NCBI GenBank assembly: GCA_963815195.1
Contig: CAWFGE010000010.1
Coordinates: 288,001 to 352,000 of the forward strand
DNA: 64,000 bases
Source: an uncultured Planctomycetaceae bacterium
Lineage (GTDB): Bacteria > Planctomycetota > Planctomycetia > Planctomycetales > Planctomycetaceae
Direction of reading: 5' to 3'
A model generated the notes under the pieces. That model had not been told where the DNA came from. It saw only the letters and a list, made by a program, of their open reading frames with translations, and did not search any database. Positions within the stretch are counted from its first letter, which is position 1, and the number at the start of each line of letters is the position of its first letter. Below, one piece after another: positions 1 through 64,000 of this stretch. The position numbers and the translations under genes were made by a program.

Positions 1-2
1 CG

Positions 3-1178
3 TCGAATGCGCTTTTGCGAATCTTCCTCGAAGACACGGACGACATTCTCAGCAGCGAACCGTCCCGGATGACGATCAACGGCATCGTCGACGAGCCGCC
101 CGAGCACAGCCTGGACTTCATCGGCATCGGCGAGTTCATCACCGACAAGGCCCAGATCCCCGTCCAGGGCAAGATCACCGACGACTACGGCGTCGCCAAG
201 GCCCGGTTCGAATACCAGTTGATGACCGACGACGGCCAGTTGCTCACGGGCCCGGATTGGGTGCCGGTCGAGTTCGAAAACCCGCCCAACGCCGAGCCCA
301 AAGAGTACAAGCTCCAACTCGCGCACGATGCCGCCGACCCCAAAGACGATGAACCTTTCGAGCGGTTCGACGTCTCGAAGATTCTGTTTCAGGACGCCAA
401 CGGGCCGCGGGGCATCAAGGCCGGCGACGTGTTGGTGCTGACGGTGTACTCCGAAGACGGCGACAACATCAACGGCCCGCACATCGTCCGCCAGAAGCCC
501 AAGCCCGAATACATATTCAAAGTCGTCAGCCGCGACGAGTTGATGGCGATCTTGTACCAGAAAGAGCTGGGCCTGTTGAGCCGGTTCCAGCAGATCATCA
601 CCGAGGTGGAAGGCGTCGAGGCCGATCTCGCCAAGGCCGGGACCGATTCGGACCAGTTCAACAAGCTCCGAGACAAACAGAACCGCACCGCGGAGGAGCA
701 GAAGACAATGGGCGAGTTGGATTCGTCCCTCACCGCGGTTGCCACGCGGTCGATTCAGCAGATCGCCAAGAACAAGCTCGAGACCTATGCGGTCGAAGCC
801 TCGTTCCTCGAAATCCTGGACGAGATGGCGAACAACGGTATTGAGTCGGCCAGCATGGTCGCCAAGCTGCACGAGTTGATTATCGACCCGCTGCATCGCA
901 TCGGCGAGAACGATTTCCCCCGCGTGGACCGCTCGCTGGTGCGTTACAAAAACGTCCAGGAAAACGGGCAAAACGCCAACCAGGCCATCGGGGAAAGCCA
1001 CGACGATGTCGCGGCGATGCTCGAGAACATGCAGAAAGTGCTCGGGGAAATGCAGGAATTGGCCAGCTACCAGGAGCTGGCCAAGAACGTGCAGCAAATG
1101 ATCAACGAAACCGAAGCCGCCAAACAAAAGGCCCAGAAGGAAGCCGCGGACCAACTCAAAAAATTGAACCTGGAGTAG
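3..1178 (+). CDS. Large coiled-coil/Ig-like hypothetical protein (DUF4175-like), 5' end outside the window
   Basis: Frame open from the window edge. 'DEPP...GKITDDYGV' Ig-like motif followed by a helical coiled-coil C-terminus. Confidence 0.75.
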   Translation, partial: SNALLRIFLEDTDDILSSEPSRMTINGIVDEPPEHSLDFIGIGEFITDKAQIPVQGKITDDYGVAKARFEYQLMTDDGQLLTGPDWVPVEFENPPNAEPKEYKLQLAHDAADPKDDEPFERFDVSKILFQDANGPRGIKAGDVLVLTVYSEDGDNINGPHIVRQKPKPEYIFKVVSRDELMAILYQKELGLLSRFQQIITEVEGVEADLAKAGTDSDQFNKLRDKQNRTAEEQKTMGELDSSLTAVATRSIQQIAKNKLETYAVEASFLEILDEMANNGIESASMVAKLHELIIDPLHRIGENDFPRVDRSLVRYKNVQENGQNANQAIGESHDDVAAMLENMQKVLGEMQELASYQELAKNVQQMINETEAAKQKAQKEAADQLKKLNLE

Positions 1179-1330
1179 AGGATTTGAATACGCCGGCCGC
1201 CCGCGGGAACATTCCCTCTTGACGGGTTACCGGAAACATCAGACAACAAAACCATGGTGAACAAGGCATTCCCTCGCCTTGGGACCGAGTTCTTTCCCGC
1301 CTCACATCGACCTTCGAGGAGAGCAAAATC

Positions 1331-3229
1331 ATGAAGCGCACCGGCTGGACCCGACTGATGACGATGTTACTGCTCGTCTGCCTGGGCATGTCTCCTCTCC
1401 TGGGCTGGACCGATGAGGATCCCGCGCCGAAGGACGCCAATGCCGCCGCGGAACCCGCCACGAAAGCCACAGGCGAGACGGAACCGGCCGCGGAGGGAAA
1501 GTCGGCGTTGGACCGGCAGCGCGAGGTCACGGCCCGCTATCGGCAGTTCGACCGCACGCTGCAAAAGATGGCCGACTACCTCCGCAAAACCGATCCCAAC
1601 AAGGCCGACATCCTCGTGCGGGCGATCCGGCTCAGCAAGGAAACCCGCGTCTCCGACCAGATGAACCGCGTGGTCCAGCTTTTGGAAAGCGATCAATTCG
1701 GCTCTGCGATCGAGCGCCAGGACGATGTGCTCCTCAGCCTGCACGCGATGCTCAAACTGCTCAACAGCGATGGAATCCTGGACGAAAACAAAGCCGAGCA
1801 GGCCCGCATTAAGGATCTGCTCAAAGATTTGGGCAAACTTTTGGGTAAGGAAAAAGACTTGCGGGCCAAGACCGAGCGCGGCGAAGACGCCAACCGCCTC
1901 GCCGAGGCCCAGGCCAAAGTCGCCAAGGAAACTAAAGAACTCGAAAACAAAATCGACGGCCAGGACGCCGCCAAAAACGCCGGCAAACCCGGCGAAGGCA
2001 AACCGGGAGATAAGAAGCCCGGCGAATCGAAACCCGGCGAGAGCAAGCCAGGAGAATCGAAGCCCGGCGAATCGAAACCAGGTGATAAAAAGCCCGGCGA
2101 ATCGAAACCGGGAGATAAAAAGCCCGGCGAGTCGAAACCAGGTGATAAAAAGCCCGGCGAATCGAAACCAGGTGATAAAAAGCCCGGCGAGTCGAAACCG
2201 GGAGATAAAAAGCCCGGCGAATCGAAACCCGGCGAATCCAAACCTGGAGAAAGCAAACCTGGAGAATCCAAACCGGGCGAAAGCAAACCCGGACAGAGTA
2301 AACCCGGGCAAAGCAAACCGGGCGAATCGAAACCGGGGGATCAAAAGCCCGGCGACCAGAAGCCCCAGGATCCCAATCAGCAATCGCAAGAAGACAACCG
2401 CAACAAACGCACGCCGGGCCGGGAAGAAATCGAAAAAGCCCGCGACGAGATGGAACGCGCCATCGAGGAACTGAAAAAGCAAAACCACGACGGTGCCTCC
2501 AAAGCCCAGGACGAGGCCATCAAAGATCTCCTCGCCGCCAAGGAAAAACTGGAGGAAATCCTCCGGCAGCTTCGCGACGAAGAGCGCGAACTCTTGCTGC
2601 TGGCCCTCGAAGCCCGCTTCCAGAAAATGCTCGCGATGCAGAAGCTGGTCTATCAGGGCACCAGGGATCTGGACCGCATCGACGCGTCCGCCTGGGCGGA
2701 ACGTCATTCCCAGCAGGCCTCGCAACTTTCGCGGGATGAAAACGAAATCGCCACCGACGCCCAGAAGGCGTTGACGCTTTTGAAGGAAGAAGGCTCGTCC
2801 GTGGCCTTCCCCGAAGCCGTCGAGCAGCTTCGCGAGGATATGCTGACCGTGGCCCGCCGGCTCGAAGACGATCACGTGGGCGAGATCACCCAGGCCATCG
2901 AGCGCGACATCATCGAAGCGTTGGCCGAGGCGATCGAAGCCCTCAAGAAGGAACTCGAAAAACTCAAGCAGAAAAAGAAGAACCCGCCGCCCAAGGAGGG
3001 CCAGCCGGCCGATCCGCCGCTGGTGGACATCCTGGCGGAACTGAAGATGCTCCGTTCGCTGCAGCTGCGGGTGAACCGCATGACCAAGCAGTTCGGCCGG
3101 ATGATCGACAGCCCCGACGGCGAACAGGCATTGAAAGCCGACGTGCTGGAGCAACTGCAGCGGCTGGGCATCCGCCAGTCCCGCATCCAGCAGGCGACTT
3201 ATGACCTGGCCACGGGGCGGAACAAGTAA
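1331..3229 (+). CDS. Secreted coiled-coil protein with a central KPG(E/D/Q)x low-complexity repeat
   Basis: RBS (gaggagag), signal peptide MKRTGW...LLG, heptad-rich helices flanking the repeat. Confidence 0.85.
   Translation: MKRTGWTRLMTMLLLVCLGMSPLLGWTDEDPAPKDANAAAEPATKATGETEPAAEGKSALDRQREVTARYRQFDRTLQKMADYLRKTDPNKADILVRAIRLSKETRVSDQMNRVVQLLESDQFGSAIERQDDVLLSLHAMLKLLNSDGILDENKAEQARIKDLLKDLGKLLGKEKDLRAKTERGEDANRLAEAQAKVAKETKELENKIDGQDAAKNAGKPGEGKPGDKKPGESKPGESKPGESKPGESKPGDKKPGESKPGDKKPGESKPGDKKPGESKPGDKKPGESKPGDKKPGESKPGESKPGESKPGESKPGESKPGQSKPGQSKPGESKPGDQKPGDQKPQDPNQQSQEDNRNKRTPGREEIEKARDEMERAIEELKKQNHDGASKAQDEAIKDLLAAKEKLEEILRQLRDEERELLLLALEARFQKMLAMQKLVYQGTRDLDRIDASAWAERHSQQASQLSRDENEIATDAQKALTLLKEEGSSVAFPEAVEQLREDMLTVARRLEDDHVGEITQAIERDIIEALAEAIEALKKELEKLKQKKKNPPPKEGQPADPPLVDILAELKMLRSLQLRVNRMTKQFGRMIDSPDGEQALKADVLEQLQRLGIRQSRIQQATYDLATGRNK
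1985..2359 (+). repeat. In-frame 15-bp tandem repeat, 25 units (KPGES/KPGDK/KPGQS/KPGDQ), with a 30-bp higher-order period
   Basis: Counted from the translation and DNA; synonymous variation between units. Confidence 0.95.
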
Positions 3230-3266
3230 GTTTTCCCACGTTCAACATTTTCACCGAATTGACGTG

Positions 3267-3339
3267 AGGATAGAGGTTGGAGCAGAGAGGTTGGCGAATT
3301 GAAGAGATTCTAACCTCTGACTTCTATCCTCTAACCTCA
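3267..3339. repeat. Intergenic inverted short-repeat cluster (agaggtt / aacctct)
   Basis: gaggatagaggttgg...agaggttgg versus ctaacctctg...ctatcctctaacctc form an imperfect hairpin. Confidence 0.6.
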
Positions 3340-3379
3340 CTCTGATTGTAATTCGGTTAACAGGAGAAGAGGCAAACGC

Positions 3380-4588
3380 ATGGGTATCGTGTCCACGTTA
3401 CTGGCGGCCGCCGTGTTGGCCGGGCCGCCGGTTGAGGTTTCCACGTTTGCGGGGGCCGAGCATCAGGGCGAACTCAAATCGCTCGCCGAGGGCAAGCTTG
3501 TGTTGTCCACGGAAGCCGGCGAGAAATCGATCGCGATGGAAGATGTGCTGGAGCTGCGTCTTCCGGAGAAGGGCGGATCCCCCTCCGAGCCGGCGCCCAA
3601 GGAGGTGCTGCTCACCGATGGCAGCCGCTTGAGCTGCGAGGAGGTGACCTCCACGAAGGATGAATTCATCTTCAAAACGACCTCGATGGGCACGCTGAAG
3701 ATCCCGGCCGAGGCGGTCAGCAGCGTGCGATTGGCTCCGCATTCCAACGCCCTCGCCGAGGAATGGAGCAAGCTCGCCAAACGGCAGGAAAACAAAGACC
3801 TGCTCGTGATCCCCAAGAACAACCTGCTCGACTTTCTCTCAGGCGTCGTCGGCCCGATTTCCGACGACAAGGTGCAATTCCTCCTGGGCGGCAATCCCGT
3901 GGGTGTTAACCGCGAGAAAGTGTTCGGGATGGTTTACGGCAACCGCAAGCCGCCGACCGCAACGGCCATCTGCCGGGCCAATTTGCCCAACAAGGATTCC
4001 GTGGAGTTCCAGTCGCTCACCTGGACCGGCAAGGGCTTCGAGGGCCGACTCTTGTCGGGCCCCGTGATCGCTCTGCCGACTGGAACCGTGGCGAACCTCG
4101 ATTTCAGCCTGGGGAAGGTGCAGTATCTCTCCGACATCACCCCGCGGAAAAAAGAAGTCACGGTGCCCCTCGCCATCGACGGGGCGCCGCCTTCGCCGAT
4201 CGAACTTAGCTACCACGATGTCAAAACCAATCAAAACTTCACCGGCAAGCCCTTGCAGCTTGGAAGCAAAGTTTACGCCCGGGGCCTGTGCATTCACTCG
4301 AAAACGGAACTCGCCTACCGGCTCAGCAAGGAGATGCGCCGCTTCCAGGCCATGATGGGCATCGACAACTACGTCGCCCAAAACGGGCTGGGCGATGTGC
4401 ACGTCGTCATCAAAGCCGACGATAAGACGCTCTTGGACACCATCGTCCGCGGCACCGACGAACCGAAGAAGCTGGACCTCGACGTCACCGGCGTCGTCGT
4501 CCTCGACATCCTCGTCGACTTCGTGGGCGACGACGACCTCGGCGTCGGCGACCACCTGGACCTGGCCGATGCCAAGTTCATCAAGTGA
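3380..4588 (+). CDS. Secreted NPCBM/NEW2 domain protein
   Basis: Signal peptide; C-terminal 'YLSDI...YARGLCIHS...F.AMMGID...LDLDVTG...DLADAK' NPCBM pattern. Confidence 0.8.
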   Translation: MGIVSTLLAAAVLAGPPVEVSTFAGAEHQGELKSLAEGKLVLSTEAGEKSIAMEDVLELRLPEKGGSPSEPAPKEVLLTDGSRLSCEEVTSTKDEFIFKTTSMGTLKIPAEAVSSVRLAPHSNALAEEWSKLAKRQENKDLLVIPKNNLLDFLSGVVGPISDDKVQFLLGGNPVGVNREKVFGMVYGNRKPPTATAICRANLPNKDSVEFQSLTWTGKGFEGRLLSGPVIALPTGTVANLDFSLGKVQYLSDITPRKKEVTVPLAIDGAPPSPIELSYHDVKTNQNFTGKPLQLGSKVYARGLCIHSKTELAYRLSKEMRRFQAMMGIDNYVAQNGLGDVHVVIKADDKTLLDTIVRGTDEPKKLDLDVTGVVVLDILVDFVGDDDLGVGDHLDLADAKFIK

Positions 4589-4597
4589 AATGAATCC

Positions 4598-4622
4598 TGA
4601 GCGGCACGGCGCTAGCCGCCGG
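4598..4622. repeat. REP-like palindrome, family A (second copy at 56797-56821)
   Basis: tgagcggcacggcgctagccgccgg versus tgagcggaacggcgctagccgccgg, 1 mismatch in 25; both lie just after stop codons. Confidence 0.8.
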
Positions 4623-4643
4623 CCTTGATATTGTGAGTATCCT

Positions 4644-4678
4644 TTCGTGGGCGAGGACGACCTCGGCGTTGGCGACCA
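4644..4678 (+). repeat. Duplicate of the NPCBM gene 3' segment 4520-4554
   Basis: 35 bp, 2 mismatches, both at third codon positions. Confidence 0.9.
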
Positions 4679-4686
4679 AATAGCGA

Positions 4687-4727
4687 GGCGAGCGTGGGGC
4701 TTACGCCCGGGCTTACGCCCCATGATG
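4687..4727. repeat. REP-like element, family B (related inverted copies at ~54991-55019 and ~40502-40521)
   Basis: ggcgagcgtggggcttacgccc...catgatg matches the reverse complement of catcatggggcttacgccccacgctcgcc. Confidence 0.7.
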
Positions 4728-4760
4728 ATGTCGATTCGAAGAAAACATAAGGAACACGAG

Positions 4761-6521
4761 ATGAAAAAGCTGCCCACACTGTTGGCTCTGGCGGGTTTGA
4801 TGCTCTCCCCGGCGATGCCCGCCCGCGCGGTCGATCAGGCGGTGCTCGATGCCCAGAAAAAACGCGTCGAGGTCGTGGAGAAAGTCGCCCCCGCGGTCGT
4901 CGCCATCTTCGGACCGGGCGGCGGAGGCGGCGGGTCGGGCGTTTTGATCTCCAAAGATGGCTACGTCCTCACCAACTTCCACGTGACCAAGGGGTCCGGC
5001 GACTACATGCAGTGCGGCCTCAACGATGGGAAGCTCTACGACGGCATCGTCGTCGGCATCGACCCCACGGGCGACGTCGCCATGGTCAAGCTGCTCGGCC
5101 GAACCGATTTTCCCACCGCCCCTTTAGGCGACAGCGACAAACTCCAAGCCGGCGATTGGTCCTTCGCGATGGGGAACCCCTTCCTGCTCGCGACCGATTT
5201 CCGGCCGACGGTGACCTTCGGGATCATCAGCGGCGTGCACCGCTACCAATACCCGGCCGGCACCATCCTGGAATACACCGACTGCATCCAGACCGACACC
5301 TCGATCAACCCGGGAAACTCCGGCGGGCCGCTGTTCAACATGGACGGCGAACTCGTGGGCATCAACGGCCGCGGCTCGTTTGAAAAGCGTGGGCGGGTCA
5401 ATTCCGGGGCCGGCTATGCGATCTCCATCAATCAGATCAAGCATTTCATGGAGCACCTTAGAAGCGGGCGGATCGTCGATCACGCGACCTTGGGGGCCAC
5501 GGTTTATGCCCGCGATGACGGGGCGGTTGTCGTCGATCAGATTCTGGAAGAGTCCGAAGCCTACCGCCGGGGCCTCAGGGCCGATGATGAAATCGTCTCC
5601 TTCGGCGGCCGGTCGATCCGCAGCGTGAACCAGTTCAAGAACATCCTGGGCATCTATCCCAAGGGCTGGAAGATCCCGCTGGTTTACCGCAGGGACGGCG
5701 AGAAGCACACGATCTATCCCCGGCTCCGCGGACTGCACCACAAATCGGAATTCACCGCCAAGAAGCCCGAGCCCAAAATCCAGCCCCCGGACGGGCCCAA
5801 AGGCCGGCCGGGCGACAAGCCCAAGCTGCCGATCCCCCAAATCGGCCAAAAAAAGCCCGCGCTTCCCGACAAGTACAAGAAAATGCTCGTGAAGAAAGAG
5901 GGCTTCGCCAACTACTACTTCAATCAGCTCGAGCAAGACCGCACTTTGAAAGGCCTGAAAGACCTGGGTGATTTCGCGAGCGTCGGCGGGGCGTGGACGC
6001 TCACCGGAAAAACCGGCGAAGGCCAGGACTTCACCGCCAAGATCAACGACAAGCTCGTGGAACTCAAATGGGGCGATAAAGACTACACCCAGGACCTCAC
6101 CACCGGCGATTTTCAAAATGTCCCGCCGCAGAGCGGCGGCCTGCTTACCGCGCTCGGCCTTCTGCGGTGGATGCTCGCCGATCATGACGAGTTCACCGAG
6201 TTTTATTACCTGGGCAGCGAACCTTTGGACGGTCAGGGCGAGAAGGTCGATGTGATCGTCGCCACAAAAATCAATGTGGAAAGCCGCTGGTACTTTGGTC
6301 GCGACACGGGCGAGATGCTCGGCTTCGACACCCGCATCGCCGAGAACGAAGACGACTGCGAAATCCGCTTCACGGGCTGGAAAGAAATCGACGGCCGCAA
6401 GTTTCCAGCGATGGCGATCAGCAGCGGCGGCACAAAATTCGGCACGCTCGATGTCGCGCAGGCCGACCTCAAGCCATCCGAAGCGAAGCCGGCGAAAGAC
6501 GCGAAGTCTGAGCGAAAATGA
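4761..6521 (+). CDS. HtrA/DegP-like trypsin protease with PDZ and a C-terminal extension (catalytically intact)
   Basis: Signal peptide; TNFHV (His), DPTGDVA (Asp), INPGNSGGP (Ser); PDZ 'GLRADDEIVSFGG'. Confidence 0.9.
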   Translation: MKKLPTLLALAGLMLSPAMPARAVDQAVLDAQKKRVEVVEKVAPAVVAIFGPGGGGGGSGVLISKDGYVLTNFHVTKGSGDYMQCGLNDGKLYDGIVVGIDPTGDVAMVKLLGRTDFPTAPLGDSDKLQAGDWSFAMGNPFLLATDFRPTVTFGIISGVHRYQYPAGTILEYTDCIQTDTSINPGNSGGPLFNMDGELVGINGRGSFEKRGRVNSGAGYAISINQIKHFMEHLRSGRIVDHATLGATVYARDDGAVVVDQILEESEAYRRGLRADDEIVSFGGRSIRSVNQFKNILGIYPKGWKIPLVYRRDGEKHTIYPRLRGLHHKSEFTAKKPEPKIQPPDGPKGRPGDKPKLPIPQIGQKKPALPDKYKKMLVKKEGFANYYFNQLEQDRTLKGLKDLGDFASVGGAWTLTGKTGEGQDFTAKINDKLVELKWGDKDYTQDLTTGDFQNVPPQSGGLLTALGLLRWMLADHDEFTEFYYLGSEPLDGQGEKVDVIVATKINVESRWYFGRDTGEMLGFDTRIAENEDDCEIRFTGWKEIDGRKFPAMAISSGGTKFGTLDVAQADLKPSEAKPAKDAKSERK

Positions 6522-6566
6522 GAATGGAGGTTAGAAGAATGAAAACCGTCACATCGAGGCACGCAA

Positions 6567-7031
6567 ATGTTAAAGGAGTGTTCCAACCCCAAATGTACCG
6601 TGGAATACGCCCTTGAGTTTTCGCAATGTCCTGTGTGTCGAACCCCCGCATCTCCCGATGCAACCTTAGTAGACAATACGCCTATCGTGTGGAATCAAAC
6701 GGCCCCAAGCCGTCAAGAGGAGGAATCACATTGGATTGCGGCTTGGCGTCTGGTCTTGTGGGGCTTGGAATGCATCGGCGTGATTCTATTGTTGTGGGCA
6801 GTGATCGAGTATGCGAACTGGCGGTCGTTTGGACTGTTTGATTTTCCCGACAAACAATTTAGGATCGCATTGTTGGCTACGAGTATTTTATTGTTTTGTT
6901 GGCTTTCTCACTTCTTGCTTCCGCGAACGTCATCTGGAGTTCATCTTGAAGGTTGGGTCTTGTTAGGCTTGTTACTCTACTGGCCGACCTTTCTGATCGT
7001 GATCATGATTTTTTTTGCTCTTTGGATATAA
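6567..7031 (+). CDS. AT-rich hypothetical membrane protein with an N-terminal Zn-ribbon
   Basis: CSNPKC...CPVC motif and three hydrophobic segments; composition visibly unlike its neighbours. Confidence 0.6.
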   Translation: MLKECSNPKCTVEYALEFSQCPVCRTPASPDATLVDNTPIVWNQTAPSRQEEESHWIAAWRLVLWGLECIGVILLLWAVIEYANWRSFGLFDFPDKQFRIALLATSILLFCWLSHFLLPRTSSGVHLEGWVLLGLLLYWPTFLIVIMIFFALWI

Positions 7032-7107
7032 AAACCGTAGCCGCATCTCACTCGGTCCGCGACCGAATCTGAATAATGTCGGGACAGTTTGTGGGGAGAG
7101 TTTTTCG

Positions 7108-8150
7108 ATGAATCGACGAGTAACATTTGTTTGGTTGACCAGCCTGATTCTGGGCGTCTTCGCGCAAACGGCGTTCGCTCAAGACGCGGAGGACGCACGG
7201 AAGACACGATCTCCTGGGCCGTTCGCCGGGTCGTTAAAATCTATGGCGCCGGGGGCGTCAAGAATCTTGCGGGCTATGGCACCGGGTTTTTGATCTCTCC
7301 GGAGGGCCATATCGTCACCGTCTGGAATACCGTGCTCGATGCCGATGAAGTCACCGTCGTCTTGAACGACGGCCGGCGTTATACGGGGAAGCTCCTGGGG
7401 GCCGAGCCGCAACTCGATGTGGCGGTGATCAAGCTCCAAAACGTCAACGGCGAGCTGCCGCATTTCGACTTGAGCGACTTGGGCGACGCGGCGGTGGGGA
7501 CGCGGATTTACGGGTTTAGCAATATGTTCAAAGTCGCCACCGGCGATGAGCCGGTCTCCGTGCTCCACGGCGTGATCTCCGCCAAGACCAAACTCAACGC
7601 CCGCCGCGGTTCGTTTGAAGTGCCCTACGACGGCCCGGTCTATGTCGTCGATGCCATCACCAACAACCCCGGAGCCGCGGGCGGCGTGATCACCACCACG
7701 GGCGGCAAGCTCCTGGGCGTCATCGGCAAGGAACTGCGAAACGCCGAGAGCAACACCTGGATCAACTACGCGATCCCCGTCACCGAGCTCAAGGACGTCA
7801 TCAAAGAGATCATCACTGGCAAGTACATCGAGCGCGAAAAGAAACCCGATGAGGACGAGAACCCCAACCGCTACCGGCCGCTCGATTTTGGCATCGTGTT
7901 GATTCCGGACATCCTCTACCGCACGCCGGCCTATGTCGAAACCGTCGTCAAAGGCTCCGCCGCCGAGAATCTGGGCCTCAAACCCGACGATTTGATCCTG
8001 TTCGTCAACGACAACCTGATCCAATCCAGCAAAGTCCTGCAAAAAGAACTCGGCGTGTTAGAAGCCGGTGACACCTTAAAGTTGATCGTCCGCCGAAAGA
8101 ACAAACTCATCTCCGTCGAAACTCCGGTGCCGGTGAAAGAGAAGAAATAA
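7108..8150 (+). CDS. Trypsin-like/PDZ protein, predicted pseudo-protease; frameshift near 7200
   Basis: Signal peptide MNRRVTF...AFA in one frame, protease fold in another; TVWNTV lacks His and NNPGAAGG lacks Ser. Confidence 0.8.
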
Positions 8151-8205
8151 AGTGCTGATGACAAAGCCCAATGAATTCCCGGTCGTTTCCCAGGAAGTAC
8201 AGACA

Positions 8206-10176
8206 ATGCGAAACCAGATCATCCTGACCATTGCGGTCGTCGCTTTTTCGTCCTCTTTTGCGGCCGCTGAGGATCCGAAGCTCGACATGCTGGAGGAGCA
8301 GGCTTTCAAACAAGCCGCGGCTTTGGCGGAGCCCTCGATCGTTCGCATCGAGACCGTCGGCGGGTTGGACCGCGTGGGGCAGGTGCTCGTCGGAGACGGC
8401 CCCACGACGGGAGTGATCGTCTCCGAAGACGGCTACATCATTTCCAGCTCGTTTAACTTCGCCTCGAAACCTTCATCGATCGTGGTCCGCATGCCCGACG
8501 GCCGGCCCGCCGCCGCCAAGGTGGTCGCGACGGATCATTCCAAGATGCTCACGCTTTTGAAGATCGAGGCCAAGGATCTCACCGCCCCGCAGGTCGCTCC
8601 CAAAGATTCGATCAAAGTCGGCCAATGGGCGCTGGCGCTGGGGCGGACTTATGACAACTCGCTGCCCAGCGTGTCGGTGGGCATCGTAGTCGCCAAAGAC
8701 CGCATCTGGGGCCGGGCCATCCAGACCGATGCCAAAGTCTCGCCCGTCAACTACGGCGGTCCGTTGGTCAACGTCAAAGGCGAAGTCATGGGCGTTCTCG
8801 TGCCGCTTTCGACCCGAGGCGGCGGGGAAATCGCGGGCGTGGAATGGTACGACGGCGGCATCGGGTTCGCCATTCCAATGGCAGACATCCACCGCGTCTT
8901 GGACCGCCTCAAAGCCGGCGAGGATCTCAAAGCCGGTCTCCTGGGCATCACCTTCAAAGCCGCGGGAATGCTCGGCGGCGACCCAGTGGTCGACCGCGTC
9001 CGCGTCAACTCGCCCGCCGACGAAGCCGGGCTTAAAGAAGGCGACGTGATCGCCAAAGTCGACGACCACGACATCGTTCGCCAGGCCGACGTGAAGCACG
9101 CCCTCGGGAACAAGTACGCCGGCGAAGAAGTCACCGTCACGGTTAAAAGGGACGACAAGCCGATCACCAAAACCATCAAGCTCGTGGAGGAACTCACGCC
9201 CTACGAATCCGGCTTTTTGGGCATTTTGCCGATCCGGGAAAAAATCGGCGAACCGGCCGCGGCCGGCGTGGGCGTGCGGTATGTGTATGCCGACAGCCCC
9301 GCCGCCAAAGCAGGCCTCGATACCCGCGACCGGATCATCAAGTTCAATAATGAGCCGGTGAATAGCGCCGCGGAGCTGACGGACAAAGTCAGCCGGGTGA
9401 TGCCGGGCGAAAAAGCGACGCTGGTTTATGTTCGTGGCGACAAGGAGCAAAACGCCGAGGTGGAACTGGTCTCCATCCCGAATACGGTGCTTGCGGAGAT
9501 CCGCTCATCGCCGATTCCGCCGGGTGCGAAACCGGACAATCCCAAGGAAGCCCCCAAGACCGGCCGCTTCGACGACAAGGTCCCCGACAGCGAGACCAAC
9601 TACTGGGCCTACGTCCCGGACGATTACAACCCCGCCTACAACTACGGCCTCTTGGTGTGGATTCACCCCGGCGGCGACACGATGGAGCAGGAAATCCTGG
9701 ACGCCTGGAAGTCGATCGCCCAGCAGCGAAGCCTGATTTTGGTCGGCCCCAAGGCCCAGAAGATCAGCGGCTGGACGCCCAACGAAGCCGAGATCATTAA
9801 AGCCTTGGTCGAAGATCTTAAGGACAAATACAGCATCGCCCCGGCCCGGGTGTTCCTGCACACCTACACCAACGGCGGCCGGCTGGCGTATCCGCTCCTG
9901 TTCAAGCACCGCGACATGTTCCAAGGCTTGGCGTCCGTCACCTCGCCTTTGGCCGGTGCCCCCGGCGAGAACGATCCCGACTTCCGCCAGCAATTCCTCA
10001 TCGTCGTCGGGGAGAAAGACGACCTCAAACCCCGCGTGGACGCTTCCATCAAAGCACTCGAAAAACTCAAGTTTCCGGTCAGCAGCAGCGTGGTCAAAGA
10101 CCTCAAAGACAAATACCCGTCCAAAGAAACCATCGAAGAAATCGCCCGCTGGGCCGACAGCCTGGACAGGATTTGA
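8206..10176 (+). CDS. Trypsin-like pseudo-protease with 2 PDZ domains and a C-terminal alpha/beta-hydrolase-like domain
   Basis: ISSSFNF, HSKML and SPVNYGGP replace the His/Asp/Ser motifs; 'YVPDDY...LLVWIHPGG' esterase-like domain. Confidence 0.85.
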   Translation: MRNQIILTIAVVAFSSSFAAAEDPKLDMLEEQAFKQAAALAEPSIVRIETVGGLDRVGQVLVGDGPTTGVIVSEDGYIISSSFNFASKPSSIVVRMPDGRPAAAKVVATDHSKMLTLLKIEAKDLTAPQVAPKDSIKVGQWALALGRTYDNSLPSVSVGIVVAKDRIWGRAIQTDAKVSPVNYGGPLVNVKGEVMGVLVPLSTRGGGEIAGVEWYDGGIGFAIPMADIHRVLDRLKAGEDLKAGLLGITFKAAGMLGGDPVVDRVRVNSPADEAGLKEGDVIAKVDDHDIVRQADVKHALGNKYAGEEVTVTVKRDDKPITKTIKLVEELTPYESGFLGILPIREKIGEPAAAGVGVRYVYADSPAAKAGLDTRDRIIKFNNEPVNSAAELTDKVSRVMPGEKATLVYVRGDKEQNAEVELVSIPNTVLAEIRSSPIPPGAKPDNPKEAPKTGRFDDKVPDSETNYWAYVPDDYNPAYNYGLLVWIHPGGDTMEQEILDAWKSIAQQRSLILVGPKAQKISGWTPNEAEIIKALVEDLKDKYSIAPARVFLHTYTNGGRLAYPLLFKHRDMFQGLASVTSPLAGAPGENDPDFRQQFLIVVGEKDDLKPRVDASIKALEKLKFPVSSSVVKDLKDKYPSKETIEEIARWADSLDRI

Positions 10177-10216
10177 CCGCTGCGGTTTTCGAGTTCGAAG
10201 GTTGTAAAATTCCAAT

Positions 10217-10522
10217 ATGATTCCAAAACTCTCCCAAGAACTCGCCGAAGCTCTCACCGCGAGTGGCGACGAACCGCTGGAAGTTGTCAATCCGAACGAC
10301 AACCGCACGTACGTTGTCGTTGATGGGGAAACGCATCGGCAGGCCATGCAGGCCCTCCGCCGCCAACAGGACCGCGAGGCCATCGCCGAGGGAATCGCCC
10401 AGATGGAAGCGGGCGAGGGAACCCCGATTGAGGACGCCTTTGAAGAAATCCTCGAATTGGACCGATTGGCGCGACGGGAAGCCTCCGCATCGCCCGGCGA
10501 CGCCGGTTCGGAACGTGATTAG
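10217..10522 (+). CDS. Small putative antitoxin-like protein, no toxin downstream
   Basis: 'TYVVV...AIAEGIAQMEAGEG' resembles antitoxin C-terminal helices. Confidence 0.5.
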   Translation: MIPKLSQELAEALTASGDEPLEVVNPNDNRTYVVVDGETHRQAMQALRRQQDREAIAEGIAQMEAGEGTPIEDAFEEILELDRLARREASASPGDAGSERD

Positions 10523-10634
10523 AACCACCGGACCGGATTGACGGGTGCCGCTGGCAGTGTTTCAATAGAAGCGAAATTCTGTTCAGACGGCTTTGATTCG
10601 GTTCATCAATCGGCTTCCCAATGAGGAGAAAAGG

Positions 10635-11840
10635 ATGCGGCGTTCCTTGCGGACTTTGAGTTGGACGGCGGCGGCCTTCGTTTTGGCTTTGGGGTGGACG
10701 ACTCGCGGTTCGGCGGAACTGCGCGATGCGCCCGAGGCCGGTTCGAGCCATGCGTATTCGGTGGAGATCGTTGCCGAACTCCCCGATGCCACGGAGACGC
10801 TGAAAGGCGTGGCGACGTTCACGGCGAAGGGGAAGGACGGCGAGAACATCAAGCTGGAATATCGCGGCGGATTGAATCGCTCGCGCAAGGAAAAAGCCGC
10901 GGCGGGAGCGGGCGGACGGCGTCCTGGGCCGGGCGGATTTGGCCGCCGGCCGGGCCGACCGCCACTGGGGCCTCGCGGCCTGTTCGATGCGCCGACGTTT
11001 GCCGGCTTGACCCAAACGACCAACAAGCTCACATTGACGCCGCAAGGCGAGTTTGTCGCGCTGGAGGGCACTTCCCAACTGCCATACCTGTTGGGCAATC
11101 TTTCCCTGCTGATCTTCGAACCGTTCCCCGCGGGCGACGAGACGGCCTGGGAAATCAAAAACGACGTGGGGATTACCGAAAAAAACGAGCGGCGGACGTT
11201 TCCGCGGTTCGGCCCCCGCCGGCCCGGCGATCCCGCAGCCGGCGAGAAGGAAAAGCGAACCGCCGGCGTGGAGTTGACGAAATACAAAATCGCCAAAACG
11301 GAAGGCGATCTGGTGACCGTCGAAAAGACCTATGCTTTGGAATCGCCCGTGGTCGATGGCAAAGGCTTTGCCTTCGACGGCCAGGGGACCTGGGTGTTCG
11401 ACCGGTCGAAGTCCGTTCCGCAGAAGCTGGATTTTCGCCAGGTGCTGACGGTCAAGCTCAACAATGTTTCGGTGAAGATCCCGATCACCACCAAATTTCA
11501 AGTGATGACCGAAGAACAACTCGCCGAGCACAAGAAAGCTCAGGAAAAACGGCAAGCGGAAATGAAAGCGCGGCTGGCAAAAGCCCAAGAGCAAAATCAA
11601 GCCCGCCGGAATGCCCCGCTCTCGGCGGAGCAAAAAGCCGAGGTCCTCAAGCAATTGGCGTCGGACAATATGTTCGACGTGCGCAAGGGGATGCGGACGC
11701 TGCAGTTCAAGAATCCCGACGAACCAGACGCGGAAATCTCGGCCGCCCTCAAAAAGCTGGAGGATCACAAAAACCTCGGCATTCGCTTGCAGGTCAAACA
11801 GATCGCCAAGAAATGGTCCGCAGCGAAGTCCGACAAGTGA
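10635..11840 (+). CDS. Secreted hypothetical protein with a HEAT-like C-terminus
   Basis: RBS, signal peptide, typical codon usage. Confidence 0.75.
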   Translation: MRRSLRTLSWTAAAFVLALGWTTRGSAELRDAPEAGSSHAYSVEIVAELPDATETLKGVATFTAKGKDGENIKLEYRGGLNRSRKEKAAAGAGGRRPGPGGFGRRPGRPPLGPRGLFDAPTFAGLTQTTNKLTLTPQGEFVALEGTSQLPYLLGNLSLLIFEPFPAGDETAWEIKNDVGITEKNERRTFPRFGPRRPGDPAAGEKEKRTAGVELTKYKIAKTEGDLVTVEKTYALESPVVDGKGFAFDGQGTWVFDRSKSVPQKLDFRQVLTVKLNNVSVKIPITTKFQVMTEEQLAEHKKAQEKRQAEMKARLAKAQEQNQARRNAPLSAEQKAEVLKQLASDNMFDVRKGMRTLQFKNPDEPDAEISAALKKLEDHKNLGIRLQVKQIAKKWSAAKSDK

Positions 11841-11920
11841 CCTGCCAAAGCGCGGTTTCGCCTTCAACCAAGAACCGACGTTGTTAATCTTCCACACTTG
11901 CTTCCCATCGCGAGGTTTCT

Positions 11921-12472
11921 ATGAAACCGCTCTGGCTTCCCATCATGCTCCTTGGTTTGTTGGCCTCGCCGGTTTCGGCTCAGGAACCGCCGAAGTTTCC
12001 CGGCCCGCAAAAAGAGCACGAGGTGCTCAAGCAGTTTGTGGGGGACTGGGAGACCGATTCGGAAGCCGAGGCCGGGCCGGGGAAGCCGGCGATGAAATGC
12101 AAGGGCCGCATCCATTCCAAAATGCTCGGCGGCTTCTGGGTGGTCTCGGAATTGGAGACGGAGATGATGGGCACGAAGGTCGTCGGCGTTCAAACGATCG
12201 GCTACGATCCCAAGACCCAAAAATACGTCGGCACCTGGGTGGACTCCGTCATGAATCACATGTGGAAGTACGAAGGCAGCCTGGATAAGACCGGCAAAAT
12301 CCTGACGCTCGAAGCCGAAGGCCCCACCTTCCTGGGGGAGGGAAAAACCGCCAAATTCCGGGATGTGTATGAGTTCAAAACAAACGACCTCATCGGCATG
12401 TCCTCTATGATCGAGGACGAGAACGGCAAGTGGATCACCTTCATGACCGGAACCGCCCGGCGGAAGAAATAG
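11921..12472 (+). CDS. DUF1579 domain protein
   Basis: 'EHEVLKQFVGDW...LGGFW...GYDP...YVGTWVDS' signature; signal peptide. Confidence 0.85.
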   Translation: MKPLWLPIMLLGLLASPVSAQEPPKFPGPQKEHEVLKQFVGDWETDSEAEAGPGKPAMKCKGRIHSKMLGGFWVVSELETEMMGTKVVGVQTIGYDPKTQKYVGTWVDSVMNHMWKYEGSLDKTGKILTLEAEGPTFLGEGKTAKFRDVYEFKTNDLIGMSSMIEDENGKWITFMTGTARRKK

Positions 12473-12559
12473 CGATCCCGGCCCGACCCGTCAAAGCCCG
12501 CGCGATTCTCGTCGAAAAGCCGAAGATCAAGGGGGGCTGCGGGCGCGCCCGCCAAAAGT

Positions 12560-12781
12560 TTGGGGAGCACCTGGGTCTTCGCGGTGCCATCGTCGTTCAT
12601 GACATACATGGTGGCATTCTCGGTCGAATCGCCGCCGTGCAATCTGACCGGTTGGCGTACTGCCACCGCCTCCTCCACCACGGGGTCTTTTGGCCGAAGC
12701 GGACTGGGTTCCCCAGACCAGGCCGAAACAAGCGAGAGCAATGGCCTAAAGACCAATCGAACGGCAGACTTGGCTTTGCAT
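12560..12781 (-). pseudogene. Decayed 5' fragment of a secreted TolB/PD40-like repeat protein
   Basis: Manual translation MQSQVCRSIGL*AIALACFGLVWGTQSASAKRPRGGGGGGSTPTGQIA, then after a frameshift ATMYVMNDDGTAKTQVLP. Confidence 0.55.
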
Positions 12782-12860
12782 ACATCCGTTTTGTTGTTGC
12801 AGGTTGCAGCTTCATTCAAACTCGTCAGTGGAAATGATTCGCGGGTACCACAGAATCAGG

Positions 12861-12937
12861 CGGTCCGGCGCGCAAACCGATCGTCCGGGGCGAGTGTCGG
12901 CCGGTGAGGGTTCTGCTTGGCGGCTGGCCCTCACCGG
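12861..12937 (-). repeat. Structured intergenic element, copy A
   Basis: About 90% identical to 15360-15439; contains a CCGGTGAGGG/CCCTCACCGG stem. Confidence 0.9.
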
Positions 12938-12949
12938 GCTTTGCTCGCG

Positions 12950-15307
12950 TCAGGAAAAGAGTTCATCCAGCAAATCGCGAAGAGACTTGCCGGAGAGGAA
13001 CAAGTTCACGGTGTCGCTTCCGATGAAGTCCGTGCCGTCGGCTGTCGTTCCGACCACCGAGACAGAGGCCTCTTGGCGGCTGGAGTCAAGGACCCCGTCG
13101 CCGTTCAGGTCGTCCAAAAGCAACTGGTCGTAGATCGCGCCAAGATTCGTATCTTGGACGTTATAAGTCAGCACCAGATCCAGACGGCCGTCGCCGTCCA
13201 CATCTTTTAACAGGCTGGAAACCGGCAGGGCGTAGGCGAAGACGACCGTGTTGGGATCCACGGTCGCGGCATCGAACGTGTCCGTGCTGACGATGGTCAC
13301 ATCGACGGTTCCCTGGCTGTTGAGGTTGAGGACCGGCCTAACCTCGATCGTCACCTCCGTGGGTCGAAGTGCCGGACTGCCCGGGTCCACAATTACGCCG
13401 TTGGCCGTCAGGTCGTGGTCGCCGCGCTGGCCATCCACGAAAAACAGCGTGATTATGTGGTTGACATCGTCGATGACGGCCCCCGTCGTCCCGTCGTAGA
13501 GGAATTCGTACCAATGCGGCGTCGCGTTGTCGGGGGTCGGGCCATATTGGTAGTAGGTGTCCACCGTGACGTCGGCGGGGTAATCCAGCGTGACAGTGGT
13601 GGCGCCGCCCGAGGCGACCCCCACAACGTTGAAGGTAAAAGAGCCAAGCGGGAACTGGACTCCGGCCGGGGCATCGGCGGGCGAGGGATTCGGAACGGCG
13701 GCGACGTCAGTCAGGCTCGTGTCCGACGGCGCTGCCAGGGTGAGAGCCGGGCCGTTGTCGCCTGCCGGCAGACTGGTAGTGTTCGATTCCGAAAAGAAAC
13801 GCGCGACGAGGCTCGGATACGGATCAAGACCGGACCACCCGCCGCCGATGATCCGGCCGCTGCCGTCAATCGCGGCGGCATACAGTCCGTCGTTGTCGGT
13901 CAGCACGGTGGTCACCTTGCCGCCCGTGCCGAAGCTGGAGTCGAGCGAGCCGTCCGCGAGCAGGCGCGCGAGCAGGAGGTGGCTGTCATCGACCCCAGCA
14001 TCCCACGTCCAGCCGGCCGCCACGATCCGGTCGCTACTGTCCAGGGTCGTACCCAGAACTTCGAAGCCGACCGCGTTCGCGTCGAACCCGAAATCGGTGA
14101 CGACTTGGCCGCCATCGCCGAAGCTCGTATCCAGGCTGCCGTCGCTGGCATTGTGGCGGGCCACGTCGAAGACCTCCGGATTCGTGACCCCATTCGGCAT
14201 AACGGAACCGCCGGACACGACGAGGTTTCCGCTGCTGTCGATGGCCAGGCCGACCGCCTCGTCCGCTGTCGCGCCGAAGGAGTCTGTAAGTACCTTGCCG
14301 CGGTCGCCGAAAGTGTCATCCGGCGTTCCATCGGTGTTAAAGCGCGCCAGTGCGATGCCGTTGAAGGCGCCGCCGTCGTGAGTGACCGTGTAAGTGCTGC
14401 CGTCGGAAAGAGTGATATCGTAGCTATCCGATTGGGAATACTCATCGGCGAGGATGATTCGATCGTTGCCATCGATGACCATCTGCAGATCCTGCCGACC
14501 GATGGTCGTCCTGGCAAAATCGAGATTGGTGGGCAACAGTTTGCTGAGGAAGCTGGTGACCAACTTGCCGCCGCTGCCGAAGCTTGTGTCCAGGCTGCCG
14601 TCCGCGTTGAAGCGCGCCACGGTTATCAAGTCGCTAATATTCTGGCCTCTGTATCTAGTTATTCCCGCTACGATAATGCGGCCGTGGCTGTCAATGCCCA
14701 CGTTATTGTAAATCCCCCCCAAAAAATGCGAGGCGATTGTGACGTTGCTCTCCCACTGACCCCCGCCAATTCCATCACTGAAATAATAGTCGGCCATCAC
14801 GAAACTAGAAGAAATCGTCACCTGGCCGCCGCTGCCAAAACTGGGATCCGGGCTGCCGTCAGGAAGCAATCGCGATACGCAAATGTCAATGCCGCTGTTG
14901 CCGCCCATGCCCACTACCACAACGCGTCCGCTGGCGTCGATCGTCATGTTGCCAGGGCCGTCAAATCCGGTCGTGGCAATCCCCTGGGTGCCAAAGCTGG
15001 TATCGAGGCTGCCGTCTGCATTAAAGCCGGCTAGCTCCCTACCGTCATAGCTGAGCCCGCGGATCTTGCCGTCGGAGGGGTTGACTGCCACATGGGCGAT
15101 GTAATCAGAGAAGTCATTGGTGACGGAACCGCCATTGCCGAAAGTGGGGTCGAGGGCACCGGCGGACAGCAGGCAGCGGTCCTCCAGCACTTCGATCTGT
15201 TGCAGGGCCGGGACGTGGCCATGCGGCCGCCGCCGTGCGCGAGAGCGGCGGGAGGAACGCAACGAGCCGCGGAGAGTCAGCGATTTTAGCCAGGATGCAA
15301 TTAACAT
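12950..15307 (-). CDS. Extracellular delta-60 repeat (beta-propeller) protein with choice-of-anchor-U-like and Ca-binding C-terminal domains
   Basis: Planctomycete LEDRCLLS motif; repeats 'ARFNADGSLDTSFGxGG'; 'YGPTPDN.TPHWYEF...DGQRGDHDL..NGVIVDP'; DVDGDG. Confidence 0.85.
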   Translation of the reverse strand: MLIASWLKSLTLRGSLRSSRRSRARRRPHGHVPALQQIEVLEDRCLLSAGALDPTFGNGGSVTNDFSDYIAHVAVNPSDGKIRGLSYDGRELAGFNADGSLDTSFGTQGIATTGFDGPGNMTIDASGRVVVVGMGGNSGIDICVSRLLPDGSPDPSFGSGGQVTISSSFVMADYYFSDGIGGGQWESNVTIASHFLGGIYNNVGIDSHGRIIVAGITRYRGQNISDLITVARFNADGSLDTSFGSGGKLVTSFLSKLLPTNLDFARTTIGRQDLQMVIDGNDRIILADEYSQSDSYDITLSDGSTYTVTHDGGAFNGIALARFNTDGTPDDTFGDRGKVLTDSFGATADEAVGLAIDSSGNLVVSGGSVMPNGVTNPEVFDVARHNASDGSLDTSFGDGGQVVTDFGFDANAVGFEVLGTTLDSSDRIVAAGWTWDAGVDDSHLLLARLLADGSLDSSFGTGGKVTTVLTDNDGLYAAAIDGSGRIIGGGWSGLDPYPSLVARFFSESNTTSLPAGDNGPALTLAAPSDTSLTDVAAVPNPSPADAPAGVQFPLGSFTFNVVGVASGGATTVTLDYPADVTVDTYYQYGPTPDNATPHWYEFLYDGTTGAVIDDVNHIITLFFVDGQRGDHDLTANGVIVDPGSPALRPTEVTIEVRPVLNLNSQGTVDVTIVSTDTFDAATVDPNTVVFAYALPVSSLLKDVDGDGRLDLVLTYNVQDTNLGAIYDQLLLDDLNGDGVLDSSRQEASVSVVGTTADGTDFIGSDTVNLFLSGKSLRDLLDELFS

Positions 15308-15359
15308 GGTTTAAAACCCTTTTGGCAAAGTCGGTTTGCGCAGGTAGAATCAAACCAGC

Positions 15360-15439
15360 CGGTCCGGGCGCGCAAACCGATCGTCCGGGGCGGGTGTCGG
15401 TCGGTGAGGGTTTTTGCTTTGGCGGCTGGCCCTCACCGG
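15360..15439 (-). repeat. Structured intergenic element, copy B
   Basis: Direct repeat of 12861-12937. Confidence 0.9.
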
Positions 15440-15459
15440 CCGGTTTCAGTTGTTCGTTG

Positions 15460-17926
15460 TCAGTGTCCTTCCGGGGAACGTGCAGAATTTTTTGAGCCGG
15501 GGAGGAGTTGGCGGTGGCCGCGCCGACCGATTTCCAGGACCTGACGCTGAAGCCGTTCCGCCTCGTCTTTTTGGCCCAGTTTTTCAAGCACGCCCGCCAG
15601 GTCATCCATGGTTTTGAGCGCGTCGGGATGTGCCTCGCCCGACACACGCTGCTGAATTTCCAAGATCCTGCGAAGGATGTCCGCTGCCTGTTGGTAACGC
15701 ATTTGGTCGATGAGCACACTGGCCAGACTCTGCAGTGAGATCAATCGGGTCGGATGATCCTCTCCCAGGATGCTCTGGTCGATAGCGACCACTTGACGAA
15801 GGAGTTGTTCCGCCTCATCGTAACGCTGTTGGCCCTGGAGCGCGCGCACCACATTGAATGTGGTGCCCAGGGTCCATGGATGCTCTTTCCCGAACACGCG
15901 GCGGCAGGCGGCCAGCAGGTCTCGCTGAAGTTGTTCCGCTTCGCGGTAGCGTCTTTGGTGAAAAAGCGCGACCGCGAGATGGTGCCTGGTCATGAGTGAG
16001 TCTAAGTCCTCTTCACCCAGGGCACGGCTTTGCACTTCGAATGTCCGCCGGGCCAACTCTTCGGCGTCGATGAGACACCCCATATCACTCAGCGTCCAAG
16101 CCAGGTCCGAGGCGATCTTGAGTGTGACTCGGTGTTCCTTTCCGAGCTCGCGCCGGGCACGAATTAGCAGCGCTTCGAGCTTCTCCCTGGCCGGCTCGTG
16201 ATCGCCTCGCCTTTCGAGAATCCAGGCGGAGATCCGCTCCGCGTCGATGGTCGCGGCATCATTCTCACCCAGGTGTTTTTGCCTGAGTTCGACCGATCGG
16301 TTCGCATGCTCCAGCGCCTTTTCATAATTCCTCAGCGGCAGGTACGTCTTGGCGAGCGTCTCGCGAATCGCTGCCTCGACCAACGGCTGGTGCTTGAACC
16401 TCGTCTCGATGCTCTGCCCCGTTCGGTCCAGCACGTCTCGCAACTTGAGGCCCGGGTTCGCAGTGTTTTCAGGACTGGCCTGGTCCAACAGGTCGTTCAG
16501 AAAAGCGTTCACGGCCTGGGAAATCGCCGCCTCGTCGGCGGCGCGCCGTTCGGCCGATTGCGTCCGCTTCAATTCCTCGGTGACGCGGCGTTCGGCCTGT
16601 TGGACACGGCCGAGTTCCTGGGTCACTTGTATTTCGGCCCGCGTGGCCCGGATGGCCTGCCAGGTGGCCAGACCGGTGCCGATAGCCAGTGCAGCCAATA
16701 CGAGAACCGCGGTCGTCAGCCCTGTCTTGTTTCGCCGGGCGAGTTTCCGCAGGCGATACCACATCGACGGCGGGCAGGCTTCGACGGGTTCGTTTTCCAG
16801 GTGACGCCTTATGTCCTCTGCCATGGCGCATCGGCGATTCGTACCGCCGGTTGCGGTCTTTTTCCAATGCTCTCATCACGATCCAATCCAACTCGCACCG
16901 TAGGGAGTGGCTGAGTTTGCGGGGATCGATGCGGCGGCTGCCGGAGATCGTGCAGAGCAGTTCCACGTTCAACGTGCTGATCCGGGTGCTGGGGCGGGCC
17001 GGGTCCACTTCGCGGATCATCCGCCGGAACTCGTCGAAGCCGGCGGTCTTCAGAACCTCTTTATCGAACGGCGTCGTGCCCGTGAGGAGTTCGTAAAGCA
17101 AGACCCCCAGGGAATACACGTCGCTCCGCGTATCAATGTCCAACCCGCTGAATTGGGCCTGTTCCGGGGACATATACAGCGGCGTGCCGATCATCTGGCC
17201 ATAGGACGTGTAAACCGTTTTCTCAGTCAGTTTCACGCTTAAGGCTTTGGAGACGCCGAAGTCGATCACCTTCACCATCGGCTTGTCGTCATGCAGCGTG
17301 ACCATTACGTTCGAGGGTTTAATATCCCGGTGAATGATCCCTTTTTGATGGGCATGCTGGACGGCCCGGCAGACATCGATGAACAACTCCAGCCGCTCCC
17401 GCGTCGAGAGCTTCCGCTCATCGCAAAATGTCGTGATAAGCACGCCTTTGACGAGTTCCATCACGAAGTAGGGCCGGCCTTGCTCGGTCGTCCCCGCGTC
17501 CAGCACCTTGGCGATATTCGGGTGATCCATCAAAGCCAGGGATTGGCGCTCGGCTTCAAATCGGGCGATGACCTCCCGCGTGTCCATGCCGGGCTTGATG
17601 ATCTTGAGAGCCACCTTGCGGCGGACCGGCTGTTCCTGCTCCGCCACAAACACCAACCCAAACCCGCCTTCGCCAATCTGCTCCCGGAGTTGATAAGGCC
17701 CGATCTGGGTTCCCGGTTTTTCCAGGATCGCCGGCAAATTGAATGTCGCCACGATCGCGGGGTCTTCCAAAAAGGAAGCGGGGTCTTCGTCCGCGGCGAG
17801 CAAGGCCTCGACGCGGTTCAACAATTCCTGATCCTCCCCGCACGCGTCGCGGAGGTAAACTTGACGCTCCGCGAAGGAGGCTTTCTCGCGGGCTGCGTAA
17901 AAGACAGATTCCTCTCGGTCGCTCAT
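15460..17926 (-). CDS. Hanks-type Ser/Thr kinase with a TM helix and C-terminal TPR repeats; frameshift near 16830
   Basis: GEGGFG, VALK, HRDIKPSN, DFG, GTPLYMSPEQ; the second frame resumes AEDIRRHL and carries 'LG.EHP.TL' TPRs. Confidence 0.9.
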
Positions 17927-17986
17927 CAAGCGATCCCCGACACAGGGTGAAATCAGATGAAGTTGGGGAATTTCCCCCCCTCATGT

Positions 17987-18020
17987 CATAGCGCGTATTC
18001 TGACCGGGAATTCCCTCACG
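17987..18020 (-). promoter_or_regulatory. Candidate ECF-dependent promoter upstream of the kinase (GTGAGGG...CGCGCT)
   Basis: Located in the sigma-kinase spacer; assignment is by recalled resemblance only. Confidence 0.3.
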
Positions 18021-18059
18021 AAAATCCCCAGTTTCTGAAAAAATCCCAGAAAACTTCCG

Positions 18060-18614
18060 TTATTCGCTCAAGCGGCATTGCAGCCAGGCGCGTGTGTAAG
18101 CCCAATACCTGTCAGCCGTTGCGGATGAAATCTCCAGAAGTTCCGCGGCCTCGGAAAGGGTGAATCCGCAGAAGTATCGCAGTTTGACCAACTCCGCTTT
18201 GACGGGATCTCGCTGGGCGAGTTCTTCCAAGGCATCGTTTAACGCGAGCAGTTGCGGGGCGGGAATTCGCGAGACAATCTGGCCGGGGTCGAAATCGACC
18301 CGCTGATGATGCTTGCCCCGCTTCCAAGCCTGTTTCCGCCGGGCGTTTTCGATGAGAATCTGCCGCATGGCCTCGGAAGCGACCAGGAAAAAATGTTTGT
18401 GGTTGTTCCAGCGGCGCTCGGCGTCGGGTTCAATCAGTCGCAAATAGGCCTCATGCACCAATGCCGTCGCCTCGAGCGTGTGCTCGGGGCGTTCGGCCGC
18501 CAACTTCGCCGCGGCGAGCTTGCGCAATTCATCATAGACCAATGGCAAAAGCTGCTCGGCTGCCGCGGAATCGCCGCCTTGGATCGCAGAAAGTATCTCG
18601 GTGACATCGCTCAT
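18060..18614 (-). CDS. ECF sigma factor, TIGR02999 (STK-associated) family
   Basis: MSDVTEIL...LLPLVYDELRKLA...TLEATALVHEAYLRL...W.Y.RAWL. Confidence 0.93.
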   Translation of the reverse strand: MSDVTEILSAIQGGDSAAAEQLLPLVYDELRKLAAAKLAAERPEHTLEATALVHEAYLRLIEPDAERRWNNHKHFFLVASEAMRQILIENARRKQAWKRGKHHQRVDFDPGQIVSRIPAPQLLALNDALEELAQRDPVKAELVKLRYFCGFTLSEAAELLEISSATADRYWAYTRAWLQCRLSE

Positions 18615-18867
18615 GAGAGAATAGTCTAGCCAGAATGGGACAGGAAATCCCCTAGAAAATCCTCTCAAAATCCCATTCGCGCATCGGATAGATCAGTCGG
18701 CCCCCGTTGGCCGGCGTCGCTGAATTCGGCTGTCGAGCGGGAAAACCACAAAGTTGTTTTCGTTCAGTCATTTCCGGACTCGCATCGTTTTGCCTTTGAA
18801 TCCGGGTTTCAACAAACGATCATGAATTATTATTCCTCTATTCGTTCCGACTGGCGGCCGTGGCAAG

Positions 18868-19578
18868 ATGGGAGGCGGAGTGTCCGCGTATATTGCCCTT
18901 TGCGATGTGTATAAAACCTATGGAACCACCGTGAAGACCCATGCACTGCGGTCGGTTTCTTTGGACGTGAACCGGGGAGAGTTCGTGGTCATTTTAGGGC
19001 CGAGCGGTTCCGGCAAGACAACGCTCCTCAATATCTTGGGCGGATTGGACAGCGCGACCAGCGGGTCTGTGCAGGTCGGCGGGCTGGATTTGTCGAAGCT
19101 CACCGCTCGCGAGCTTTCCAAATATCGCCGGGAGACGGTGGGGTTCATTTTTCAGTTTTTCAATCTGGTCCCCAGTCTGACGGCTCGCGAGAACGTGGAG
19201 TTTGCCGCGGATTTGCATCCCGGTTCCATGAGCGTGGACGAAACCTTGGCTGCCGTGGGCCTGGCGGAATTTGCGGACCGGTTTCCCTCGGAATTGTCCG
19301 GGGGGCAACAGCAGCGGGTGGCCATCGCCCGGGCGCTGGCGAAGTCCCCGCAGATGTTGTTGTGCGATGAGCCGACCGGTTCGGTCGATCAGGAAACCGG
19401 AAAGCAAATCGTGGGACTGTTGCAACGGGCGGCTGAGGGCGGCTGCACACTGCTGGTCGTGACCCACAACAATGCCTTGGCGCATGCCGCGGACCGGGTG
19501 ATTCACCTCAAGGACGGGCAAATTCAATCCGACGAGCGAAATGCCGCCCCGCTTCCCGCCCTGGACTTGGTTTGGTAG
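18868..19578 (+). CDS. ABC transporter ATP-binding protein (LolD/MacB type)
   Basis: [26 protein letters not shown]. Confidence 0.95.
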
Positions 19579-19587
19579 GGATCGTCC

Positions 19588-22038
19588 ATGCTCGCACGCA
19601 AATTGAGACGGGAGCTTTGGCAGCAGCGCGGCCACAATCTGGCGATCGCCATGGCGATGGCTTTGGCCGTGTGTTGTTTCGTGGCCAGCCGAAATAGTTA
19701 TCTCGATCTCAAGGGCAGCTACGCCCAGATTCAAAATGATCTGAATCTCGCCGACTGGACAATCGAGGTCGCTCATCTTTACGCCGCCGATGTGGAACGG
19801 ATCCGGCAGGTCGAGGGCGTCAAAGCGGCGGAGGATCGGATCGTCGTCAGTCTGCCGGTCGTGTTGCCCGAGGGGCGGTTGGGTCCCGATGTCAGGGGCC
19901 GCGTGCGTTTGGAAGGCCGGTTTATCACGCTGCCTTCGGGGCATCGGCCGCGGTTGAACCAACTGCTCATCGAGGACGGGGCCTATCCCGAAGCGCCCAA
20001 CGAGGTGCTCGTCGAAAAACATTTTGCGGAATTCCACGGCATCGAACCGTCCGCAACTTTGGAACTGGAAATCCCCGGCGCGCCGCGGAACGTGACTTTG
20101 AAGGTCTCGGGGATCGTGGTGAGCGCGGAATATCTGTGGGTCAGCCGGAACGAATACGACATCATGCCTTCGCCCGCAAGCTTCGGCGTGTTTTGGATCG
20201 ACCGGGAAGCGCTGCGGCGGTATCGGTTGCGGCCGCAAGTCGCGGCCGGGCTTCGGGCGATGCTGGGCGGCGGCGGAGGCCAAGGTGGAGCGGGTTCCGA
20301 TGTCCGGGTCGAATCCAGCAAACAGATCCTGATCCAAGTGGCGAAAGGCGACAATCCGAAGGCGGTGTTGGAACGCGTCGTCGGCGTCTTGGGGAAAGAA
20401 GATGTCGTCTCCACGATGGCTCGCGACGAGTCGCCCCAAACGGAAATCCTCCGCACGGACATGCAAAGTCTGCACGGGTTTGCGATTTTCTTTCCGACTC
20501 TGTTTTTGGTCGTGGGTGGCTCCGTGGTCGCCGTGTCTCTTTCCCGCGTGATCGACGCCCAACGCACAATAATCGGCACAATGCTGGCCTTCGGCGTCGA
20601 ACGGTCCCGGATTTGGCGGCATTATCTCGCATTTGCTTGGGTGATCGGCCTGTTGGGGGCTGTGCTTGGCATCGGGATCGGCATGGAGGTCGGAAGGGTT
20701 TTGACCCGCGCTTACGCCCAGGTCGCGGGCGTGCCCCGCCTGACGTTTGCGTTTCACGAACGGGTCCTCATTTTGGGCGGGTTGTTTGGATTGTTCACCG
20801 CGACCGTTGCGGGGCTTCTCCCGGCGTACCGGGCCGCCGCGATCTATCCGGCCCAGGCCATGCGGCCGCCTGCACCAGCGATGAATGCCGGGGTCTCTCT
20901 GCTCCGGCGGCTAAGCGGGCGATTGCCGTTGCCTGTGCGGTTGGCGATTCGCAACCTGATGCGCCGGCCGGGCCGGAGTTTGGCCTCTGTGGGGGGCGTG
21001 GCGGCGGCGCTGGTTCTTGTCCTGGCCGGGTCCGGCGTTGTCGATGGATTGAATCGCACCACCGAAGTCCTTCTCCAAAAATCCTGGCGGTACGATCTGC
21101 GTGTCGACTTTTTTACTCCGGAGCCCAAACAAACGTTGTTTGGTCTCCTCCATCGGACCGAGGACATTGAAACCTGGGAGAGTGCTTTAACCGTCCCGGC
21201 CCAAATTCAAGCCGGCGACATACGCCTGGACACGGTTGTCGAAGGCATTTCTCCGGAGAGCGAACTGCTCCAGCCGGCAAATATGGAAGGCCAGATCGTC
21301 CGGCCCGGTGAGGGCGTGGTTCTGCCCGCGGCGTTGGCCCGTCAACTGGATGTCCACGCAGGCGACACCGTGCAACTCCAAGCGCTCCCGCAAGGAGCCG
21401 AGATCGAAGTGCCCATCGAACACATCACCGAAGGGCTGGGGGCGGAGGTTTTTATGCGGCTGGACAAAGCCCAAACCACGTTTGCCGAGCCGGGGCTGGT
21501 GAATTGTCTGCTCATCAAGACCAAAGTGCCGAGTTGGAAGTTTCGCCAATCGCTCCAAACGCTGCCCCAAGTGGCCCGGCTGCAAGACATGCAGGATCTC
21601 CGCGAGCGGATCGCACGGATCATGGATTTCAACTACCTGCTGGTCACGTCCATGCTGCTGTTCAGCGCCATTCTGGGCAGCGCCATTCTTTTCACCACGA
21701 GCACGTTGAATATCTGGGAACGGCGGCGCGAATTGGCCACGATGCGGGCCCTCGGGTTGCCGTTTCGGCAAATCGTGGGCATGGTCACGCTCGAGCATTG
21801 CCTCCTGGGTCTCGTGGGCGTGGCGGTGGGAATTCCCTTCGGCATTTGGGCGATGCGCGGGGCTTTAAATCTCTACGAATGCAGCTTTCTCACGCTGCCC
21901 TTGATCCTCAAACCGGGCACGTTCGCGCTGGCGATTGCGAACATTTTCCTCGTGCTCCTGTTGGCCCAGTGGCCGGTTTTGCGCTCGATCGCGCATCTCA
22001 ATCTGGCGGATGTTGTCCGAGAACGCCGCGAAGGCTGA
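19588..22038 (+). CDS. ABC transporter permease (tandem FtsX/MacB type)
   Basis: Two periplasmic-domain plus 4-TM units; 'ERRRELATMRALG'. Confidence 0.9.
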   Translation: MLARKLRRELWQQRGHNLAIAMAMALAVCCFVASRNSYLDLKGSYAQIQNDLNLADWTIEVAHLYAADVERIRQVEGVKAAEDRIVVSLPVVLPEGRLGPDVRGRVRLEGRFITLPSGHRPRLNQLLIEDGAYPEAPNEVLVEKHFAEFHGIEPSATLELEIPGAPRNVTLKVSGIVVSAEYLWVSRNEYDIMPSPASFGVFWIDREALRRYRLRPQVAAGLRAMLGGGGGQGGAGSDVRVESSKQILIQVAKGDNPKAVLERVVGVLGKEDVVSTMARDESPQTEILRTDMQSLHGFAIFFPTLFLVVGGSVVAVSLSRVIDAQRTIIGTMLAFGVERSRIWRHYLAFAWVIGLLGAVLGIGIGMEVGRVLTRAYAQVAGVPRLTFAFHERVLILGGLFGLFTATVAGLLPAYRAAAIYPAQAMRPPAPAMNAGVSLLRRLSGRLPLPVRLAIRNLMRRPGRSLASVGGVAAALVLVLAGSGVVDGLNRTTEVLLQKSWRYDLRVDFFTPEPKQTLFGLLHRTEDIETWESALTVPAQIQAGDIRLDTVVEGISPESELLQPANMEGQIVRPGEGVVLPAALARQLDVHAGDTVQLQALPQGAEIEVPIEHITEGLGAEVFMRLDKAQTTFAEPGLVNCLLIKTKVPSWKFRQSLQTLPQVARLQDMQDLRERIARIMDFNYLLVTSMLLFSAILGSAILFTTSTLNIWERRRELATMRALGLPFRQIVGMVTLEHCLLGLVGVAVGIPFGIWAMRGALNLYECSFLTLPLILKPGTFALAIANIFLVLLLAQWPVLRSIAHLNLADVVRERREG

Positions 22039-22318
22039 TCGAACCCCGGCCTGAGAAGCCGCGAACCCGTATTCGTAATTGCCAAACGATGTCACACTGG
22101 GTTAAGATGAGAAGCTTGGGAGGATTATGGAAAGTCCTCTGGCCGTTGTGAGTTTTGCGTAACCTCCCTCATTCCAACCAGATTGGTTCATTCCTGGTGG
22201 AAAGTCCCAAATTGCGTGTGGGAAATTTGCCCCAAGCTGGGATTTCTGCATAAAAGGCAATGCCGCCCGGCGCAAGTATCCATCCCGGATACGATGTTTC
22301 GTCGATAAAATATCTTTT

Positions 22319-25300
22319 ATGAATGAATCCCTTTCCTCTGAAATCGCGGGCAGTTCGTCGATTGTCGAACTATTAATCCGGCGAGCGCTCGCTCATCCCC
22401 AGCGGACTTTTTGCACCTATTCCGACGAGGGCACGCCGCCTCGGCTTCGATGGACCTATGCCGATCTGGACGCCCAGGCCCGGCGGATTGGGAGTTGGCT
22501 GCAGTCGCGGAACCTGGCGGGCCAACCGGTGCTGTTGGCATTTCCTCCAGGGCTGGACTTTGTCACGGCATTTTTTGGGTGCCTGTATGCGGGGGCCATT
22601 GCCGTTCCCAGTCCGCCGCCCCGGCGAAACCCCAAGTCCGACCGGTTTTTCAGCATCTACAAGGACTGCAAAGCCGAGTGCGTTTTCACCACGGCCGACG
22701 TGCTGGACCGCGTGCAAACTTACGCGAAGACCCACCCCGCGCTCGCCACGGTTCCCTGGCAGGTGTTGGAGGGAATTGGAGCGGATTCCGCCGACGCCTG
22801 GCAAGACCCCGGCGTCTCGCTTAGTACGATCGCCTTTTTGCAATACACGTCGGGTTCGACCGGCGATCCCAAAGGCGTCGTGGTGGACCACGGCAATTTG
22901 CTTCACAATCAAAAGCTCATCACCGGCGCGTTCGGGCAGACCGAGGAGATGGTGACCATCGGCTGGCTGCCGATGCACCACGATATGGGCCTTGTCGGCA
23001 CGCTGCTGCACCCGCTGTCTCTGGGCGGCACGCTGCATCTGATGTCGCCCATGGGATTTCTGCAAAACCCCATTCGCTGGTTGAATTTGATTTCCGAACT
23101 TCGCGGCACGATCACCACCGCCCCGAATTTCGCCTACGAATTGTGCATCACCCGCACCACGCCCGAAGAACGGACCCCCCTGGACTTGTCCTGTCTCCAA
23201 ACGGCCTTGAATGGAGCCGAACCCGTCCGGGCGAGCACCCTCCGCCGATTCTCCGAAGTCTTTGCGCCCCAAGGCTTCCGTCCGTCGATCTTCTGCCCCT
23301 GCTACGGCATGGCGGAAACGACCTTGCTCATCAGCGGCGTGCACCGTGCGGAAAACCCGCTCGAGCACATCATCGAACGCCAGGCGGCCAACCCGGCGTC
23401 CAACGGCGATGCGGATCACGCTCTAAACATCTCCCCGGATTGCCCGGCCGAATTGGTCCACTGTGGAACGCCCCACCCGGATTTGGATGTTCGCATCGTG
23501 GATCCCGAAACCTTCACCGAACGCCCGGATGGGGAGATCGGCGAAATTTGGGTTTCCGGCCCGAGCGTGACCCGAGGCTATTGGCACCGCCCGGAACTCA
23601 CCAAAGACACATTCCAGGCGGAAATTCATCGCGACCGCTCCACGAACGGCAATGGAACATCTTCCAAGTATTTCCGCACGGGCGATTTGGGACTCAAACA
23701 AGCCGGCCGCCTCTATATCGCCGGGCGATTCAAGGATGTGATCATCCTCAACGGCGTGAATTACTATCCTCACGACCTGGAAGCCTCCGCCGTCGCCTGC
23801 GACGACCGGTTGGTCGAAGGCCGGGGCGTGGCGTTCGGCACGGAGATTGAAGGCGGCGAAGAAGTCGTGCTCGTCTTGGAGGTCAAACGCGAGCACGTCC
23901 GCCAACTGGATGAGGACATCCTCACCAACATCCTCACCGAAATTCAACAGACTTGGGAAATCTCTCCCGCAGCTGTGCTGCTCGTGCGGCCGGGTTCCGT
24001 TCCCGTGACGACCAGTGGCAAGGTGCAACGGCAACTTGTCAAACAGCAATTTCTCGCGGGCGAACTTTCCCCGATCACCCAATGGAACCGCCCCCGTGCC
24101 TGCCGGACTTCTGGGAGGGAATCCGCCGCAGAACCGATGGAACCTCGCACGCAAACGTATTCCGAACGGGAATCGCTCAGGGATCTCGAGCGGTGGATGG
24201 CCGGCCGGTTGTCGCAAATCCTGGAAGTGCCGCGAGATGCGATCGACATCCGCGAGCCGTTCGCGCGGTATGGCTTCAAATCGCAGCACGCCGTGCAGTT
24301 TTGCGCCGACTTGGAGCAACGCGTCCACCGCCGAATCGAGCCGGCCTTGGCTTATGATTATCCCAACATCGCCGAACTGGCGAAATTCCTGCATTCCGGA
24401 AACGACCAACCCCGGCTTCAAAATGGCCGGGCTGCCCATCGCCGGAAAGACCGGCAGGAACCGATCGCGATCATCGGCATCGGTTGCCGATTTCCCGGTG
24501 CGAACAATCCCGAGGAATTTTGGGAACTGCTGCGAAGCGGGCAATCGGCCCTCAGGCCTTACCCGCGGGAACGGTGGGGCGAGTGGCAACAGCAACTCGC
24601 CGAGTCCGCCAGCCCCGGGCACCCGCTGCCGCCCCTCGGCGGGTTTTTGGACCATGCCGAGGACTTCGATCCGCTGTTTTTCGGAATCAGCCCCCGCGAA
24701 GTGGAAACGCTCGACCCCCAGCAGCGGCTCGTCCTAGAGGTCTGCTGGCAAGCGCTGGAGCACGCGGGCCTGCCTGCGGATCAACTTGCCAGGCAACAAA
24801 CGGGCGTGTTCCTTGGCGTGAGCGGGGCCGAGTATGCCCATCTTCAAGCCCGACTGAATTGCTCGCCCACCGGCTACAATGCGACCGGCAACTCTCTGGC
24901 GATGATCGCCAACCGCCTCTCTTACACGCTGGATTTGCACGGGCCAAGCCTGGCGTTCGACACCGCCTGCTCGTCCTCCCTGGTTGCGGTGCACGCGGCC
25001 TGCGAAAGCCTCAAACGCGGCGAATGCGAAGTTGCAATCTGCGGCGGAGTGAGCCTCATCACTTCTCCCGCCGTAACCGCCTCGCTCAACCAGGCGGGGA
25101 TGCTCTCTCCCACGGGAGCCGCCGCCGCTTTCACCCAAGACGTCGATGGCTACGTTCGCGGCGAAGGTTGTGGAATCGTCATCGCCAAACGCCTCAGCCG
25201 GGCCGTCGCGGATCACGATCGCATCATCGCCGTCGTCGCGGGGAGCGCGATCAACCACGACGGCCGCAGCAATGGCCTGACCGCCCCCAACGGCCGCGCC

Positions 25301-28300
25301 CAGCAGAGCGTCCTTCAGCAGGCTCTCGCAAACGCGGACTGTTCCCCCGGCCAAATCGACTACCTCGAAGCCCACGGCACGGGCACGGTGTTGGGGGATC
25401 AGATCGAGGTCAACGCCCTTCGCCGCGTGTTCTGGAGCGAAACGGATCCGGAAAAACCGCTGCGGATCGGTTCGGTGAAATCGAACATCGGCCACCTGGA
25501 GGCCGCCGCCGGAATTGCCGGCTTCATCAAAGTCTGCCTGTCCCTTCAGCACGAAGAATTGCCCAAGCATGTCTGCCACCAACCGCTCAACGAGCCACTG
25601 CTTTCCGGCTCGAATTTGCAGGTCGTCCAAGACGCCGCCCTCTGGCCAAGAAGCGAACAACCCCGGCACGCCGGCGTGAGTTCTTTCGGATTCGGCGGCA
25701 CAAACGCCCACGTGGTCCTCAAAGAAGCCCCAGGGCCAAAGCCGGCCACTCCCTTTGAACCGCCGACGCACATCCTCGTGTTGTCGGCGAAAACGGAATC
25801 GGCCCTGCATGCGCTCGCCCAAAACTGGCAGCAGCAATTTCCGGAAGGACCGCTTCCCGCGATCTGTTACACCGCCAATGCGGGCCGCGCACGGTTTCCG
25901 CATCGACTGGCCCTCGTCGCAGACCGCCGGGAAGATTTTCAAAACCAACTCGGCGACTTTCTTCGAAAAGTCACAGCCGGAAAACGGGTGGTCGAACGAG
26001 ACGAAATCCGAACCTCGCATCGCCTGGTCGTTCGGCGGAGAATTTCCTCTCCCCGGAAGCATCGGCAAAGATCTCTATGACCACATTCCCGGCTTTCGCA
26101 GTCTTTTCGATCAGCTGGATGATCGATTCCAAAAACACGACCTGCCTTCTCTGAAATCCGTCCTCTGGAACGGCGCGTCCTCAAATAATGAAGAGCAAAT
26201 GCTTAATCGTTTGGTCGGTTGGCAGTTGGCCTATGGCGGGTTTCTCAAAACGCTCGGTATTCCCTGCGATGGGATCCGCGCGGACGGTGCGGGAGAACTC
26301 GCCGCCGCCGTTTATTCCGGCCTCGTGGAAATTGACGCGATTCTCGATCGGCTGGCAAAAAAAACCATCGGCGAATCCGTCGCCCTCCCGACACCTGCGG
26401 AATTGCAGGCGGACATAGAACTGAAACTATCTCCAGCCAAGAGCACGGCTGAGCGGGCTCGCACAAGCGGCAGCCCGATCACACAACTCGGGTGGCCCGG
26501 ACAGTCGGGCGGGGAATACCGATCCTTACTCACACTCCTCGCCCGCCTCTACGTCCTCGGCGTGCATATCGATTGGCGGCCGATCTATCCGCCGGATCTG
26601 GAAAAAGTTTCCGTACCCTATTCTCCCTTCGAGCGCAAGCCCTATTGGATTTCCCGCCAACTCCTAGAGACGCCATCGAACATTCAAACCGCCGCATGGC
26701 TGCACCCGCTCTTGCATCGGCATTATGATCTTTCAGGCGCGGAACAGGTTTTTGAAACCGACCTCTCGAAAGTGGAATTCTTGAAGGACCATCGAATCCA
26801 AGACGCCGCGGTGTTTCCGCTGGCCGGCTATCTGGAGATGGCCGCCTCCGCCGCCCGGATGATCAATGGCACCTTGGGAACGGTGGACGATCTCGAGATC
26901 ACATCGCCGATTCAGATCACCGGCGGTGAAGCGTGCATCGTGCAACTCGTTCTCCGCCCCGAAGGAGCCGGATGGTCCGCGACATTCAACCGCAAAACCC
27001 CTCAAGGCTGGCAACCGCACGCGGCATGCCAAATCCTGCCGAGCGAGAACCACAGCGACACGAGCGGTGCCGTGGCTTGGCCGGAGGTTCTGAATCAGCC
27101 CTCCGCCGCCGCGGCCATTCCGGAGTATTACGATCGATTGCGGCAGGCGGGTTTGGACTATGGCCCGGCGTTCCAAACGCTCCAGCTTTTGCACGCGGAT
27201 GCTGGAGCGGCCTGGGCGGTGATCGCCGCGGAACAGGCTGGTGTTTCTCGTGAATTCGGCATTCATCCCGCCCGGCTCGATGGCTGCTTTCAAGCGATCG
27301 CCTCTGCATTACCGCCGGAAATCACAACGACTTTAGTGCCCACACATATCAAGCGCTTCTGCATAGATCGCAAGCTTGAGGGAGGGGAACCGCTCTATTG
27401 CCACGTCCATCATCTTCAAAACGAGGGCGCAGGCTTTGTCGTGGATCTCGATATATTCGATAAACACCAAACCCGCGTCGCCCAAATTGAGCAACTCAAG
27501 CTTCAACCGCTCGAACGTTCCCGCTTAGGTTATTATGTCGCCGATTGGCCTGCGCAAATCCGATCGAAGGATTTCCCGCCCACCTATATAGAGCCGCCGG
27601 CGACACTCTCTGCGCATTTAAGATCCCGGTATGCACAAGACTATAATGTCTCTCAAGTCGAAGCCCACTCGGCGCTGCTGGACCAATTGGAAGAAGCGAC
27701 CGCCGGCTGTGCTTTGGATGTCTTGTCTCAATTAGGTTTAGATCTCCGCCCCGGCCGCGAATTTCCATTAGCAGATGCCGTTCAATGTTGCCGAGTGGTG
27801 GAAACGCAAGAAGCCTTGTTTACAAGGCTGTTAAACATGCTTGTGGAAGATGGGCATCTGAACCTTAACAAAGGCCTGTATTCGGTTGAGAAGCCGATCG
27901 CCCGCTCTTGGATGTCCGCCGTTCCGGAATCTTCGCACGTCGAATTTGCCTTGTTCGAGCGCTGCCTGGAACACTTGCCGGACGTTATGCAGGGAAGGTG
28001 CGATCCGCTGGAGATTCTGTTCCCGACCGATGAAGCCGCCTCCGCTTTGCAGCTTTATACCGAGTCGGTCGGCGCCAAGGCCTTAAATTACTTAACGGCC
28101 GAAGTCGTTGCTCAGATCCAAAGCCAATTGCCTGAGGGGCGGGGATTAAAGATTTTGGAAGTGGGAGCCGGCACCGGAGCGACGACCGAAGCCGTGCTGA
28201 AACGAACTCGTTCCCGGCGTCTCGCCTATGCCTTCACCGATATTTCCTCGCATTTCTTCGCCGCCGCGAAACAACAGTTCTCGCAATATCCCATCAGCAC

Positions 28301-31300
28301 CTACAAGACTCTCGACATCGAATCCGCTCCCGCGGACCAGGGCTTTGAACGGGAGTCGTTCAATATCATCATTGCCGCCAACGTGCTGCATGCCACGTCC
28401 GATCTGCAGCGAAGCCTCCGGCACGTGCGCGAATTGCTCAAGCCGGAAGGCGCTTTACTGCTTGTCGAGGGAACCCGGCGGGTGCGTTGGCTGGATTTCG
28501 TGTTTGGGATGACTCCCGGATGGTGGGCCTTCCGCGATTATGATCTGCGTCCCGATTACCCCTTGATTTCGCCAGAACAATGGAACGAGGTGCTCCATCA
28601 AGCCGGCTTCGGGCTTGTCGAAACATTTAACCCGCATGGTCGAAACTGCAAATTGGAACCCGCCAATTCGCTGATCGTCGCCAAGGCGGACGCCGTTCTC
28701 CAACCGCAGGACGATTCGCATACCTGGCTCATCATCGGCAACGATTCCAAGGCCCAGCGGCTCTATGAAAGCTTAATCGCTCGCAATCAGAACAGCCGGC
28801 TCATTCCTTGGCCCGCGGATCACCGCAATCCGGAAGGGAACGAACTCCTGATTACTGCGGATGACTTGACCAAACCTCGCCTCAATATCCTCGCGTTCTG
28901 GCCGCACACGTCAGACGATACAGAGAACGCCCCCGATGTCGCCCTTCAAGGTTGCGAAGCCGTCCTAAACCTTGCCCAAACGATAGTACGGCAAACATCC
29001 GAGCACGCATTCAGGCCGCGGCTCGTTTTTCTCACCGAAGGAGTTCAAGCCGTCGATGACCGGATTCAGGCCGCGTCGCCGGCCGACGCGTCCTTGCTGG
29101 GATTTGTACGGTCGCTTTCTCTTGAGAAACCGGATTGGACAATTCAAGCAATCGATCTGGATCGGGAATCCGCTGACACCTCGCTTGCCGCCTGCATTGA
29201 TGAACTGCTCTTGGGGTCTTCCGAATCCGAAGTTGCGTTTCGCGACGGAGAACGCCGCGTGCGGCGGTTGGCCGAACTCGATCCGGCCCATCTGCCAGCC
29301 ACATCAATAAAGGTCTTAACAATTTCCCGCCGCGGAGCAATGGACGGCCTTGAACTCTCCACCCTTCCTGCGCGGACCCTAAAGCCTGATGAGCTCCTGA
29401 TAGATGTCGCGGCGAGCGGATTGAACTTTCGCGATGTCCTCAACGTGCTTGGGATTTATCCCGGGCGACCTCCGTTGGGAGCGGAGTGTGCCGGCACGGT
29501 CCGCGAGCGAGGCAGTGCGGTGACGGACTTCCAAATCGGCGACCGCGTCGTGGTCGTGGCACCGAATACATGCTGCAATCAGTTGTTCGTACCGGCGGAA
29601 TTGGCCGCGCCTATCCCTTCGTTCCTCTCGCTTACCGAGGCCGCGACAATCCCCATCGCGTTTCTGACCGCATGGTACGCCCTCGAACACGAGGCGGCGC
29701 TTCGCTCAGGCCAGCGGGTGCTGATTCATTCCGCCACGGGCGGCGTAGGCCATGCGGCCGTGCAAATGGCAAGCGCGATTGGAGCGGAGATCTATGCCAC
29801 CGCGAGCGCCGCCAAACTCGACTATCTTCGCACGAGCCTCGCGCCGGATCACATCTATAACTCCCGCAGCCCCGGCTTTGCCGAGGCTATCCTCAACGAC
29901 ACGAAGCAGCAAGGCGTTGACGTTCTATTAAACACATTAGGCGACGAGTTTGTCGATGAGAACCTAAGGGCCTTGGCGGCGAACGGCCTCTATGTGGACC
30001 TTAGCAAACCGCAAGCGGGCATCCGCGCATATTGCCGGGCAGCGTCCCGATGTGAAATACATGGCGATCGATCTGGTGGAGTATCTCGAAGCGCATCCTC
30101 AACGGGTCCGCGCGCATTTGCAGGAGTTGCTTTGTCGCTTCGAGGCCGGCGAGCTTTCGCCGCTTCCGAAAGTCGAGTATCCCCTCGATTCGGCCGTGGA
30201 TGCCTTTCGGCTTCTGCAATCGGCGAACCATATCGGCAAAGTCTTACTGACACCGAACTCGCCTGGAGCCGCCGACCCCTCGAAATCTTCTCGCCCACCG
30301 ACACCGAACCAACATCGGATTCGTTCCGATTCCGCCTATGTGATCAGTGGAGGAATGGGCGGATTGGGTTTGCAGGTAGCGGAATACTTAGCGCTGCAGG
30401 GAGCAACTCGCGTGGTCTTACTGGGCCGGCACGAACCGGGACTTGCCCAACAGCAATGCATTCGGCAGATCGAAGCCTTGAATTGTACGGTGTCGACAAT
30501 GCGCTGTGATGTGTCTCGCTTGGAAGAGGTGTCGCATACGCTTGATCGCATTCGCAAATCGGTCGGGCCGATTGCCGGGGTGATTCACTCGGCAGGAGTT
30601 CTCAGCGACAAGGCGATCATGAATCAATCAACTGGGACATTCCAACAAGTGTTTGATCCCAAAGTTCGCGGCGCATGGAATTTGCACTTGGCGACGCGCA
30701 ATGATTCGCTCGATGAGTTTGTGCTTTTTTCTTCGATTGCGGGATATTTGGGTTCTCCGGGGCAAGTGAATCATGCGGCGGCCAATAGCTTTTTGGATGC
30801 ATTGTCCGCTTACAGGCGTCAGCAAAACCTGCCGGCGTTGAGCATCGTGTGGGGGCCTTGGTCGGATGTTGGAGCGGCGATCCAAAACGGGAGAATGCGT
30901 CATCCGCACGGGGCCGCATTTGAATTGATCGCCCCGGCGGAAGGCATAAAAGGCTTCCACAACGCGCTGCAGCATAGCGGCTACAGCAGCATGGCTCTGA
31001 TGAAGTTCGACGCCGCTCGATTGCCGGAAGATTTGCGAAACCGCTCGATTTTTCAGTTGCTGCTCGACGGGCCGACTGCCAAGCCGAAGCCGGAACTCTC
31101 CATTAAACTTGAACGATTGAAACACATGACATCCGGTGAAGCGTCGCGGACGTTACTGGCGTATCTCAAGCAGAAGATTGTGGAGATCCTCTGCTTGGAC
31201 GGGCCGGAGCAAGTGCCGGCCGATATGACCCTTTTCGACCTCGGCCTCGACTCACTGACAACGGTGGAGCTCAAGGGAACCTTGGAAGCCAGTCTAGGAA

Positions 31301-31560
31301 TCCCGCTACAGTCTGCAATCTTTTTTGATTATCCGACCTTGAGCGGATTGTCGTCTTACTTGTTGACCTTAATCCAACAGGATGCGTCACGAGCGGAAGC
31401 CGCATCACCGAATATCTTGTCAACAAGGGAAACTGAGCCTGCACTCGAGGGGGAAGTGACGAGTGATCTGGAGATTAATACCGAGGATGAGGAGACGCGG
31501 GACAAACTGATGGAGATTGCGCAGGAACTTCAAAAGTGGGATGATATGTATAGTGGCTAG
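22319..31560 (+). CDS. Type I PKS: FAAL-ACP-KS-AT(degenerate)-DH-cMT-ER-KR-ACP; split by frameshifts near 25965 and 30025
   Basis: YTSGSTGDPKG; GFKS ACP; DTACSSS/HGTGT/NIGH; DH HRIQDAAVFP and DGCFQ; LEVGAGTG; HSATGGVG; GGMGGLG; GLDS. Domains continue across three ORFs. Confidence 0.88.
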
Positions 31561-34500
31561 TGAATACTCCAATCGATCGACACCTCGGGAACTCAACAAA
31601 GTTCTGGACCAGGCCCTTTCCCAATTGAGGAACATTCGCGAGAGTCGCACCGAACCGATTGCAATTGTGGGCGTAGGCTGCCGGTTTCCCGGGGCCTCGA
31701 GTCCCGCGGCGTTTTGGGAATTGCTCAACAACGGCCTCTGCGAGATTCGAGACACCCCGCAAGAACGTTGGACGGGCATCCCTCTTCAAAATAGCACCTT
31801 GAAGGGCGGCATCACGGCGCACCGCGGATCCTATTTGCAGGACGTGGACCAGTTTGACGCGTCGTTTTTTAATCTCTCTCGCCGCGAAGCGAACCTGCTC
31901 GATCCGCAACAGAGGCTTTTGCTCGAAGTCGCTTGGGAAACTTTGGAGAACGCGGGCATCAATCCGGAAAAGCTCAAAGGGAGCCAAACGGGCGTCTATG
32001 TCGGGATTTGCACGAATGATTATTTGCATTTATTCACCCGGCGAAAGCACTTGCCGATCGATGCGTGGCTGAGCACCGGCAATGCGCACGGTTCGGCGGC
32101 GGGACGGTTGAGCTATTTTTTTGATTGGAGGGGGCCATGCCTCGCCGTCGATACCGCTTGCTCATCATCTTTGGTGGCCGTGCATCTTGCCGTTCAAGCG
32201 ATTCGCAATGACGAGTGTCAAACAGCTCTCGCCTGCGGCGTGAATTTGATGCTCGCGCCGGATCTCAGTATCTCGCTGTCGCAGGCGGGGATGTTGTCTC
32301 CGGAAGGGCTTTGCAAGACCTTCAGCGAGTCGGCCGATGGATTTGTGCGCGGGGAAGGCTGCGGAGCGGTGCTCCTCAAGCGCCTCTCTCAAGCCCGCGC
32401 GGATGGTGATCCGATCTTGTGTGTTATTCGGGGTTCCGCGAGTAATCAAGACGGGCGGAGCATCGGCCTGACCGCCCCGAATGGACTGGCTCAACAAGCC
32501 GTCATTCGGAACGCGCTCGCGAATGCCCGAGTTGCCCCGGAAGACGTTTCCTATATCGAAGCGCACGGCACGGGCACGCCGCTTGGAGATCCAGTGGAGA
32601 TGAGTGCCCTAGAGGCGGTCTTTAAGCAGAACCGTTCGGAGGATCGACCTCTGACGGTCGGTTCGGTGAAAACAAACCTCGGCCACCTGGAAGGAGCGGC
32701 CGGCATCGCCGGCGTCATAAAAACCGCCTTGGCATTGTCCTATAAAGTCATCCCGCCCCATTTGCACTATAAACAACCCAGTTCCAAAATCCATTGGGCT
32801 TGGCCCGTGAAAATCCCCACAGAAGCGAGATCCTGGGATATGCCCGAGCCACGCCCGCGCATCGCCGGCGTCAGTTCCTTTGGGTTTGGCGGAACCAATG
32901 CCCATGTTGTCCTTGCAGAAGCACCCCGCGACGAATCGACGATGCACGCGGATCGCCTGGATCGCCTCCCCGTGCCGCTGCTTAAAATCTCCGCGAAGTC
33001 GCCCGCCGCGGTGCGGGATTTGGCGAATTCCTCTATTCAGCAACTCAGGGATTTCAACCTGGAGCCAACCTGTTATACCTCGTGCGTCGGGCGGAGCGAT
33101 TTTGATTATCGGCTTGTCGCCTTTGCGACGAATGCGGAAGCGATGCAGAATTCGCTTGCGGAATGGGTAAGCAAATCCCCGGAACAAAGCGCCCAGCAAA
33201 GCCTCCACTCTGGGAAGGTTCAAGAGGACTTTCACACGGTTTGGCTCTTCTCCGATCGGATGACATGGAGTCCGGGATTCGGTCGAAGCCTGTATGAATC
33301 CCACGCGTTGTTCCGAAGACTTTGGGATCAGATTGACGAGATTCTCGGATCCATTTGGCCCCGCAATCTGAAAGATTTGCTTTGGAAAGACGCGCCTTTG
33401 CTACAACAGGACCGCTCGATTGCGCTTGTTGCGATTCAGTATCTCTATAGCCAGTTGTGGTTGGAGTGGGGGTTTGCGCCTCGCGAAGTCCGGGGCACAG
33501 GCTTCGGGGAACTCGCCGCGGGGTGCGTGGCAGGGCTTTTGGAATTTAAAGACGCGTTGCAGTTGGCAGTCGATCCACAGGGTGCGGAGGGACTCACGAT
33601 AAAGTCGCCGCGCTATGTTTATCGTCCTTCTCGCATCGCTTCGGAAGCGTCTCATCGGGTGTCGGATCGGGAATACTGGCGTCAAGCCACGATGCCTCAA
33701 AGAACGGGTTCTCCTTTCCCACTCCCCGCTTTTTCAGAGCGTGCCGCCGAAATTCGGTTTGGCGATGAATTGCATGCGAACTCAACCAACGGCCGGCAAA
33801 CCCGAACCGCATCACACGTTGAAGGGATTGCTCCCCGAGATGAGCACGGATGGGATGAATTGTTGAAGGCTCTCGCTCGACTTTATGTCTCGGGGGCGAG
33901 TATCAATTGGAATGCGGTGTTTCCCACACCGGTTCCCAAAGTTGTGTTGCCCAACTATCCGTTTCAGCGAAAGCGCTACTGGCTGCCGGACGACTTAGTT
34001 GAAGATCGCGCTCGGCAAGCGGACAACTCCGTTTCTCGTCCGCATCCGTTTCTCGGAAGGGAGATCGCTGGTTCCCAGGGACAACAGATATTCGAAATGG
34101 ATCTTAATCACTTCTCCTATTTGCAAGGCCACAAGCTTCGCGACGTTTGTCTTTGCCCGCTGACAGCTTATTTGGAAATGGCGTTGGCGGGGGCAATCCG
34201 AATCGATCCAGGGGAATGCACTGGCTTTTGCGTGTCGAATCTTGCCGTCAGCCAACCTCTTTTCTGGCAAGCGGGATCGCCAAGTCCTCTGCGGATGACG
34301 ATCACCCCAAATCCCGATCGGATGGATTGCCGATTTGAAGCCAAAGTGGAGCAGGAATGGCGTCGATGCGCCACATGCACCATTGAGCCGGCCAGTGACA
34401 AAGCGGAACCCGTCGAAGCTTCGCCGGCATTGGGCGGGACGATTCAGGATGTGGATGCGCATTACGAACGCTGTAAGACGGCGGGCCTTGTTTATAGCGG

Positions 34501-35242
34501 CGAATTCCGTTGTTTGGATTCCCTGTCGCTCAAGGGGGCGGGGCGATCCGGCGCGGAGGCGTGGGGCAGCGTGCGGCTTCCAAAGACTGCGGAATCCGGT
34601 TATCACTTCCACCCTGCGCTGCTCGATGGCTGTCTGCAGGTCACGATGGTCTGTCTTGACGAACTCGAAGACAAGGAGTGGATCCCGGCCGGCATCGAGC
34701 AATACTTGTTTTATCGCCCGCCCACATCATGCAATGTGACTTCCTTCGTGAAGAAAGTTTATCAAGCCGCGGAAGATCGATTGCTGATCGACCTCGACAT
34801 CATCGATGAGGAGGAGAAGCTCGCCGCGGGGGTCTTGGGATTGACGTTTCGGAAGTCCCCGCGAAGCCCCGCAGGTCTTTTGAGGTCCCAGGCGAAGAAG
34901 GCCGATCCGCTCGTCAGGAACATCTTGGATGCAGCGGATGAAGAGGTTTCTGCGCGGATTGGAGAGTATGTCCGGTCCCGATTGGCAGCTGTCCTGGAAC
35001 TTGCGGAAAGCGAAGTCGAGCTTTCGCGATCGTTGATCGATATGGGCATGGATTCCTTAATGGCCATCGAGTTGAGAAATGATCTGCAAGCGGATCTCGG
35101 GATTGACTTTTCTATGGAGGAACTCCTCGATGTGTTGACGGCGAATGACCTGATCGACCGGTTGAACCAGTCGCTTGGAGACCGCTCGAATCAAGATCCC
35201 GGAGATGCTGCCTCCGCGGAATGGGTCGAGGGAGTCCTCTGA
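31553..35242 (+). CDS. Type I PKS module: docking-KS-AT(degenerate)-DH-ACP-docking
   Basis: GTG start overlapping the upstream stop; KS C/H/H intact; GTGFG in place of GHSxG; HKLRDVCLCP and DGCLQ; GMDS; ends WVEGVL. Confidence 0.9.
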   Translation: MASEYSNRSTPRELNKVLDQALSQLRNIRESRTEPIAIVGVGCRFPGASSPAAFWELLNNGLCEIRDTPQERWTGIPLQNSTLKGGITAHRGSYLQDVDQFDASFFNLSRREANLLDPQQRLLLEVAWETLENAGINPEKLKGSQTGVYVGICTNDYLHLFTRRKHLPIDAWLSTGNAHGSAAGRLSYFFDWRGPCLAVDTACSSSLVAVHLAVQAIRNDECQTALACGVNLMLAPDLSISLSQAGMLSPEGLCKTFSESADGFVRGEGCGAVLLKRLSQARADGDPILCVIRGSASNQDGRSIGLTAPNGLAQQAVIRNALANARVAPEDVSYIEAHGTGTPLGDPVEMSALEAVFKQNRSEDRPLTVGSVKTNLGHLEGAAGIAGVIKTALALSYKVIPPHLHYKQPSSKIHWAWPVKIPTEARSWDMPEPRPRIAGVSSFGFGGTNAHVVLAEAPRDESTMHADRLDRLPVPLLKISAKSPAAVRDLANSSIQQLRDFNLEPTCYTSCVGRSDFDYRLVAFATNAEAMQNSLAEWVSKSPEQSAQQSLHSGKVQEDFHTVWLFSDRMTWSPGFGRSLYESHALFRRLWDQIDEILGSIWPRNLKDLLWKDAPLLQQDRSIALVAIQYLYSQLWLEWGFAPREVRGTGFGELAAGCVAGLLEFKDALQLAVDPQGAEGLTIKSPRYVYRPSRIASEASHRVSDREYWRQATMPQRTGSPFPLPAFSERAAEIRFGDELHANSTNGRQTRTASHVEGIAPRDEHGWDELLKALARLYVSGASINWNAVFPTPVPKVVLPNYPFQRKRYWLPDDLVEDRARQADNSVSRPHPFLGREIAGSQGQQIFEMDLNHFSYLQGHKLRDVCLCPLTAYLEMALAGAIRIDPGECTGFCVSNLAVSQPLFWQAGSPSPLRMTITPNPDRMDCRFEAKVEQEWRRCATCTIEPASDKAEPVEASPALGGTIQDVDAHYERCKTAGLVYSGEFRCLDSLSLKGAGRSGAEAWGSVRLPKTAESGYHFHPALLDGCLQVTMVCLDELEDKEWIPAGIEQYLFYRPPTSCNVTSFVKKVYQAAEDRLLIDLDIIDEEEKLAAGVLGLTFRKSPRSPAGLLRSQAKKADPLVRNILDAADEEVSARIGEYVRSRLAAVLELAESEVELSRSLIDMGMDSLMAIELRNDLQADLGIDFSMEELLDVLTANDLIDRLNQSLGDRSNQDPGDAASAEWVEGVL

Positions 35243-35385
35243 CGGTGAAGCATCACGGGAGTGTGGAATTCACAAAGTCCCCCCGATTCGCCGGAAGAGC
35301 CGAATAATAAAAAACGATCAATTCAGCACCGACCTCGGCGGCTGGAAGCCGCTACGGAGTGCGCGGGGCAGTCCAGGCAAAAACT

Positions 35386-36522
35386 TCAAACCGCGCGGCG
35401 CCGGCGGCGGCCTTTGACGAAGCTGTCGACGATTACGTTGCCCAAATCATCTGCGCTCGCGTAGGCCGCGATCCCGCCGGAGACCTGGGCCATCTGCTCC
35501 ACGAAGTTCACCAGGCCCAGGTAGAAATAATCCTCGATCAACGCGAAGCTCGACAGATGGATGCCCTCGTTCGCGCAGCGCCGGACTTCGCTGAGCGTGA
35601 CCTGGCGGGTCTTCTCGGAGGGGGGATAAATCAATAACACATCCCGGCCCTCGACGTGGGCCGTCGGTTCGCCGTCCGTGATCGTGATGATCTGCTTGTT
35701 TTGGGCGGGTTGGCGTTTTAACAGTCGGCGGGCGAATTGCAGGCCCGCCTGGATGTTCGTGAAATGCTCCGGTACGAAGGCGGGCGGGTGATCGAGATTG
35801 ATCCTGAGCCTCACCCGCGAATCGTAAATGCTCACCGGCTTGGGGGCGGAATATAAAAGTTCCCGTTCCGACAGCGGCGACGCATAGGTATAAAACCCGA
35901 CGACCTGCAAATAGTCCCCCTGATATTTCCCGCGAACCAGCGATTGGAGCGCCAGCGCCACCCGCTTGGCCTGGGCGAATTTGCCGTAGCGCATCATGCT
36001 GCCCGACATGTCCAAAAGCACCACGGTCGCGCAGGCGGTCTGGTATTCGGTGTCATGGACGACCAGGTCTTCCTCGGCGATTTCGACCGGCGATCCGCCG
36101 CCTTGCCGGTAGAGGGCGTTTTTCAGCGTTTCGTGCAGGTTGAGGTTCGACACCGGGTCGCCGAACTCGTAGGGTTTGGATTCCTCGTGCAGCGTTTGCC
36201 CGGTCCCTCGGAACTCCGTTTCGTGCTTGCCGAGTTGGTCCTTGCGGGTGATGTTGAACAGTTCTTCGAGGGCCTTGTTCTCGACCCGCTTGATGCCCTT
36301 GGGCGTGACGAAAAACCGGCCGTCCTTGTCTTTCTCGACGTAGCCTTGCTTGATGAGCAGATCGATCAGGTCGGGATGTTCCTCTTCCCAGTCCGCTAAG
36401 TTTTCCAGCACATCCTCGCCGTATTGGAGCATGTATTGGCTGATCTGATCGAACAACTCGTCGGCGGATTGCGGCGAGAATTCCTGGGAGCCGTCCCAAC
36501 GGGAGTATTCAAATTGCGGCAT
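35386..36522 (-). CDS. vWA domain protein
   Basis: MIDAS DMSGS, TNIQAGL, ITDGEP. Confidence 0.85.
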   Translation of the reverse strand: MPQFEYSRWDGSQEFSPQSADELFDQISQYMLQYGEDVLENLADWEEEHPDLIDLLIKQGYVEKDKDGRFFVTPKGIKRVENKALEELFNITRKDQLGKHETEFRGTGQTLHEESKPYEFGDPVSNLNLHETLKNALYRQGGGSPVEIAEEDLVVHDTEYQTACATVVLLDMSGSMMRYGKFAQAKRVALALQSLVRGKYQGDYLQVVGFYTYASPLSERELLYSAPKPVSIYDSRVRLRINLDHPPAFVPEHFTNIQAGLQFARRLLKRQPAQNKQIITITDGEPTAHVEGRDVLLIYPPSEKTRQVTLSEVRRCANEGIHLSSFALIEDYFYLGLVNFVEQMAQVSGGIAAYASADDLGNVIVDSFVKGRRRRRAV

Positions 36523-36536
36523 GGAGTTTCGGAAGG

Positions 36537-36845
36537 TCAGGGGTTGGATTCGGAGCGGTTAGTGACTCGCTGACTTGGTTTGTGTTCGTGGCCGGTGTCG
36601 GGCGCTTTCGGATCGCCGGCGCGCAGCCGCCAGGCGACGAGAGCCGCGAGCGCGAAGCCCGCGGCGGCACCGATCAAGATCAGATTTCGCCAGAGCACGA
36701 TCGAAGCCGTCGTGCGGCCGGCATTCGTTCCTGCCGCCGCCAAATAGATCAACCCCGCCAGCATGCCCAATCCCGCACCGAACAGGGTGCCGCGCTTGAG
36801 GACAAACGAAACGGGGAGATCATTCGGGCGAACAGGTTGCTGCAT
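36537..36845 (-). CDS. Small two-TM membrane protein
   Basis: Two hydrophobic segments; co-oriented with the vWA gene. Confidence 0.6.
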   Translation of the reverse strand: MQQPVRPNDLPVSFVLKRGTLFGAGLGMLAGLIYLAAAGTNAGRTTASIVLWRNLILIGAAAGFALAALVAWRLRAGDPKAPDTGHEHKPSQRVTNRSESNP

Positions 36846-36948
36846 GGTTGGTGAAGGCCTTTGGTTTCCTCAGATGAATCGCTCTCACCAATTCTAGGGG
36901 CTGGCATCGTCGAAGCCAATTCCCCTTTGGCTTGGTCCCGCCGCACGG

Positions 36949-37392
36949 CTATACGGAACCAACGGGGATGGAAGTCCTCGTATTCAGGCTTTCGGCGATT
37001 TCGGTTTTCCAAATCGGGGTTGGGTGCGGCGGGAAGTTTTCATTCCACGCGTCGCCGCCGGCGAGTCGGGTGATGCCGTGATTGCCCACGACGAGCACCT
37101 GCAATCTTTGTCGGACCGCGGGATTCGTTATCAAAGTCAGAAACACGCTGCGGCCGTTGGGAGCCGTCCACAATACCGACGCCTGCCCGCCGCCAGCGTT
37201 TTGCCGAGCCCAAATGTGTCCGCCGGTCTCGCCGGCCACCAACCGAATCAAGGGAAGAAACATCCCCGCCATCGTAGAGGGTTCAACATTCGGCGTCGCC
37301 AGCCCGGCAATAATCCGCAAAGCCACAGGCGTTCCCAGTTGCTCCGAATCCAGCACGTCACCGAGCGCGCGTTCCAAGTCGGCCAGCGTCAT
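36949..37392 (-). CDS. Hypothetical protein
   Basis: RBS gagga before ATG; globular composition. Confidence 0.6.
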   Translation of the reverse strand: MTLADLERALGDVLDSEQLGTPVALRIIAGLATPNVEPSTMAGMFLPLIRLVAGETGGHIWARQNAGGGQASVLWTAPNGRSVFLTLITNPAVRQRLQVLVVGNHGITRLAGGDAWNENFPPHPTPIWKTEIAESLNTRTSIPVGSV

Positions 37393-37646
37393 CGAGGTCC
37401 TCTTATGGTTCAGTTTCAGGTTTTGTCCATGATAGCGGAAACAATCCGCGAAGGAAGTGACGATGGACGACGGAACCGGTCTCTATCGGCGATTGACAAT
37501 TCGTTTTTGGTAACGACAAATCTCCGCTCCCGGCCGCCCGGGGGAACGAATCGCCGCGTTCAGAGCCCGACAAACCGGAAAAGCGGCCCGGGCGGTTTGA
37601 TCCCACCCGAGCCGCTTTTATTTGAAAGCCTCGAAGAATTCGCCCG

Positions 37647-38198
37647 TCAGTTTTGTTCGGGGTTCCAGGGATTTTCCATTCCTGCCGCGGATGCGGGCAG
37701 CCTTTCCCATTCTTTGCGCACGCGGTTCAAGCCGAAGCTGCACAATTCAAACTCCAGGCTCAGCCGGCGGAGCACGGCGGCTTCATCGCGGTACGGCTCC
37801 TCGTCGAACTGGCTGGCCAGATAATAAGACCGTTTGCCCTGCTGGCAGTAGTCGATGAGGTAGTCTTTCTTGTCCGCCGACTGCAGGCGGGACAGGGCTT
37901 CAGGAAAGACCCCGGCCCAGAAGAGAGTGAAGTCGCCGATGTGCCGGTAGATTTCCCGGCGGGGTTTGGCTTCCCGTTCCTCGGCCTCCATCAGCATTTC
38001 CGCGACCTCCTCCAGACGCCGGCCGGTGGTGTCGCGGACGCGGTAAATCGCGTCCGTCTTCACAAACCTCATCAGCATCTCCACAAGGTAGTCCGTCAAT
38101 TGGGTGTCGGCGACACCCAGTTCTACCTGGAACGTCGTCTCGACGACCGCGGAAAACAAACGGCGGAGGGACTCCGCATCAGCCAACACGGGCTTCAT
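37647..38198 (-). CDS. Conserved helical hypothetical protein
   Basis: RBS aaggag; 'RHIGDFTLFWAGVFPE...YCQQGKRSY..AS' family-like motif. Confidence 0.75.
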   Translation of the reverse strand: MKPVLADAESLRRLFSAVVETTFQVELGVADTQLTDYLVEMLMRFVKTDAIYRVRDTTGRRLEEVAEMLMEAEEREAKPRREIYRHIGDFTLFWAGVFPEALSRLQSADKKDYLIDYCQQGKRSYYLASQFDEEPYRDEAAVLRRLSLEFELCSFGLNRVRKEWERLPASAAGMENPWNPEQN

Positions 38199-38504
38199 CT
38201 CACTCTCCTTTTCTCGATACGCACCTCGAATGAAAAAAGCGGCCCGGACAAAAGGAAAACTGCGGTGATGGTTTCGGCGGGACGTTGAGGGGGAAAGTCT
38301 TCCAACCTGAATTCTATCCCGCGAATGCAACTCTCGTCAAATTTTTTGTTGGATGAATGTTCCGGATTTTAAGGCTTCCACCGATTCTAAGGCGGTGGAA
38401 TTTACCACGGATCGTTCTGGTCAAAAATACGGATTTTTTGAGTTCCTTCAGCGAATTTCGTGCCCAAATTTCAAACCGTTCAATCCGAGGAGTGCAACGG
38501 CCAT

Positions 38505-38543
38505 AAAAAATGGGCGGACATCCGGGGAGGTCCACCCATTTTG
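38505..38543 (-). terminator. Intrinsic terminator downstream of the DUF4142 gene
   Basis: aaaatgggcggac...gtccacccatttt stem with A/T tracts. Confidence 0.65.
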
Positions 38544-38568
38544 GTGCATTTCGATGAAGAAGCCGTGA

Positions 38569-39315
38569 TCAACGGTTGGTGTTGTTCGAGCGGCCGGCCG
38601 CACCGCGGCCCTGTTGGAGTTGGCCGGAGAGTTCCTTGGCCCGTTGCAGATGGCTTTCCGTGGTGTCGATGCCTTCTTTGACGACTTTCTGGAACTCGCC
38701 GGTCGTGGACTCTTCGATGGCTTTCAAAGTCGCGAGCATGCTGATATGGGCGGCGATCTGGTCGCCGAGATAGGCCATGTCAAAATCGCGGCCCTCGTAC
38801 TTCTTGAGCAGCTCTTTGGTCATCTGGGTTTTCATCTGGCCGGCGCGCTTCCCGATCTCGTCCATCGTCGGGTGCTTGTTGCCGCGAAATCCGACCCGCC
38901 GTTTGACGGGGGCGGCATTTTCGTTTGGCTTGCCCGGGGCGTGGAACTCCTTTTGAAAGATCGGCCGATCGGTCGCCGTCAGCGTCTGCTCTTTTTCGTT
39001 GGTGAACTTCGACAGCTTGTTCCAGAATCCCGTATGGGCTTTGATCATCCGCTGGGCGAAATCTTTGACGGCCGGGTCCGAAGCCCGCTGTTCCGCCAAC
39101 TGGGCGATTTCCACCTCGAACTTGTTTCCTTCCATCAGCCAATGGGCCAGCGCATCCTCCAGGTGGGCGTCGCTCGACGTGATTTTCTCCGATGTCGTTT
39201 TGTTCTGATCGTTCTGGTTGGCATTTGGCGGCGTGGGCGGTTCGGCGGCGGAGACCGTGGTCATAGCCAGCGCAACAGCCATCGTTCCGTGAATCAAGTG
39301 ACGAAGAGGCAACAT
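38569..39315 (-). CDS. Secreted DUF4142 (ferritin-like) protein
   Basis: 'EVEIAQLAEQRASDPAVKDFAQRMIKAH' and 'FDMAYLGDQIAAH...HLQRA'. Confidence 0.85.
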   Translation of the reverse strand: MLPLRHLIHGTMAVALAMTTVSAAEPPTPPNANQNDQNKTTSEKITSSDAHLEDALAHWLMEGNKFEVEIAQLAEQRASDPAVKDFAQRMIKAHTGFWNKLSKFTNEKEQTLTATDRPIFQKEFHAPGKPNENAAPVKRRVGFRGNKHPTMDEIGKRAGQMKTQMTKELLKKYEGRDFDMAYLGDQIAAHISMLATLKAIEESTTGEFQKVVKEGIDTTESHLQRAKELSGQLQQGRGAAGRSNNTNR

Positions 39316-39663
39316 CTCATTCTCCTTTGTGTTTTATTGTGGGTCCCAAAACGCCTTCCAAGCTCCGTGGCCATGGAATAGGCGACTCTCTTGATTTTAT
39401 TTGTCTGAAAACGGCTGCCAACGGGGTGATTGGGGGAAACCCAAGCCGGGAGATGACTGAGCGAACCCGCCCCACGGAAAACGGCCCGGGTCGGAGTTTT
39501 TTGGAGAGGCCGCGATGGAACGGCGGGCGCAACGAGAAAGCGGAGAGCCAAGATCGAATGCGAAGATCCGGACAATCGGATTGGCTCTCCGCCGTGGCTG
39601 CCTTGAATCGAGAATTGCGCTGGCCGACAGGCTCTCGGGGCGGCTCCAATTGCCAGTCACGCT

Positions 39664-39837
39664 TTATTTACCGTGAATCGGAGGCGCGTCTCCGGGCGGC
39701 TCGTCCGGCGGCTCTTGGGGGTGCGGCTGCGGACGGGGCGGTTCGGGGCGATGTTCCGGAAGGGGCTTCTCCGGCGGCGGAGCGGGCTGCGGCTGATCCG
39801 GAAAATCCGGCTGCGGCGGTTCGTTCGGAGGACACAT
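39664..39837 (-). CDS. 57-aa proline-rich small protein
   Basis: RBS gagg 8 nt before ATG; MCPPNEPPQPDFP... Confidence 0.55.
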   Translation of the reverse strand: MCPPNEPPQPDFPDQPQPAPPPEKPLPEHRPEPPRPQPHPQEPPDEPPGDAPPIHGK

Positions 39838-39991
39838 GGTCGTTTCCTCAAGCGGCTGAGACCTGGCAAAATCGTCGCGTCCGTCCTGCGTTTGGAAGCG
39901 AACAGACTTGAGTCTAAACGGAAAGAGAGCCGCCGACCCAGGGGGCAACGTCGCGAACGCGAACCGGGAGATTTCCCATGAGAGTTTCGTC

Positions 39992-40462
39992 TCAAGGCAT
40001 CACGAATTGATGGCCTTCCGGGTGCACCGTCAGGACGGGACAGGGAGCCATGCGGACGACGCGTTCCGCCACGCTTCCCATGAGCACATGCGACAGTCCC
40101 GTGCGGCCGTGCGTCCCCATGACGATCAAATCGATCTCGTGCTCTTTGGCGTACTCGATGATCTTCAAGAACGCCAAGCCGGTGCGGGTTGCCAGCGTCA
40201 CGTGCTTGCCCTGCTCCCAACCCGGCTCCAGCACCTTCGTGAGTTGGGCCAAGGCTTTGGTCTCGGCCACTTCCAGGTAATTCTCGAGCGCCGTCGCCAT
40301 CTCCACGACGGCTTCCGGGATTGTCGCCGCCAGTTTCTCCACAACGTGCAGCACATGCAGCTCGGCCTGAAACTGCTCCGCAAAGGCGCACGCATACCGC
40401 GTGGCTTCGCCGGACTGTTCGCTGAAATCCGTGGGCAGCAGAATCCGTTTGAGGGGAATCAT
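39992..40462 (-). CDS. Universal stress protein
   Basis: ILLPTDFS...DLIVMGTHGRTG...GSVAERVVR.APCPVLTV. Confidence 0.95.
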   Translation of the reverse strand: MIPLKRILLPTDFSEQSGEATRYACAFAEQFQAELHVLHVVEKLAATIPEAVVEMATALENYLEVAETKALAQLTKVLEPGWEQGKHVTLATRTGLAFLKIIEYAKEHEIDLIVMGTHGRTGLSHVLMGSVAERVVRMAPCPVLTVHPEGHQFVMP

Positions 40463-40659
40463 CGCATCGCTCCTGTTCGGGGTTGTTCCATAAAAAACGC
40501 CGGCTTACGCCCCCGCTCGCCTGGAACCTGAAACTCCCAGAATGACGCATCTTGCCGAAATTCGCAACGGATCACGCGGTGGGGATGACGCGCGCGGGGG
40601 CGGTCGTTACCATCAACGCCTACGGACAAACACCGGATTCTTTTGAGAGAACGAAGTCT

Positions 40660-42793
40660 ATGACGGATCAAACCGCAACCCTGCCTCCGGAACTTGCGAA
40701 TAATCCCCTGTTGGTCACCGAAGGACTTCCCCGTTACGACCAGACCCTACCCGAACATGTTTTGCCCGCGGCTCAATATGTGCTCGCCGAGGCCGAGCAG
40801 AAACTGAACGCGCTGGAACAGGAAATCCGGCCGACCTGGGACGGGGTGGTGGTTCCGCTGGAGGAAAACGGTCAAAGGTTTCAGTGGGCGTGGAGTCCGG
40901 TGGGACATTTGCACGGCGTGAAGAACTCGCCGGAACTCCGCGAGGTTTACGAAAAGGCCCGGCCCAGCTTCGTCGAATACGGTTTGCGGGTCAGCCAAAG
41001 CGAGCCGGTGTACCGGGCGCTCAAAGGCATTCGCGAGGGGGACGAATGGGAAACGCTCGACGAAGCCCAACGCCGAATCGTGACGACGCATCTCCGCGAC
41101 ATGGAACTTTCGGGCATCGGCCTGGAAGGCGAGAAGCGGAAGCGGTTTAATGAGATCGTCAACGAACTCTCCAAGCTGGCGACCGATTTTTCCAACCACG
41201 TTTTGGATGCGACGAAAGCGTTCTCGCTGGTGCTGACGGAACCGGGGGACGTGGAAGGTCTGCCGCCGAGTTTGCTGGCTCTCGCGGCCCAATCGTACAA
41301 CCAGGCTTCCGACGTGCCCGAAGGCGAACCGCCCCGAAGCGCCTCGCCGGACAAAGGCCCCTGGCGGTTCACGCTCGATGTGCCGAGCTTTCTGCCGTTT
41401 ATGAAGCACGGCCGCAAGCGGGAGCTGCGCGAGAAAATGTACCGGGCCTACGTCACGCGGGCCTCGCAAGGTGAATGGGACAACACGCGCCTTATCGAAC
41501 GCATCTTGAAACTCCGCCAAGAGGAAGCCCACCTTTTGGGATATCGCACCTACGCGGAAGTCAGTCTGCTCCAGAAGATGGCTCCGAACGTGGCCGCGGT
41601 GGAGCAAATGTTTCAGACTCTCCGCGATGCCGCGTGGAAACCGGCGAAGCACGACCTGGCGCACCTGAAAGAACTGGCCGAGTCTTCGGGCGTGAGCGAA
41701 CCGCTCATGCATTGGGATATTCCCTTCTGGTCGGAACGCCTGCGGGAAAAGCGGTTCGACTTTACCGATGAAGAACTCCGGCCGTATTTTCCCCTCGAAC
41801 GGGTGATGAACGGGTTGTTCGATCTGGTGGAGCGGTTGTTTGCCATCCAGGTCAAGTCGGCGGACGGCGAAGCCCCGGTTTGGCACCCGGATGTGCGGTT
41901 CTTCAAGATTCACGACGCCGACGGCACGCACATTGCTTCGTTTTATATCGATCCCTACTCCCGGCCGGAGAACAAACAAGGCGGAGCGTGGATGGCGACT
42001 TGCATGAACCGCCGGCGGAATCCCGACGGCAGTTTGCAGTTGCCTGTGGCGCATTTGATCTTGAACTCCACGCCGCCGGTGGGCGAGCATCCGTCGCTGA
42101 TGACATTCCGCGAAGTCGAGACGCTGTTTCACGAGTTCGGGCATGGCCTGCAACACATGCTCACGCGGGTGGATTACACCGATGCCGCGGGCATCAACGG
42201 CATTGAATGGGACGCGGTGGAACTCCCCAGCCAGTTCATGGAGAACTGGTGCTACCACAAACCGACACTTCTGGGGATGACGGCTCATTACCAAACCGGC
42301 GAGCCGCTGCCCGGGCCGCTGTTTGAAAAGCTCCGCGAAGCCCGCACGTTTCAATCCGGCATGCAGACGCTCAGGCAGTTGAACTTCGGGATGACGGACA
42401 TGGCGCTGCATCACGAATACGATCCGGACGGCTGCGAAAGTCCGCTGGACGTGGCCCGGGGGATTGCGAAGCAAACCTCGCTCCTGGAGCCGCTTCCCGA
42501 AGATCGCACGCTGTGCGCAGTTTCAGCACATTTTTGCCGGCGGCTACGCGGCGGGGTATTATAGTTATAAGTGGGCGGAAGTGCTGAGCGCGGATGCCTT
42601 CAGCGCGTTTGAGGAAGCGGGCCTCGACGACGAGGCGGCCTTGGAATCAACCGGACACCGATTCCGCGACACGATCCTGGCATTGGGCGGCGGGCGTCAT
42701 CCGATGGAAGTGTTTAAAGACTTTCGCGGCCGGGAACCCAAACCGGACGCGCTCCTCCGCCACAGCGGATTGGTGCCGGAGAAATCTCAGTAA
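40660..42793 (+). CDS. prlC: Oligopeptidase A (M3 family); frameshift near 42515
   Basis: [23 protein letters not shown]; the C-terminal [18 protein letters not shown] lies in another frame. Confidence 0.9.
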
Positions 42794-43141
42794 CGGCGGA
42801 TTTGGGAGGTTCTTGGATTCCAAGTGTCGCACTCGATGCGGCAAATCTCGCGATGCCGTGGGGCTCGGCAGGATGCTGGAAATACGGTGGGGAATTCCGG
42901 ACAATCGGTTTATCATGGAAGGAAACACAGTGAAACGCCTTTACGGGGGTGGGTGAACTGGGCGTTCTCTGGTAGGGAATCCCCCGAATGTTTTGCCGCC
43001 AAACGCGAGGTATGATTTTGTATTAGGAAGGAAGCCTTCCTTCGGGCCCACTCGGCGAAGGGAATCGTCCGATGTAGCGTGTTATCAGGAACTTGGCTCG
43101 CACTTCTCGTCCGCGAGAAGGACGATCAAGCCGATTCCAAG

Positions 43142-45435
43142 ATGTTTTTGGCCCGAACGAGATTCCCCGTGACGCGATCCCCTTCAAACCCCAGTCCGGA
43201 ATTGCCCATCACGAAGAAATCCTTTTCCGAAGGACGGTCCCCGTCCAAAGTCCCCCCGTCAAAACCCGCCTCCAAAGCGGTTCGAGAAGAATCCGCCATT
43301 TCAGACCCCGCTGCCCAAGACGCCGCGGAATCGGAGAAACGTCGTTCCGTGTCGCCTGCCATTCGCGAAGTTGTCGGCCGGTCCCCGGTGGCTCCCACGT
43401 TGAGCATCCTGCGGGGGTTGAAAGCCGGCCGGGTTTATGAACTCTTGGGCGATTCGATTTCCATCGGCCGGAACTCGCACTGCGATCTGGTCCTGCCGGA
43501 CGAAGTGGTGTCCCGCAACCACGCCCGCCTGCGGAGCCGCGAGGATGGGATTTCCATCGAGGACCTCGGCAGCCGAAACGGCACGTTCGTGAACGGGAAG
43601 CGGATCACGGAGCCGACGAAACTCAACGACGGCGATTACATCCAGGTTTACGAACTGCTGCTGTCGTTCCACATTGAAGGCAAAACCGGTTCGGGGACCA
43701 TGCTGCGGTCGCCAATGATCCAGGAAGAACTCGCGGATTGGTCCGCCGAGGATTCCGCCATCGATGTGGCGAGCCTGGGGCCGATGCCGCGCCCCGCCGG
43801 CGAGGGCGGTCGTCTGCGATCATTATGACGCTGGATGCGTCCTGGACGGGTCCGGAGCGGATCGAAGTCAACGCGGAAACCAAGCTGCAGGCGGTGCTCG
43901 AGATCACGCGCAACCTGGGCAGCACGCTGGATCTGGACCATGTGCTCACGCGGATTCTCGACAGCGTGTTTCGCTTCTTTCCGCAAGCCGATCATGGATA
44001 CATTTTGAAGTCGGAGCCGAAGGGCGGATTGCGGCCCGCCGTGCTCAAGCACCGCGAACGCGGGAGCGGGGGAGGGCCGAGCACGATCCGCCCCATCGCC
44101 CGCACGGTCGCCAAGCAGGTGCTCTCCGAGGCCAAGGCGATCCTCAGTTCGGACGTGGTCTACGATCAGCACGCAGGCGAGATGCCCTCCGTCATCGAGC
44201 CGGAACATCGTTCGATGATGTGCGCCCCGCTGATGGGGCCGTCCCAGATGCCCTTGGGCATCATTTACATCGACACCGAAGATTCGCTGCATCCCTTCGG
44301 GGCGGACGATTTGGACGTGCTCGTGTGCATTGCGATCCTTGCCGGCCAGGCGATGGAGCAGGCGTCGGTCTCCGAGGCCCGCTACCGGGCGGTGGTCGAT
44401 GCCGCCGCCGACGGCATTCTTACGATCAACGACAAAGGCATCATCCAATCGGTGAACCCGGCCATCGAACGCCTCTTCGGATACGCCTCCCACGAATTGA
44501 TCGGGCAGCCGGTGTCCTGGCTTTCGGCAAACCGCGAGAACGGGCAAGCCCCGTCGCATCTGGGATTCTTTGAGCCCGACGAAGAAGATTCCACGCTCGG
44601 CAACCTGCGGGAAACCACCGGCCGGCGGAAGGACGGCAGCACGTTTCCGCTGTCGCTGTCCGTGGCGGAAGTGGAACTCGGCGGCGAACGGCTGTTGACG
44701 GGCATCCTCCAGGACATTACCGACCGCAAACGCGCCGAGCAGGACCGCCTCCAGGCCGAGCTCGTCAACATCGTCTGGGAACAGCAGCGGCACTTCGGCC
44801 AGGAACTTCACGACAGCTTCGGCCAGGAACTCACCGGCATTCGGCTATTGATCGACAGCCTCCGGCAGCGGCTCAAAAACCACAAACTTCCCGAAGCCGA
44901 AACGGCCGAGGAACTGGCGTCCCTGATTCGCGACGCCCAGGCCAAGATGCGAGGCATGGCCCGCGGGCTGTTTCCGGTGGAAATCTTCGCCCACGGCCTG
45001 ATGTCCGCTCTGGAAGACCTCGCCAACACGATTCGCAGCAGCCGGCAGGTGGAATGCTCTTTCCACTCGGAAGGACCGGTCGATGTCGACAGCAACGAAG
45101 TCGCCACGCATCTGTTCCGCATCGCCCAGGAAGCCGTCACCAACGCCGTCAAACACAGCGGAGCCAAACACCTCAGGATTTCCCTCATGGGCAAAGGCTC
45201 CCAACTGGTGCTCACGATCCGGGACGACGGCCGCGGATTGCCGGCCGATGCGATCAACCAATCCTCCTTATCCTCCGGCATGGGACTGCGCACCATGAAA
45301 TACCGGGCCAACGTGGTGGGAGCGGATCTGACCATCCATTCCGCCAAAGATTCCTCATCTTCCGACGCGTCGTGTGGTACAATTGTAAGATGCGTCTATC
45401 AACGTGATCGACAAATGGAAGGCCTCCCCTCATGA
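43142..45435 (+). CDS. FHA-GAF-PAS-HisKA_3-HATPase sensor kinase; frameshift near 43810, start uncertain
   Basis: FHA IGR...VSRNHA...DLGSRNGT; GAF MCAPL...LGIIYID; PAS NPA; ELHD; QEAVTNAVKHS; DDGRG. Confidence 0.82.
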
Positions 45436-46169
45436 CGACTCATTTCGACTCTTTGGAACAACTTCGAGATCCCGCAATGGCCAACAACGACCCCGCTCCC
45501 GGCGAAAAAAGCCGGATTTTGATCGTCGATGACCATCCGGTCATGCGGAAGGGGCTTTCCCAGGTCATTGACGACCAAACGGATATGGAGGTTTGCGGGG
45601 AGGCTTCGAACATCCCGGAAGCTCTGGAGAAAATCCAGCAGCTCAAGCCCGATCTGGTCATTGTGGATATTTCCCTGGGCGATGGGAACGGGATCGAGCT
45701 CATCAAGCAGATCCGCAGCCGAGGCGAAGAACCCCGAATGCTCGTGTCGTCGATGCACGACGAGTCCCTGTTCGCCGAGCGGGCCATCCGCGCGGGAGCG
45801 CAGGGCTACGTCAACAAACACGAAGACACCGAGCGGCTGATTCAAGCCCTCCGGGACATCCGCGCCGGCCGCATCGCCCTCAGCGAAAAAATGACGGACC
45901 GGCTCTTAAACCGCGTCGCGGGCCGGCACGACGACGGCGGCTCGCCGCTCGACCGCTTGACCGACCGCGAACTCGAGGTCTTCCGGCTCATCGGCGAAGC
46001 GCTGACCACCCGCGAGATCGCAGCCCGGCTGGAACTCAGCCGCAAGACCGTGGAAACCTACCGCGAAAACATCAAAGCCAAGCTGAACCTGGCCAACGCC
46101 GCCGAACTCACCCGCCACGCCGTGCAATGGGTCCTCGAAGAAGGCGGCCTCGCCGATCGCGACGGCTAA
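45432..46169 (+). CDS. NarL/LuxR family response regulator
   Basis: IVDDHP, VDISL, C-terminal LTDRELEV...KTVETYR HTH. Confidence 0.93.
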   Translation: MTTHFDSLEQLRDPAMANNDPAPGEKSRILIVDDHPVMRKGLSQVIDDQTDMEVCGEASNIPEALEKIQQLKPDLVIVDISLGDGNGIELIKQIRSRGEEPRMLVSSMHDESLFAERAIRAGAQGYVNKHEDTERLIQALRDIRAGRIALSEKMTDRLLNRVAGRHDDGGSPLDRLTDRELEVFRLIGEALTTREIAARLELSRKTVETYRENIKAKLNLANAAELTRHAVQWVLEEGGLADRDG

Positions 46170-46303
46170 GCGAAGCGGACTTCGTCGCAAGGAATGGTTC
46201 GCTCAAGGGACCGGCGGGTGTCGTCAGGCACCGGCCGGTTCGGGTGTTTATCGGCGGAGAATCCCCGTCTTTCCCCTCCAGGAAATCGTTGAAGGAGCCG
46301 ACC

Positions 46304-46741
46304 ATGAACGACGTCACCAGGCGGAAGGCTTTGAAATTTGCGGCCGCCGGTTTGGGAACCATCGCGGGAGGTTCCCTGTTGGCTGCGGATCAGAACAACG
46401 ATCCCCAACACGCGATGAAGGACCGCTGGCGCGCATGGGCCGTCACGAAGGGCCAACACGCGAAACTGGTGGTCGAAGGCATTTACAGCCAGGGAGGGCC
46501 GGGGTTGGTGGCGATCGTCCAAGAGGCTGTGCCCCAGGGCATCAATCCGAAGATCCTCATGCTCAAAGTGCAGATCGCCAAGCTGCCCGGCGTGTGGCCG
46601 GCCGTTTTGCAGCCCATCCCTGCCCAATATGCCAAAACGCCTTACCGAAAAGGTCAATATACGTCGATCCACCTGCTCTATCCCAATGGCGAGAGCATCA
46701 TGATTGACGAAATCACCGACACCGGCACCGGGCCGAAGTAA
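46304..46741 (+). CDS. Tat-exported hypothetical protein
   Basis: RBS aaggag; TRRKALK twin-arginine signal; 'PQGINPKILML' motif. Confidence 0.75.
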   Translation: MNDVTRRKALKFAAAGLGTIAGGSLLAADQNNDPQHAMKDRWRAWAVTKGQHAKLVVEGIYSQGGPGLVAIVQEAVPQGINPKILMLKVQIAKLPGVWPAVLQPIPAQYAKTPYRKGQYTSIHLLYPNGESIMIDEITDTGTGPK

Positions 46742-46876
46742 CACGAGCAAAATCAGAAGCTTTCCGCCAATCATGCACCCGCTGTCTCCCGCGGCGGATT
46801 GAGTGATTGGCAGCGCCCGGCCTTCGCGGTATGCTGAAAGATCGGACCCAAAACGTTTTTTTGCCCGATCGGAACC

Positions 46877-49202
46877 GTGATGCCTGCCGACGAATCTCAA
46901 GCCGCGGACTCGCGGTATGCCGCGACGATTATCACGCCGCACCATGAGTTCTCCAAAGAGCAGCAGGACATCGCGCTCGCGGCATTGGTGCTGAAGTCGG
47001 GTTTGCTGACCGAACGGCAACTCTCGATGGCCTTCGGAAGCTGGACCATTCACGGGAACGTGCCTTTAAGCCATCATCTGCTCAAGCTCGGCCTGTTGGA
47101 TGAGCCGAAACAAGAGCAGTTGGAGGAACAGGTCTCCAAACAGTTGGGCGCCCTCTGCGATTCGATCGATGGCAGTAACGGCAAGGGCACGAAGAGCATT
47201 CTGCTGGGCACGCTCGAAGCCATCGATCCGTCCGGCCTGGTGGCGAGGCTGATGGGAATCCTGCGCCGTCGCCGGGGCGGGGGCCAGCGATTCCGCGGGC
47301 GGCCGGCAAGCCAGCGTCCGCTACGAGTTCGTGCGGAAGCTGGGCCAAGGCGGACTGGGCCGGGTCTGGCTGGCGTTCGATCATCACCTGAAACGCCACG
47401 TCGCGGTCAAGGAAATCACCGTGCGGAACAACCCCGCCGCGCTCGAGCGGTTCCGCCGCGAGGCCGAGATCACGGGCCAGTTGGAGCATCCGGGCATCGT
47501 GCCGATTTATCAGCTCGGCGAAGACACGAACACCGGCGAAGTCTTCTACGCGATGCGGTTTCTGGGCAAGCGGACCTTCCACGACGCGATCATGGAATAC
47601 CACGAACGGCGGACCGAAGGGGACGACGACCCCATGCTCATCCGCCAACTCCTCACCGATTTCGTCAACATCTGCCAGGCCATCGGGCACGCCCATTCCC
47701 GCAAGGTGATCCACCGGGATCTCAAGCCGGAGAACGTGGCGATCGACAGCTTCGGCCAGGTGATCGTCATCGACTGGGGGATTGCGAAGGTCCTCGATGA
47801 AGTCCATCTGGGCGACCGTCTCGCGGCCCAGGAAACCTCCCCCGGCGGGCACAACAGCACGATGGAAGGGCAAGTCCTGGGGACGCCCTTGTACATGGCT
47901 CCCGAGCAAGCCGCCGGCCGGATCGACGAACTGGACGAACGGACGGACATCTACGGCCTGGGGAGCATTCTGTTTGCGATCCTCACGGGCTATGCCCCGC
48001 ACGAGCGGACGCGGGAAATCACCAACGCCGTCAACGGCCGCGATCTGCTCTCGGCCATCGCCGGCCAGCCGACGCCCAAGGTCTCGGAGGTCAATCCCGA
48101 TGTCGATCCGGCACTGGCGGCGATTTGTGAAAAGACGATGGCCCGCCGACAATACGCCCGCTATCAGTCGGCCACCGAGCTTGCGGGGGACGTGCAGCGG
48201 TGGATGGCGGGCGAACCGATTTCCGCCCACCGGGAAAAACTGCCGCAGCGGATCCGCCGCTGGGTGCACCGGCATCAGATCTGGTCGCAGGTGATCGCGG
48301 CGTCCTCGACGATCGTGATTGTCGCCGTGTTGACGCTGTGGATCTCCTCGGGCCGAAACCAGGCCGCGGAACGGCAGATCCTCTTCGATGAGATGCGAGG
48401 CTACGATCGCGAGATCGAACTGCAACTGAAGACCACGGCCCAGGAACTCGCGAAGGATGCCCGCTTCATGTCAATGCTGCCGCCGGTTCAGGGAATCATC
48501 GACGCCAAGAGCGGCGCGAAAGACTCCGACAGCGAAGTCGTCTGGCGCGGCCGGCTGGCAACCATTTACGAAGGGCTGCTACGGGCGAACCCCGATTACC
48601 TCGCCATCTCTTACACCGCAAAGGCGGAGGATGACAACGGCGTCAATCTCGTCCGCGTGGAACGCCACGTCACCGATGCCTCCTATGTCCGCCGCGTCCC
48701 GGAGAGCCGGCTCGGCGCATTTGCCGATGCGGATCTCTTGAAGCAGGCGTCGCTGCGTTCGCCGGGCGACATTCTGCTGATGATCCGCCGGCAATTGAAC
48801 GCGGACACCTCGCTGCTGCAGGACGTCCGCCTCTACGCGGCGACGCCGGTGTTCGATGAGACGACCGGCGACTTGTTCGGCGTCGTCACGATCGAGACCA
48901 ACTTGTTGAACCGCATCGTGCAGTTCCTCGAGCGCGTGGAGCAGCACACTGAGAGCATTTATATTACCGATTCCGAAGGGCAGGTGTGGGTCAGCGACGA
49001 TCCCGTGACCGGCGTGGACATCACGACCCGCGATCTCCACATCGCGGACCTCATTCCCGGCACGGCACCCTTCTTCCAAAACGCGGACGAGCAGCAGCAA
49101 TTAAACCGCGAGGAAGGCTGGATCGCCGGCAAAGTCCCGCTCGATCCCGCTAACCCGCGGCTCAAAGTCGGCGTCGTGCTCCGATTGGTCGAGCCGGAAT
49201 GA
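46877..49202 (+). CDS. Ser/Thr kinase with a TM helix and a Cache-like extracytoplasmic domain; frameshift near 47270-47320
   Basis: GQGGLG, VAVK, HRDLKPEN, DWG, GTPLYMAPEQ; C-terminal 'ATPVFD..GDLFGVV...IYITDSEG'. Confidence 0.85.
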
Positions 49203-49433
49203 GGCCACGTTGGAATTTGATGTTCCCGCAATGTGAGCGGCCGGGCGAAAATTCGCGTGCGCGATTTTGCGCGTTTTCGAGATGCCATGATCTCAGGGCC
49301 ATAGGCCCGGGCCGATGTGAGCCCAGGGCTGGCATAGCGCCGGACCTTCGGTCCTTTTGCCTGGATTTTGAATGACTGCAATATCAGGATCAGATTCTCC
49401 GGCACCAAACCGGGCAGAATTGCGCACGCTGAT

Positions 49434-50597
49434 TCAGCCGCCGGTCTCGGAAGCACGTTCGCCAAGGGCGGCCTTGAGCTCGGCGATCACGCCGGGATCG
49501 TGTTCGATTTCCAACCGGCGTTTCAAAGCGGCTTCGGCGGTCGGCTCGGACGCGAACCGCCCCAGAGCCCAGGCGACGGCTCCGCGAATCAGCGGCTCTT
49601 CATCGTTCAACCGCTCGAAGAGCAGCGGCAATGCCGCCGCGGGTCGCGTGTTGCCCACGACGATCGCTGCGTTTCGCAGAAGACCCGCCCGCCGGGGCCG
49701 AGCCATCGGCGTCTTGCGGAACCGCCCGCGGAATTTCTCGCCATCCATTTGCAGAAGGGCCAGGGCATCGGCGGGCGCCAGATCGGGAACAGGTTGGAAG
49801 GCCGGTTCGGCGGTGACGGGGGCTTTGCGGTTCCACGGGCAAACGTCCTGGCAAATGTCGCAGCCGAACAGCCAATCGCCCAGGCCTTCGCGAAACTCCT
49901 CAGGCACCGGTTCGCGAAGCTCGATCGTCAAATACGAAATGCACCGCCGGGCGTCGAGCACGTAGGGTTCGGGGAAGGCATCGGTCGGGCAAGCATCCAG
50001 GCAACGCCGGCAGCTGCCGCAATGCGAGGTGTGATGCGGCTCGTCGTAGGCGAGTTCCACATCGGTCAAAAGGGCCGACAGAAACAGCCAACTCCCCGCA
50101 TGTTTGTTGATGAGCATCGTGTTCTTGCCGAACCATCCCAAGCCCGCGAGCCGGGCGAAGTCGCGTTCCAACAGCGGCGCGGTGTCCACGACGCCCCGCG
50201 TTCTGCCGCCGGGAAATCTCGTGTGCACAAAATCCCCCAACTGTTTCAGTCGGCTTTTTAAGAGATCATGATAATCCGCCGACCCCCAGGCATAGCGCGA
50301 GACTCTCGCCTCGCCCGGCCGGGTTTCGGGCGGGTCGGCTGTGCGGTAATTCGTGCCGAGAACGATCAAACTTTTCACGCCGTCCAGAACGTGCCGGGGA
50401 TGTTCATACGCGGTTTCGCGGCTCGGCAGATAGTGCATCTCGCCCGCATAGCCCTTCGCGATCCATTCGGCGAGTGCCGAGAATCCGAGCGGCGAAACCG
50501 CCGGGGCGATCCCCGCCAGATCAAACCCCAACCGCCGGGCCTCGGCTTTGATCGCCTCGGCGAGTTCGGTTTGTTCGTTGGTCTCGGCAAGCGGCAT
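49434..50597 (-). CDS. queG: tRNA epoxyqueuosine reductase
   Basis: DYH, VDTAPLLER, CGSCRRCLDACPT, CISYLTIE, GCDICQDVCPWN, HEAT tail. Confidence 0.95.
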   Translation of the reverse strand: MPLAETNEQTELAEAIKAEARRLGFDLAGIAPAVSPLGFSALAEWIAKGYAGEMHYLPSRETAYEHPRHVLDGVKSLIVLGTNYRTADPPETRPGEARVSRYAWGSADYHDLLKSRLKQLGDFVHTRFPGGRTRGVVDTAPLLERDFARLAGLGWFGKNTMLINKHAGSWLFLSALLTDVELAYDEPHHTSHCGSCRRCLDACPTDAFPEPYVLDARRCISYLTIELREPVPEEFREGLGDWLFGCDICQDVCPWNRKAPVTAEPAFQPVPDLAPADALALLQMDGEKFRGRFRKTPMARPRRAGLLRNAAIVVGNTRPAAALPLLFERLNDEEPLIRGAVAWALGRFASEPTAEAALKRRLEIEHDPGVIAELKAALGERASETGG

Positions 50598-50633
50598 TAT
50601 CGATTTCAGTAAGAAAAATGGTTCTGTCTTTCG

Positions 50634-50719
50634 TGTGCCACTGGCAGCTTGCTGCCAGTGCATTCCCGGGTTGACGGTCGGTTACGGAAAACACTGGCAA
50701 CGAGTTGCCAGTGGCACCC
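50634..50719. repeat. Inverted pair of REP-like palindromes, family C (degenerate copy near 10543)
   Basis: gtgccactggcagcttgctgccagtg ... cactggcaacgagttgccagtggcac. Confidence 0.75.
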
Positions 50720-50752
50720 TTTTTCTGTCAACTTTGCGACGCCCAAAGACGC

Positions 50753-51172
50753 TCAAGCCGGCCGTTCTTGCGGGGAGGCGGGATCGCTGATGGCGTAGGC
50801 TTGCCGCTCGAAAGGGTTGTCGCGGTAGGCGTCGCCGCGGCGGATCCAGATCACCGCCGACGACAACATATACGCCGGCAGAAAAAACGGCCCCCACACT
50901 TCGCATTGGCGGACGTGGACCATTTCGTGCTCCCGGCAAAAGTCGAGCGACGCCTCGTTCAAGCCGATGATCACGTGCCCCAAGGTCATCGCCATCGGTC
51001 GGATGGGCAACCGCGACAGGAACCACGTCACCATCCCTCCGTAAAACTCCAGCACCCGCCCCTTCCGCTGCACCCGGCCGCCGGTCAAAAGTCCCAGCGA
51101 GCCGACCGTTAAACCGATCAGCGTCGTCGGCAGCGACCAGATCATCCCTGCAAAAATGAGCCAAGGACGCAA
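50753..51172 (-). CDS. Hypothetical protein with a HExxH motif
   Basis: MTLGHVI, HEMVHVRQ, YRDNPFE. Confidence 0.75.
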   Translation of the reverse strand: MRPWLIFAGMIWSLPTTLIGLTVGSLGLLTGGRVQRKGRVLEFYGGMVTWFLSRLPIRPMAMTLGHVIIGLNEASLDFCREHEMVHVRQCEVWGPFFLPAYMLSSAVIWIRRGDAYRDNPFERQAYAISDPASPQERPA

Positions 51173-51253
51173 GAGTTCTCCTCCCGGAAAATCGCGGGCA
51201 TTCGCGGGTGCGGATGACGCGGCGGTGAAACTTCAGTAAGATCGATTTCTATG

Positions 51254-51280
51254 AGGGGCAAAGGCCACAAAGGAGCAAAG
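51254..51280. repeat. Short intergenic repeat shared with 62905-62931
   Basis: aggggcaaaggccaca(a/g)aggagcaaag, 1 mismatch in 27. Confidence 0.8.
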
Positions 51281-51362
51281 TCCGCAAAGTTTCAAATCAG
51301 TTTAGTCCGCCCCCCAAATTCTGACAATTCGGTTTCTTCCATCCTATACTTCGAGGTTCGCT

Positions 51363-52301
51363 ATGACAAACTTTGATCCCGCCGCTTCTGAAAAACTCAG
51401 CCGCCGATCGCTGCTCCACCGCACCGCCGGCACCGCGGCGTTGTTGGGTCTGCCGGGCCTCGCGTCGGCCGTGTATGCGGGCGAAGAAAAGTCTTCCGGC
51501 AATGCCGGCAGCGGGCAGATCAAACAGTCCATCGTGCACTGGTGCTTCGCCAAGTATTGGGACGTGGAAGAGACCGCCAAGGTCGCCAAGAAACTCGGCT
51601 GCCGGAGCATCGAACTGATCTCCCCCGACCACTGGCCGACCTTAAAGAAATACGACCTGACCTGCGCGATCGCCTCGATCGACATGGCTCCCGATGCCCC
51701 GTTCGTCAAGGGTTTCAACAACCCCAAGTATTGGCCCAAGGTGCTGAAAGCCACCAAGGATGCGATCGACGCCGCGGCCGCCAATCGGCGTTCACAACGT
51801 GATCGCCTTCACCGGCATGGCCGAGGGCTTGACGCGACGAGGAAGGGGCCGCCAACTGCGTCAAAGGTTTTAAGCAGATCGTCGGCTACGCCGAGAAGAA
51901 CAAGGTCAACATCTGCCTGGAGATGCTCAACACCCGCGACAGTCGCATCCCATGAAAGGGCATCCCGGCTACCAGGGCGACCACACCGACTACTGCATCG
52001 ACATCATCAAGCGGGTCGGCTCGCCGCGGCATGAAACTGCTGTTCGACATCTACCACGTGCAGATCATGGACGGCGACGTCATCCGCCGCATCCGCCAGC
52101 ACAAGGAATACATCGGCCACATCCACACCGCCGGCAACCCCGGCCGCGGCGAACTCGACGACACGCAGGAAATCAACTACCCGCCGATCATGCGGGCGCT
52201 GTTGGACTCGGAACTACGAAGGCTACGTCGGCCAGGAGTTCATCCCCACCCGCGATCCCCTCGCCGGCCTGACCCAAGCGGTGAAACTGTGCGACGTGTG
52301 A
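51363..52301 (+). CDS. Tat-signal hydroxypyruvate isomerase-like TIM barrel; several frameshifts (51785-52210)
   Basis: [55 protein letters not shown], spread over different frames. Confidence 0.8.
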
Positions 52302-52308
52302 TGTTCAT

Positions 52309-52333
52309 TAGCCGCAGGGTGCTAGCCCCGGTT
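52309..52333. repeat. REP-like palindrome related to family A
   Basis: tagccgcagggtgctagccccggtt immediately after the stop codon. Confidence 0.6.
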
Positions 52334-52350
52334 CGTTTTGCTGTTTTGCT

Positions 52351-52382
52351 TGACCCAAGCGGTCAAACTCTGCAACCTGTGA
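52351..52382 (+). repeat. Duplicate of the hyi-like gene 3' end (52270-52301)
   Basis: 32 bp, 4 mismatches, includes the stop codon. Confidence 0.85.
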
Positions 52383-52975
52383 TTTCAGCATTCGGAGGCC
52401 AGGGGCAGGTTTCCGAAGGAGTTCGAGATGAGTGCCGAGTCGCCTCAGAATGTTGTCCGGTGCGGCCGATTCCGGTTTGGCTCGCGCGGTTGGGGATTTT
52501 TGGCGCTGTGGTTCTGTTCGTGTTCGTGCAACTATTTGGGGGAGCAACGCTTTCGCTTGAATCGCAGGCGGGAGGCCACGTTTGAAAATCTTGGCGACAA
52601 GAGGCGAAGCAATCACGGCGACGGCTGGCGCGGCGATGAGACGTTCCGCCGCCCCCCCCATTTCTGAGTCGGACACCGTCGCCGAATGTCTCTTCCACAG
52701 AACAGGAGGGTCGCCAATTTCGAGATTTGCGGCGGGCGGCAATTCTGTCTCGCTACCTCGCCGAGCAAAATAACCCCAGGGTCGGATCTCCAAAACGCCG
52801 AGGGCTTTCGGCACGACGAGAACCGCGGAAGCCTGCCGCAGGTGTTTTGTTGCGCTCCGCGGACTTCGTGAGATATGACGTAAGATCAAGGCGCGAACCC
52901 CAAGCCGGCGTTCAATTCCCACCAACTCGAACAGGTCGAAAGCAGAGACGTGCGAGAACCGGAGTCCCCCCACTC

Positions 52976-53353
52976 ATGATCACCAAACTCTTGTGGATTT
53001 TTCTGGCCGGCGGATTGGGAACCTTGGCCCGCTATGGTTTAGCGGGTCTGGTGCAGCGTCTGTCGGACAGCGAACTCCCCTTCGGCACCTTTTCCGTCAA
53101 CTCCCTCGGCTGCCTTTTGTTTGGGCTGGTGTGGGGATTGGCGGGCGAACGCCTCGTGATCAGCGGCGAAACCCGGTTTATCATATTGACCGGATTCATG
53201 GGGGCGTTCACGACCTTTTCGACATTCGCCTTCGAAACCGGGGCAATGCTGCGGGATGCCCAGTGGTGGTACGCGGCCGGCAATCTCCTCGCCCACAATG
53301 TGGTGGGGATCACTGCCGCTTTGCTCGGCATCATGTTGGCCAGACTGTTCTGA
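52976..53353 (+). CDS. crcB: Fluoride channel Fluc/CrcB
   Basis: GG.G.LARY, PFGTFSVN, GFMGAFTTFSTF. Confidence 0.93.
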   Translation: MITKLLWIFLAGGLGTLARYGLAGLVQRLSDSELPFGTFSVNSLGCLLFGLVWGLAGERLVISGETRFIILTGFMGAFTTFSTFAFETGAMLRDAQWWYAAGNLLAHNVVGITAALLGIMLARLF

Positions 53354-53372
53354 TAACCATGCGAGGTGTGAA

Positions 53373-53738
53373 ATGGAACTGCCCGAAGAAGCGGAACTGT
53401 TGCGAATCTTCATTGGGGAATGCGACCGCTCCCACGGCCGGCCGCTTTACGAAGTGATCGTCGAGGAAGCCCGCAAAAAGGGATTGGCGGGAGCCACGGT
53501 CTTAAGAGCCACGCTGGGATTCGGCGCGCACAGCCGGGTTCACACGGCCAAGGTGCTCAGGCTTTCCGAGGACTTGCCGATTGTGATCGAGATCATAGAT
53601 AAACCCGAGCGGATCGCCGCCTTTCTTCCGGATCTCGACCAGTTGATGGACGAAGGCCTTGTCACGCTGGAAAAAGTGCGGGTCATCACCTATCGGCACA
53701 GTCAATCCAAACTGAACGAAGCCGGTCCGGCGACGTGA
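53373..53738 (+). CDS. DUF190 (PII-like) protein
   Basis: LRIFIGE...GLAGATVLR...[10 protein letters not shown]; typical crcB neighbour. Confidence 0.9.
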
Positions 53739-53832
53739 AACACAGATCGTTGCGCACGACGTGATCTGTCGGGCGGCGGCATCGATCACGTCAACTCCTC
53801 GATTCCCATTCATTTGCAGGGAAAACACGATC

Positions 53833-54058
53833 ATGCTCATCAAGCACATTACCGCTTCGGAAGTTCTCGATTCCCGCGGGAATCCCACGGTGGAAGGTTG
53901 CGTCATTCTCGAAGGCGGCGCGGTCGGTTCGGCCATCGCCCCCCCGGCGCCTCGACCGGGGAACGGGAAGCCTTTGAATTGCGGGACGGCGATGAAACGC
54001 GCTACGGCGCAAAGGCGTGAGGAAAGCCATCGAGCCTGTGGAGAAGCACATCGCACCG
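53833..54058 (+). pseudogene. eno: Truncated enolase N-terminus
   Basis: [29 protein letters not shown] and [16 protein letters not shown] in three frames; the rest is absent. Confidence 0.85.
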
Positions 54059-54177
54059 GCAACACCAAGACGACAACAGCCTTGGAAATTCATGTGTGGT
54101 TAGACGAGAAGACCTATGAAAAAGGCCGAAAAGTCACAGACGCAGAACTCGCCAAGGGCGTAGCCAAAATCCGGTAA
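54058..54177 (+). mobile_element. C-terminal remnant of an ISAzo13-like transposase
   Basis: [32 protein letters not shown] resembles that family's C-terminus (from recall). Confidence 0.6.
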
Positions 54178-54212
54178 CTTATTTCCGCGCGGTTCCTTGG
54201 TCATTGGGATTT

Positions 54213-54842
54213 CTAATATCCGGTGGCTTTGAGGTATTGAATGCCGGCGGCCATCACGGCGGTGCATTGGATGGCTTCGAGGATCGCTTCATCTGAGACG
54301 CCGAGTTTGCGAGCCTTATCCACGTGGCCGCTCACGCAGGGCTGGCAGGCATTGAGGTCGCTGATGGCGATGTTGATGAGTTCCACGGTGGTCTCGTCGA
54401 GCGAGGTGCCGCTGAAAGTGTGGGCCCGCAGACCCACGGGCAGACCCTCGAAAGCATCGCTGCCGCTGAGGCTGCGGAACTTGAAGAACGTGTTGTACAT
54501 GTAATTCGTCGAAGCGACCGCGAGGATCTCCGCCGCCTGGTCTTCGCCGATGTCGAACTGTTTCGCGCGTTCGACAAAATAATCCGTCCAAATCTCGCTG
54601 CCCAGGAGCGCGGAGACGGCGAGGGCGATCACGGTGCGGGTCTTGGCGTCGAGGTGGCCTTCGCCGTGCACGAACTTTTTGAAGTTCATGTAGAAGTCCT
54701 GCAGGAACGCCGGCACCCGGCCGTAGGCCAGAAACGCTCCAGGTACCGTGTCGGTTCCCAAGAGTTCCTTGATCCGCTCGTAAGTGCGGGCGGTCTTGTC
54801 GTCGGTCACATCGGCTTCGGAAAGCGGCGTCACGCGAACCAT
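54213..54842 (-). CDS. ahpD: AhpD-like carboxymuconolactone decarboxylase family protein
   Basis: NACQPCVSGH motif; downstream of the peroxiredoxin. Confidence 0.75.
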   Translation of the reverse strand: MVRVTPLSEADVTDDKTARTYERIKELLGTDTVPGAFLAYGRVPAFLQDFYMNFKKFVHGEGHLDAKTRTVIALAVSALLGSEIWTDYFVERAKQFDIGEDQAAEILAVASTNYMYNTFFKFRSLSGSDAFEGLPVGLRAHTFSGTSLDETTVELINIAISDLNACQPCVSGHVDKARKLGVSDEAILEAIQCTAVMAAGIQYLKATGY

Positions 54843-55038
54843 GTTGAAAACCTCCTTCGGAGGAATGACCTATGACCAAAAATCTCTTAGCGAGCGGCCA
54901 GCGTAAGCTGGCGGATTCGTTCCGATCGCCTGCATCGGCTTGCGACTTCAGAATTCCGTTAAGATAATTCGCGTGAAAATCGTTGAGGAACATCATGGGG
55001 CTTACGCCCCACGCTCGCCATTGGTCGTTGGGATTTTG

Positions 55039-55581
55039 CTAGTTGAGGGTCTTCTCGCCCGGTTTCCAGTTGCAGGGGCAGAGCTTGTCGGTTTGGAGCG
55101 CGTCCAACACGCGGAGGACTTCGTCCACGTTCCGGCCCACGCCCAGATCGTGCACCGCCATCCAGCGGACGACGCCATCGGGATCGATCAAATACACGCC
55201 GCGGTAGGCGAGGCCTTTCTCGGCGTCGTACACGTCGAAGGCTTCCGAAAGCTTGTGTGCCGTGTCGGCGAGCATGGGGTAGCGGAGCTTCTGCAAGTCC
55301 TCGTGCGAATCGCACCAGCCTTTGTGGGTGTATTCGCTGTCCGTGCTGGCGGTGAGCACCACGCATTCGCGGTCTTCAAATTCGTCAAGCGATTTGTTGA
55401 AGGACACGATCTCGGTCGGGCAGACGAATGTGAAGTCGCGGGGATAGAAAAACAGGCACACCCATTTGCCTTTGTAATCCTCGAGCGAGATCCGCCGGAA
55501 CTGCTCTTCGCTGCCATCCTTGGTGCGGTCGTAGGCTTGAACGGGAACATTCGGAGCGGGTTGGCCAACATGAACGGTCAT
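55039..55581 (-). CDS. ahpC: 2-Cys peroxiredoxin
   Basis: FYPRDFTFVCPTE, GRNVDE, LCPCNW. Confidence 0.93.
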   Translation of the reverse strand: MTVHVGQPAPNVPVQAYDRTKDGSEEQFRRISLEDYKGKWVCLFFYPRDFTFVCPTEIVSFNKSLDEFEDRECVVLTASTDSEYTHKGWCDSHEDLQKLRYPMLADTAHKLSEAFDVYDAEKGLAYRGVYLIDPDGVVRWMAVHDLGVGRNVDEVLRVLDALQTDKLCPCNWKPGEKTLN

Positions 55582-55889
55582 CGGGGATGTGTCTCCAGTG
55601 TTGAATGTTTATGGGTTGATATCACAGGGCTTTCACGAAATCCCAGAACACAGCGGCATTGAAGGAAGTATATCGCACGCGCTTCATGAGGCAAGGCAGC
55701 GGCGGACGCCGGCCTCGGGAAAAGCCTTTCGCAAAAGCTTTTGCATAGAGACAAACCACAGACATTCCGCATTCCGCGGTTGACCTCGCGCGCTTCGGCC
55801 TGCACAATCGACTTGTTGGCAAGTCCCTGGAAACTTGTTCCGAAAATACAAGTCACGAAATCCATCGTTCGATGGGAAAGGAGATCCCG

Positions 55890-56789
55890 ATGCAGCCCAG
55901 GCCGATGCAGATTCTCATGGGGTTCGCAATCTTGATGGGGGCGAACGTTTTGGCCCAGGACGATCTTCCCAAAATCCGCAAAATCACGCCCAATTCGATT
56001 CGAATCGAGCCCTTGACGAAAGACGCAACGGGAGGTTGGATCACCCTCGGGGAATTCTCCGAAATCGGCTCGCCCGCCATCTCCCCGGACAGCGAGACGG
56101 TGGCCTTCGACGGGCACGAGAAAGGTTATGGCAACAGCCCGGGGGAAATCTGGATCGCCCGCCGGGACGGATCGAAACTGCACAAACTGGTGGCCGGCGT
56201 AACGCCGCGCTGGTCGCCCGACGGGTCGAAGATTCTTTTCACCCGAAAGGATACCCAAGGGGTTTCCCAAGTGCGCGTCATCAACGCAGATGGGACCGGT
56301 GAAAAACAATTGTGTGAAGGAAGCTGGCCCGATTGGTCGCCCGACGGCAAGCTGATCGTCTTTTCCCGCGATGGAAAACCGGGCGGCGGGGCCAAAGTGC
56401 TGTCGCGAATCTATCTCGCCAAGAGCGATGGAACCGAGCCGAAGGCGCTCGCGGCCGGCGATTGCCCGAGCTGGTCGCCCGACGGAAAACGCATCGCCTG
56501 CTGCTATCGGGACCCGGCAATGCCCGCACCGGCGATTCGCATCGTCGATTTGACCAATGGCCGGGAACACTTCGCCGGGTACGGCTGGTATCGGCCCAAC
56601 TGGAGTTCGGACAGCCAATTTGTGGTCGCGAACAGCACCGTCGCGCCCCGGCAAACCTGGATCGTGGAGTTCAACGCCATCGTGAAAACGGCCCCCAAAC
56701 CGATTCATACAGATTTCGAGCGGCCCTTTTCCCCGGACCGCTCCCGCGACGGCAAATACAGCGTTTTTGTCGCACGCAAACCCGAATAG
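55890..56789 (+). CDS. Secreted TolB-like PD40 beta-propeller protein
   Basis: Repeated PxWSPDG motifs; signal peptide. Confidence 0.85.
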   Translation: MQPRPMQILMGFAILMGANVLAQDDLPKIRKITPNSIRIEPLTKDATGGWITLGEFSEIGSPAISPDSETVAFDGHEKGYGNSPGEIWIARRDGSKLHKLVAGVTPRWSPDGSKILFTRKDTQGVSQVRVINADGTGEKQLCEGSWPDWSPDGKLIVFSRDGKPGGGAKVLSRIYLAKSDGTEPKALAAGDCPSWSPDGKRIACCYRDPAMPAPAIRIVDLTNGREHFAGYGWYRPNWSSDSQFVVANSTVAPRQTWIVEFNAIVKTAPKPIHTDFERPFSPDRSRDGKYSVFVARKPE

Positions 56790-56844
56790 ACGATCATGAG
56801 CGGAACGGCGCTAGCCGCCGGTCTTGTCTGCAAGCGTTTTTCCG

Positions 56845-58281
56845 TCACGGATGCAACAGCACGTAAACAATCGCCAGCACGAGCTGCACCAAGGCGAAGG
56901 GGACGGCTTTGGCGACGAAGCCCATGAACGTCAGCGGGAGTTCCTGGCGGTGGATAATCGTCATCGCGACCACGGTGGACGCCGAGCCGATCGGTGTGAT
57001 GTTCCCGCCCAGGTTCGCCCCGAAGATCACGCACCACCAGTAAGCCGAATCGCCGGGCGTGCCCATCGCGGCGAGGATTTTCGCGAGCATCGCCGCCAGC
57101 GGGATGTTGTCCGTCACCGAACTGGCGAGCGCCGAACATCCCAAAAGCACGCCGGAATCCGCGGGAGCCGGGATTTTTAAGAGGGCCGCGATGCCCCGCC
57201 CGATGAGCGCGAGCACCTGGGCGTGCTCCATCACGTTGATCACGACAAACAAGGCCGCGAAGAAGGCGAGCAAATCCCAATCGACCGCGGCATAAAACTT
57301 GTCCACTTCGCCCTTATAAGCCAACAGCACCACGCCCGCGAAAAAGAGCGCAACAAAGCCCATCCCCAATCGGTCCAAGCCCCAAGGCAACGCCGACTGC
57401 GCGGAAAGAGCCGCGATAAACGCGACCAAAGCCCCCACGGAAAACCAGAAGAACTTTGCGCTCGGGATGTTTTCGGTTTCGCTGAAGCCCGCGACTTCCC
57501 GGCGGGCTTCTTCGCGCTCCTCGTCGGTTTTGAGGCCGTGAATCCCAAACAGGATTTTTCCCATAAACAAGGTCGCGGCGGTGGCGACGACCACGTAAGG
57601 GGCCGCGTACAAAAAGAAATCCACAAACCCAATGCCTGCGGTGTTCCCCACGATGATGTTGGGCACGCTGCTGATGAGCGTGAGCAATCCGCCCACGTTG
57701 GTCAAGAGCCCTTCGATCAACAAAAAACCCAGGAGCAATTCCGGCCGGCGGAGTTTTTTGAGCGAAACCGTGGTCAGACTGCCGATGATAATCATCGCCG
57801 TCACGTTGTTGAGCACGGCGGAGAACAGCACCGTCAACAAACCGTAAGCAATCAACAGTCGCCAGGGATCGCCGCCGGATTTTTTGGTGAGCTTGATCGC
57901 CATCCAGGTAAACACCCCGGACCGGCTCGTGACTTCCACAAACAGGCTCGCCCCCAGGATGATCGTGATCACGCTCCAATCGATCGCGGGAATATACACC
58001 GGCAGCGGAATGTGCTCGGCGTGCTCATGGACCACGTGCTCGGCGAGGTCGTAGCTTCCGGGCAACAACACCTCGCCGAAGGAGAGAATGTTGATCAGCG
58101 TCGCCAGCAGCAGGCACAGCCCAGCAAAGGTGCCCACGATGATCGACTTTCGGGCGTGGAGCTTTTCTTCCATCGCGAGCCCGGCGATCATCAGCACGAG
58201 GATCACGAGAAACAGCCACGTCACCCAGCCCGGCACCACATGAGCCGAACCCCCTGCAGCCAATAGCATCCATCCCGTCAT
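56845..58281 (-). CDS. SLC13/ArsB/NhaD family ion permease
   Basis: SAVLNNVT, NVGGLLT.ISSVPN, DNIP, ANLGGNITPIGS. Confidence 0.88.
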   Translation of the reverse strand: MTGWMLLAAGGSAHVVPGWVTWLFLVILVLMIAGLAMEEKLHARKSIIVGTFAGLCLLLATLINILSFGEVLLPGSYDLAEHVVHEHAEHIPLPVYIPAIDWSVITIILGASLFVEVTSRSGVFTWMAIKLTKKSGGDPWRLLIAYGLLTVLFSAVLNNVTAMIIIGSLTTVSLKKLRRPELLLGFLLIEGLLTNVGGLLTLISSVPNIIVGNTAGIGFVDFFLYAAPYVVVATAATLFMGKILFGIHGLKTDEEREEARREVAGFSETENIPSAKFFWFSVGALVAFIAALSAQSALPWGLDRLGMGFVALFFAGVVLLAYKGEVDKFYAAVDWDLLAFFAALFVVINVMEHAQVLALIGRGIAALLKIPAPADSGVLLGCSALASSVTDNIPLAAMLAKILAAMGTPGDSAYWWCVIFGANLGGNITPIGSASTVVAMTIIHRQELPLTFMGFVAKAVPFALVQLVLAIVYVLLHP

Positions 58282-58522
58282 GGTTTCTTTTCTTTGTGAG
58301 AAAGGGCAAAGTGTTGAAATGAGATTAGAGAATCGAGGTTAGTAGTTTGAAAGGCGATCACGTTTTTTGGTTCATTTGGATAATCAGGGGGCAACGACCT
58401 ACGGCGGTGTTAAAGATCTTGTGCGCACTCTTTCACCTCCCCTGGGGGAGGTGGAATCCATCCTCTATTCTCTATCCTCACTTGATGGCGCAGGCCAATA
58501 CTCGGCCGGAACAGGCTTCCAT

Positions 58523-59389
58523 TCAAAGGAGCAACATCGCCACGCCGATCAGTTCCACGCTGAGCGAATACGCCATGCCGTGCATCGCGAGTTGGTCGGC
58601 ATCTTTGGTGTTGGCGACCAAGAGATCGATGTCGTGCTCTTGGACGAGTTTGCGATACAGCGCCAACCGATGCCCGCGTTCGACATGAGCATGAAATTCA
58701 AGCGGGACGCCGTGCTCTTGGAGTTCTGCAATGCAGGTGTCGATAAAATCCGAGGCGTCTCTGAGCAGCCGGCGGTCGATTTGCTCCCGCGCTGCTTCGG
58801 TGTCGATCTCCGGGATCTGGGCAATGGCCCGCATGTAGCGATGAAACACCAGATCGTCTTCGACGTGGCACAACCAAAGATCGCCGTGCCCGTCGAGTTG
58901 CCGGCCGCAGCAGCGGACGCCGTAATTCACCAAAGCATGTTCGCCCTGAATGTGATCGGTGACGACCATCACCCGGTCGCAGACGCGGCCGTCCAGCGGC
59001 ACGGGGACCGCCGCCGTGCCCGGCAACACCAACACCGGGATCGACGTCGCCTGCGTGAGCACGTCGAGATAGACGCCCAGGCTGTGCTGCGGCACGAAGG
59101 ATTTTTCCTGGAGATGCCGAAAGGTCACGATCAAGTCCGTCTGCACGTCATTCAAACAGTCCAACAGCTCGGCGACGTTGTGGTAATCGTTTTCAGTGAG
59201 AAACCGCCAATCCGTGACGCTCTGCAATCGGGGCATGAAGGCAAGCAGCGATTTTCTCAAAGCCTCGGCCTTCGCGGGCGGGCCGTCGGTGATGATCGTC
59301 GCGTGCCGGAGCGGAATCTCCACATAGGCGAACGGCTCCCGCTCGGCCGCCCGGAACATCGATTCAAACTCGTCGATCGGGTGCTTCAT
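58523..59389 (-). CDS. Tandem USP-like hypothetical protein
   Basis: DLIVT...PVLVLP and DIDLLVAN USP-like elements. Confidence 0.6.
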   Translation of the reverse strand: MKHPIDEFESMFRAAEREPFAYVEIPLRHATIITDGPPAKAEALRKSLLAFMPRLQSVTDWRFLTENDYHNVAELLDCLNDVQTDLIVTFRHLQEKSFVPQHSLGVYLDVLTQATSIPVLVLPGTAAVPVPLDGRVCDRVMVVTDHIQGEHALVNYGVRCCGRQLDGHGDLWLCHVEDDLVFHRYMRAIAQIPEIDTEAAREQIDRRLLRDASDFIDTCIAELQEHGVPLEFHAHVERGHRLALYRKLVQEHDIDLLVANTKDADQLAMHGMAYSLSVELIGVAMLLL

Positions 59390-59636
59390 GTCGTTGCCAT
59401 TCCGTTTTAAGCCGGGGGAAATGGACAGGCCGGTTGGCGGCACTATAGCACCTCGGGCCGAACGCATCCAGAAAAACTTTGGACGGGTGGCGCGCCCTGA
59501 GGAACGAAGGGCGTGGTCTTCGTGATCACCACGCGTTTCGGCGAACCGGGTTTCGCGATCCTGGCTTTTCCCAGCATTCCATTCGATAATGGGCCGTTCT
59601 TTTTCTGATGGCTTCTTTTCCAACTGGCAAACCCCG

Positions 59637-60843
59637 ATGAGCACCTTCCGACGGCCCGAAAGCGTCAGCGAGATTCTTTGCGAACTCATTTCCATCCCCA
59701 GCGTGAATCCGATGGGCCGCGATGTTTCGGGGCCGATCTATTTTGAAAGCCGGCTCAGCGATTGGCTGGTCGAGTTCCTCAAGTCTTTCGATGCAAAGCA
59801 TGAGCGAATCGAAGTGGTGCCCGGGCGGGACAACGTGATCGCGAGATATGATTCGCCCGGTGCCGAGTTGACGCTGCTTCTCGACGCCCATCAAGACACC
59901 GTGCCCGTGGAGGGCATGACGATCCCGCCGTTCGACCCGCAGGTCGAGGGCGGCAAAATCACCGGCCGGGGGGCGAGCGATGTCAAAGGCGGCCTGGCGG
60001 CGATGCTGTTCGCGTTTCGCCGGCTGGTGGAAGAGCAACCGCCCGGAGCGGCGAATGTCATCTTGAGCTGCACCTGTGATGAAGAATCCACCACGCTAGG
60101 GCTAACTCATCTCATCCAATGTTGGCAGGAGCCGGGCCGATCGCGGTTCGTCACGAAGCCGCCTGATGGCGCGGTCATCGCCGAGCCGACCGTCTTGGAC
60201 GTGGTCGTGGCCCATCGCGGGGCGACGCGATTGCGGATTCTCACGCACGGCCGAGCCTGCCATAGTTCCGATCCGTCCAAGGGCATCAATGCCATCTACC
60301 GCATGGCCCGCGTGTTGGAATGTCTCGAAGGCTATCACCACGCGCTGCGGGAAACAATCGAGCCACACCCGTTGTGCGGGGGGGCGACACTCAGCGTGGG
60401 CCGCATCACCGGCGGCACGAGCGTCAACATCGTCCCCGACGAGTGCGCCATCGAAGTGGACCGGCGGGTGATTCCCGGCGAAGACCATGCCCGCGTGCTC
60501 AAGGATCTGACGACCTATCTCACCAGCCGCTTGGACTTTGAGATCGAGTTCGAACCGCCCTGGCTCAACGGCCCCGCGCTCAAACAACGACAACAACGCC
60601 TGGCTCGCCGATCCGTTATTGGCTTGCATCGACAACGTCGCCGGTCCGCACCGGGCCGTCGGCGTCCCCTTCGGCACCCACGCCTCCCGCACCAGCGCCG
60701 CGGGCGTCCCGTCGGTTGTCTTCGGCCCCGGTTCCATCGAACAAGCCCACACCAAAGATGAGTTCATCGAGATCGAGCAACTCGAACAAGCCGCCGAGGT
60801 GTATTATCAATTCTGCGCCAACCCGCCGCAGAGGCCCGAATAA
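59637..60843 (+). CDS. M20 (ArgE/DapE-like) metallohydrolase; frameshift near 60585
   Basis: DAHQDTV, GRGASDVKG, DEE, AEPT; GPGSIEQAHTKDE in the second frame. Confidence 0.88.
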
Positions 60844-60876
60844 TCACGGCAGGGAATCTCCATGATTCAAACGGCG

Positions 60877-60908
60877 GGGTGGCATGCTCATGGCTTTGCA
60901 TGAGCATG
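60877..60908. repeat. REP-like palindrome
   Basis: gggtggcatgctcatggctttgcatgagcatg. Confidence 0.6.
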
Positions 60909-61260
60909 GTTTCCACACGCAAAAATGAACTGAGCGGTTACACGTCTATGCAGATCTTTTTTCGATTCTTAGGAATGAACGTCTCACCAAATCGTTGAAG
61001 CTTGATCTGACAGACCAGACGGGTTTTGTGAAATCCACGTCGTTCGCCGCGGCCCGGTGAACGGGAGCGTTCGGAGTGAAGGAGATGAGGAGATCAGGGA
61101 AATAACCGCTGAAATCCGGGCGGAGTGGAGCGAAGAGGACAGACGTAGGCGCTGGTGGGGATCGCAAGAACGGGGAGAGTACGAAATCCCGCTGGTGAAA
61201 TGCAGCGTGGTGCGCGAGGGGGGATTTTGAAGAGTGGAAAGACGTCGGTTTCTATGTATC

Positions 61261-61285
61261 GCCCCGGGATTGGCCGGGGCTTTTT
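61261..61285 (+). terminator. Intrinsic terminator
   Basis: gccccgg/ccggggc stem followed by ttttt. Confidence 0.6.
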
Positions 61286-61993
61286 CGTGCGCGGGGTTTT
61301 CCTGTCAAATACATGTCAAAATGGAATCGACCCGACGCGAAACCCTATAAAACAAGGGGTAAAAACAATAAACCCGGAAGTAGTGGGTCCCAGGGGGGCT
61401 AAGGACGCCGACTACTTCCGGGGGCGATTGGCGGGTTGTGATTGGGAAATGGCAACCGTCCGCATCCTTGCCGACGGCACCACCCCAACAATCTCAAGAC
61501 TTGAGATTGCCACTTTGGGGGAAAGATTCATCCGTTGAAGGGAAATCGGTTCGTCCTTGAACGTCATTCGGCGCCCGGGGGCGTCAACGGTGAATTCCTT
61601 CCTGGAAGTGGTTTCGTGATGTTCTCCCGAGGGTTGTTTGCCTCAGGCGGGCGGGAAGATATTGCTTTTGGCGATCACCGTCAACCCGGAATTTCGACTT
61701 TTTCCGAACACGGGCCAGAAGGGGGGCACGTCAGCTTTTGCGTGCCAAGTCCGCGCCGCGGTGCTCTGCGACGACGGGCGACTCAAGTCCCACCTGCAAA
61801 CCCGCCCCGGCTGCCCCTTCACCCGACGCCCCCGGCCCGCTAAATTGACGCCAGAAAAAAACAAAAGCTGACGTGCCCCCCACCCGGCCGCTCCCGCGTC
61901 CGACCTGTCCAAAGGGGAGGTGAAATCCGTGGCTGATCATCACACAAAAAAGATCATCAGCGTCCGCCCCCGATTCGCCGGAAGAGGCGACTT

Positions 61994-62473
61994 TCAGTTT
62001 TTGGGTTTCTCTTTGAGCTTGCCGGGGTCGGTCGCGTAATTGATTGTCTGAAACCCCGCCGCCCGGCAGGCATCGTCCACGCGAATCACATCGCCCGCGG
62101 GCACGCGCCCGTCGATATCCAGGATGACCGGGCTGTCGGCGGACAGCTCGGCCAGGGATTTGAGCGCCTTTTCCAGCCGGTCCAAATCGGTGAACTCCGC
62201 CTCGTTCATTTCCACAACCGTCCGCCCCGCCGACTCGTTCCAATGGAGCTTGAGCCACACGTCCGTGACCCAGGGCGGCTTGTCCTTTTCCGGTTGGGGG
62301 TTCGCGGCTTCGATGTTGCCCGAAGACAGATCGACCGTCATTAAGGACTCGGCCATCACGCCTACCGAAGCGCACACGAAAAAGATCAATAGCAGAAACA
62401 CCACGTCGATCATCGGCGTCATCGCCTGATCGAACCGGGTTTCACGCCCATGTTGAAAGCTCGGCACGCGCAT
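61994..62473 (-). CDS. exbD: Biopolymer transport protein ExbD/TolR
   Basis: MTPMIDVVFLLLIFF. Confidence 0.88.
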   Translation of the reverse strand: MRVPSFQHGRETRFDQAMTPMIDVVFLLLIFFVCASVGVMAESLMTVDLSSGNIEAANPQPEKDKPPWVTDVWLKLHWNESAGRTVVEMNEAEFTDLDRLEKALKSLAELSADSPVILDIDGRVPAGDVIRVDDACRAAGFQTINYATDPGKLKEKPKN

Positions 62474-62479
62474 GGGAGG

Positions 62480-62895
62480 CTACGAATCCTTCAAAAACAC
62501 GGCAAACTTGAAAATCACGCCCGCGCGGCGCACGACAGCATCACCGGTTCGATCACGCGGAACGGGACCGTCTTGTCCGCCCGCACGTGGACCTCAAACC
62601 GCCCACCTTGCTCCACCTTCCCCGCCAGGATGAGCTGGTCGATCTGGGCATAGTCCACCGGTTCGCTGCGGATGCTCAACGATTGATCTTTGTGAATCGT
62701 GACCACGAGCGGCAGGGCTTTTTGGTTCTTTTCCTCTTTCTGCGTCGCCTCGGCCAGGTCGATTGCCTCGGCGTGCTCGCTCCGCACGAAATGGCTCGCC
62801 ACGAGAAAAAAGATGATCAGCAGAAACACCACGTCGATCATCGGCGTGATGTTGAACTGCAGACCACCGCGGCGTTCTCGCACGGGAATTTTCAT
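62480..62895 (-). CDS. exbD: Second ExbD/TolR; probable frameshift near 62522
   Basis: NITPMIDVVFLLIIFF, VRADK; tail AGVIFKFAVFLKDS in another frame. Confidence 0.85.
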
Positions 62896-62986
62896 GGTTT
62901 ATTCAGGGGCAAAGGCCACAGAGGAGCAAAGGCCACAAAGTGGAAAGTTCTTTCATTATCGCCGGTTTGGTTCGGCTCCCCGCCGA

Positions 62987-63850
62987 CTAGGGCACATTGG
63001 CCGACTTCGTTTCCGGCGGGCGTTTCCGCTGGCCGGCGGCGGCTTTTTTGCGGAGGATCAGGTTTCGCTTGTAGTCCGCGAAGACGTGCTCGGCCAACAG
63101 CGAAGACTCCGCGACGAGTTCGTCGATGCGGTTGCGGAACATCGCAAACGCCCCGAGCGCCGGGACCGCGACCATCAGGCCCAACAGCGTGGTCACGAGG
63201 GCCGTCGAGATTTTCGGAGCGAGTTCGGAGACCTGCGGATTGGAGGAAAGTTGGAAGGTGTGGAAGGCTTGAATCATCCCCCACACCGTGCCCATCAGCC
63301 CCAGCATCGGAGCCAGCGTGCCGATGACGTTCAGAAACTCGATCTTGCGAAACAGCCGGGCGGACTGCTCGGTGGCGGCGTCTTCCATCGACTTTTCCAC
63401 GGCGGAGTAATCCAGTTCCGCCTCGCTGATCCCGCACGCGAGCACGTGCCCCAAAAAGCTCGGGTTCGCCTGGCAGACTTCCTCGGCTTCGCGGAACTGC
63501 CCCTGGAGGATCAGCCGGTGCACTTCCTCGGCGAGTCCGCCGGGCATGAGGGCCGCCCGGCGGATGCTCAAGAGATGCTCGACGATGAGCGCCACCATCG
63601 CCACGCTGAGGGCGATAATAATCATTCCCACCACGCCCCCGGCCCGAAACAGCGAGCGGATGTCCAAATCCTGTTTTTCGTCGCCGGCGGTCTCCTCGCT
63701 CGGTTCACTGTCGCTCGCGGCGGGTGTGCTCTCCGGGGGAGTCGGCCCATCGGACGCTTGTGCCCACGCATTTCGATGGAGGGCGAGGAGCAGCATTAAG
63801 GTGCTCAGGCAGACGAACACCCAGTAAGCCGAACGGAAAAAAAAGCGCAT
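62987..63850 (-). CDS. exbB: MotA/TolQ/ExbB proton channel
   Basis: APMLGLMGTVWGMI, ALVTT..GL.VAVP. Confidence 0.92.
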   Translation of the reverse strand: MRFFFRSAYWVFVCLSTLMLLLALHRNAWAQASDGPTPPESTPAASDSEPSEETAGDEKQDLDIRSLFRAGGVVGMIIIALSVAMVALIVEHLLSIRRAALMPGGLAEEVHRLILQGQFREAEEVCQANPSFLGHVLACGISEAELDYSAVEKSMEDAATEQSARLFRKIEFLNVIGTLAPMLGLMGTVWGMIQAFHTFQLSSNPQVSELAPKISTALVTTLLGLMVAVPALGAFAMFRNRIDELVAESSLLAEHVFADYKRNLILRKKAAAGQRKRPPETKSANVP

Positions 63851-63857
63851 AGAGTGC

Positions 63858-64000
63858 CTATGGTGTCTGGGAAGACTCGATCGATATGGACGAGGAAGGC
63901 GTGGATCTTAATGATTCGAGCATCTGCCGGGCATCCAGAGCGTAGGAGCTTCGCCCGTAGCGCTCGGCCACTTCGCGGTAGAGCATGACCGCTTCGGTTT
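63858..64000 (-). CDS. 3' end of a TPR-like protein (partial)
   Basis: Manual translation TEAVMLYREVAERYGRSSYALDARQML...*. Confidence 0.55.
   Translation of the reverse strand, partial: TEAVMLYREVAERYGRSSYALDARQMLESLRSTPSSSISIESSQTP

Follow-up and report, generated by a model that had tools for sequence, protein, structure and literature searches.

Two closely similar sequences occupy the gaps between genes downstream of an ECF sigma factor and Ser/Thr kinase pair, in a stretch of 64,000 nucleotides from an uncultured Planctomycetaceae bacterium (hereafter the window). What is the function of such a repeat? The original prediction was that each copy is either an undescribed cis-regulatory RNA or a recombination site that makes the adjoining gene an exchangeable cassette. 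The first part is upheld in the form of an RNA element with antisense pairing, which is supported by sequence evidence for a counter-transcript and for the pairing of two mRNA segments, called M and Z below. The second part has gained little support, as none of 59 copies carries attC-type ends. The most likely interpretation of the sequence data is that the repeat encodes, on the opposite strand, a small RNA that has a promoter and a stop signal of its own, and that this gene is located before genes for exported proteins.

Extent of the repeat and its gene context

The copies at positions 12861-12937 (copy A) and 15360-15439 (copy B) are indeed direct repeats of about 90% identity. The two are identical at 74 of 80 alignment columns, and BLAST against the 8.9-Mb genome aligns them with 90.8% identity over 87 nucleotides (E = 2e-25). 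The sense-strand stem, its CGCCAA loop and the GAUCGGUUUGCGCG that follows are all found in the repeat as first described, and the stem begins 12 (copy A) or 20 (copy B) nucleotides past the upstream stop codon. The ends originally assigned to the element need revision, because it runs about 30 nucleotides further toward the start of the downstream (cargo) gene. This additional region holds a -10 box and a 9- to 10-nucleotide partner of the UUUGCG segment, and the complete module is about 120 nucleotides long. Likewise, the reported lack of a U-tract is true only of the sense strand, since runs of T follow the hairpin on the + strand at 15444-15446 (copy B) and 12940-12942 (copy A). The better reading of the repeat is on this other strand, antisense to the cargo genes.

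The genes of the locus lie on the - strand. The ECF sigma factor (18060-18614; TIGR02999/PF07638, with 195 bits for PF07638) is ECF43-like, and a TAGACT sequence 8 nucleotides before its ATG suggests a leaderless mRNA. The kinase (15460-17929) carries TPR repeats. A frameshift near 16825, which may be genuine or an assembly error, divides it such that Pkinase and TPR_12 domains reside in two ORFs. Cargo gene 1 (12950-15307), preceded by a Shine-Dalgarno (SD)-like AAGGG (15317-15321, - strand), codes for a 785-amino-acid protein of exported type that contains delta-60 (DUF5122) repeats together with a choice-of-anchor U domain (TIGR02608, NF041766, PF17164). The claim that a secreted-protein start follows each repeat is correct for copy B, which is located 53 nucleotides before this intact gene. 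It fails for copy A, which is followed by a truncated ORF (ATG near 12815) with several frameshifts. This remnant of cargo gene 2 (12259-12815), although broken across three frames, retains the signal peptide and Gly-run start found in other cargo genes.

Copy A is probably decaying as well. Its antisense RNA gene (12858-12945, + strand) has a fold z score of only -0.6 and an R2 score of 69 bits, compared with 85 for copy B, and its -10 region is degenerate (TACCAC/CAGAAT, 12846-12856, + strand). The corresponding segment Z (12836-12844, - strand) pairs with M through two G-U pairs. The counterpart of copy A in another genome (G003; L065:14989) retains TAGAAT.

A predicted counter-transcript and a probable pairing on the mRNA

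The best sigma70-type match between positions 12700 and 18800 is TTGGCA/TAGAAT, which agrees at 10 of 12 positions and places a -35-like hexamer (15322-15327) 17 nucleotides from a -10 box (15345-15350) on the + strand of copy B. The predicted product is an antisense small RNA of about 88-90 nucleotides that would extend from 15357 to 15447 on the + strand, and that is composed of a 5´ hairpin, beginning about 7 nucleotides after the -10 box, and a terminator hairpin. This two-hairpin fold has a z score of -3.8 in copy B and a median of -4.0 across the family, with values below -2 in 44 of 48 cases. The 5´ hairpin loop (15370-15379) reads GCGCAAACCG on the small RNA, and its complement on the mRNA (- strand) is segment M. 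The second hairpin, P1 (15399-15446, + strand), has an apical UUGGCG loop (15419-15424; CGCCAA on the mRNA) and a T tail, and resembles an intrinsic terminator at the end of the small RNA.

Several observations favor the antisense strand. P1 folds better there in 55 of 59 copies, and among 29 held-out copies 96.5% of its cells are paired on this strand, with compensatory changes present. No intrinsic terminator was found on the sense strand, where P1 is followed by 1.1 T per 10 nucleotides versus 4.7 on the antisense strand. A held-out search pattern that excluded the -10 box, Z, the U-tract and the SD gave 258 matches, corresponding to 231 non-redundant copies. TANAAT is present in 149 of these and on the other strand in none, and TTT past the hairpin is seen in 184 versus AAA in 4. 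The distance from the -10 box to the loop is 18-22 nucleotides in 172 of 189 copies. A -35 box conserved across the family was not found, with TTG in the -35 zone of only 43 of 189 homologues. TACAAT, TAGAAT or TAAAAT is also located upstream of 10 of 97 tRNA/tmRNA genes, compared to 5 on the reverse strand. The stem sequences are kept letter for letter and the spacings are rigid (19 nucleotides in 126 of 189 copies, 21 in 107 of 189), but the copies are related by descent and all such counts therefore overstate their independence. Covariation of P2 at fixed columns is weak (a mutual information of 0.99 for one pair, and P2 helices in the model with 37-53% of their cells paired) because arm lengths vary, and P2 is supported by per-sequence folds. 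On this sequence evidence, the counter-transcript very probably exists.

No Rfam RNA gene matched the element in positions 12700-15600 or in 20 homologous loci, and a literature search at the record level found no published description of it. The genome, which is 94.6% complete, encodes RNase III, and no ProQ/FinO domain was found in it. A match in a cultured Bythopirellula (L389) carries neither the -10 box nor Z.

Segment Z (15332-15341, - strand) reads GCGCAAACCG on the mRNA, about 33 nucleotides before the cargo ATG and inside the spacer of the antisense promoter, and the copy B mRNA fold contains the M:Z helix. Throughout the family, target loop M can pair with a 9-mer Z about 32 nucleotides before the start codon. 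At least 6 of 9 Watson-Crick pairs form in 172 of 189 copies, versus 12% of random sites, and an SD and start codon are 30-36 nucleotides away in 118 of 189. M:Z is better on the sense strand in 31 copies and on the antisense strand in 5. Where the alignment model contained no M:Z pairs, 18 wobbles fit the mRNA strand and 2 the other, whereas a separate count of 65 versus 2 is biased in that the search pattern fixed M. At the one M position free of the pattern, C in M met A in Z in 0 of 14 copies and U in M met G in Z in 18 of 158, and the lineage of the window carries a compensated UUU/AAA variant. As UUUGCG varies together with its partner segment, it is a pairing strand rather than an invariant target. 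We consider it likely that M:Z pairs on the mRNA, either as a pseudoknot or as an alternative helix. Nested folding chooses P2 in 28 of 59 copies and M:Z in 24 of 59.

The function of this pairing is less obvious from the leader itself. A specific anti-SD role of Z was not detected (opening energy of 8.3 kcal/mol versus 8.2 with shuffled Z, n=52), and no leader peptide is conserved (an ATG occurs in 79 of 162, with frames divided 28/29/22 and stops scattered). The SDs are mostly strong, the starts are AUG, and the predicted small RNA does not reach the SD. The loops vary between loci. A subfamily (8 of 95 copies) found before DUF1559 genes, with no ECF gene nearby, keeps the promoter, hairpins and terminator, and its M:Z is weak.

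Gene associations and a candidate ECF promoter

The element has 17 copies in this genome, and a homologue search located it in 29 of 150 family genomes. As the original prediction had anticipated, the flanking genes are far from random. A TIGR02999 ECF gene and kinase gene are located upstream on the same strand in 54 of 87 main-type copies, compared with 45 of 20,000 random positions (0.2%). No kinase is upstream of 16 of the 87, and for 10 of those 16 the visible sequence is shorter than 8 kb. Other ECF loci are mostly without the element (one weak match in 43 loci). The element is intergenic at every gene junction, and the cargo genes encode exported-type proteins. An ordinary REP/BIME element was considered and rejected given the 17 copies in 8.9 Mb, the fixed orientation to the start codon, and the strong ECF/kinase linkage. 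The ECF proteins are only about 50% identical, and a single clade of those at element loci was not found in a rapid tree whose forks were mostly open (12 label changes versus 21.1 when shuffled). Viral contigs gave no matches to the element.

At 17989-18019 (- strand; GTGAG, 19 nucleotides, CGCGCTA) lies a candidate promoter from which the ECF sigma would transcribe the kinase and cargo genes. CGCGCTA is an imperfect version of the family box CGCAYTG, and the site has a matrix score of 13.4 versus a training median of 20.8. A GCAY(T/A)G box follows the ECF gene in 28 of 30 element loci but in 14 of 40 other loci, and the candidate TIGR02999 promoter has the form TG[AGC]G, 19 nucleotides, CGCAYTG. 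This candidate sits before the kinase and not within the element. ECF promoters inside the element were rejected: Z as a -10 gives a median score of -12 and the loop -9.6, compared with 20.8 for training sites, and a sense site scoring at least 12 occurs in just 4 of 173 copies.

The locus sigma has the Sigma70_ECF domain, a kinase at +1, and an uncharged sigma2.2 motif with Thr, which reads TLEATAL here and TLQATAL in most relatives. Its likeness to ECF43 is judged by these defining traits. EcfK-PknS and EcfP-PknT share the domain and the kinase position (PMC13147305; PMC8999054, available sections). The ECF43 consensus QTTA is also uncharged with Thr, although the available sections of PMC7826278 give this group for Proteobacteria only and predict GTC/CAG boxes, unlike the CGCAYTG box before the kinase here. 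By analogy with EcfK/EcfP, the sigma factor may be activated by kinase phosphorylation. An RNA layer is not described for either system in the sections of these three papers available to us. Planctomycete ECF/kinase pairs are numerous and their promoters and targets are largely unknown. The analysis adds a candidate promoter for TIGR02999 sigma factors, hundreds of predicted small RNAs forming a family that matches nothing in Rfam, and a predicted RNA layer that would tie these sigma factors to surface-protein expression.

A possible mechanism, its alternatives and known relatives

We propose that the housekeeping RNA polymerase makes the ~88-nucleotide RNA constitutively, and that the ECF sigma, once activated by the kinase, transcribes kinase and cargo genes as one polycistron starting at the box in front of the kinase. 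As the loop of the small RNA and Z are identical in sequence, the loop would compete with Z for M. An mRNA bound by the small RNA before M:Z forms would not be expressed, whether through the duplex itself, through cutting by RNase III or because the M:Z structure is lost, followed by polarity. An mRNA that forms M:Z, as a pseudoknot or alternative helix, would escape and be translated. The outcome would be a threshold valve for each cargo gene, wherein leaky expression is silenced until ECF output exceeds the antisense RNA. The element probably represses the downstream genes, and we give this antisense-versus-pseudoknot valve, in its entirety and including its sign, an even chance of being correct. 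M:Z would raise expression, but with no anti-SD role, no leader peptide, and an RNA that stops short of the SD, the sign could be opposite. More tentatively, the element might be a portable chromosomal valve before every exported-protein gene of kinase-activated ECF operons, such that each gene answers graded phosphorylation of the sigma factor with a thresholded output of its own. Variants of the loop would then label individual loci and keep cross-talk low between the many ECF/kinase operons that a single cell contains. Such a valve would have neither a leader peptide nor an SD-masking hairpin, and its M:Z route would thus be one not described for I-complex plasmids. If true, a plasmid replication-control switch works as a repeated chromosomal module, and could offer a compact part for tuning gene expression.

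The same RNA might instead direct processing, wherein RNase III cuts its duplex with intergenic mRNA to convert the polycistron into separately stabilized cargo mRNAs and M:Z is an uncut, protected fold. GadY acts in this manner on gadXW. Processing agrees with the location of the element at every gene junction, the encoded RNase III, the uncovered SD, and the lack of an anti-SD sequence or leader peptide, but we find it unlikely, since it does not explain why the RNA loop is identical to Z or why Z is at a fixed distance from the start. The letter-identical stems and rigid spacings, maintained though ECF proteins are only ~50% identical, and the DUF1559 subfamily that keeps the RNA with a weak M:Z, would be expected if the small RNA were the active unit in trans or through a protein (the ECF sigma, kinase TPR/WD40 domains, or a host RNA-binding protein) and mRNA pairing were secondary. 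This is a doubtful reading, as the RNA loop is unlike the candidate ECF promoter (median score -9.6 versus 20.8) and the fixed distance from the cargo start codon points to action in cis. That fixed distance, the strongly conserved -10 box and the efficient-looking terminator could also reflect transcriptional interference, in which a convergent sigma70 promoter overlapping the ribosome-binding region of every cargo gene would reduce read-through, with the hairpins doing no more than terminating the transcript. Such interference is quite improbable, as it leaves unexplained why the loops are conserved, why there is a 5´ hairpin, and why M:Z covaries with mRNA-strand wobbles.

Two further explanations descend from the original prediction. 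Exchange of cargo genes at an attC-like site would fit the sharp boundary at which similarity between copies begins (within -5 to +9 of the edge of the terminator for 49 of 62 pairs), the occasional extension of this similarity into the signal peptide, the shared element and cargo of the window and G003 whose kinase 3´ halves differ, and the single integron integrase of the genome. However, RYYYAAC/GTTRRRY ends occur in 0 of 59 copies, the integrase is confined to a contig (C25) that has no element, and the promoter, U-tract and wobble polarity are features of an RNA gene. The edges are explained by ordinary duplication or homologous recombination acting on a module that is needed, and we regard an integron attC site as very unlikely. 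The UUGGCG and GCAAA-type loops had been ascribed to phage C4 antisense RNAs; they are absent from the C4 rows but resemble c4-a1b1 target rows (GCAAAAU; UUAGCGA/UUGACAG), which also lie behind a TATAGT-like box (PMC2864571, sections available). The proposed C4 partner is replaced by the opposite strand of the element itself. No C4 or c4-2 match at E<=10 was obtained in positions 12700-15600 or in the 20 homologous loci, no gathering-score C4 match exists in the window, and viral contigs contain none. The suggested search for a small RNA with both loops gave 128 places in the genome, with TANAAT upstream only on the opposite strand of copy B, so that the only promoter-linked two-loop candidate is the element. 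In addition, the loops differ between loci. A separate phage-derived C4-type RNA is thus extremely unlikely.

The preferred valve model follows the logic of the ColIb-P9 (IncI-alpha) Inc/repZ switch, applied to chromosomal operons. As in the model proposed here, the counter-transcript of this and related I-complex plasmids is complementary to a stem-loop in the leader, the loop of that target base-pairs immediately ahead of the SD, and the antisense loop carries the competing sequence. In both cases the counter-transcript is encoded about 50-140 nucleotides upstream of the start codon (available portions of PMC4705826 and PMC10724649). Both systems use UUGGCG/CGCCAA loop words, although the element has UUGGCG on the small RNA and not on the mRNA, two conserved loops, and its pairing loop in the 5´ hairpin. 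The element is chromosomal, repeated per gene, and precedes genes for exported proteins rather than a Rep initiator. It also lacks the leader peptide ending at the start and the SD-masking hairpin, and its strong SDs and AUG starts differ from the weak GUG start of repZ.

Two-loop recognition is shared with C4 of phages P1 and P7 (RF01695) and the c4-a1b1 target, and by eye the small-RNA strand looks like six supplement rows of c4-a1b1, with two promoter-proximal hairpins and GCAAA- and UURGCG-like loops (PMC5320573; PMC2864571; available parts). C4 adopts a closed fold of three stems and is cut by RNase P out of a transcript from its own strand (PMC5320573, in part), whereas the element would be a primary opposite-strand RNA of two separate hairpins with its own -10 box and terminator, and has no Rfam match or phage context. 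The table of PMC2864571 gives no Rfam number for c4-a1b1, and the Rhodopirellula-1 motif, which is not in Rfam, looks unrelated in three supplement rows. The nearby same-strand C4 gene or phage context typical of c4-a1b1 was not found, and an SD and ORF follow the terminator in only 5 of 170 copies.

Plasmid counter-transcripts of the R1 CopA/CopT type are about 90 nucleotides long and form two hairpins, of which the 3´ one is a terminator that has a bulged upper stem and a U-turn-type loop. The predicted small RNA shares all of these features, yet it is associated with no replication gene, its loop polarity is reversed, and the mRNA carries the extra M:Z pairing.

The repeat family and its window copies

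The two repeats of the original prediction, copy A (12861-12937) and copy B (15360-15439), agree at 74 of 80 columns, and a BLAST search against their own 8.87-Mb genome (~59% GC) aligns them with 90.8% identity over 87 nt (E 2e-25). They stand at both sides of a 785-aa delta-60-repeat gene (12950-15307, - strand). The predicted placement behind an ECF sigma/Ser-Thr kinase pair is borne out by a TIGR02999/PF07638 sigma gene (18060-18614) and a kinase-TPR gene, which a frameshift near 16825 interrupts, upstream of the 785-aa gene. A leader had been proposed before each gene. This holds for copy B, which is intact, but the ORF following copy A is a broken remnant, and copy A is probably decaying together with this cargo gene. 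Frameshifts, whether from assembly error or decay, are frequent in kinase, sigma and cargo genes (window 16469-17929 / 15460-16824; homologous loci L051, L055, L057, L059, L061, L080 and L083). Elsewhere in the window, an ABC transporter (18868-22038) precedes a fatty-acyl-AMP-ligase/polyketide-synthase-like cluster spread over several ORFs (22319-32700, + strand), both recognized by eye.

The element is a family and not merely a local duplication. Its own genome carries 11 copies by BLAST and nhmmer, 14 by covariance model R1 and 17 by model R2. R1 matches occur in 11 of 61 genomes, all of the same bacterial family. Searching Planctomycetota genomes, as originally proposed, recovered homologues with R2 in 29 of 150 own-family genomes and in 3 of 150 from a phylum-wide draw. 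An exact pattern matched at least 126 metagenome and at least 129 genome stretches, and no viral sequences. Among the matches listed, Planctomycetota account for 73 of 80 titles (Gemmataceae, Pirellulaceae, Planctomycetaceae, Phycisphaerae). Another six come from bins with Alcaligenaceae or Deltaproteobacteria labels, and the last is a Streptomyces sequence without the other features of the element. Two of the six bin matches were inspected; both seem intact, and they may be mis-binned.

Structure and strand assignment

Aligned copies define a unit of ~120 nt. The order on the mRNA strand is an A-run, hairpin P1 with a CGCCAA-type loop, hairpin P2 with loop M (CGGUYYGCG), AUUNUA, segment Z, the SD and the start codon, where Z is the complement of M. 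We retained 59 of 69 R1 matches, leaving out one duplicate, one reverse-strand and eight partial or degenerate matches. On the mRNA strand of these copies, A-C pairs exceed G-U pairs in P1 (29 vs 12), and G-U exceed A-C in M:Z (52 vs 19; among the three core pairs that vary, 30 vs 0). The opposite strand gives the better P1 fold in 55 of the 59, M:Z is better on the mRNA strand (31 vs 5), and P2 shows no such preference (20 vs 38). In the complement, AUUNUA corresponds to TANAAT (42 of 59), and a U-tract takes the place of the A-run. The original statement that there is no U-tract thus describes the mRNA strand, where the A-run lies at the P1 end, but not its complement. Two hairpins fold from ~7 nt past the TANAAT box (median z -4.0; 44 of 48 below -2). 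Upstream of copy B, TTGGCA-17-TAGAAT (15322-15350) is the top promoter match in 6 kb, although it is weak alone because this generic scan gave 2 matches vs 1.5 expected. Some copies (L003:8243-8373 and 8901-9030, L057, L066, L076) have extra hairpins of 10-30 nt, inserted either within the loop of the terminator or at the junction of the two hairpins, with the conserved loops kept.

Because R1 was trained on the features in question, these were retested on copies retrieved by a pattern lacking the -10, Z, U-tract and SD. The held-out set among the matches listed comprises 255 loci and 258 matches, with 231 non-redundant copies that have full flanks; the copies are related, so counts are not independent. 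Among these listed copies, TANAAT occurs in 149 of 231 (other strand, 0), TANNNT in 189 (other strand, 43), and the hairpin is followed by TTT in 184 copies and by AAA in 4. M:Z has at least six of nine Watson-Crick pairs in 172 of 189 listed copies (random sites, 12%), and an SD and start lie 30-36 nt off the box in 118 of 189, with none found in 15. The wobble count of 65 vs 2 is biased because the pattern fixes most of M. At the free M position, M=C with Z=A occurs in 0 of 14 and M=U with Z=G in 18 of 158 of the matches listed. In R2 alignments, whose model lacks M:Z pairs, mRNA-fitting wobbles number 18 vs 2. Covariance modelling, as suggested originally, revealed compensatory changes in P1, including an apical pair that closes the UUGGCG loop. 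In the 29 held-out R2 matches concerned, pairing on the small-RNA strand reaches 96.5% in P1; P2 columns score poorly there because arm lengths vary. No conserved -35 box was found across copies. Overall, the comparative data support the structure and strand assignments well.

Genomic context, cargo and candidate promoter

Among 95 copies with context, 87 are of the main type. In 54 of the 87, ECF and kinase genes lie in the same orientation no more than 12 kb upstream (two hand-assigned from an adjoining stretch); 17 have a kinase alone, and 16 have neither, of which 10 have <8 kb visible. Of 20,000 random own-genome positions, 45 have the pair and 904 a kinase alone, so the flanking genes are not the random context that the original prediction associated with a REP. 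The remaining eight copies form a subfamily ahead of DUF1559 (prepilin-type) genes, with weak M:Z, longer leaders and no ECF gene nearby (L006:7785-7900, L085:7334-7453, L153:6652-6778 and 8674-8796, L154:7261-7384, L053, L054, L067). It has a GGGTTGG stem and keeps the promoter-hairpin-terminator layout, in some cases with a TTG -35. The ECF association is one-way: TIGR02999 is above cut-off in 42 of 61 genomes, and 43 more ECF loci, picked as not yet element-linked, gave one weak element match. Element-bearing sigmas cluster, yet form no single clade. In L007 (contig C15 of the window's genome, 141237-141545), a TIGR02999 gene breaks off ~38 codons in, at an apparent insertion sequence.

Cargo N-termini look exported-type. 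The motif E-x-L-E-x-R (by regex), which we take to be LEPR-XLL, is present in 73 of 169 vs 11 of 1181 background ORFs, a crude signal peptide in 47 of 169 and a prepilin motif in 4 of 169. Domain scans covered 38 and 26 proteins of 86 called cargo ORFs; most had no domain match, and the domains seen include HAF, delta-60, TolB-like, FG-GAP, Calx-beta, PKD and PEP-CTERM. Similarity between copies starts at the terminator edge and stops at the -10/Z region or extends into the signal peptide, indicating that the whole module is copied together. Locus L001:8690-12665 (contig C19, same genome) holds four successive copies; the duplicated unit takes in the last codons of the upstream kinase gene, and a near-identical signal peptide joins different passenger domains in two cargo genes. 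The window also contains a coding tandem repeat of about 30 15-nt units (1955-2409).

A conserved box, CGCAYTG, occurs in the ECF-kinase spacer of 33 of 70 loci, against 5 of 280 control windows. It is spaced a constant 19 nt from a TG[AGC]G word, and the kinase usually starts 30-60 nt downstream. Of 30 loci with the element 28 have a looser form, compared with 14 of the 40 remaining loci; some non-element ECF loci (11 of 42) lack an adjoining kinase. Its position and ECF-like geometry make the box a candidate for the TIGR02999 sigma's own promoter. Such sites lie in spacers of L001, L002, L003, L050-L083 and L135-L194, also before kinases of element-free loci, and an imperfect one is at window 17989-18019 (- strand). 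No CGCAYTG-type promoter is present inside the element. Boxes predicted for ECF43 in the PMC7826278 supplement differ from this type. At 29 of 70 loci, and at window 18614-18628 (- strand), a TANNNT word stands 5-9 nt ahead of where the sigma gene starts, which suggests leaderless sigma mRNAs. By analogy with sigma activation by kinase for EcfK and EcfP (PMC13147305 and PMC8999054) and with the ECF43 description (PMC7826278), the kinase would switch on this sigma.

Predicted regulation and relation to known systems

Sequence comparison supports an RNA-level regulatory module conserved across planctomycetes, in keeping with the undescribed regulatory RNA originally envisaged. Judged from search listings, we found no account of it in the literature searched, and so far as these searches reach it has not previously been described. 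The nearest precedent is ColIb-P9, where, according to PMC4705826, PMC10724649 and PMC7491321, Inc RNA and sequence just upstream of the repZ SD compete for one loop, a pseudoknot permitting translation and kissing blocking it. Likewise, the first loop of the predicted ~88-90-nt small RNA is identical to Z. Because of this shared geometry, we propose that the element could act as a threshold valve at every cargo gene of the ECF-driven polycistron. However, two repZ features fail: we found neither a leader peptide nor an SD-masking hairpin opened by Z. The output step and its sign are therefore tentative predictions. The element may instead direct mRNA processing, act through a protein partner or act by transcriptional interference. 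The window's genome encodes RNase III, and no ProQ domain was found there. The element appears to work like a plasmid counter-transcript switch, yet is no member of that family.

The suggested link to phage C4 antisense RNA did not hold, and this identity was rejected: Rfam searches gave no match for the element, to C4 or otherwise, the layout is opposite-strand and phage context is absent. The loop words named originally do match c4-a1b1 target rows (PMC2864571 and PMC5320573), a likeness that more likely stems from a shared U-turn-type loop design. Tests for attC-type ends and integrase location led us to reject an attC reading. An integron integrase gene above the family cut-off is located at the end of an element-free contig of the same genome (C25:20804-21541, + strand). 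A REP reading was likewise rejected. Short REP-like direct or inverted repeats of other families occur in the window at 4594-4627, 56793-56826, 50635-50717, 51254-51290 and 62905-62958, and a repeat akin to the 4594 type follows the ECF gene of locus L185 as well.

Follow-up and report, generated by a model that had tools for sequence, protein, structure and literature searches.

Graded loss of integrated acyltransferases in a planctomycete FAAL-PKS-NRPS operon

Relation to described assembly lines with missing acyltransferases

Polyketide synthase (PKS) modules with a dead acyltransferase (AT) and PKSs loaded by their host are already known. The cyanobacterial proteins ClyE and NocP, of the chlorosphaerolactylate and nocuolin pathways, are KS-AT0-DH-T proteins of ~1250-1290 residues positioned between a FAAL/ACP and an NRPS, and ClyE is described in the accessible part of that account as lacking a KS histidine and as non-elongating (PMC7923214). 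According to the available portion of its report, the mutanocyclin protein MucE functions in a host although the cluster has no AT gene, loading being attributed to an inferred host AT (PMC6694145). Displacement of ATs from cis modules has been proposed in algae on the basis of KS trees, and the same source, as far as its accessible text goes, notes that the distinct bacterial cis- and trans-AT PKS clades have been interpreted as independent origins (PMC4661987).

The operon analysed here includes two PKS genes, PKS1 and PKS2, which lie in a 64-kb stretch of DNA from an uncultured Planctomycetaceae bacterium (the window). PKS2 is like ClyE in combining an AT without its serine with a DH that has no KR, ahead of an NRPS. 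Unlike ClyE as presented in the accessible text, the operon has an intact KS2 (EAHGTG and GH in 11/11 genomes) and orthologues in which AT2 is live, and its upstream reducing, methylating module is also AT-less. With MucE the operon has in common that the PKS is AT-less and that its small NRPS-PKS cluster is devoid of an AT gene; the available portion of the MucE report describes neither AT remnants nor a series of AT-bearing orthologues, and the order and chemistry differ (PMC6694145). Canonical trans-AT PKSs such as PksJ and PksL likewise possess elongating modules without a working AT, but the operon has KSs outside the AT-less group, no dedicated AT gene and two modules only. In contrast to the algal displacement, as covered in the accessible text, the intermediates here are extant orthologues (PMC4661987). 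The operon series offers a rare view of how AT-less assembly lines may originate. Literature searches, with subscription journals largely outside their reach, returned neither a description of this operon nor a case in which a graded passage from cis to trans recurs inside a single operon.

Conserved modules and acyltransferase remnants in the window

The PKS1 gene (22319..31560; all features given here are on the + strand of the window) encodes FAAL-ACP-KS-AT0-DH-cMT-ER-KR-ACP. It is spread over three reading frames by two frameshifts, absent from the preliminary description, and is intact in the orthologue P0123 (3125 residues). The starter domain, FAAL (fatty acyl-AMP ligase, 22379..24076), is followed by a loading ACP (24200..24391, GFKS motif) and by KS1 (24458..25732), whose catalytic Cys/His/His residues are intact, with DTACSSS at 24959, EAHGTGT at 25367 and GHLEAAAG at 25490. 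Beyond the AT1 remnant (26016..26630) lie DH1 (26703..27521, His and Asp motifs intact), a C-methyltransferase (cMT, 28083..28634, GAGTG and ANVLH intact), an enoyl reductase (ER, 29310..30249) that spans the second frameshift, a ketoreductase (KR, 30334..30867) and the module-1 ACP (31162..31362, GLDSL). The KR, which had also escaped the preliminary description, carries His at the catalytic Tyr position, likewise in all 11 operon members; among the proteins fetched there were 11 His against 437 Tyr KR motifs, and with His in place of Tyr the reduction may not occur.

The PKS2 gene (31541..35242) encodes KS-AT0-DH-ACP and a docking-like C-terminal tail. KS2 (31652..32926) has an intact catalytic Cys/His/His set that is invariant among orthologues, the equivalents of the three KS1 motifs lying at 32150, 32558 and 32681. 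It is followed by the AT2 remnant (33230..33946), DH2 (34043..34867, His and Asp motifs intact, in a module without a KR), the module-2 ACP (34964..35164, GMDSL) and the tail (35216..35239), which ends W-V-E-G-V-L and takes the form (W/L)(V/I)EGA(I/L) in 10/10 other operon members.

In an alignment of the two AT regions with a live AT from this operon family, Gly occupies the serine column of both, within ADGAG in module 1 (26280-26294) and GTGFG in module 2 (33494-33508). The Gln of GQG is replaced by E/R, and each region lacks 90 residues, among them the HAFH-type motif's His, after 26366 and 33580, respectively. Neither module thus holds any of the cis-AT hallmark motifs (GQG, GHSxG, HAFH-type) or a functional integrated AT, as in canonical trans-AT systems, and both keep the KS-linker-AT-post-AT-linker architecture and the KS ancestry of cis-AT enzymes. 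Pfam finds no AT match in module 1 and, in module 2, a sub-threshold one confined to positions 1-114 of 319. The AT2 remnant is predicted to keep the fold of the large AT subdomain, in an alignment-based KS2-AT2 model that reaches a pLDDT of 90 and leans on the intact ATs of its alignment (the single-sequence model reaches 34). The best fold match of the aligned model is CurL (4mz0, TM 0.86), a cis-AT module of cyanobacterial type; among PDB sequences CurL also ranks second to 7zma as a match for KS2 (E 8.5e-145). CurL has GQG, GHSVG and a small AT subdomain, and the window's ATs have none of them.

The preliminary description, which had reported intact KS domains, altered nucleophile and GQG motifs, shortened ATs and surviving DH, cMT, ER and ACP motifs, is borne out on each of these points. 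Its proposal of parallel AT decay holds in that both ATs are dead, but their independence is uncertain: the deletion ends are identical in both. Because these ends are shared and copying of KS-AT-DH between modules is frequent in the operon family, the dead AT of one module may derive from that of the other by copying. Trees of the AT remnants and DHs are poorly resolved and do not separate a single copied origin from a parallel one.

That the cluster is decaying or is an assembly artefact seems to us scarcely credible. The two frameshifts in PKS1 and one in the NRPS gene, the presence of the pathway at two loci, and the breaks in G003, a related genome, near both frameshift sites would fit such a view. 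However, frameshift 2 (30023..30024) is an assembly error, since short-read contigs from two studies carry two bases there, and frameshift 1 (approximately 25960..26025), spanned by none of the short-read contigs listed, is probably a long-read error. In ~26.7 kb of unrelated genes (28 genes) there are 3 frame changes, or 4 in 33.8 kb with 4 pathway rows, a rate at which about one is expected in 9.2 kb; the essential fabF is also frame-broken in the genome of the window (G000), and P0123 and the single-contig genomes have whole ORFs. Programmed frameshifting, considered on account of the G003 breaks, was rejected for site 2 on the short-read evidence; for site 1 the whole orthologues make it improbable. 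The AT1 lesion itself does not stem from the assembly. One short-read contig, spanning 26287-26783, crosses the deletion junction free of differences and gaps, and one covering 26051-26293 has a single difference elsewhere, the serine-position codon lying 5 bases from the contig end. The AT2 motif and junction lie outside all the short-read pieces listed, and the serine is also missing in 7/7 other close module-2 orthologues (P0002-P0006, P0008 and that of G003).

The KS, methyltransferase and reductase domains are under purifying selection. Between G794 and G846, in which both ATs are gone, dN/dS is 0.08 for KS1, 0.09 for cMT, 0.14 for ER, 0.12 for KR and 0.10 for KS2, compared with 0.08 for FabD. 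Between G000 and G003 the values are 0.15 (KS1), 0.11 (KS2), 0.19 (cMT), <0.13 (KR) and <0.14 (ER), rough figures because synonymous sites are near saturation. All are far below 1, contrary to expectation for a decaying cluster. A point on the other side is that in the latter pair DH1 and DH2 (43-48% identity) and the AT remnants (35-44%) show similar divergence.

Acyltransferase loss across the operon family

The same four-gene line is present in 11 planctomycete-class genomes. AT1 and AT2 are both live in G393, G861 and G819, live and dead, respectively, in G726, deleted and live in G182, both remnants in G000 and G003, and both deleted in G862, G794, G709 and G846, three of the last four being single-contig genomes. 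The distance from the KS end to the DH His follows these states: live modules have 481-507 residues (G819 gives 420, owing to a motif matched early), remnants 388-459 (module 1 of the window, 356) and AT-deleted modules 179-216. AT loss is thus graded, from a live domain through a serine-less remnant short of 90 residues to full deletion, and recurs in separate branches. Cys/His/His is kept in every KS1 and KS2, and no dedicated AT gene stands beside the operon in the AT-less branches.

On the operon tree the state without a live AT requires 3 changes, and a single clade of this kind is rejected by the AU test (p=5.5e-6) for a group defined by the trait and chosen after a first tree had been inspected. 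The outgroup modules carry live ATs. Since the KS2 tree groups the carriers of a dead AT2 differently from the operon tree, we place the number of origins of the no-AT state, as judged from these trees, at two to three. The live AT1 of G393, G819 and G861, a copy of module 2 at 98%, could represent a regain. The 27 operon KSs, including those of live-AT modules, form a clade of their own (0.96) in a tree with groups set by architecture and without curated references; they are of cis-AT descent, lie outside the trans-AT KS clades, and are separate from the AT-less KS group of P0133, P0142, P0143, L034 and L101. The earlier suggestion of an independent cis-to-trans-type loss is therefore upheld, being separate from the classical trans-AT systems and, by tree and AU test, comprising several losses within the operon.

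A search with P0004 against genome contigs and one with the AT0 alignment against metagenomes gave generic PKSs only and no close orthologues; a profile search of representative genomes, used for background only, returned mostly multimodular PKSs. One metagenome locus, L054, has consecutive dead-AT modules.

AT2 is dead or deleted in 7/11 genomes, and most of DH2 is gone in P0008. Taken with the ClyE-like layout of PKS2 ahead of an NRPS (KS-AT0-DH-T in the accessible text of PMC7923214) and the want of a KR partner for DH2, this might indicate that module 2, or both modules, acts as a non-elongating shuttle to the NRPS in the manner of ClyE and NocP. We judge this decidedly improbable: ClyE, in that text, lacks a KS His, whereas KS2 keeps all three residues in 11/11 genomes; AT2 is live in 4 genomes, among them G182, where it is the sole operon AT; and a shuttle leaves the conserved cMT, ER and KR of module 1 unexplained. 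A shuttle role for module 2 alone is fairly likely and would not conflict with module 1 being loaded in trans.

Probable loading in trans and the remainder of the pathway

The cMT, KR, DH and ER domains act on the beta-keto product of elongation. Because of the purifying selection, the modules likely still elongate. The reading we favour, with somewhat better than even confidence, is that the window holds the front half of a FAAL-PKS-NRPS-KS-III line that has lost both ATs yet remains under purifying selection, and that its modules elongate with malonyl units supplied in trans by FabD. The wider proposition, that this operon has turned from cis-AT to trans-AT three times, through serine loss, excision of the ACP-binding subdomain and full deletion, with FabD as loader and KS and ACP adapted to it, we regard as evenly balanced.

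As the preliminary description stated, the window has no stand-alone AT, and the genome-wide search it called for left FabD as the only small free-standing AT. Apart from FabD, no dedicated free AT was found at either locus or elsewhere in G000 (94.6% complete) or in three relatives that are 99-100% complete; in G000 and in G003 (85% complete) one may be unassembled. The five Pfam AT matches of G000 are FabD itself, in a plsX-fabD-acpP-fabF locus, three in large PKSs on contig C13 and one remnant, and FabD is the only AT frame below 400 aa in G794, G709, G846, G862 and G182.

We consider it unlikely that the modules elongate with malonyl from the AT of a large, pfa-like PKS, by ACP self-malonylation or through an unrecognised transferase. 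Live ATs (GHSYG, GHSFG, GHSAG) do occur in G000, on C13, and every no-AT genome has them in large PKSs; loading from a sister module is plausible in G182 and G726, with one live AT each, and in many fetched loci, in which a dead-AT module stands beside a live one. Yet the large-PKS ATs are embedded in proteins of 1000-3700 aa and are also present in G001 and G002, which lack the pathway. The GHSAG domain of C13 is N-terminal in a frame of ~1150 aa that has no KS; this frame has no separate counterpart in G862. Neither a live operon AT nor FabD, as tblastn queries, revealed a further AT in G000. One AT-like tblastn match, on C12, overlaps a helicase gene and was discarded as spurious.

The NRPS, double KS-III and SDR genes of the pathway sit on a separate contig, C23, and this NRPS end, half of the line, was missed by the preliminary description. 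The NRPS is a single module with a TubC_N domain, and linkage of the PKS genes to the NRPS gene is seen in 9 other genomes. P0004, P0006 and P0008 may likewise be linked to the KS-III gene, going by contigs of equal length, a criterion that proved correct for G393 and G726. The PKS2 tail is the likely partner of the TubC_N docking domain, and the chain is most likely passed to the NRPS and the KS-III/SDR end. The lipstatin (LstA/B/D/E) and OleA/OleD systems end lipid pathways with a KS-III pair, a 3-beta-HSD-like SDR and a single NRPS. In the operon, by comparison, the KS-III pair is fused, placed after the PCP and fed by FAAL-PKS. Matches of the KS-III and SDR to the OleA-type PRK09258 and OleD profiles are weak and below curated cut-offs, and no beta-lactone synthetase (OleC/LstC) is among the annotated neighbour genes.

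With FabD as loader, the pathway would run as follows. From the domain identities, the FAAL would load a fatty acid onto the first ACP, and FabD, the transacylase of fatty-acid synthesis, likely malonylates both module ACPs in trans. Module 1 would add a malonyl unit, methylate the alpha-carbon and, if the His-type KR works, reduce fully. Module 2 would add another unit and, as it has no KR, leave a beta-keto thioester; DH2 would have no obvious substrate, the weakest step of the scheme. The PKS2 tail would then dock on TubC_N, the NRPS would add one amino acid, perhaps basic, and the fused KS-III pair would release the chain by C-C bond formation, with the SDR reducing the ketone. The best reading of the product from these genes is a methyl-branched N-acyl-amino-acid lipid. 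The earlier product proposal stands as to methyl branching and a FAAL start, but the NRPS and KS-III/SDR genes located elsewhere speak against a free elongated lipid.

If loading by FabD is correct, these operons represent living intermediates on the way to AT-less assembly lines, with housekeeping FabD instead of a dedicated AT. Orthologous modules with live, half-deleted and absent ATs in one small operon make the transition comparable through matched ACPs and KSs, and show which part of the AT a module can do without, a guide for designing modules open to external ATs. Dead-AT clusters without an AT gene should accordingly not be dismissed as pseudogenes. ABC/FtsX genes lie upstream in the window and were dropped as pathway members because they are absent beside the G003 cluster. 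Cultured species, Rosistilla spp. and Pirellulimonas nuda among them, carry the terminal (KS-III) gene of the operon.

Acyltransferase remnants in PKS1 and PKS2

The studied region is made up of two plus-strand genes on contig C10 of the genome (G000; 8.9 Mb, 94.6% complete). Where relatives of the window's proteins have names, they belong to Planctomycetes. PKS1 (22319-31560), spread over three reading frames, encodes FAAL-ACP-KS-(AT remnant)-DH-cMT-ER-KR-ACP, and PKS2 (31541-35242) encodes KS-(AT remnant)-DH-ACP. As the preliminary description had reported, both KS domains keep the Cys/His/His triad, and the AT nucleophile motif is ADGAG (26280) in module 1 and GTGFG (33494) in module 2. The loss of GQG and the shortening of both ATs, also reported there, are borne out by alignment to a live AT from the operon's own family: in each remnant the Ser position is Gly, the GQG Gln is absent, and an identical 90-residue stretch that includes the catalytic His is missing. 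A KS2-AT2 model (pLDDT 90), which was built on a 62-row alignment and leans on intact homologues, best matches the CurL KS-AT didomain (TM 0.86); on this prediction the AT2 remnant retains its large subdomain, as a scaffold. An ABC ATPase and an FtsX-type permease lie immediately upstream of PKS1 (18868-22038) and do not adjoin the cluster in the related genome G003.

The AT1 lesion holds up against read data, since one short-read contig spans the AT1 deletion junction with no difference; none of the short-read pieces listed lies over frameshift 1 or the AT2 motif. Frameshift 2 disappears with two extra bases at 30023 in short-read contigs of two studies. Unrelated genes (pathway rows excluded) show 3 frame changes per ~26.7 kb, and fabF (contig C21) is also broken by a frameshift. 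A Ser/Thr kinase (15460-17929) and oligopeptidase A (40552-42793) are likewise split; these breaks, with that in fabF, are typical of an unpolished long-read assembly. P0123 is a whole 3125-aa PKS1 orthologue with the AT1 motif ADHAG, and the Ser is absent from six more module-2 proteins. Among three other genomes of the genus, G003 carries both genes (ADGAG and GQGLG), and no orthologue of either was found in G001 (94% complete) or G002 (90% complete).

Graded AT loss and selection

The AT series covers 11 two-module operons, in which all 22 KS triads are intact. Both ATs are live in G393, G861 and G819; G726 has a live AT1 and a dead AT2, G182 a deleted AT1 and a live AT2; both are deleted in G862, G794, G709 and G846, and both are remnants in G000 and G003. 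Five carriers (G726, G182, G794, G709 and G846) are single-contig genomes. In a tree of FAAL, cMT, ER, KR, C, A and KS-III (13 rows; G709, G739, G856 and P0123 excluded), SH-aLRT support is 97 for (G000,G003)+(G861,G819), 100 for (G726,G862) and 99 for (G182,(G794,G846)). The absence of a live AT costs 3 changes on this tree, and a single grouping of such rows is rejected (p-AU 5.5e-6). Because the outgroup modules carry live ATs, loss is the simpler direction of change. Inner support is weak in a PKS1-only tree. In the KS2 tree a single group (0.91) holds P0006/P0008 and the G000 lineage together with G726 and G862; on that tree two losses of AT2 activity may be enough.

The preliminary description had read the two remnants as parallel decay. 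Both are indeed dead and lack the same 90 residues; however, in G393, G819 and G861 modules 1 and 2 share ~3 kb of KS-AT-DH at 98% identity. AT1 of these genomes may thus be a regain, and both remnants in the window may have a common origin. Inter-module gene conversion is also seen in G182 (0.9 kb, 92%), the loci of the four genomes being L271, L289, L287 and L274; module 2 apparently overwrote module 1.

A decaying cluster is at odds with the selection data. Between G794 and G846, dN/dS is 0.05-0.14 for FAAL, KS1, cMT, ER, KR, KS2, C and A, 0.23 for each DH and 0.08 for FabD; an AT-live pair gives 0.04-0.13 in unconverted domains. Near saturation, G000 versus G003 gives 0.11-0.19 for FAAL, KS and cMT, <0.14 for ER and KR, <0.22 and <0.27 for the AT remnants, and <0.19 and <0.30 for DH. 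The sole substrate of the methyltransferase and reductases is the elongated beta-keto chain, and their maintenance argues that module 1 still elongates. The KR catalytic Tyr is His (GQxNHAAAN, 30760-30786) in 11/11 operon members (11 His against 437 Tyr among fetched proteins); as live-AT members share it, the substitution is older than AT loss.

The second half of the pathway

In G003 an SDR gene directly follows PKS2. Its G000 orthologue (53%) adjoins an NRPS (TubC_N-C-A-PCP) and a double KS-III of 666 aa on contig C23; these genes, with a 318-aa membrane-anchored gene (C23:83174-90879; locus L182 3174-10879), are the tail of the PKS1-PKS2 pathway. G000 has no condensation domain other than the one in this NRPS. 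The NRPS and KS-III recur in G003, on a contig apart from its PKS genes; neither was found in G001 or G002. PKS2 ends in WVEGVL, and 10/10 other operon members end in (W/L)(V/I)EGA(I/L). Short C-terminal tails of this kind bind beta-hairpin docking domains, and the NRPS N-terminus matches those of AerJ and TubC. Copies of the 318-aa gene are also present close to the operon in G003, G861, G819 and G862, and close to a related locus in G390.

A KS-III didomain query matched 6/401 class, 4/398 family and 13/216 other-family genomes, plus G003 (22 distinct genomes). Nine have contiguous PKS1-PKS2-NRPS-KS-III, eight of these with a divergent SDR upstream; five carry a fused variant with a single module and a live AT, and the last six have other layouts or no PKS within the fetched flank. 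The KS-III pair serves as a general terminal domain. Simpler relatives (L275-L280, L301, L302, L304) have FAAL-ACP-KS-AT-cMT followed by C-A-PCP fused to a KS-III pair or, in G390, FAAL-ACP-C-A-PCP-KS-III and no PKS.

A starter fatty acid would receive one methylated extension and then a second giving a beta-keto thioester, which the NRPS would join in an amide to one amino acid. The A-domain pocket (D-P-E-D-I-G-A-I-T-K by eye, conserved in the family) presumably resembles basic-amino-acid codes. The KS-III pair, with Cys/His/Asn in its first half only, would release the chain, and SDR reduction would come last.

Probable loading in trans and wider cases

AT-family matches in G000 are FabD (GLSLG; plsX-fabD-acpP-fabF locus, C21:131516-132478), three ATs in large PKSs on contig C13 and the AT2 remnant; FabD is the only small free-standing one, and tblastn of the genome found no further genuine AT. 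Matches number 7 in G794, 6 in G709, 7 in G846, 4 in G862 and 2 in G182, with FabD the only small frame in each; G003 has FabD and fragments of frameshifted PKSs. The six genomes whose operons have no live AT thus share a single free-standing AT, FabD, which by exclusion would be the probable loader. GLSLG replaces GHSxG in FabD throughout this class (G000, G003, G794, G709, G846, G862, G182 and G001).

The proposed independence from classical trans-AT systems agrees with a 263-row tree in which 27/27 operon KS fall together in a single clade (0.96), separate from the canonical AT-less group; PDB matches concur. The operon would work like a trans-AT system, but with no dedicated AT and a cis-type KS it does not belong to the canonical family. 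ClyE/NocP share the PKS2 layout, but their KS lacks one His that window KS2 has (PMC7923214). MucE provides an earlier example of a PKS that lacks an AT and has no AT gene (PMC6694145), and AT displacement has been inferred in algae (PMC4661987). In literature that left out most subscription papers, no account of the operon, or of a graded AT series within orthologues, was found. Overall, the AT loss first described is confirmed; its interpretation is supported in part and extended.

In themselves, shortened and dead ATs are frequent: 59/951 KS modules in a sample enriched for dead ATs (AT0) combine an intact triad with a short AT, usually beside a live AT. G396 (L161 14272-19591, L162 1-3655) holds a second, unrelated AT-free case, with FAAL, two desaturases, ACP, KS-AT0-DH-ACP, a DarB/StlD ketosynthase and no live AT in the cluster. 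Locus L054, with three consecutive reducing modules whose KS are intact and ATs dead or absent, may be a cis-to-trans case on a larger scale. Another PKS, of a different kind and widespread in planctomycetes (L169, L172, L173, L175, L176), has KS-AT-DH-KR, then a KS that lacks its Cys (DTASSS) and is paired with a dead AT, and adjoins an adenylation-ACP gene.
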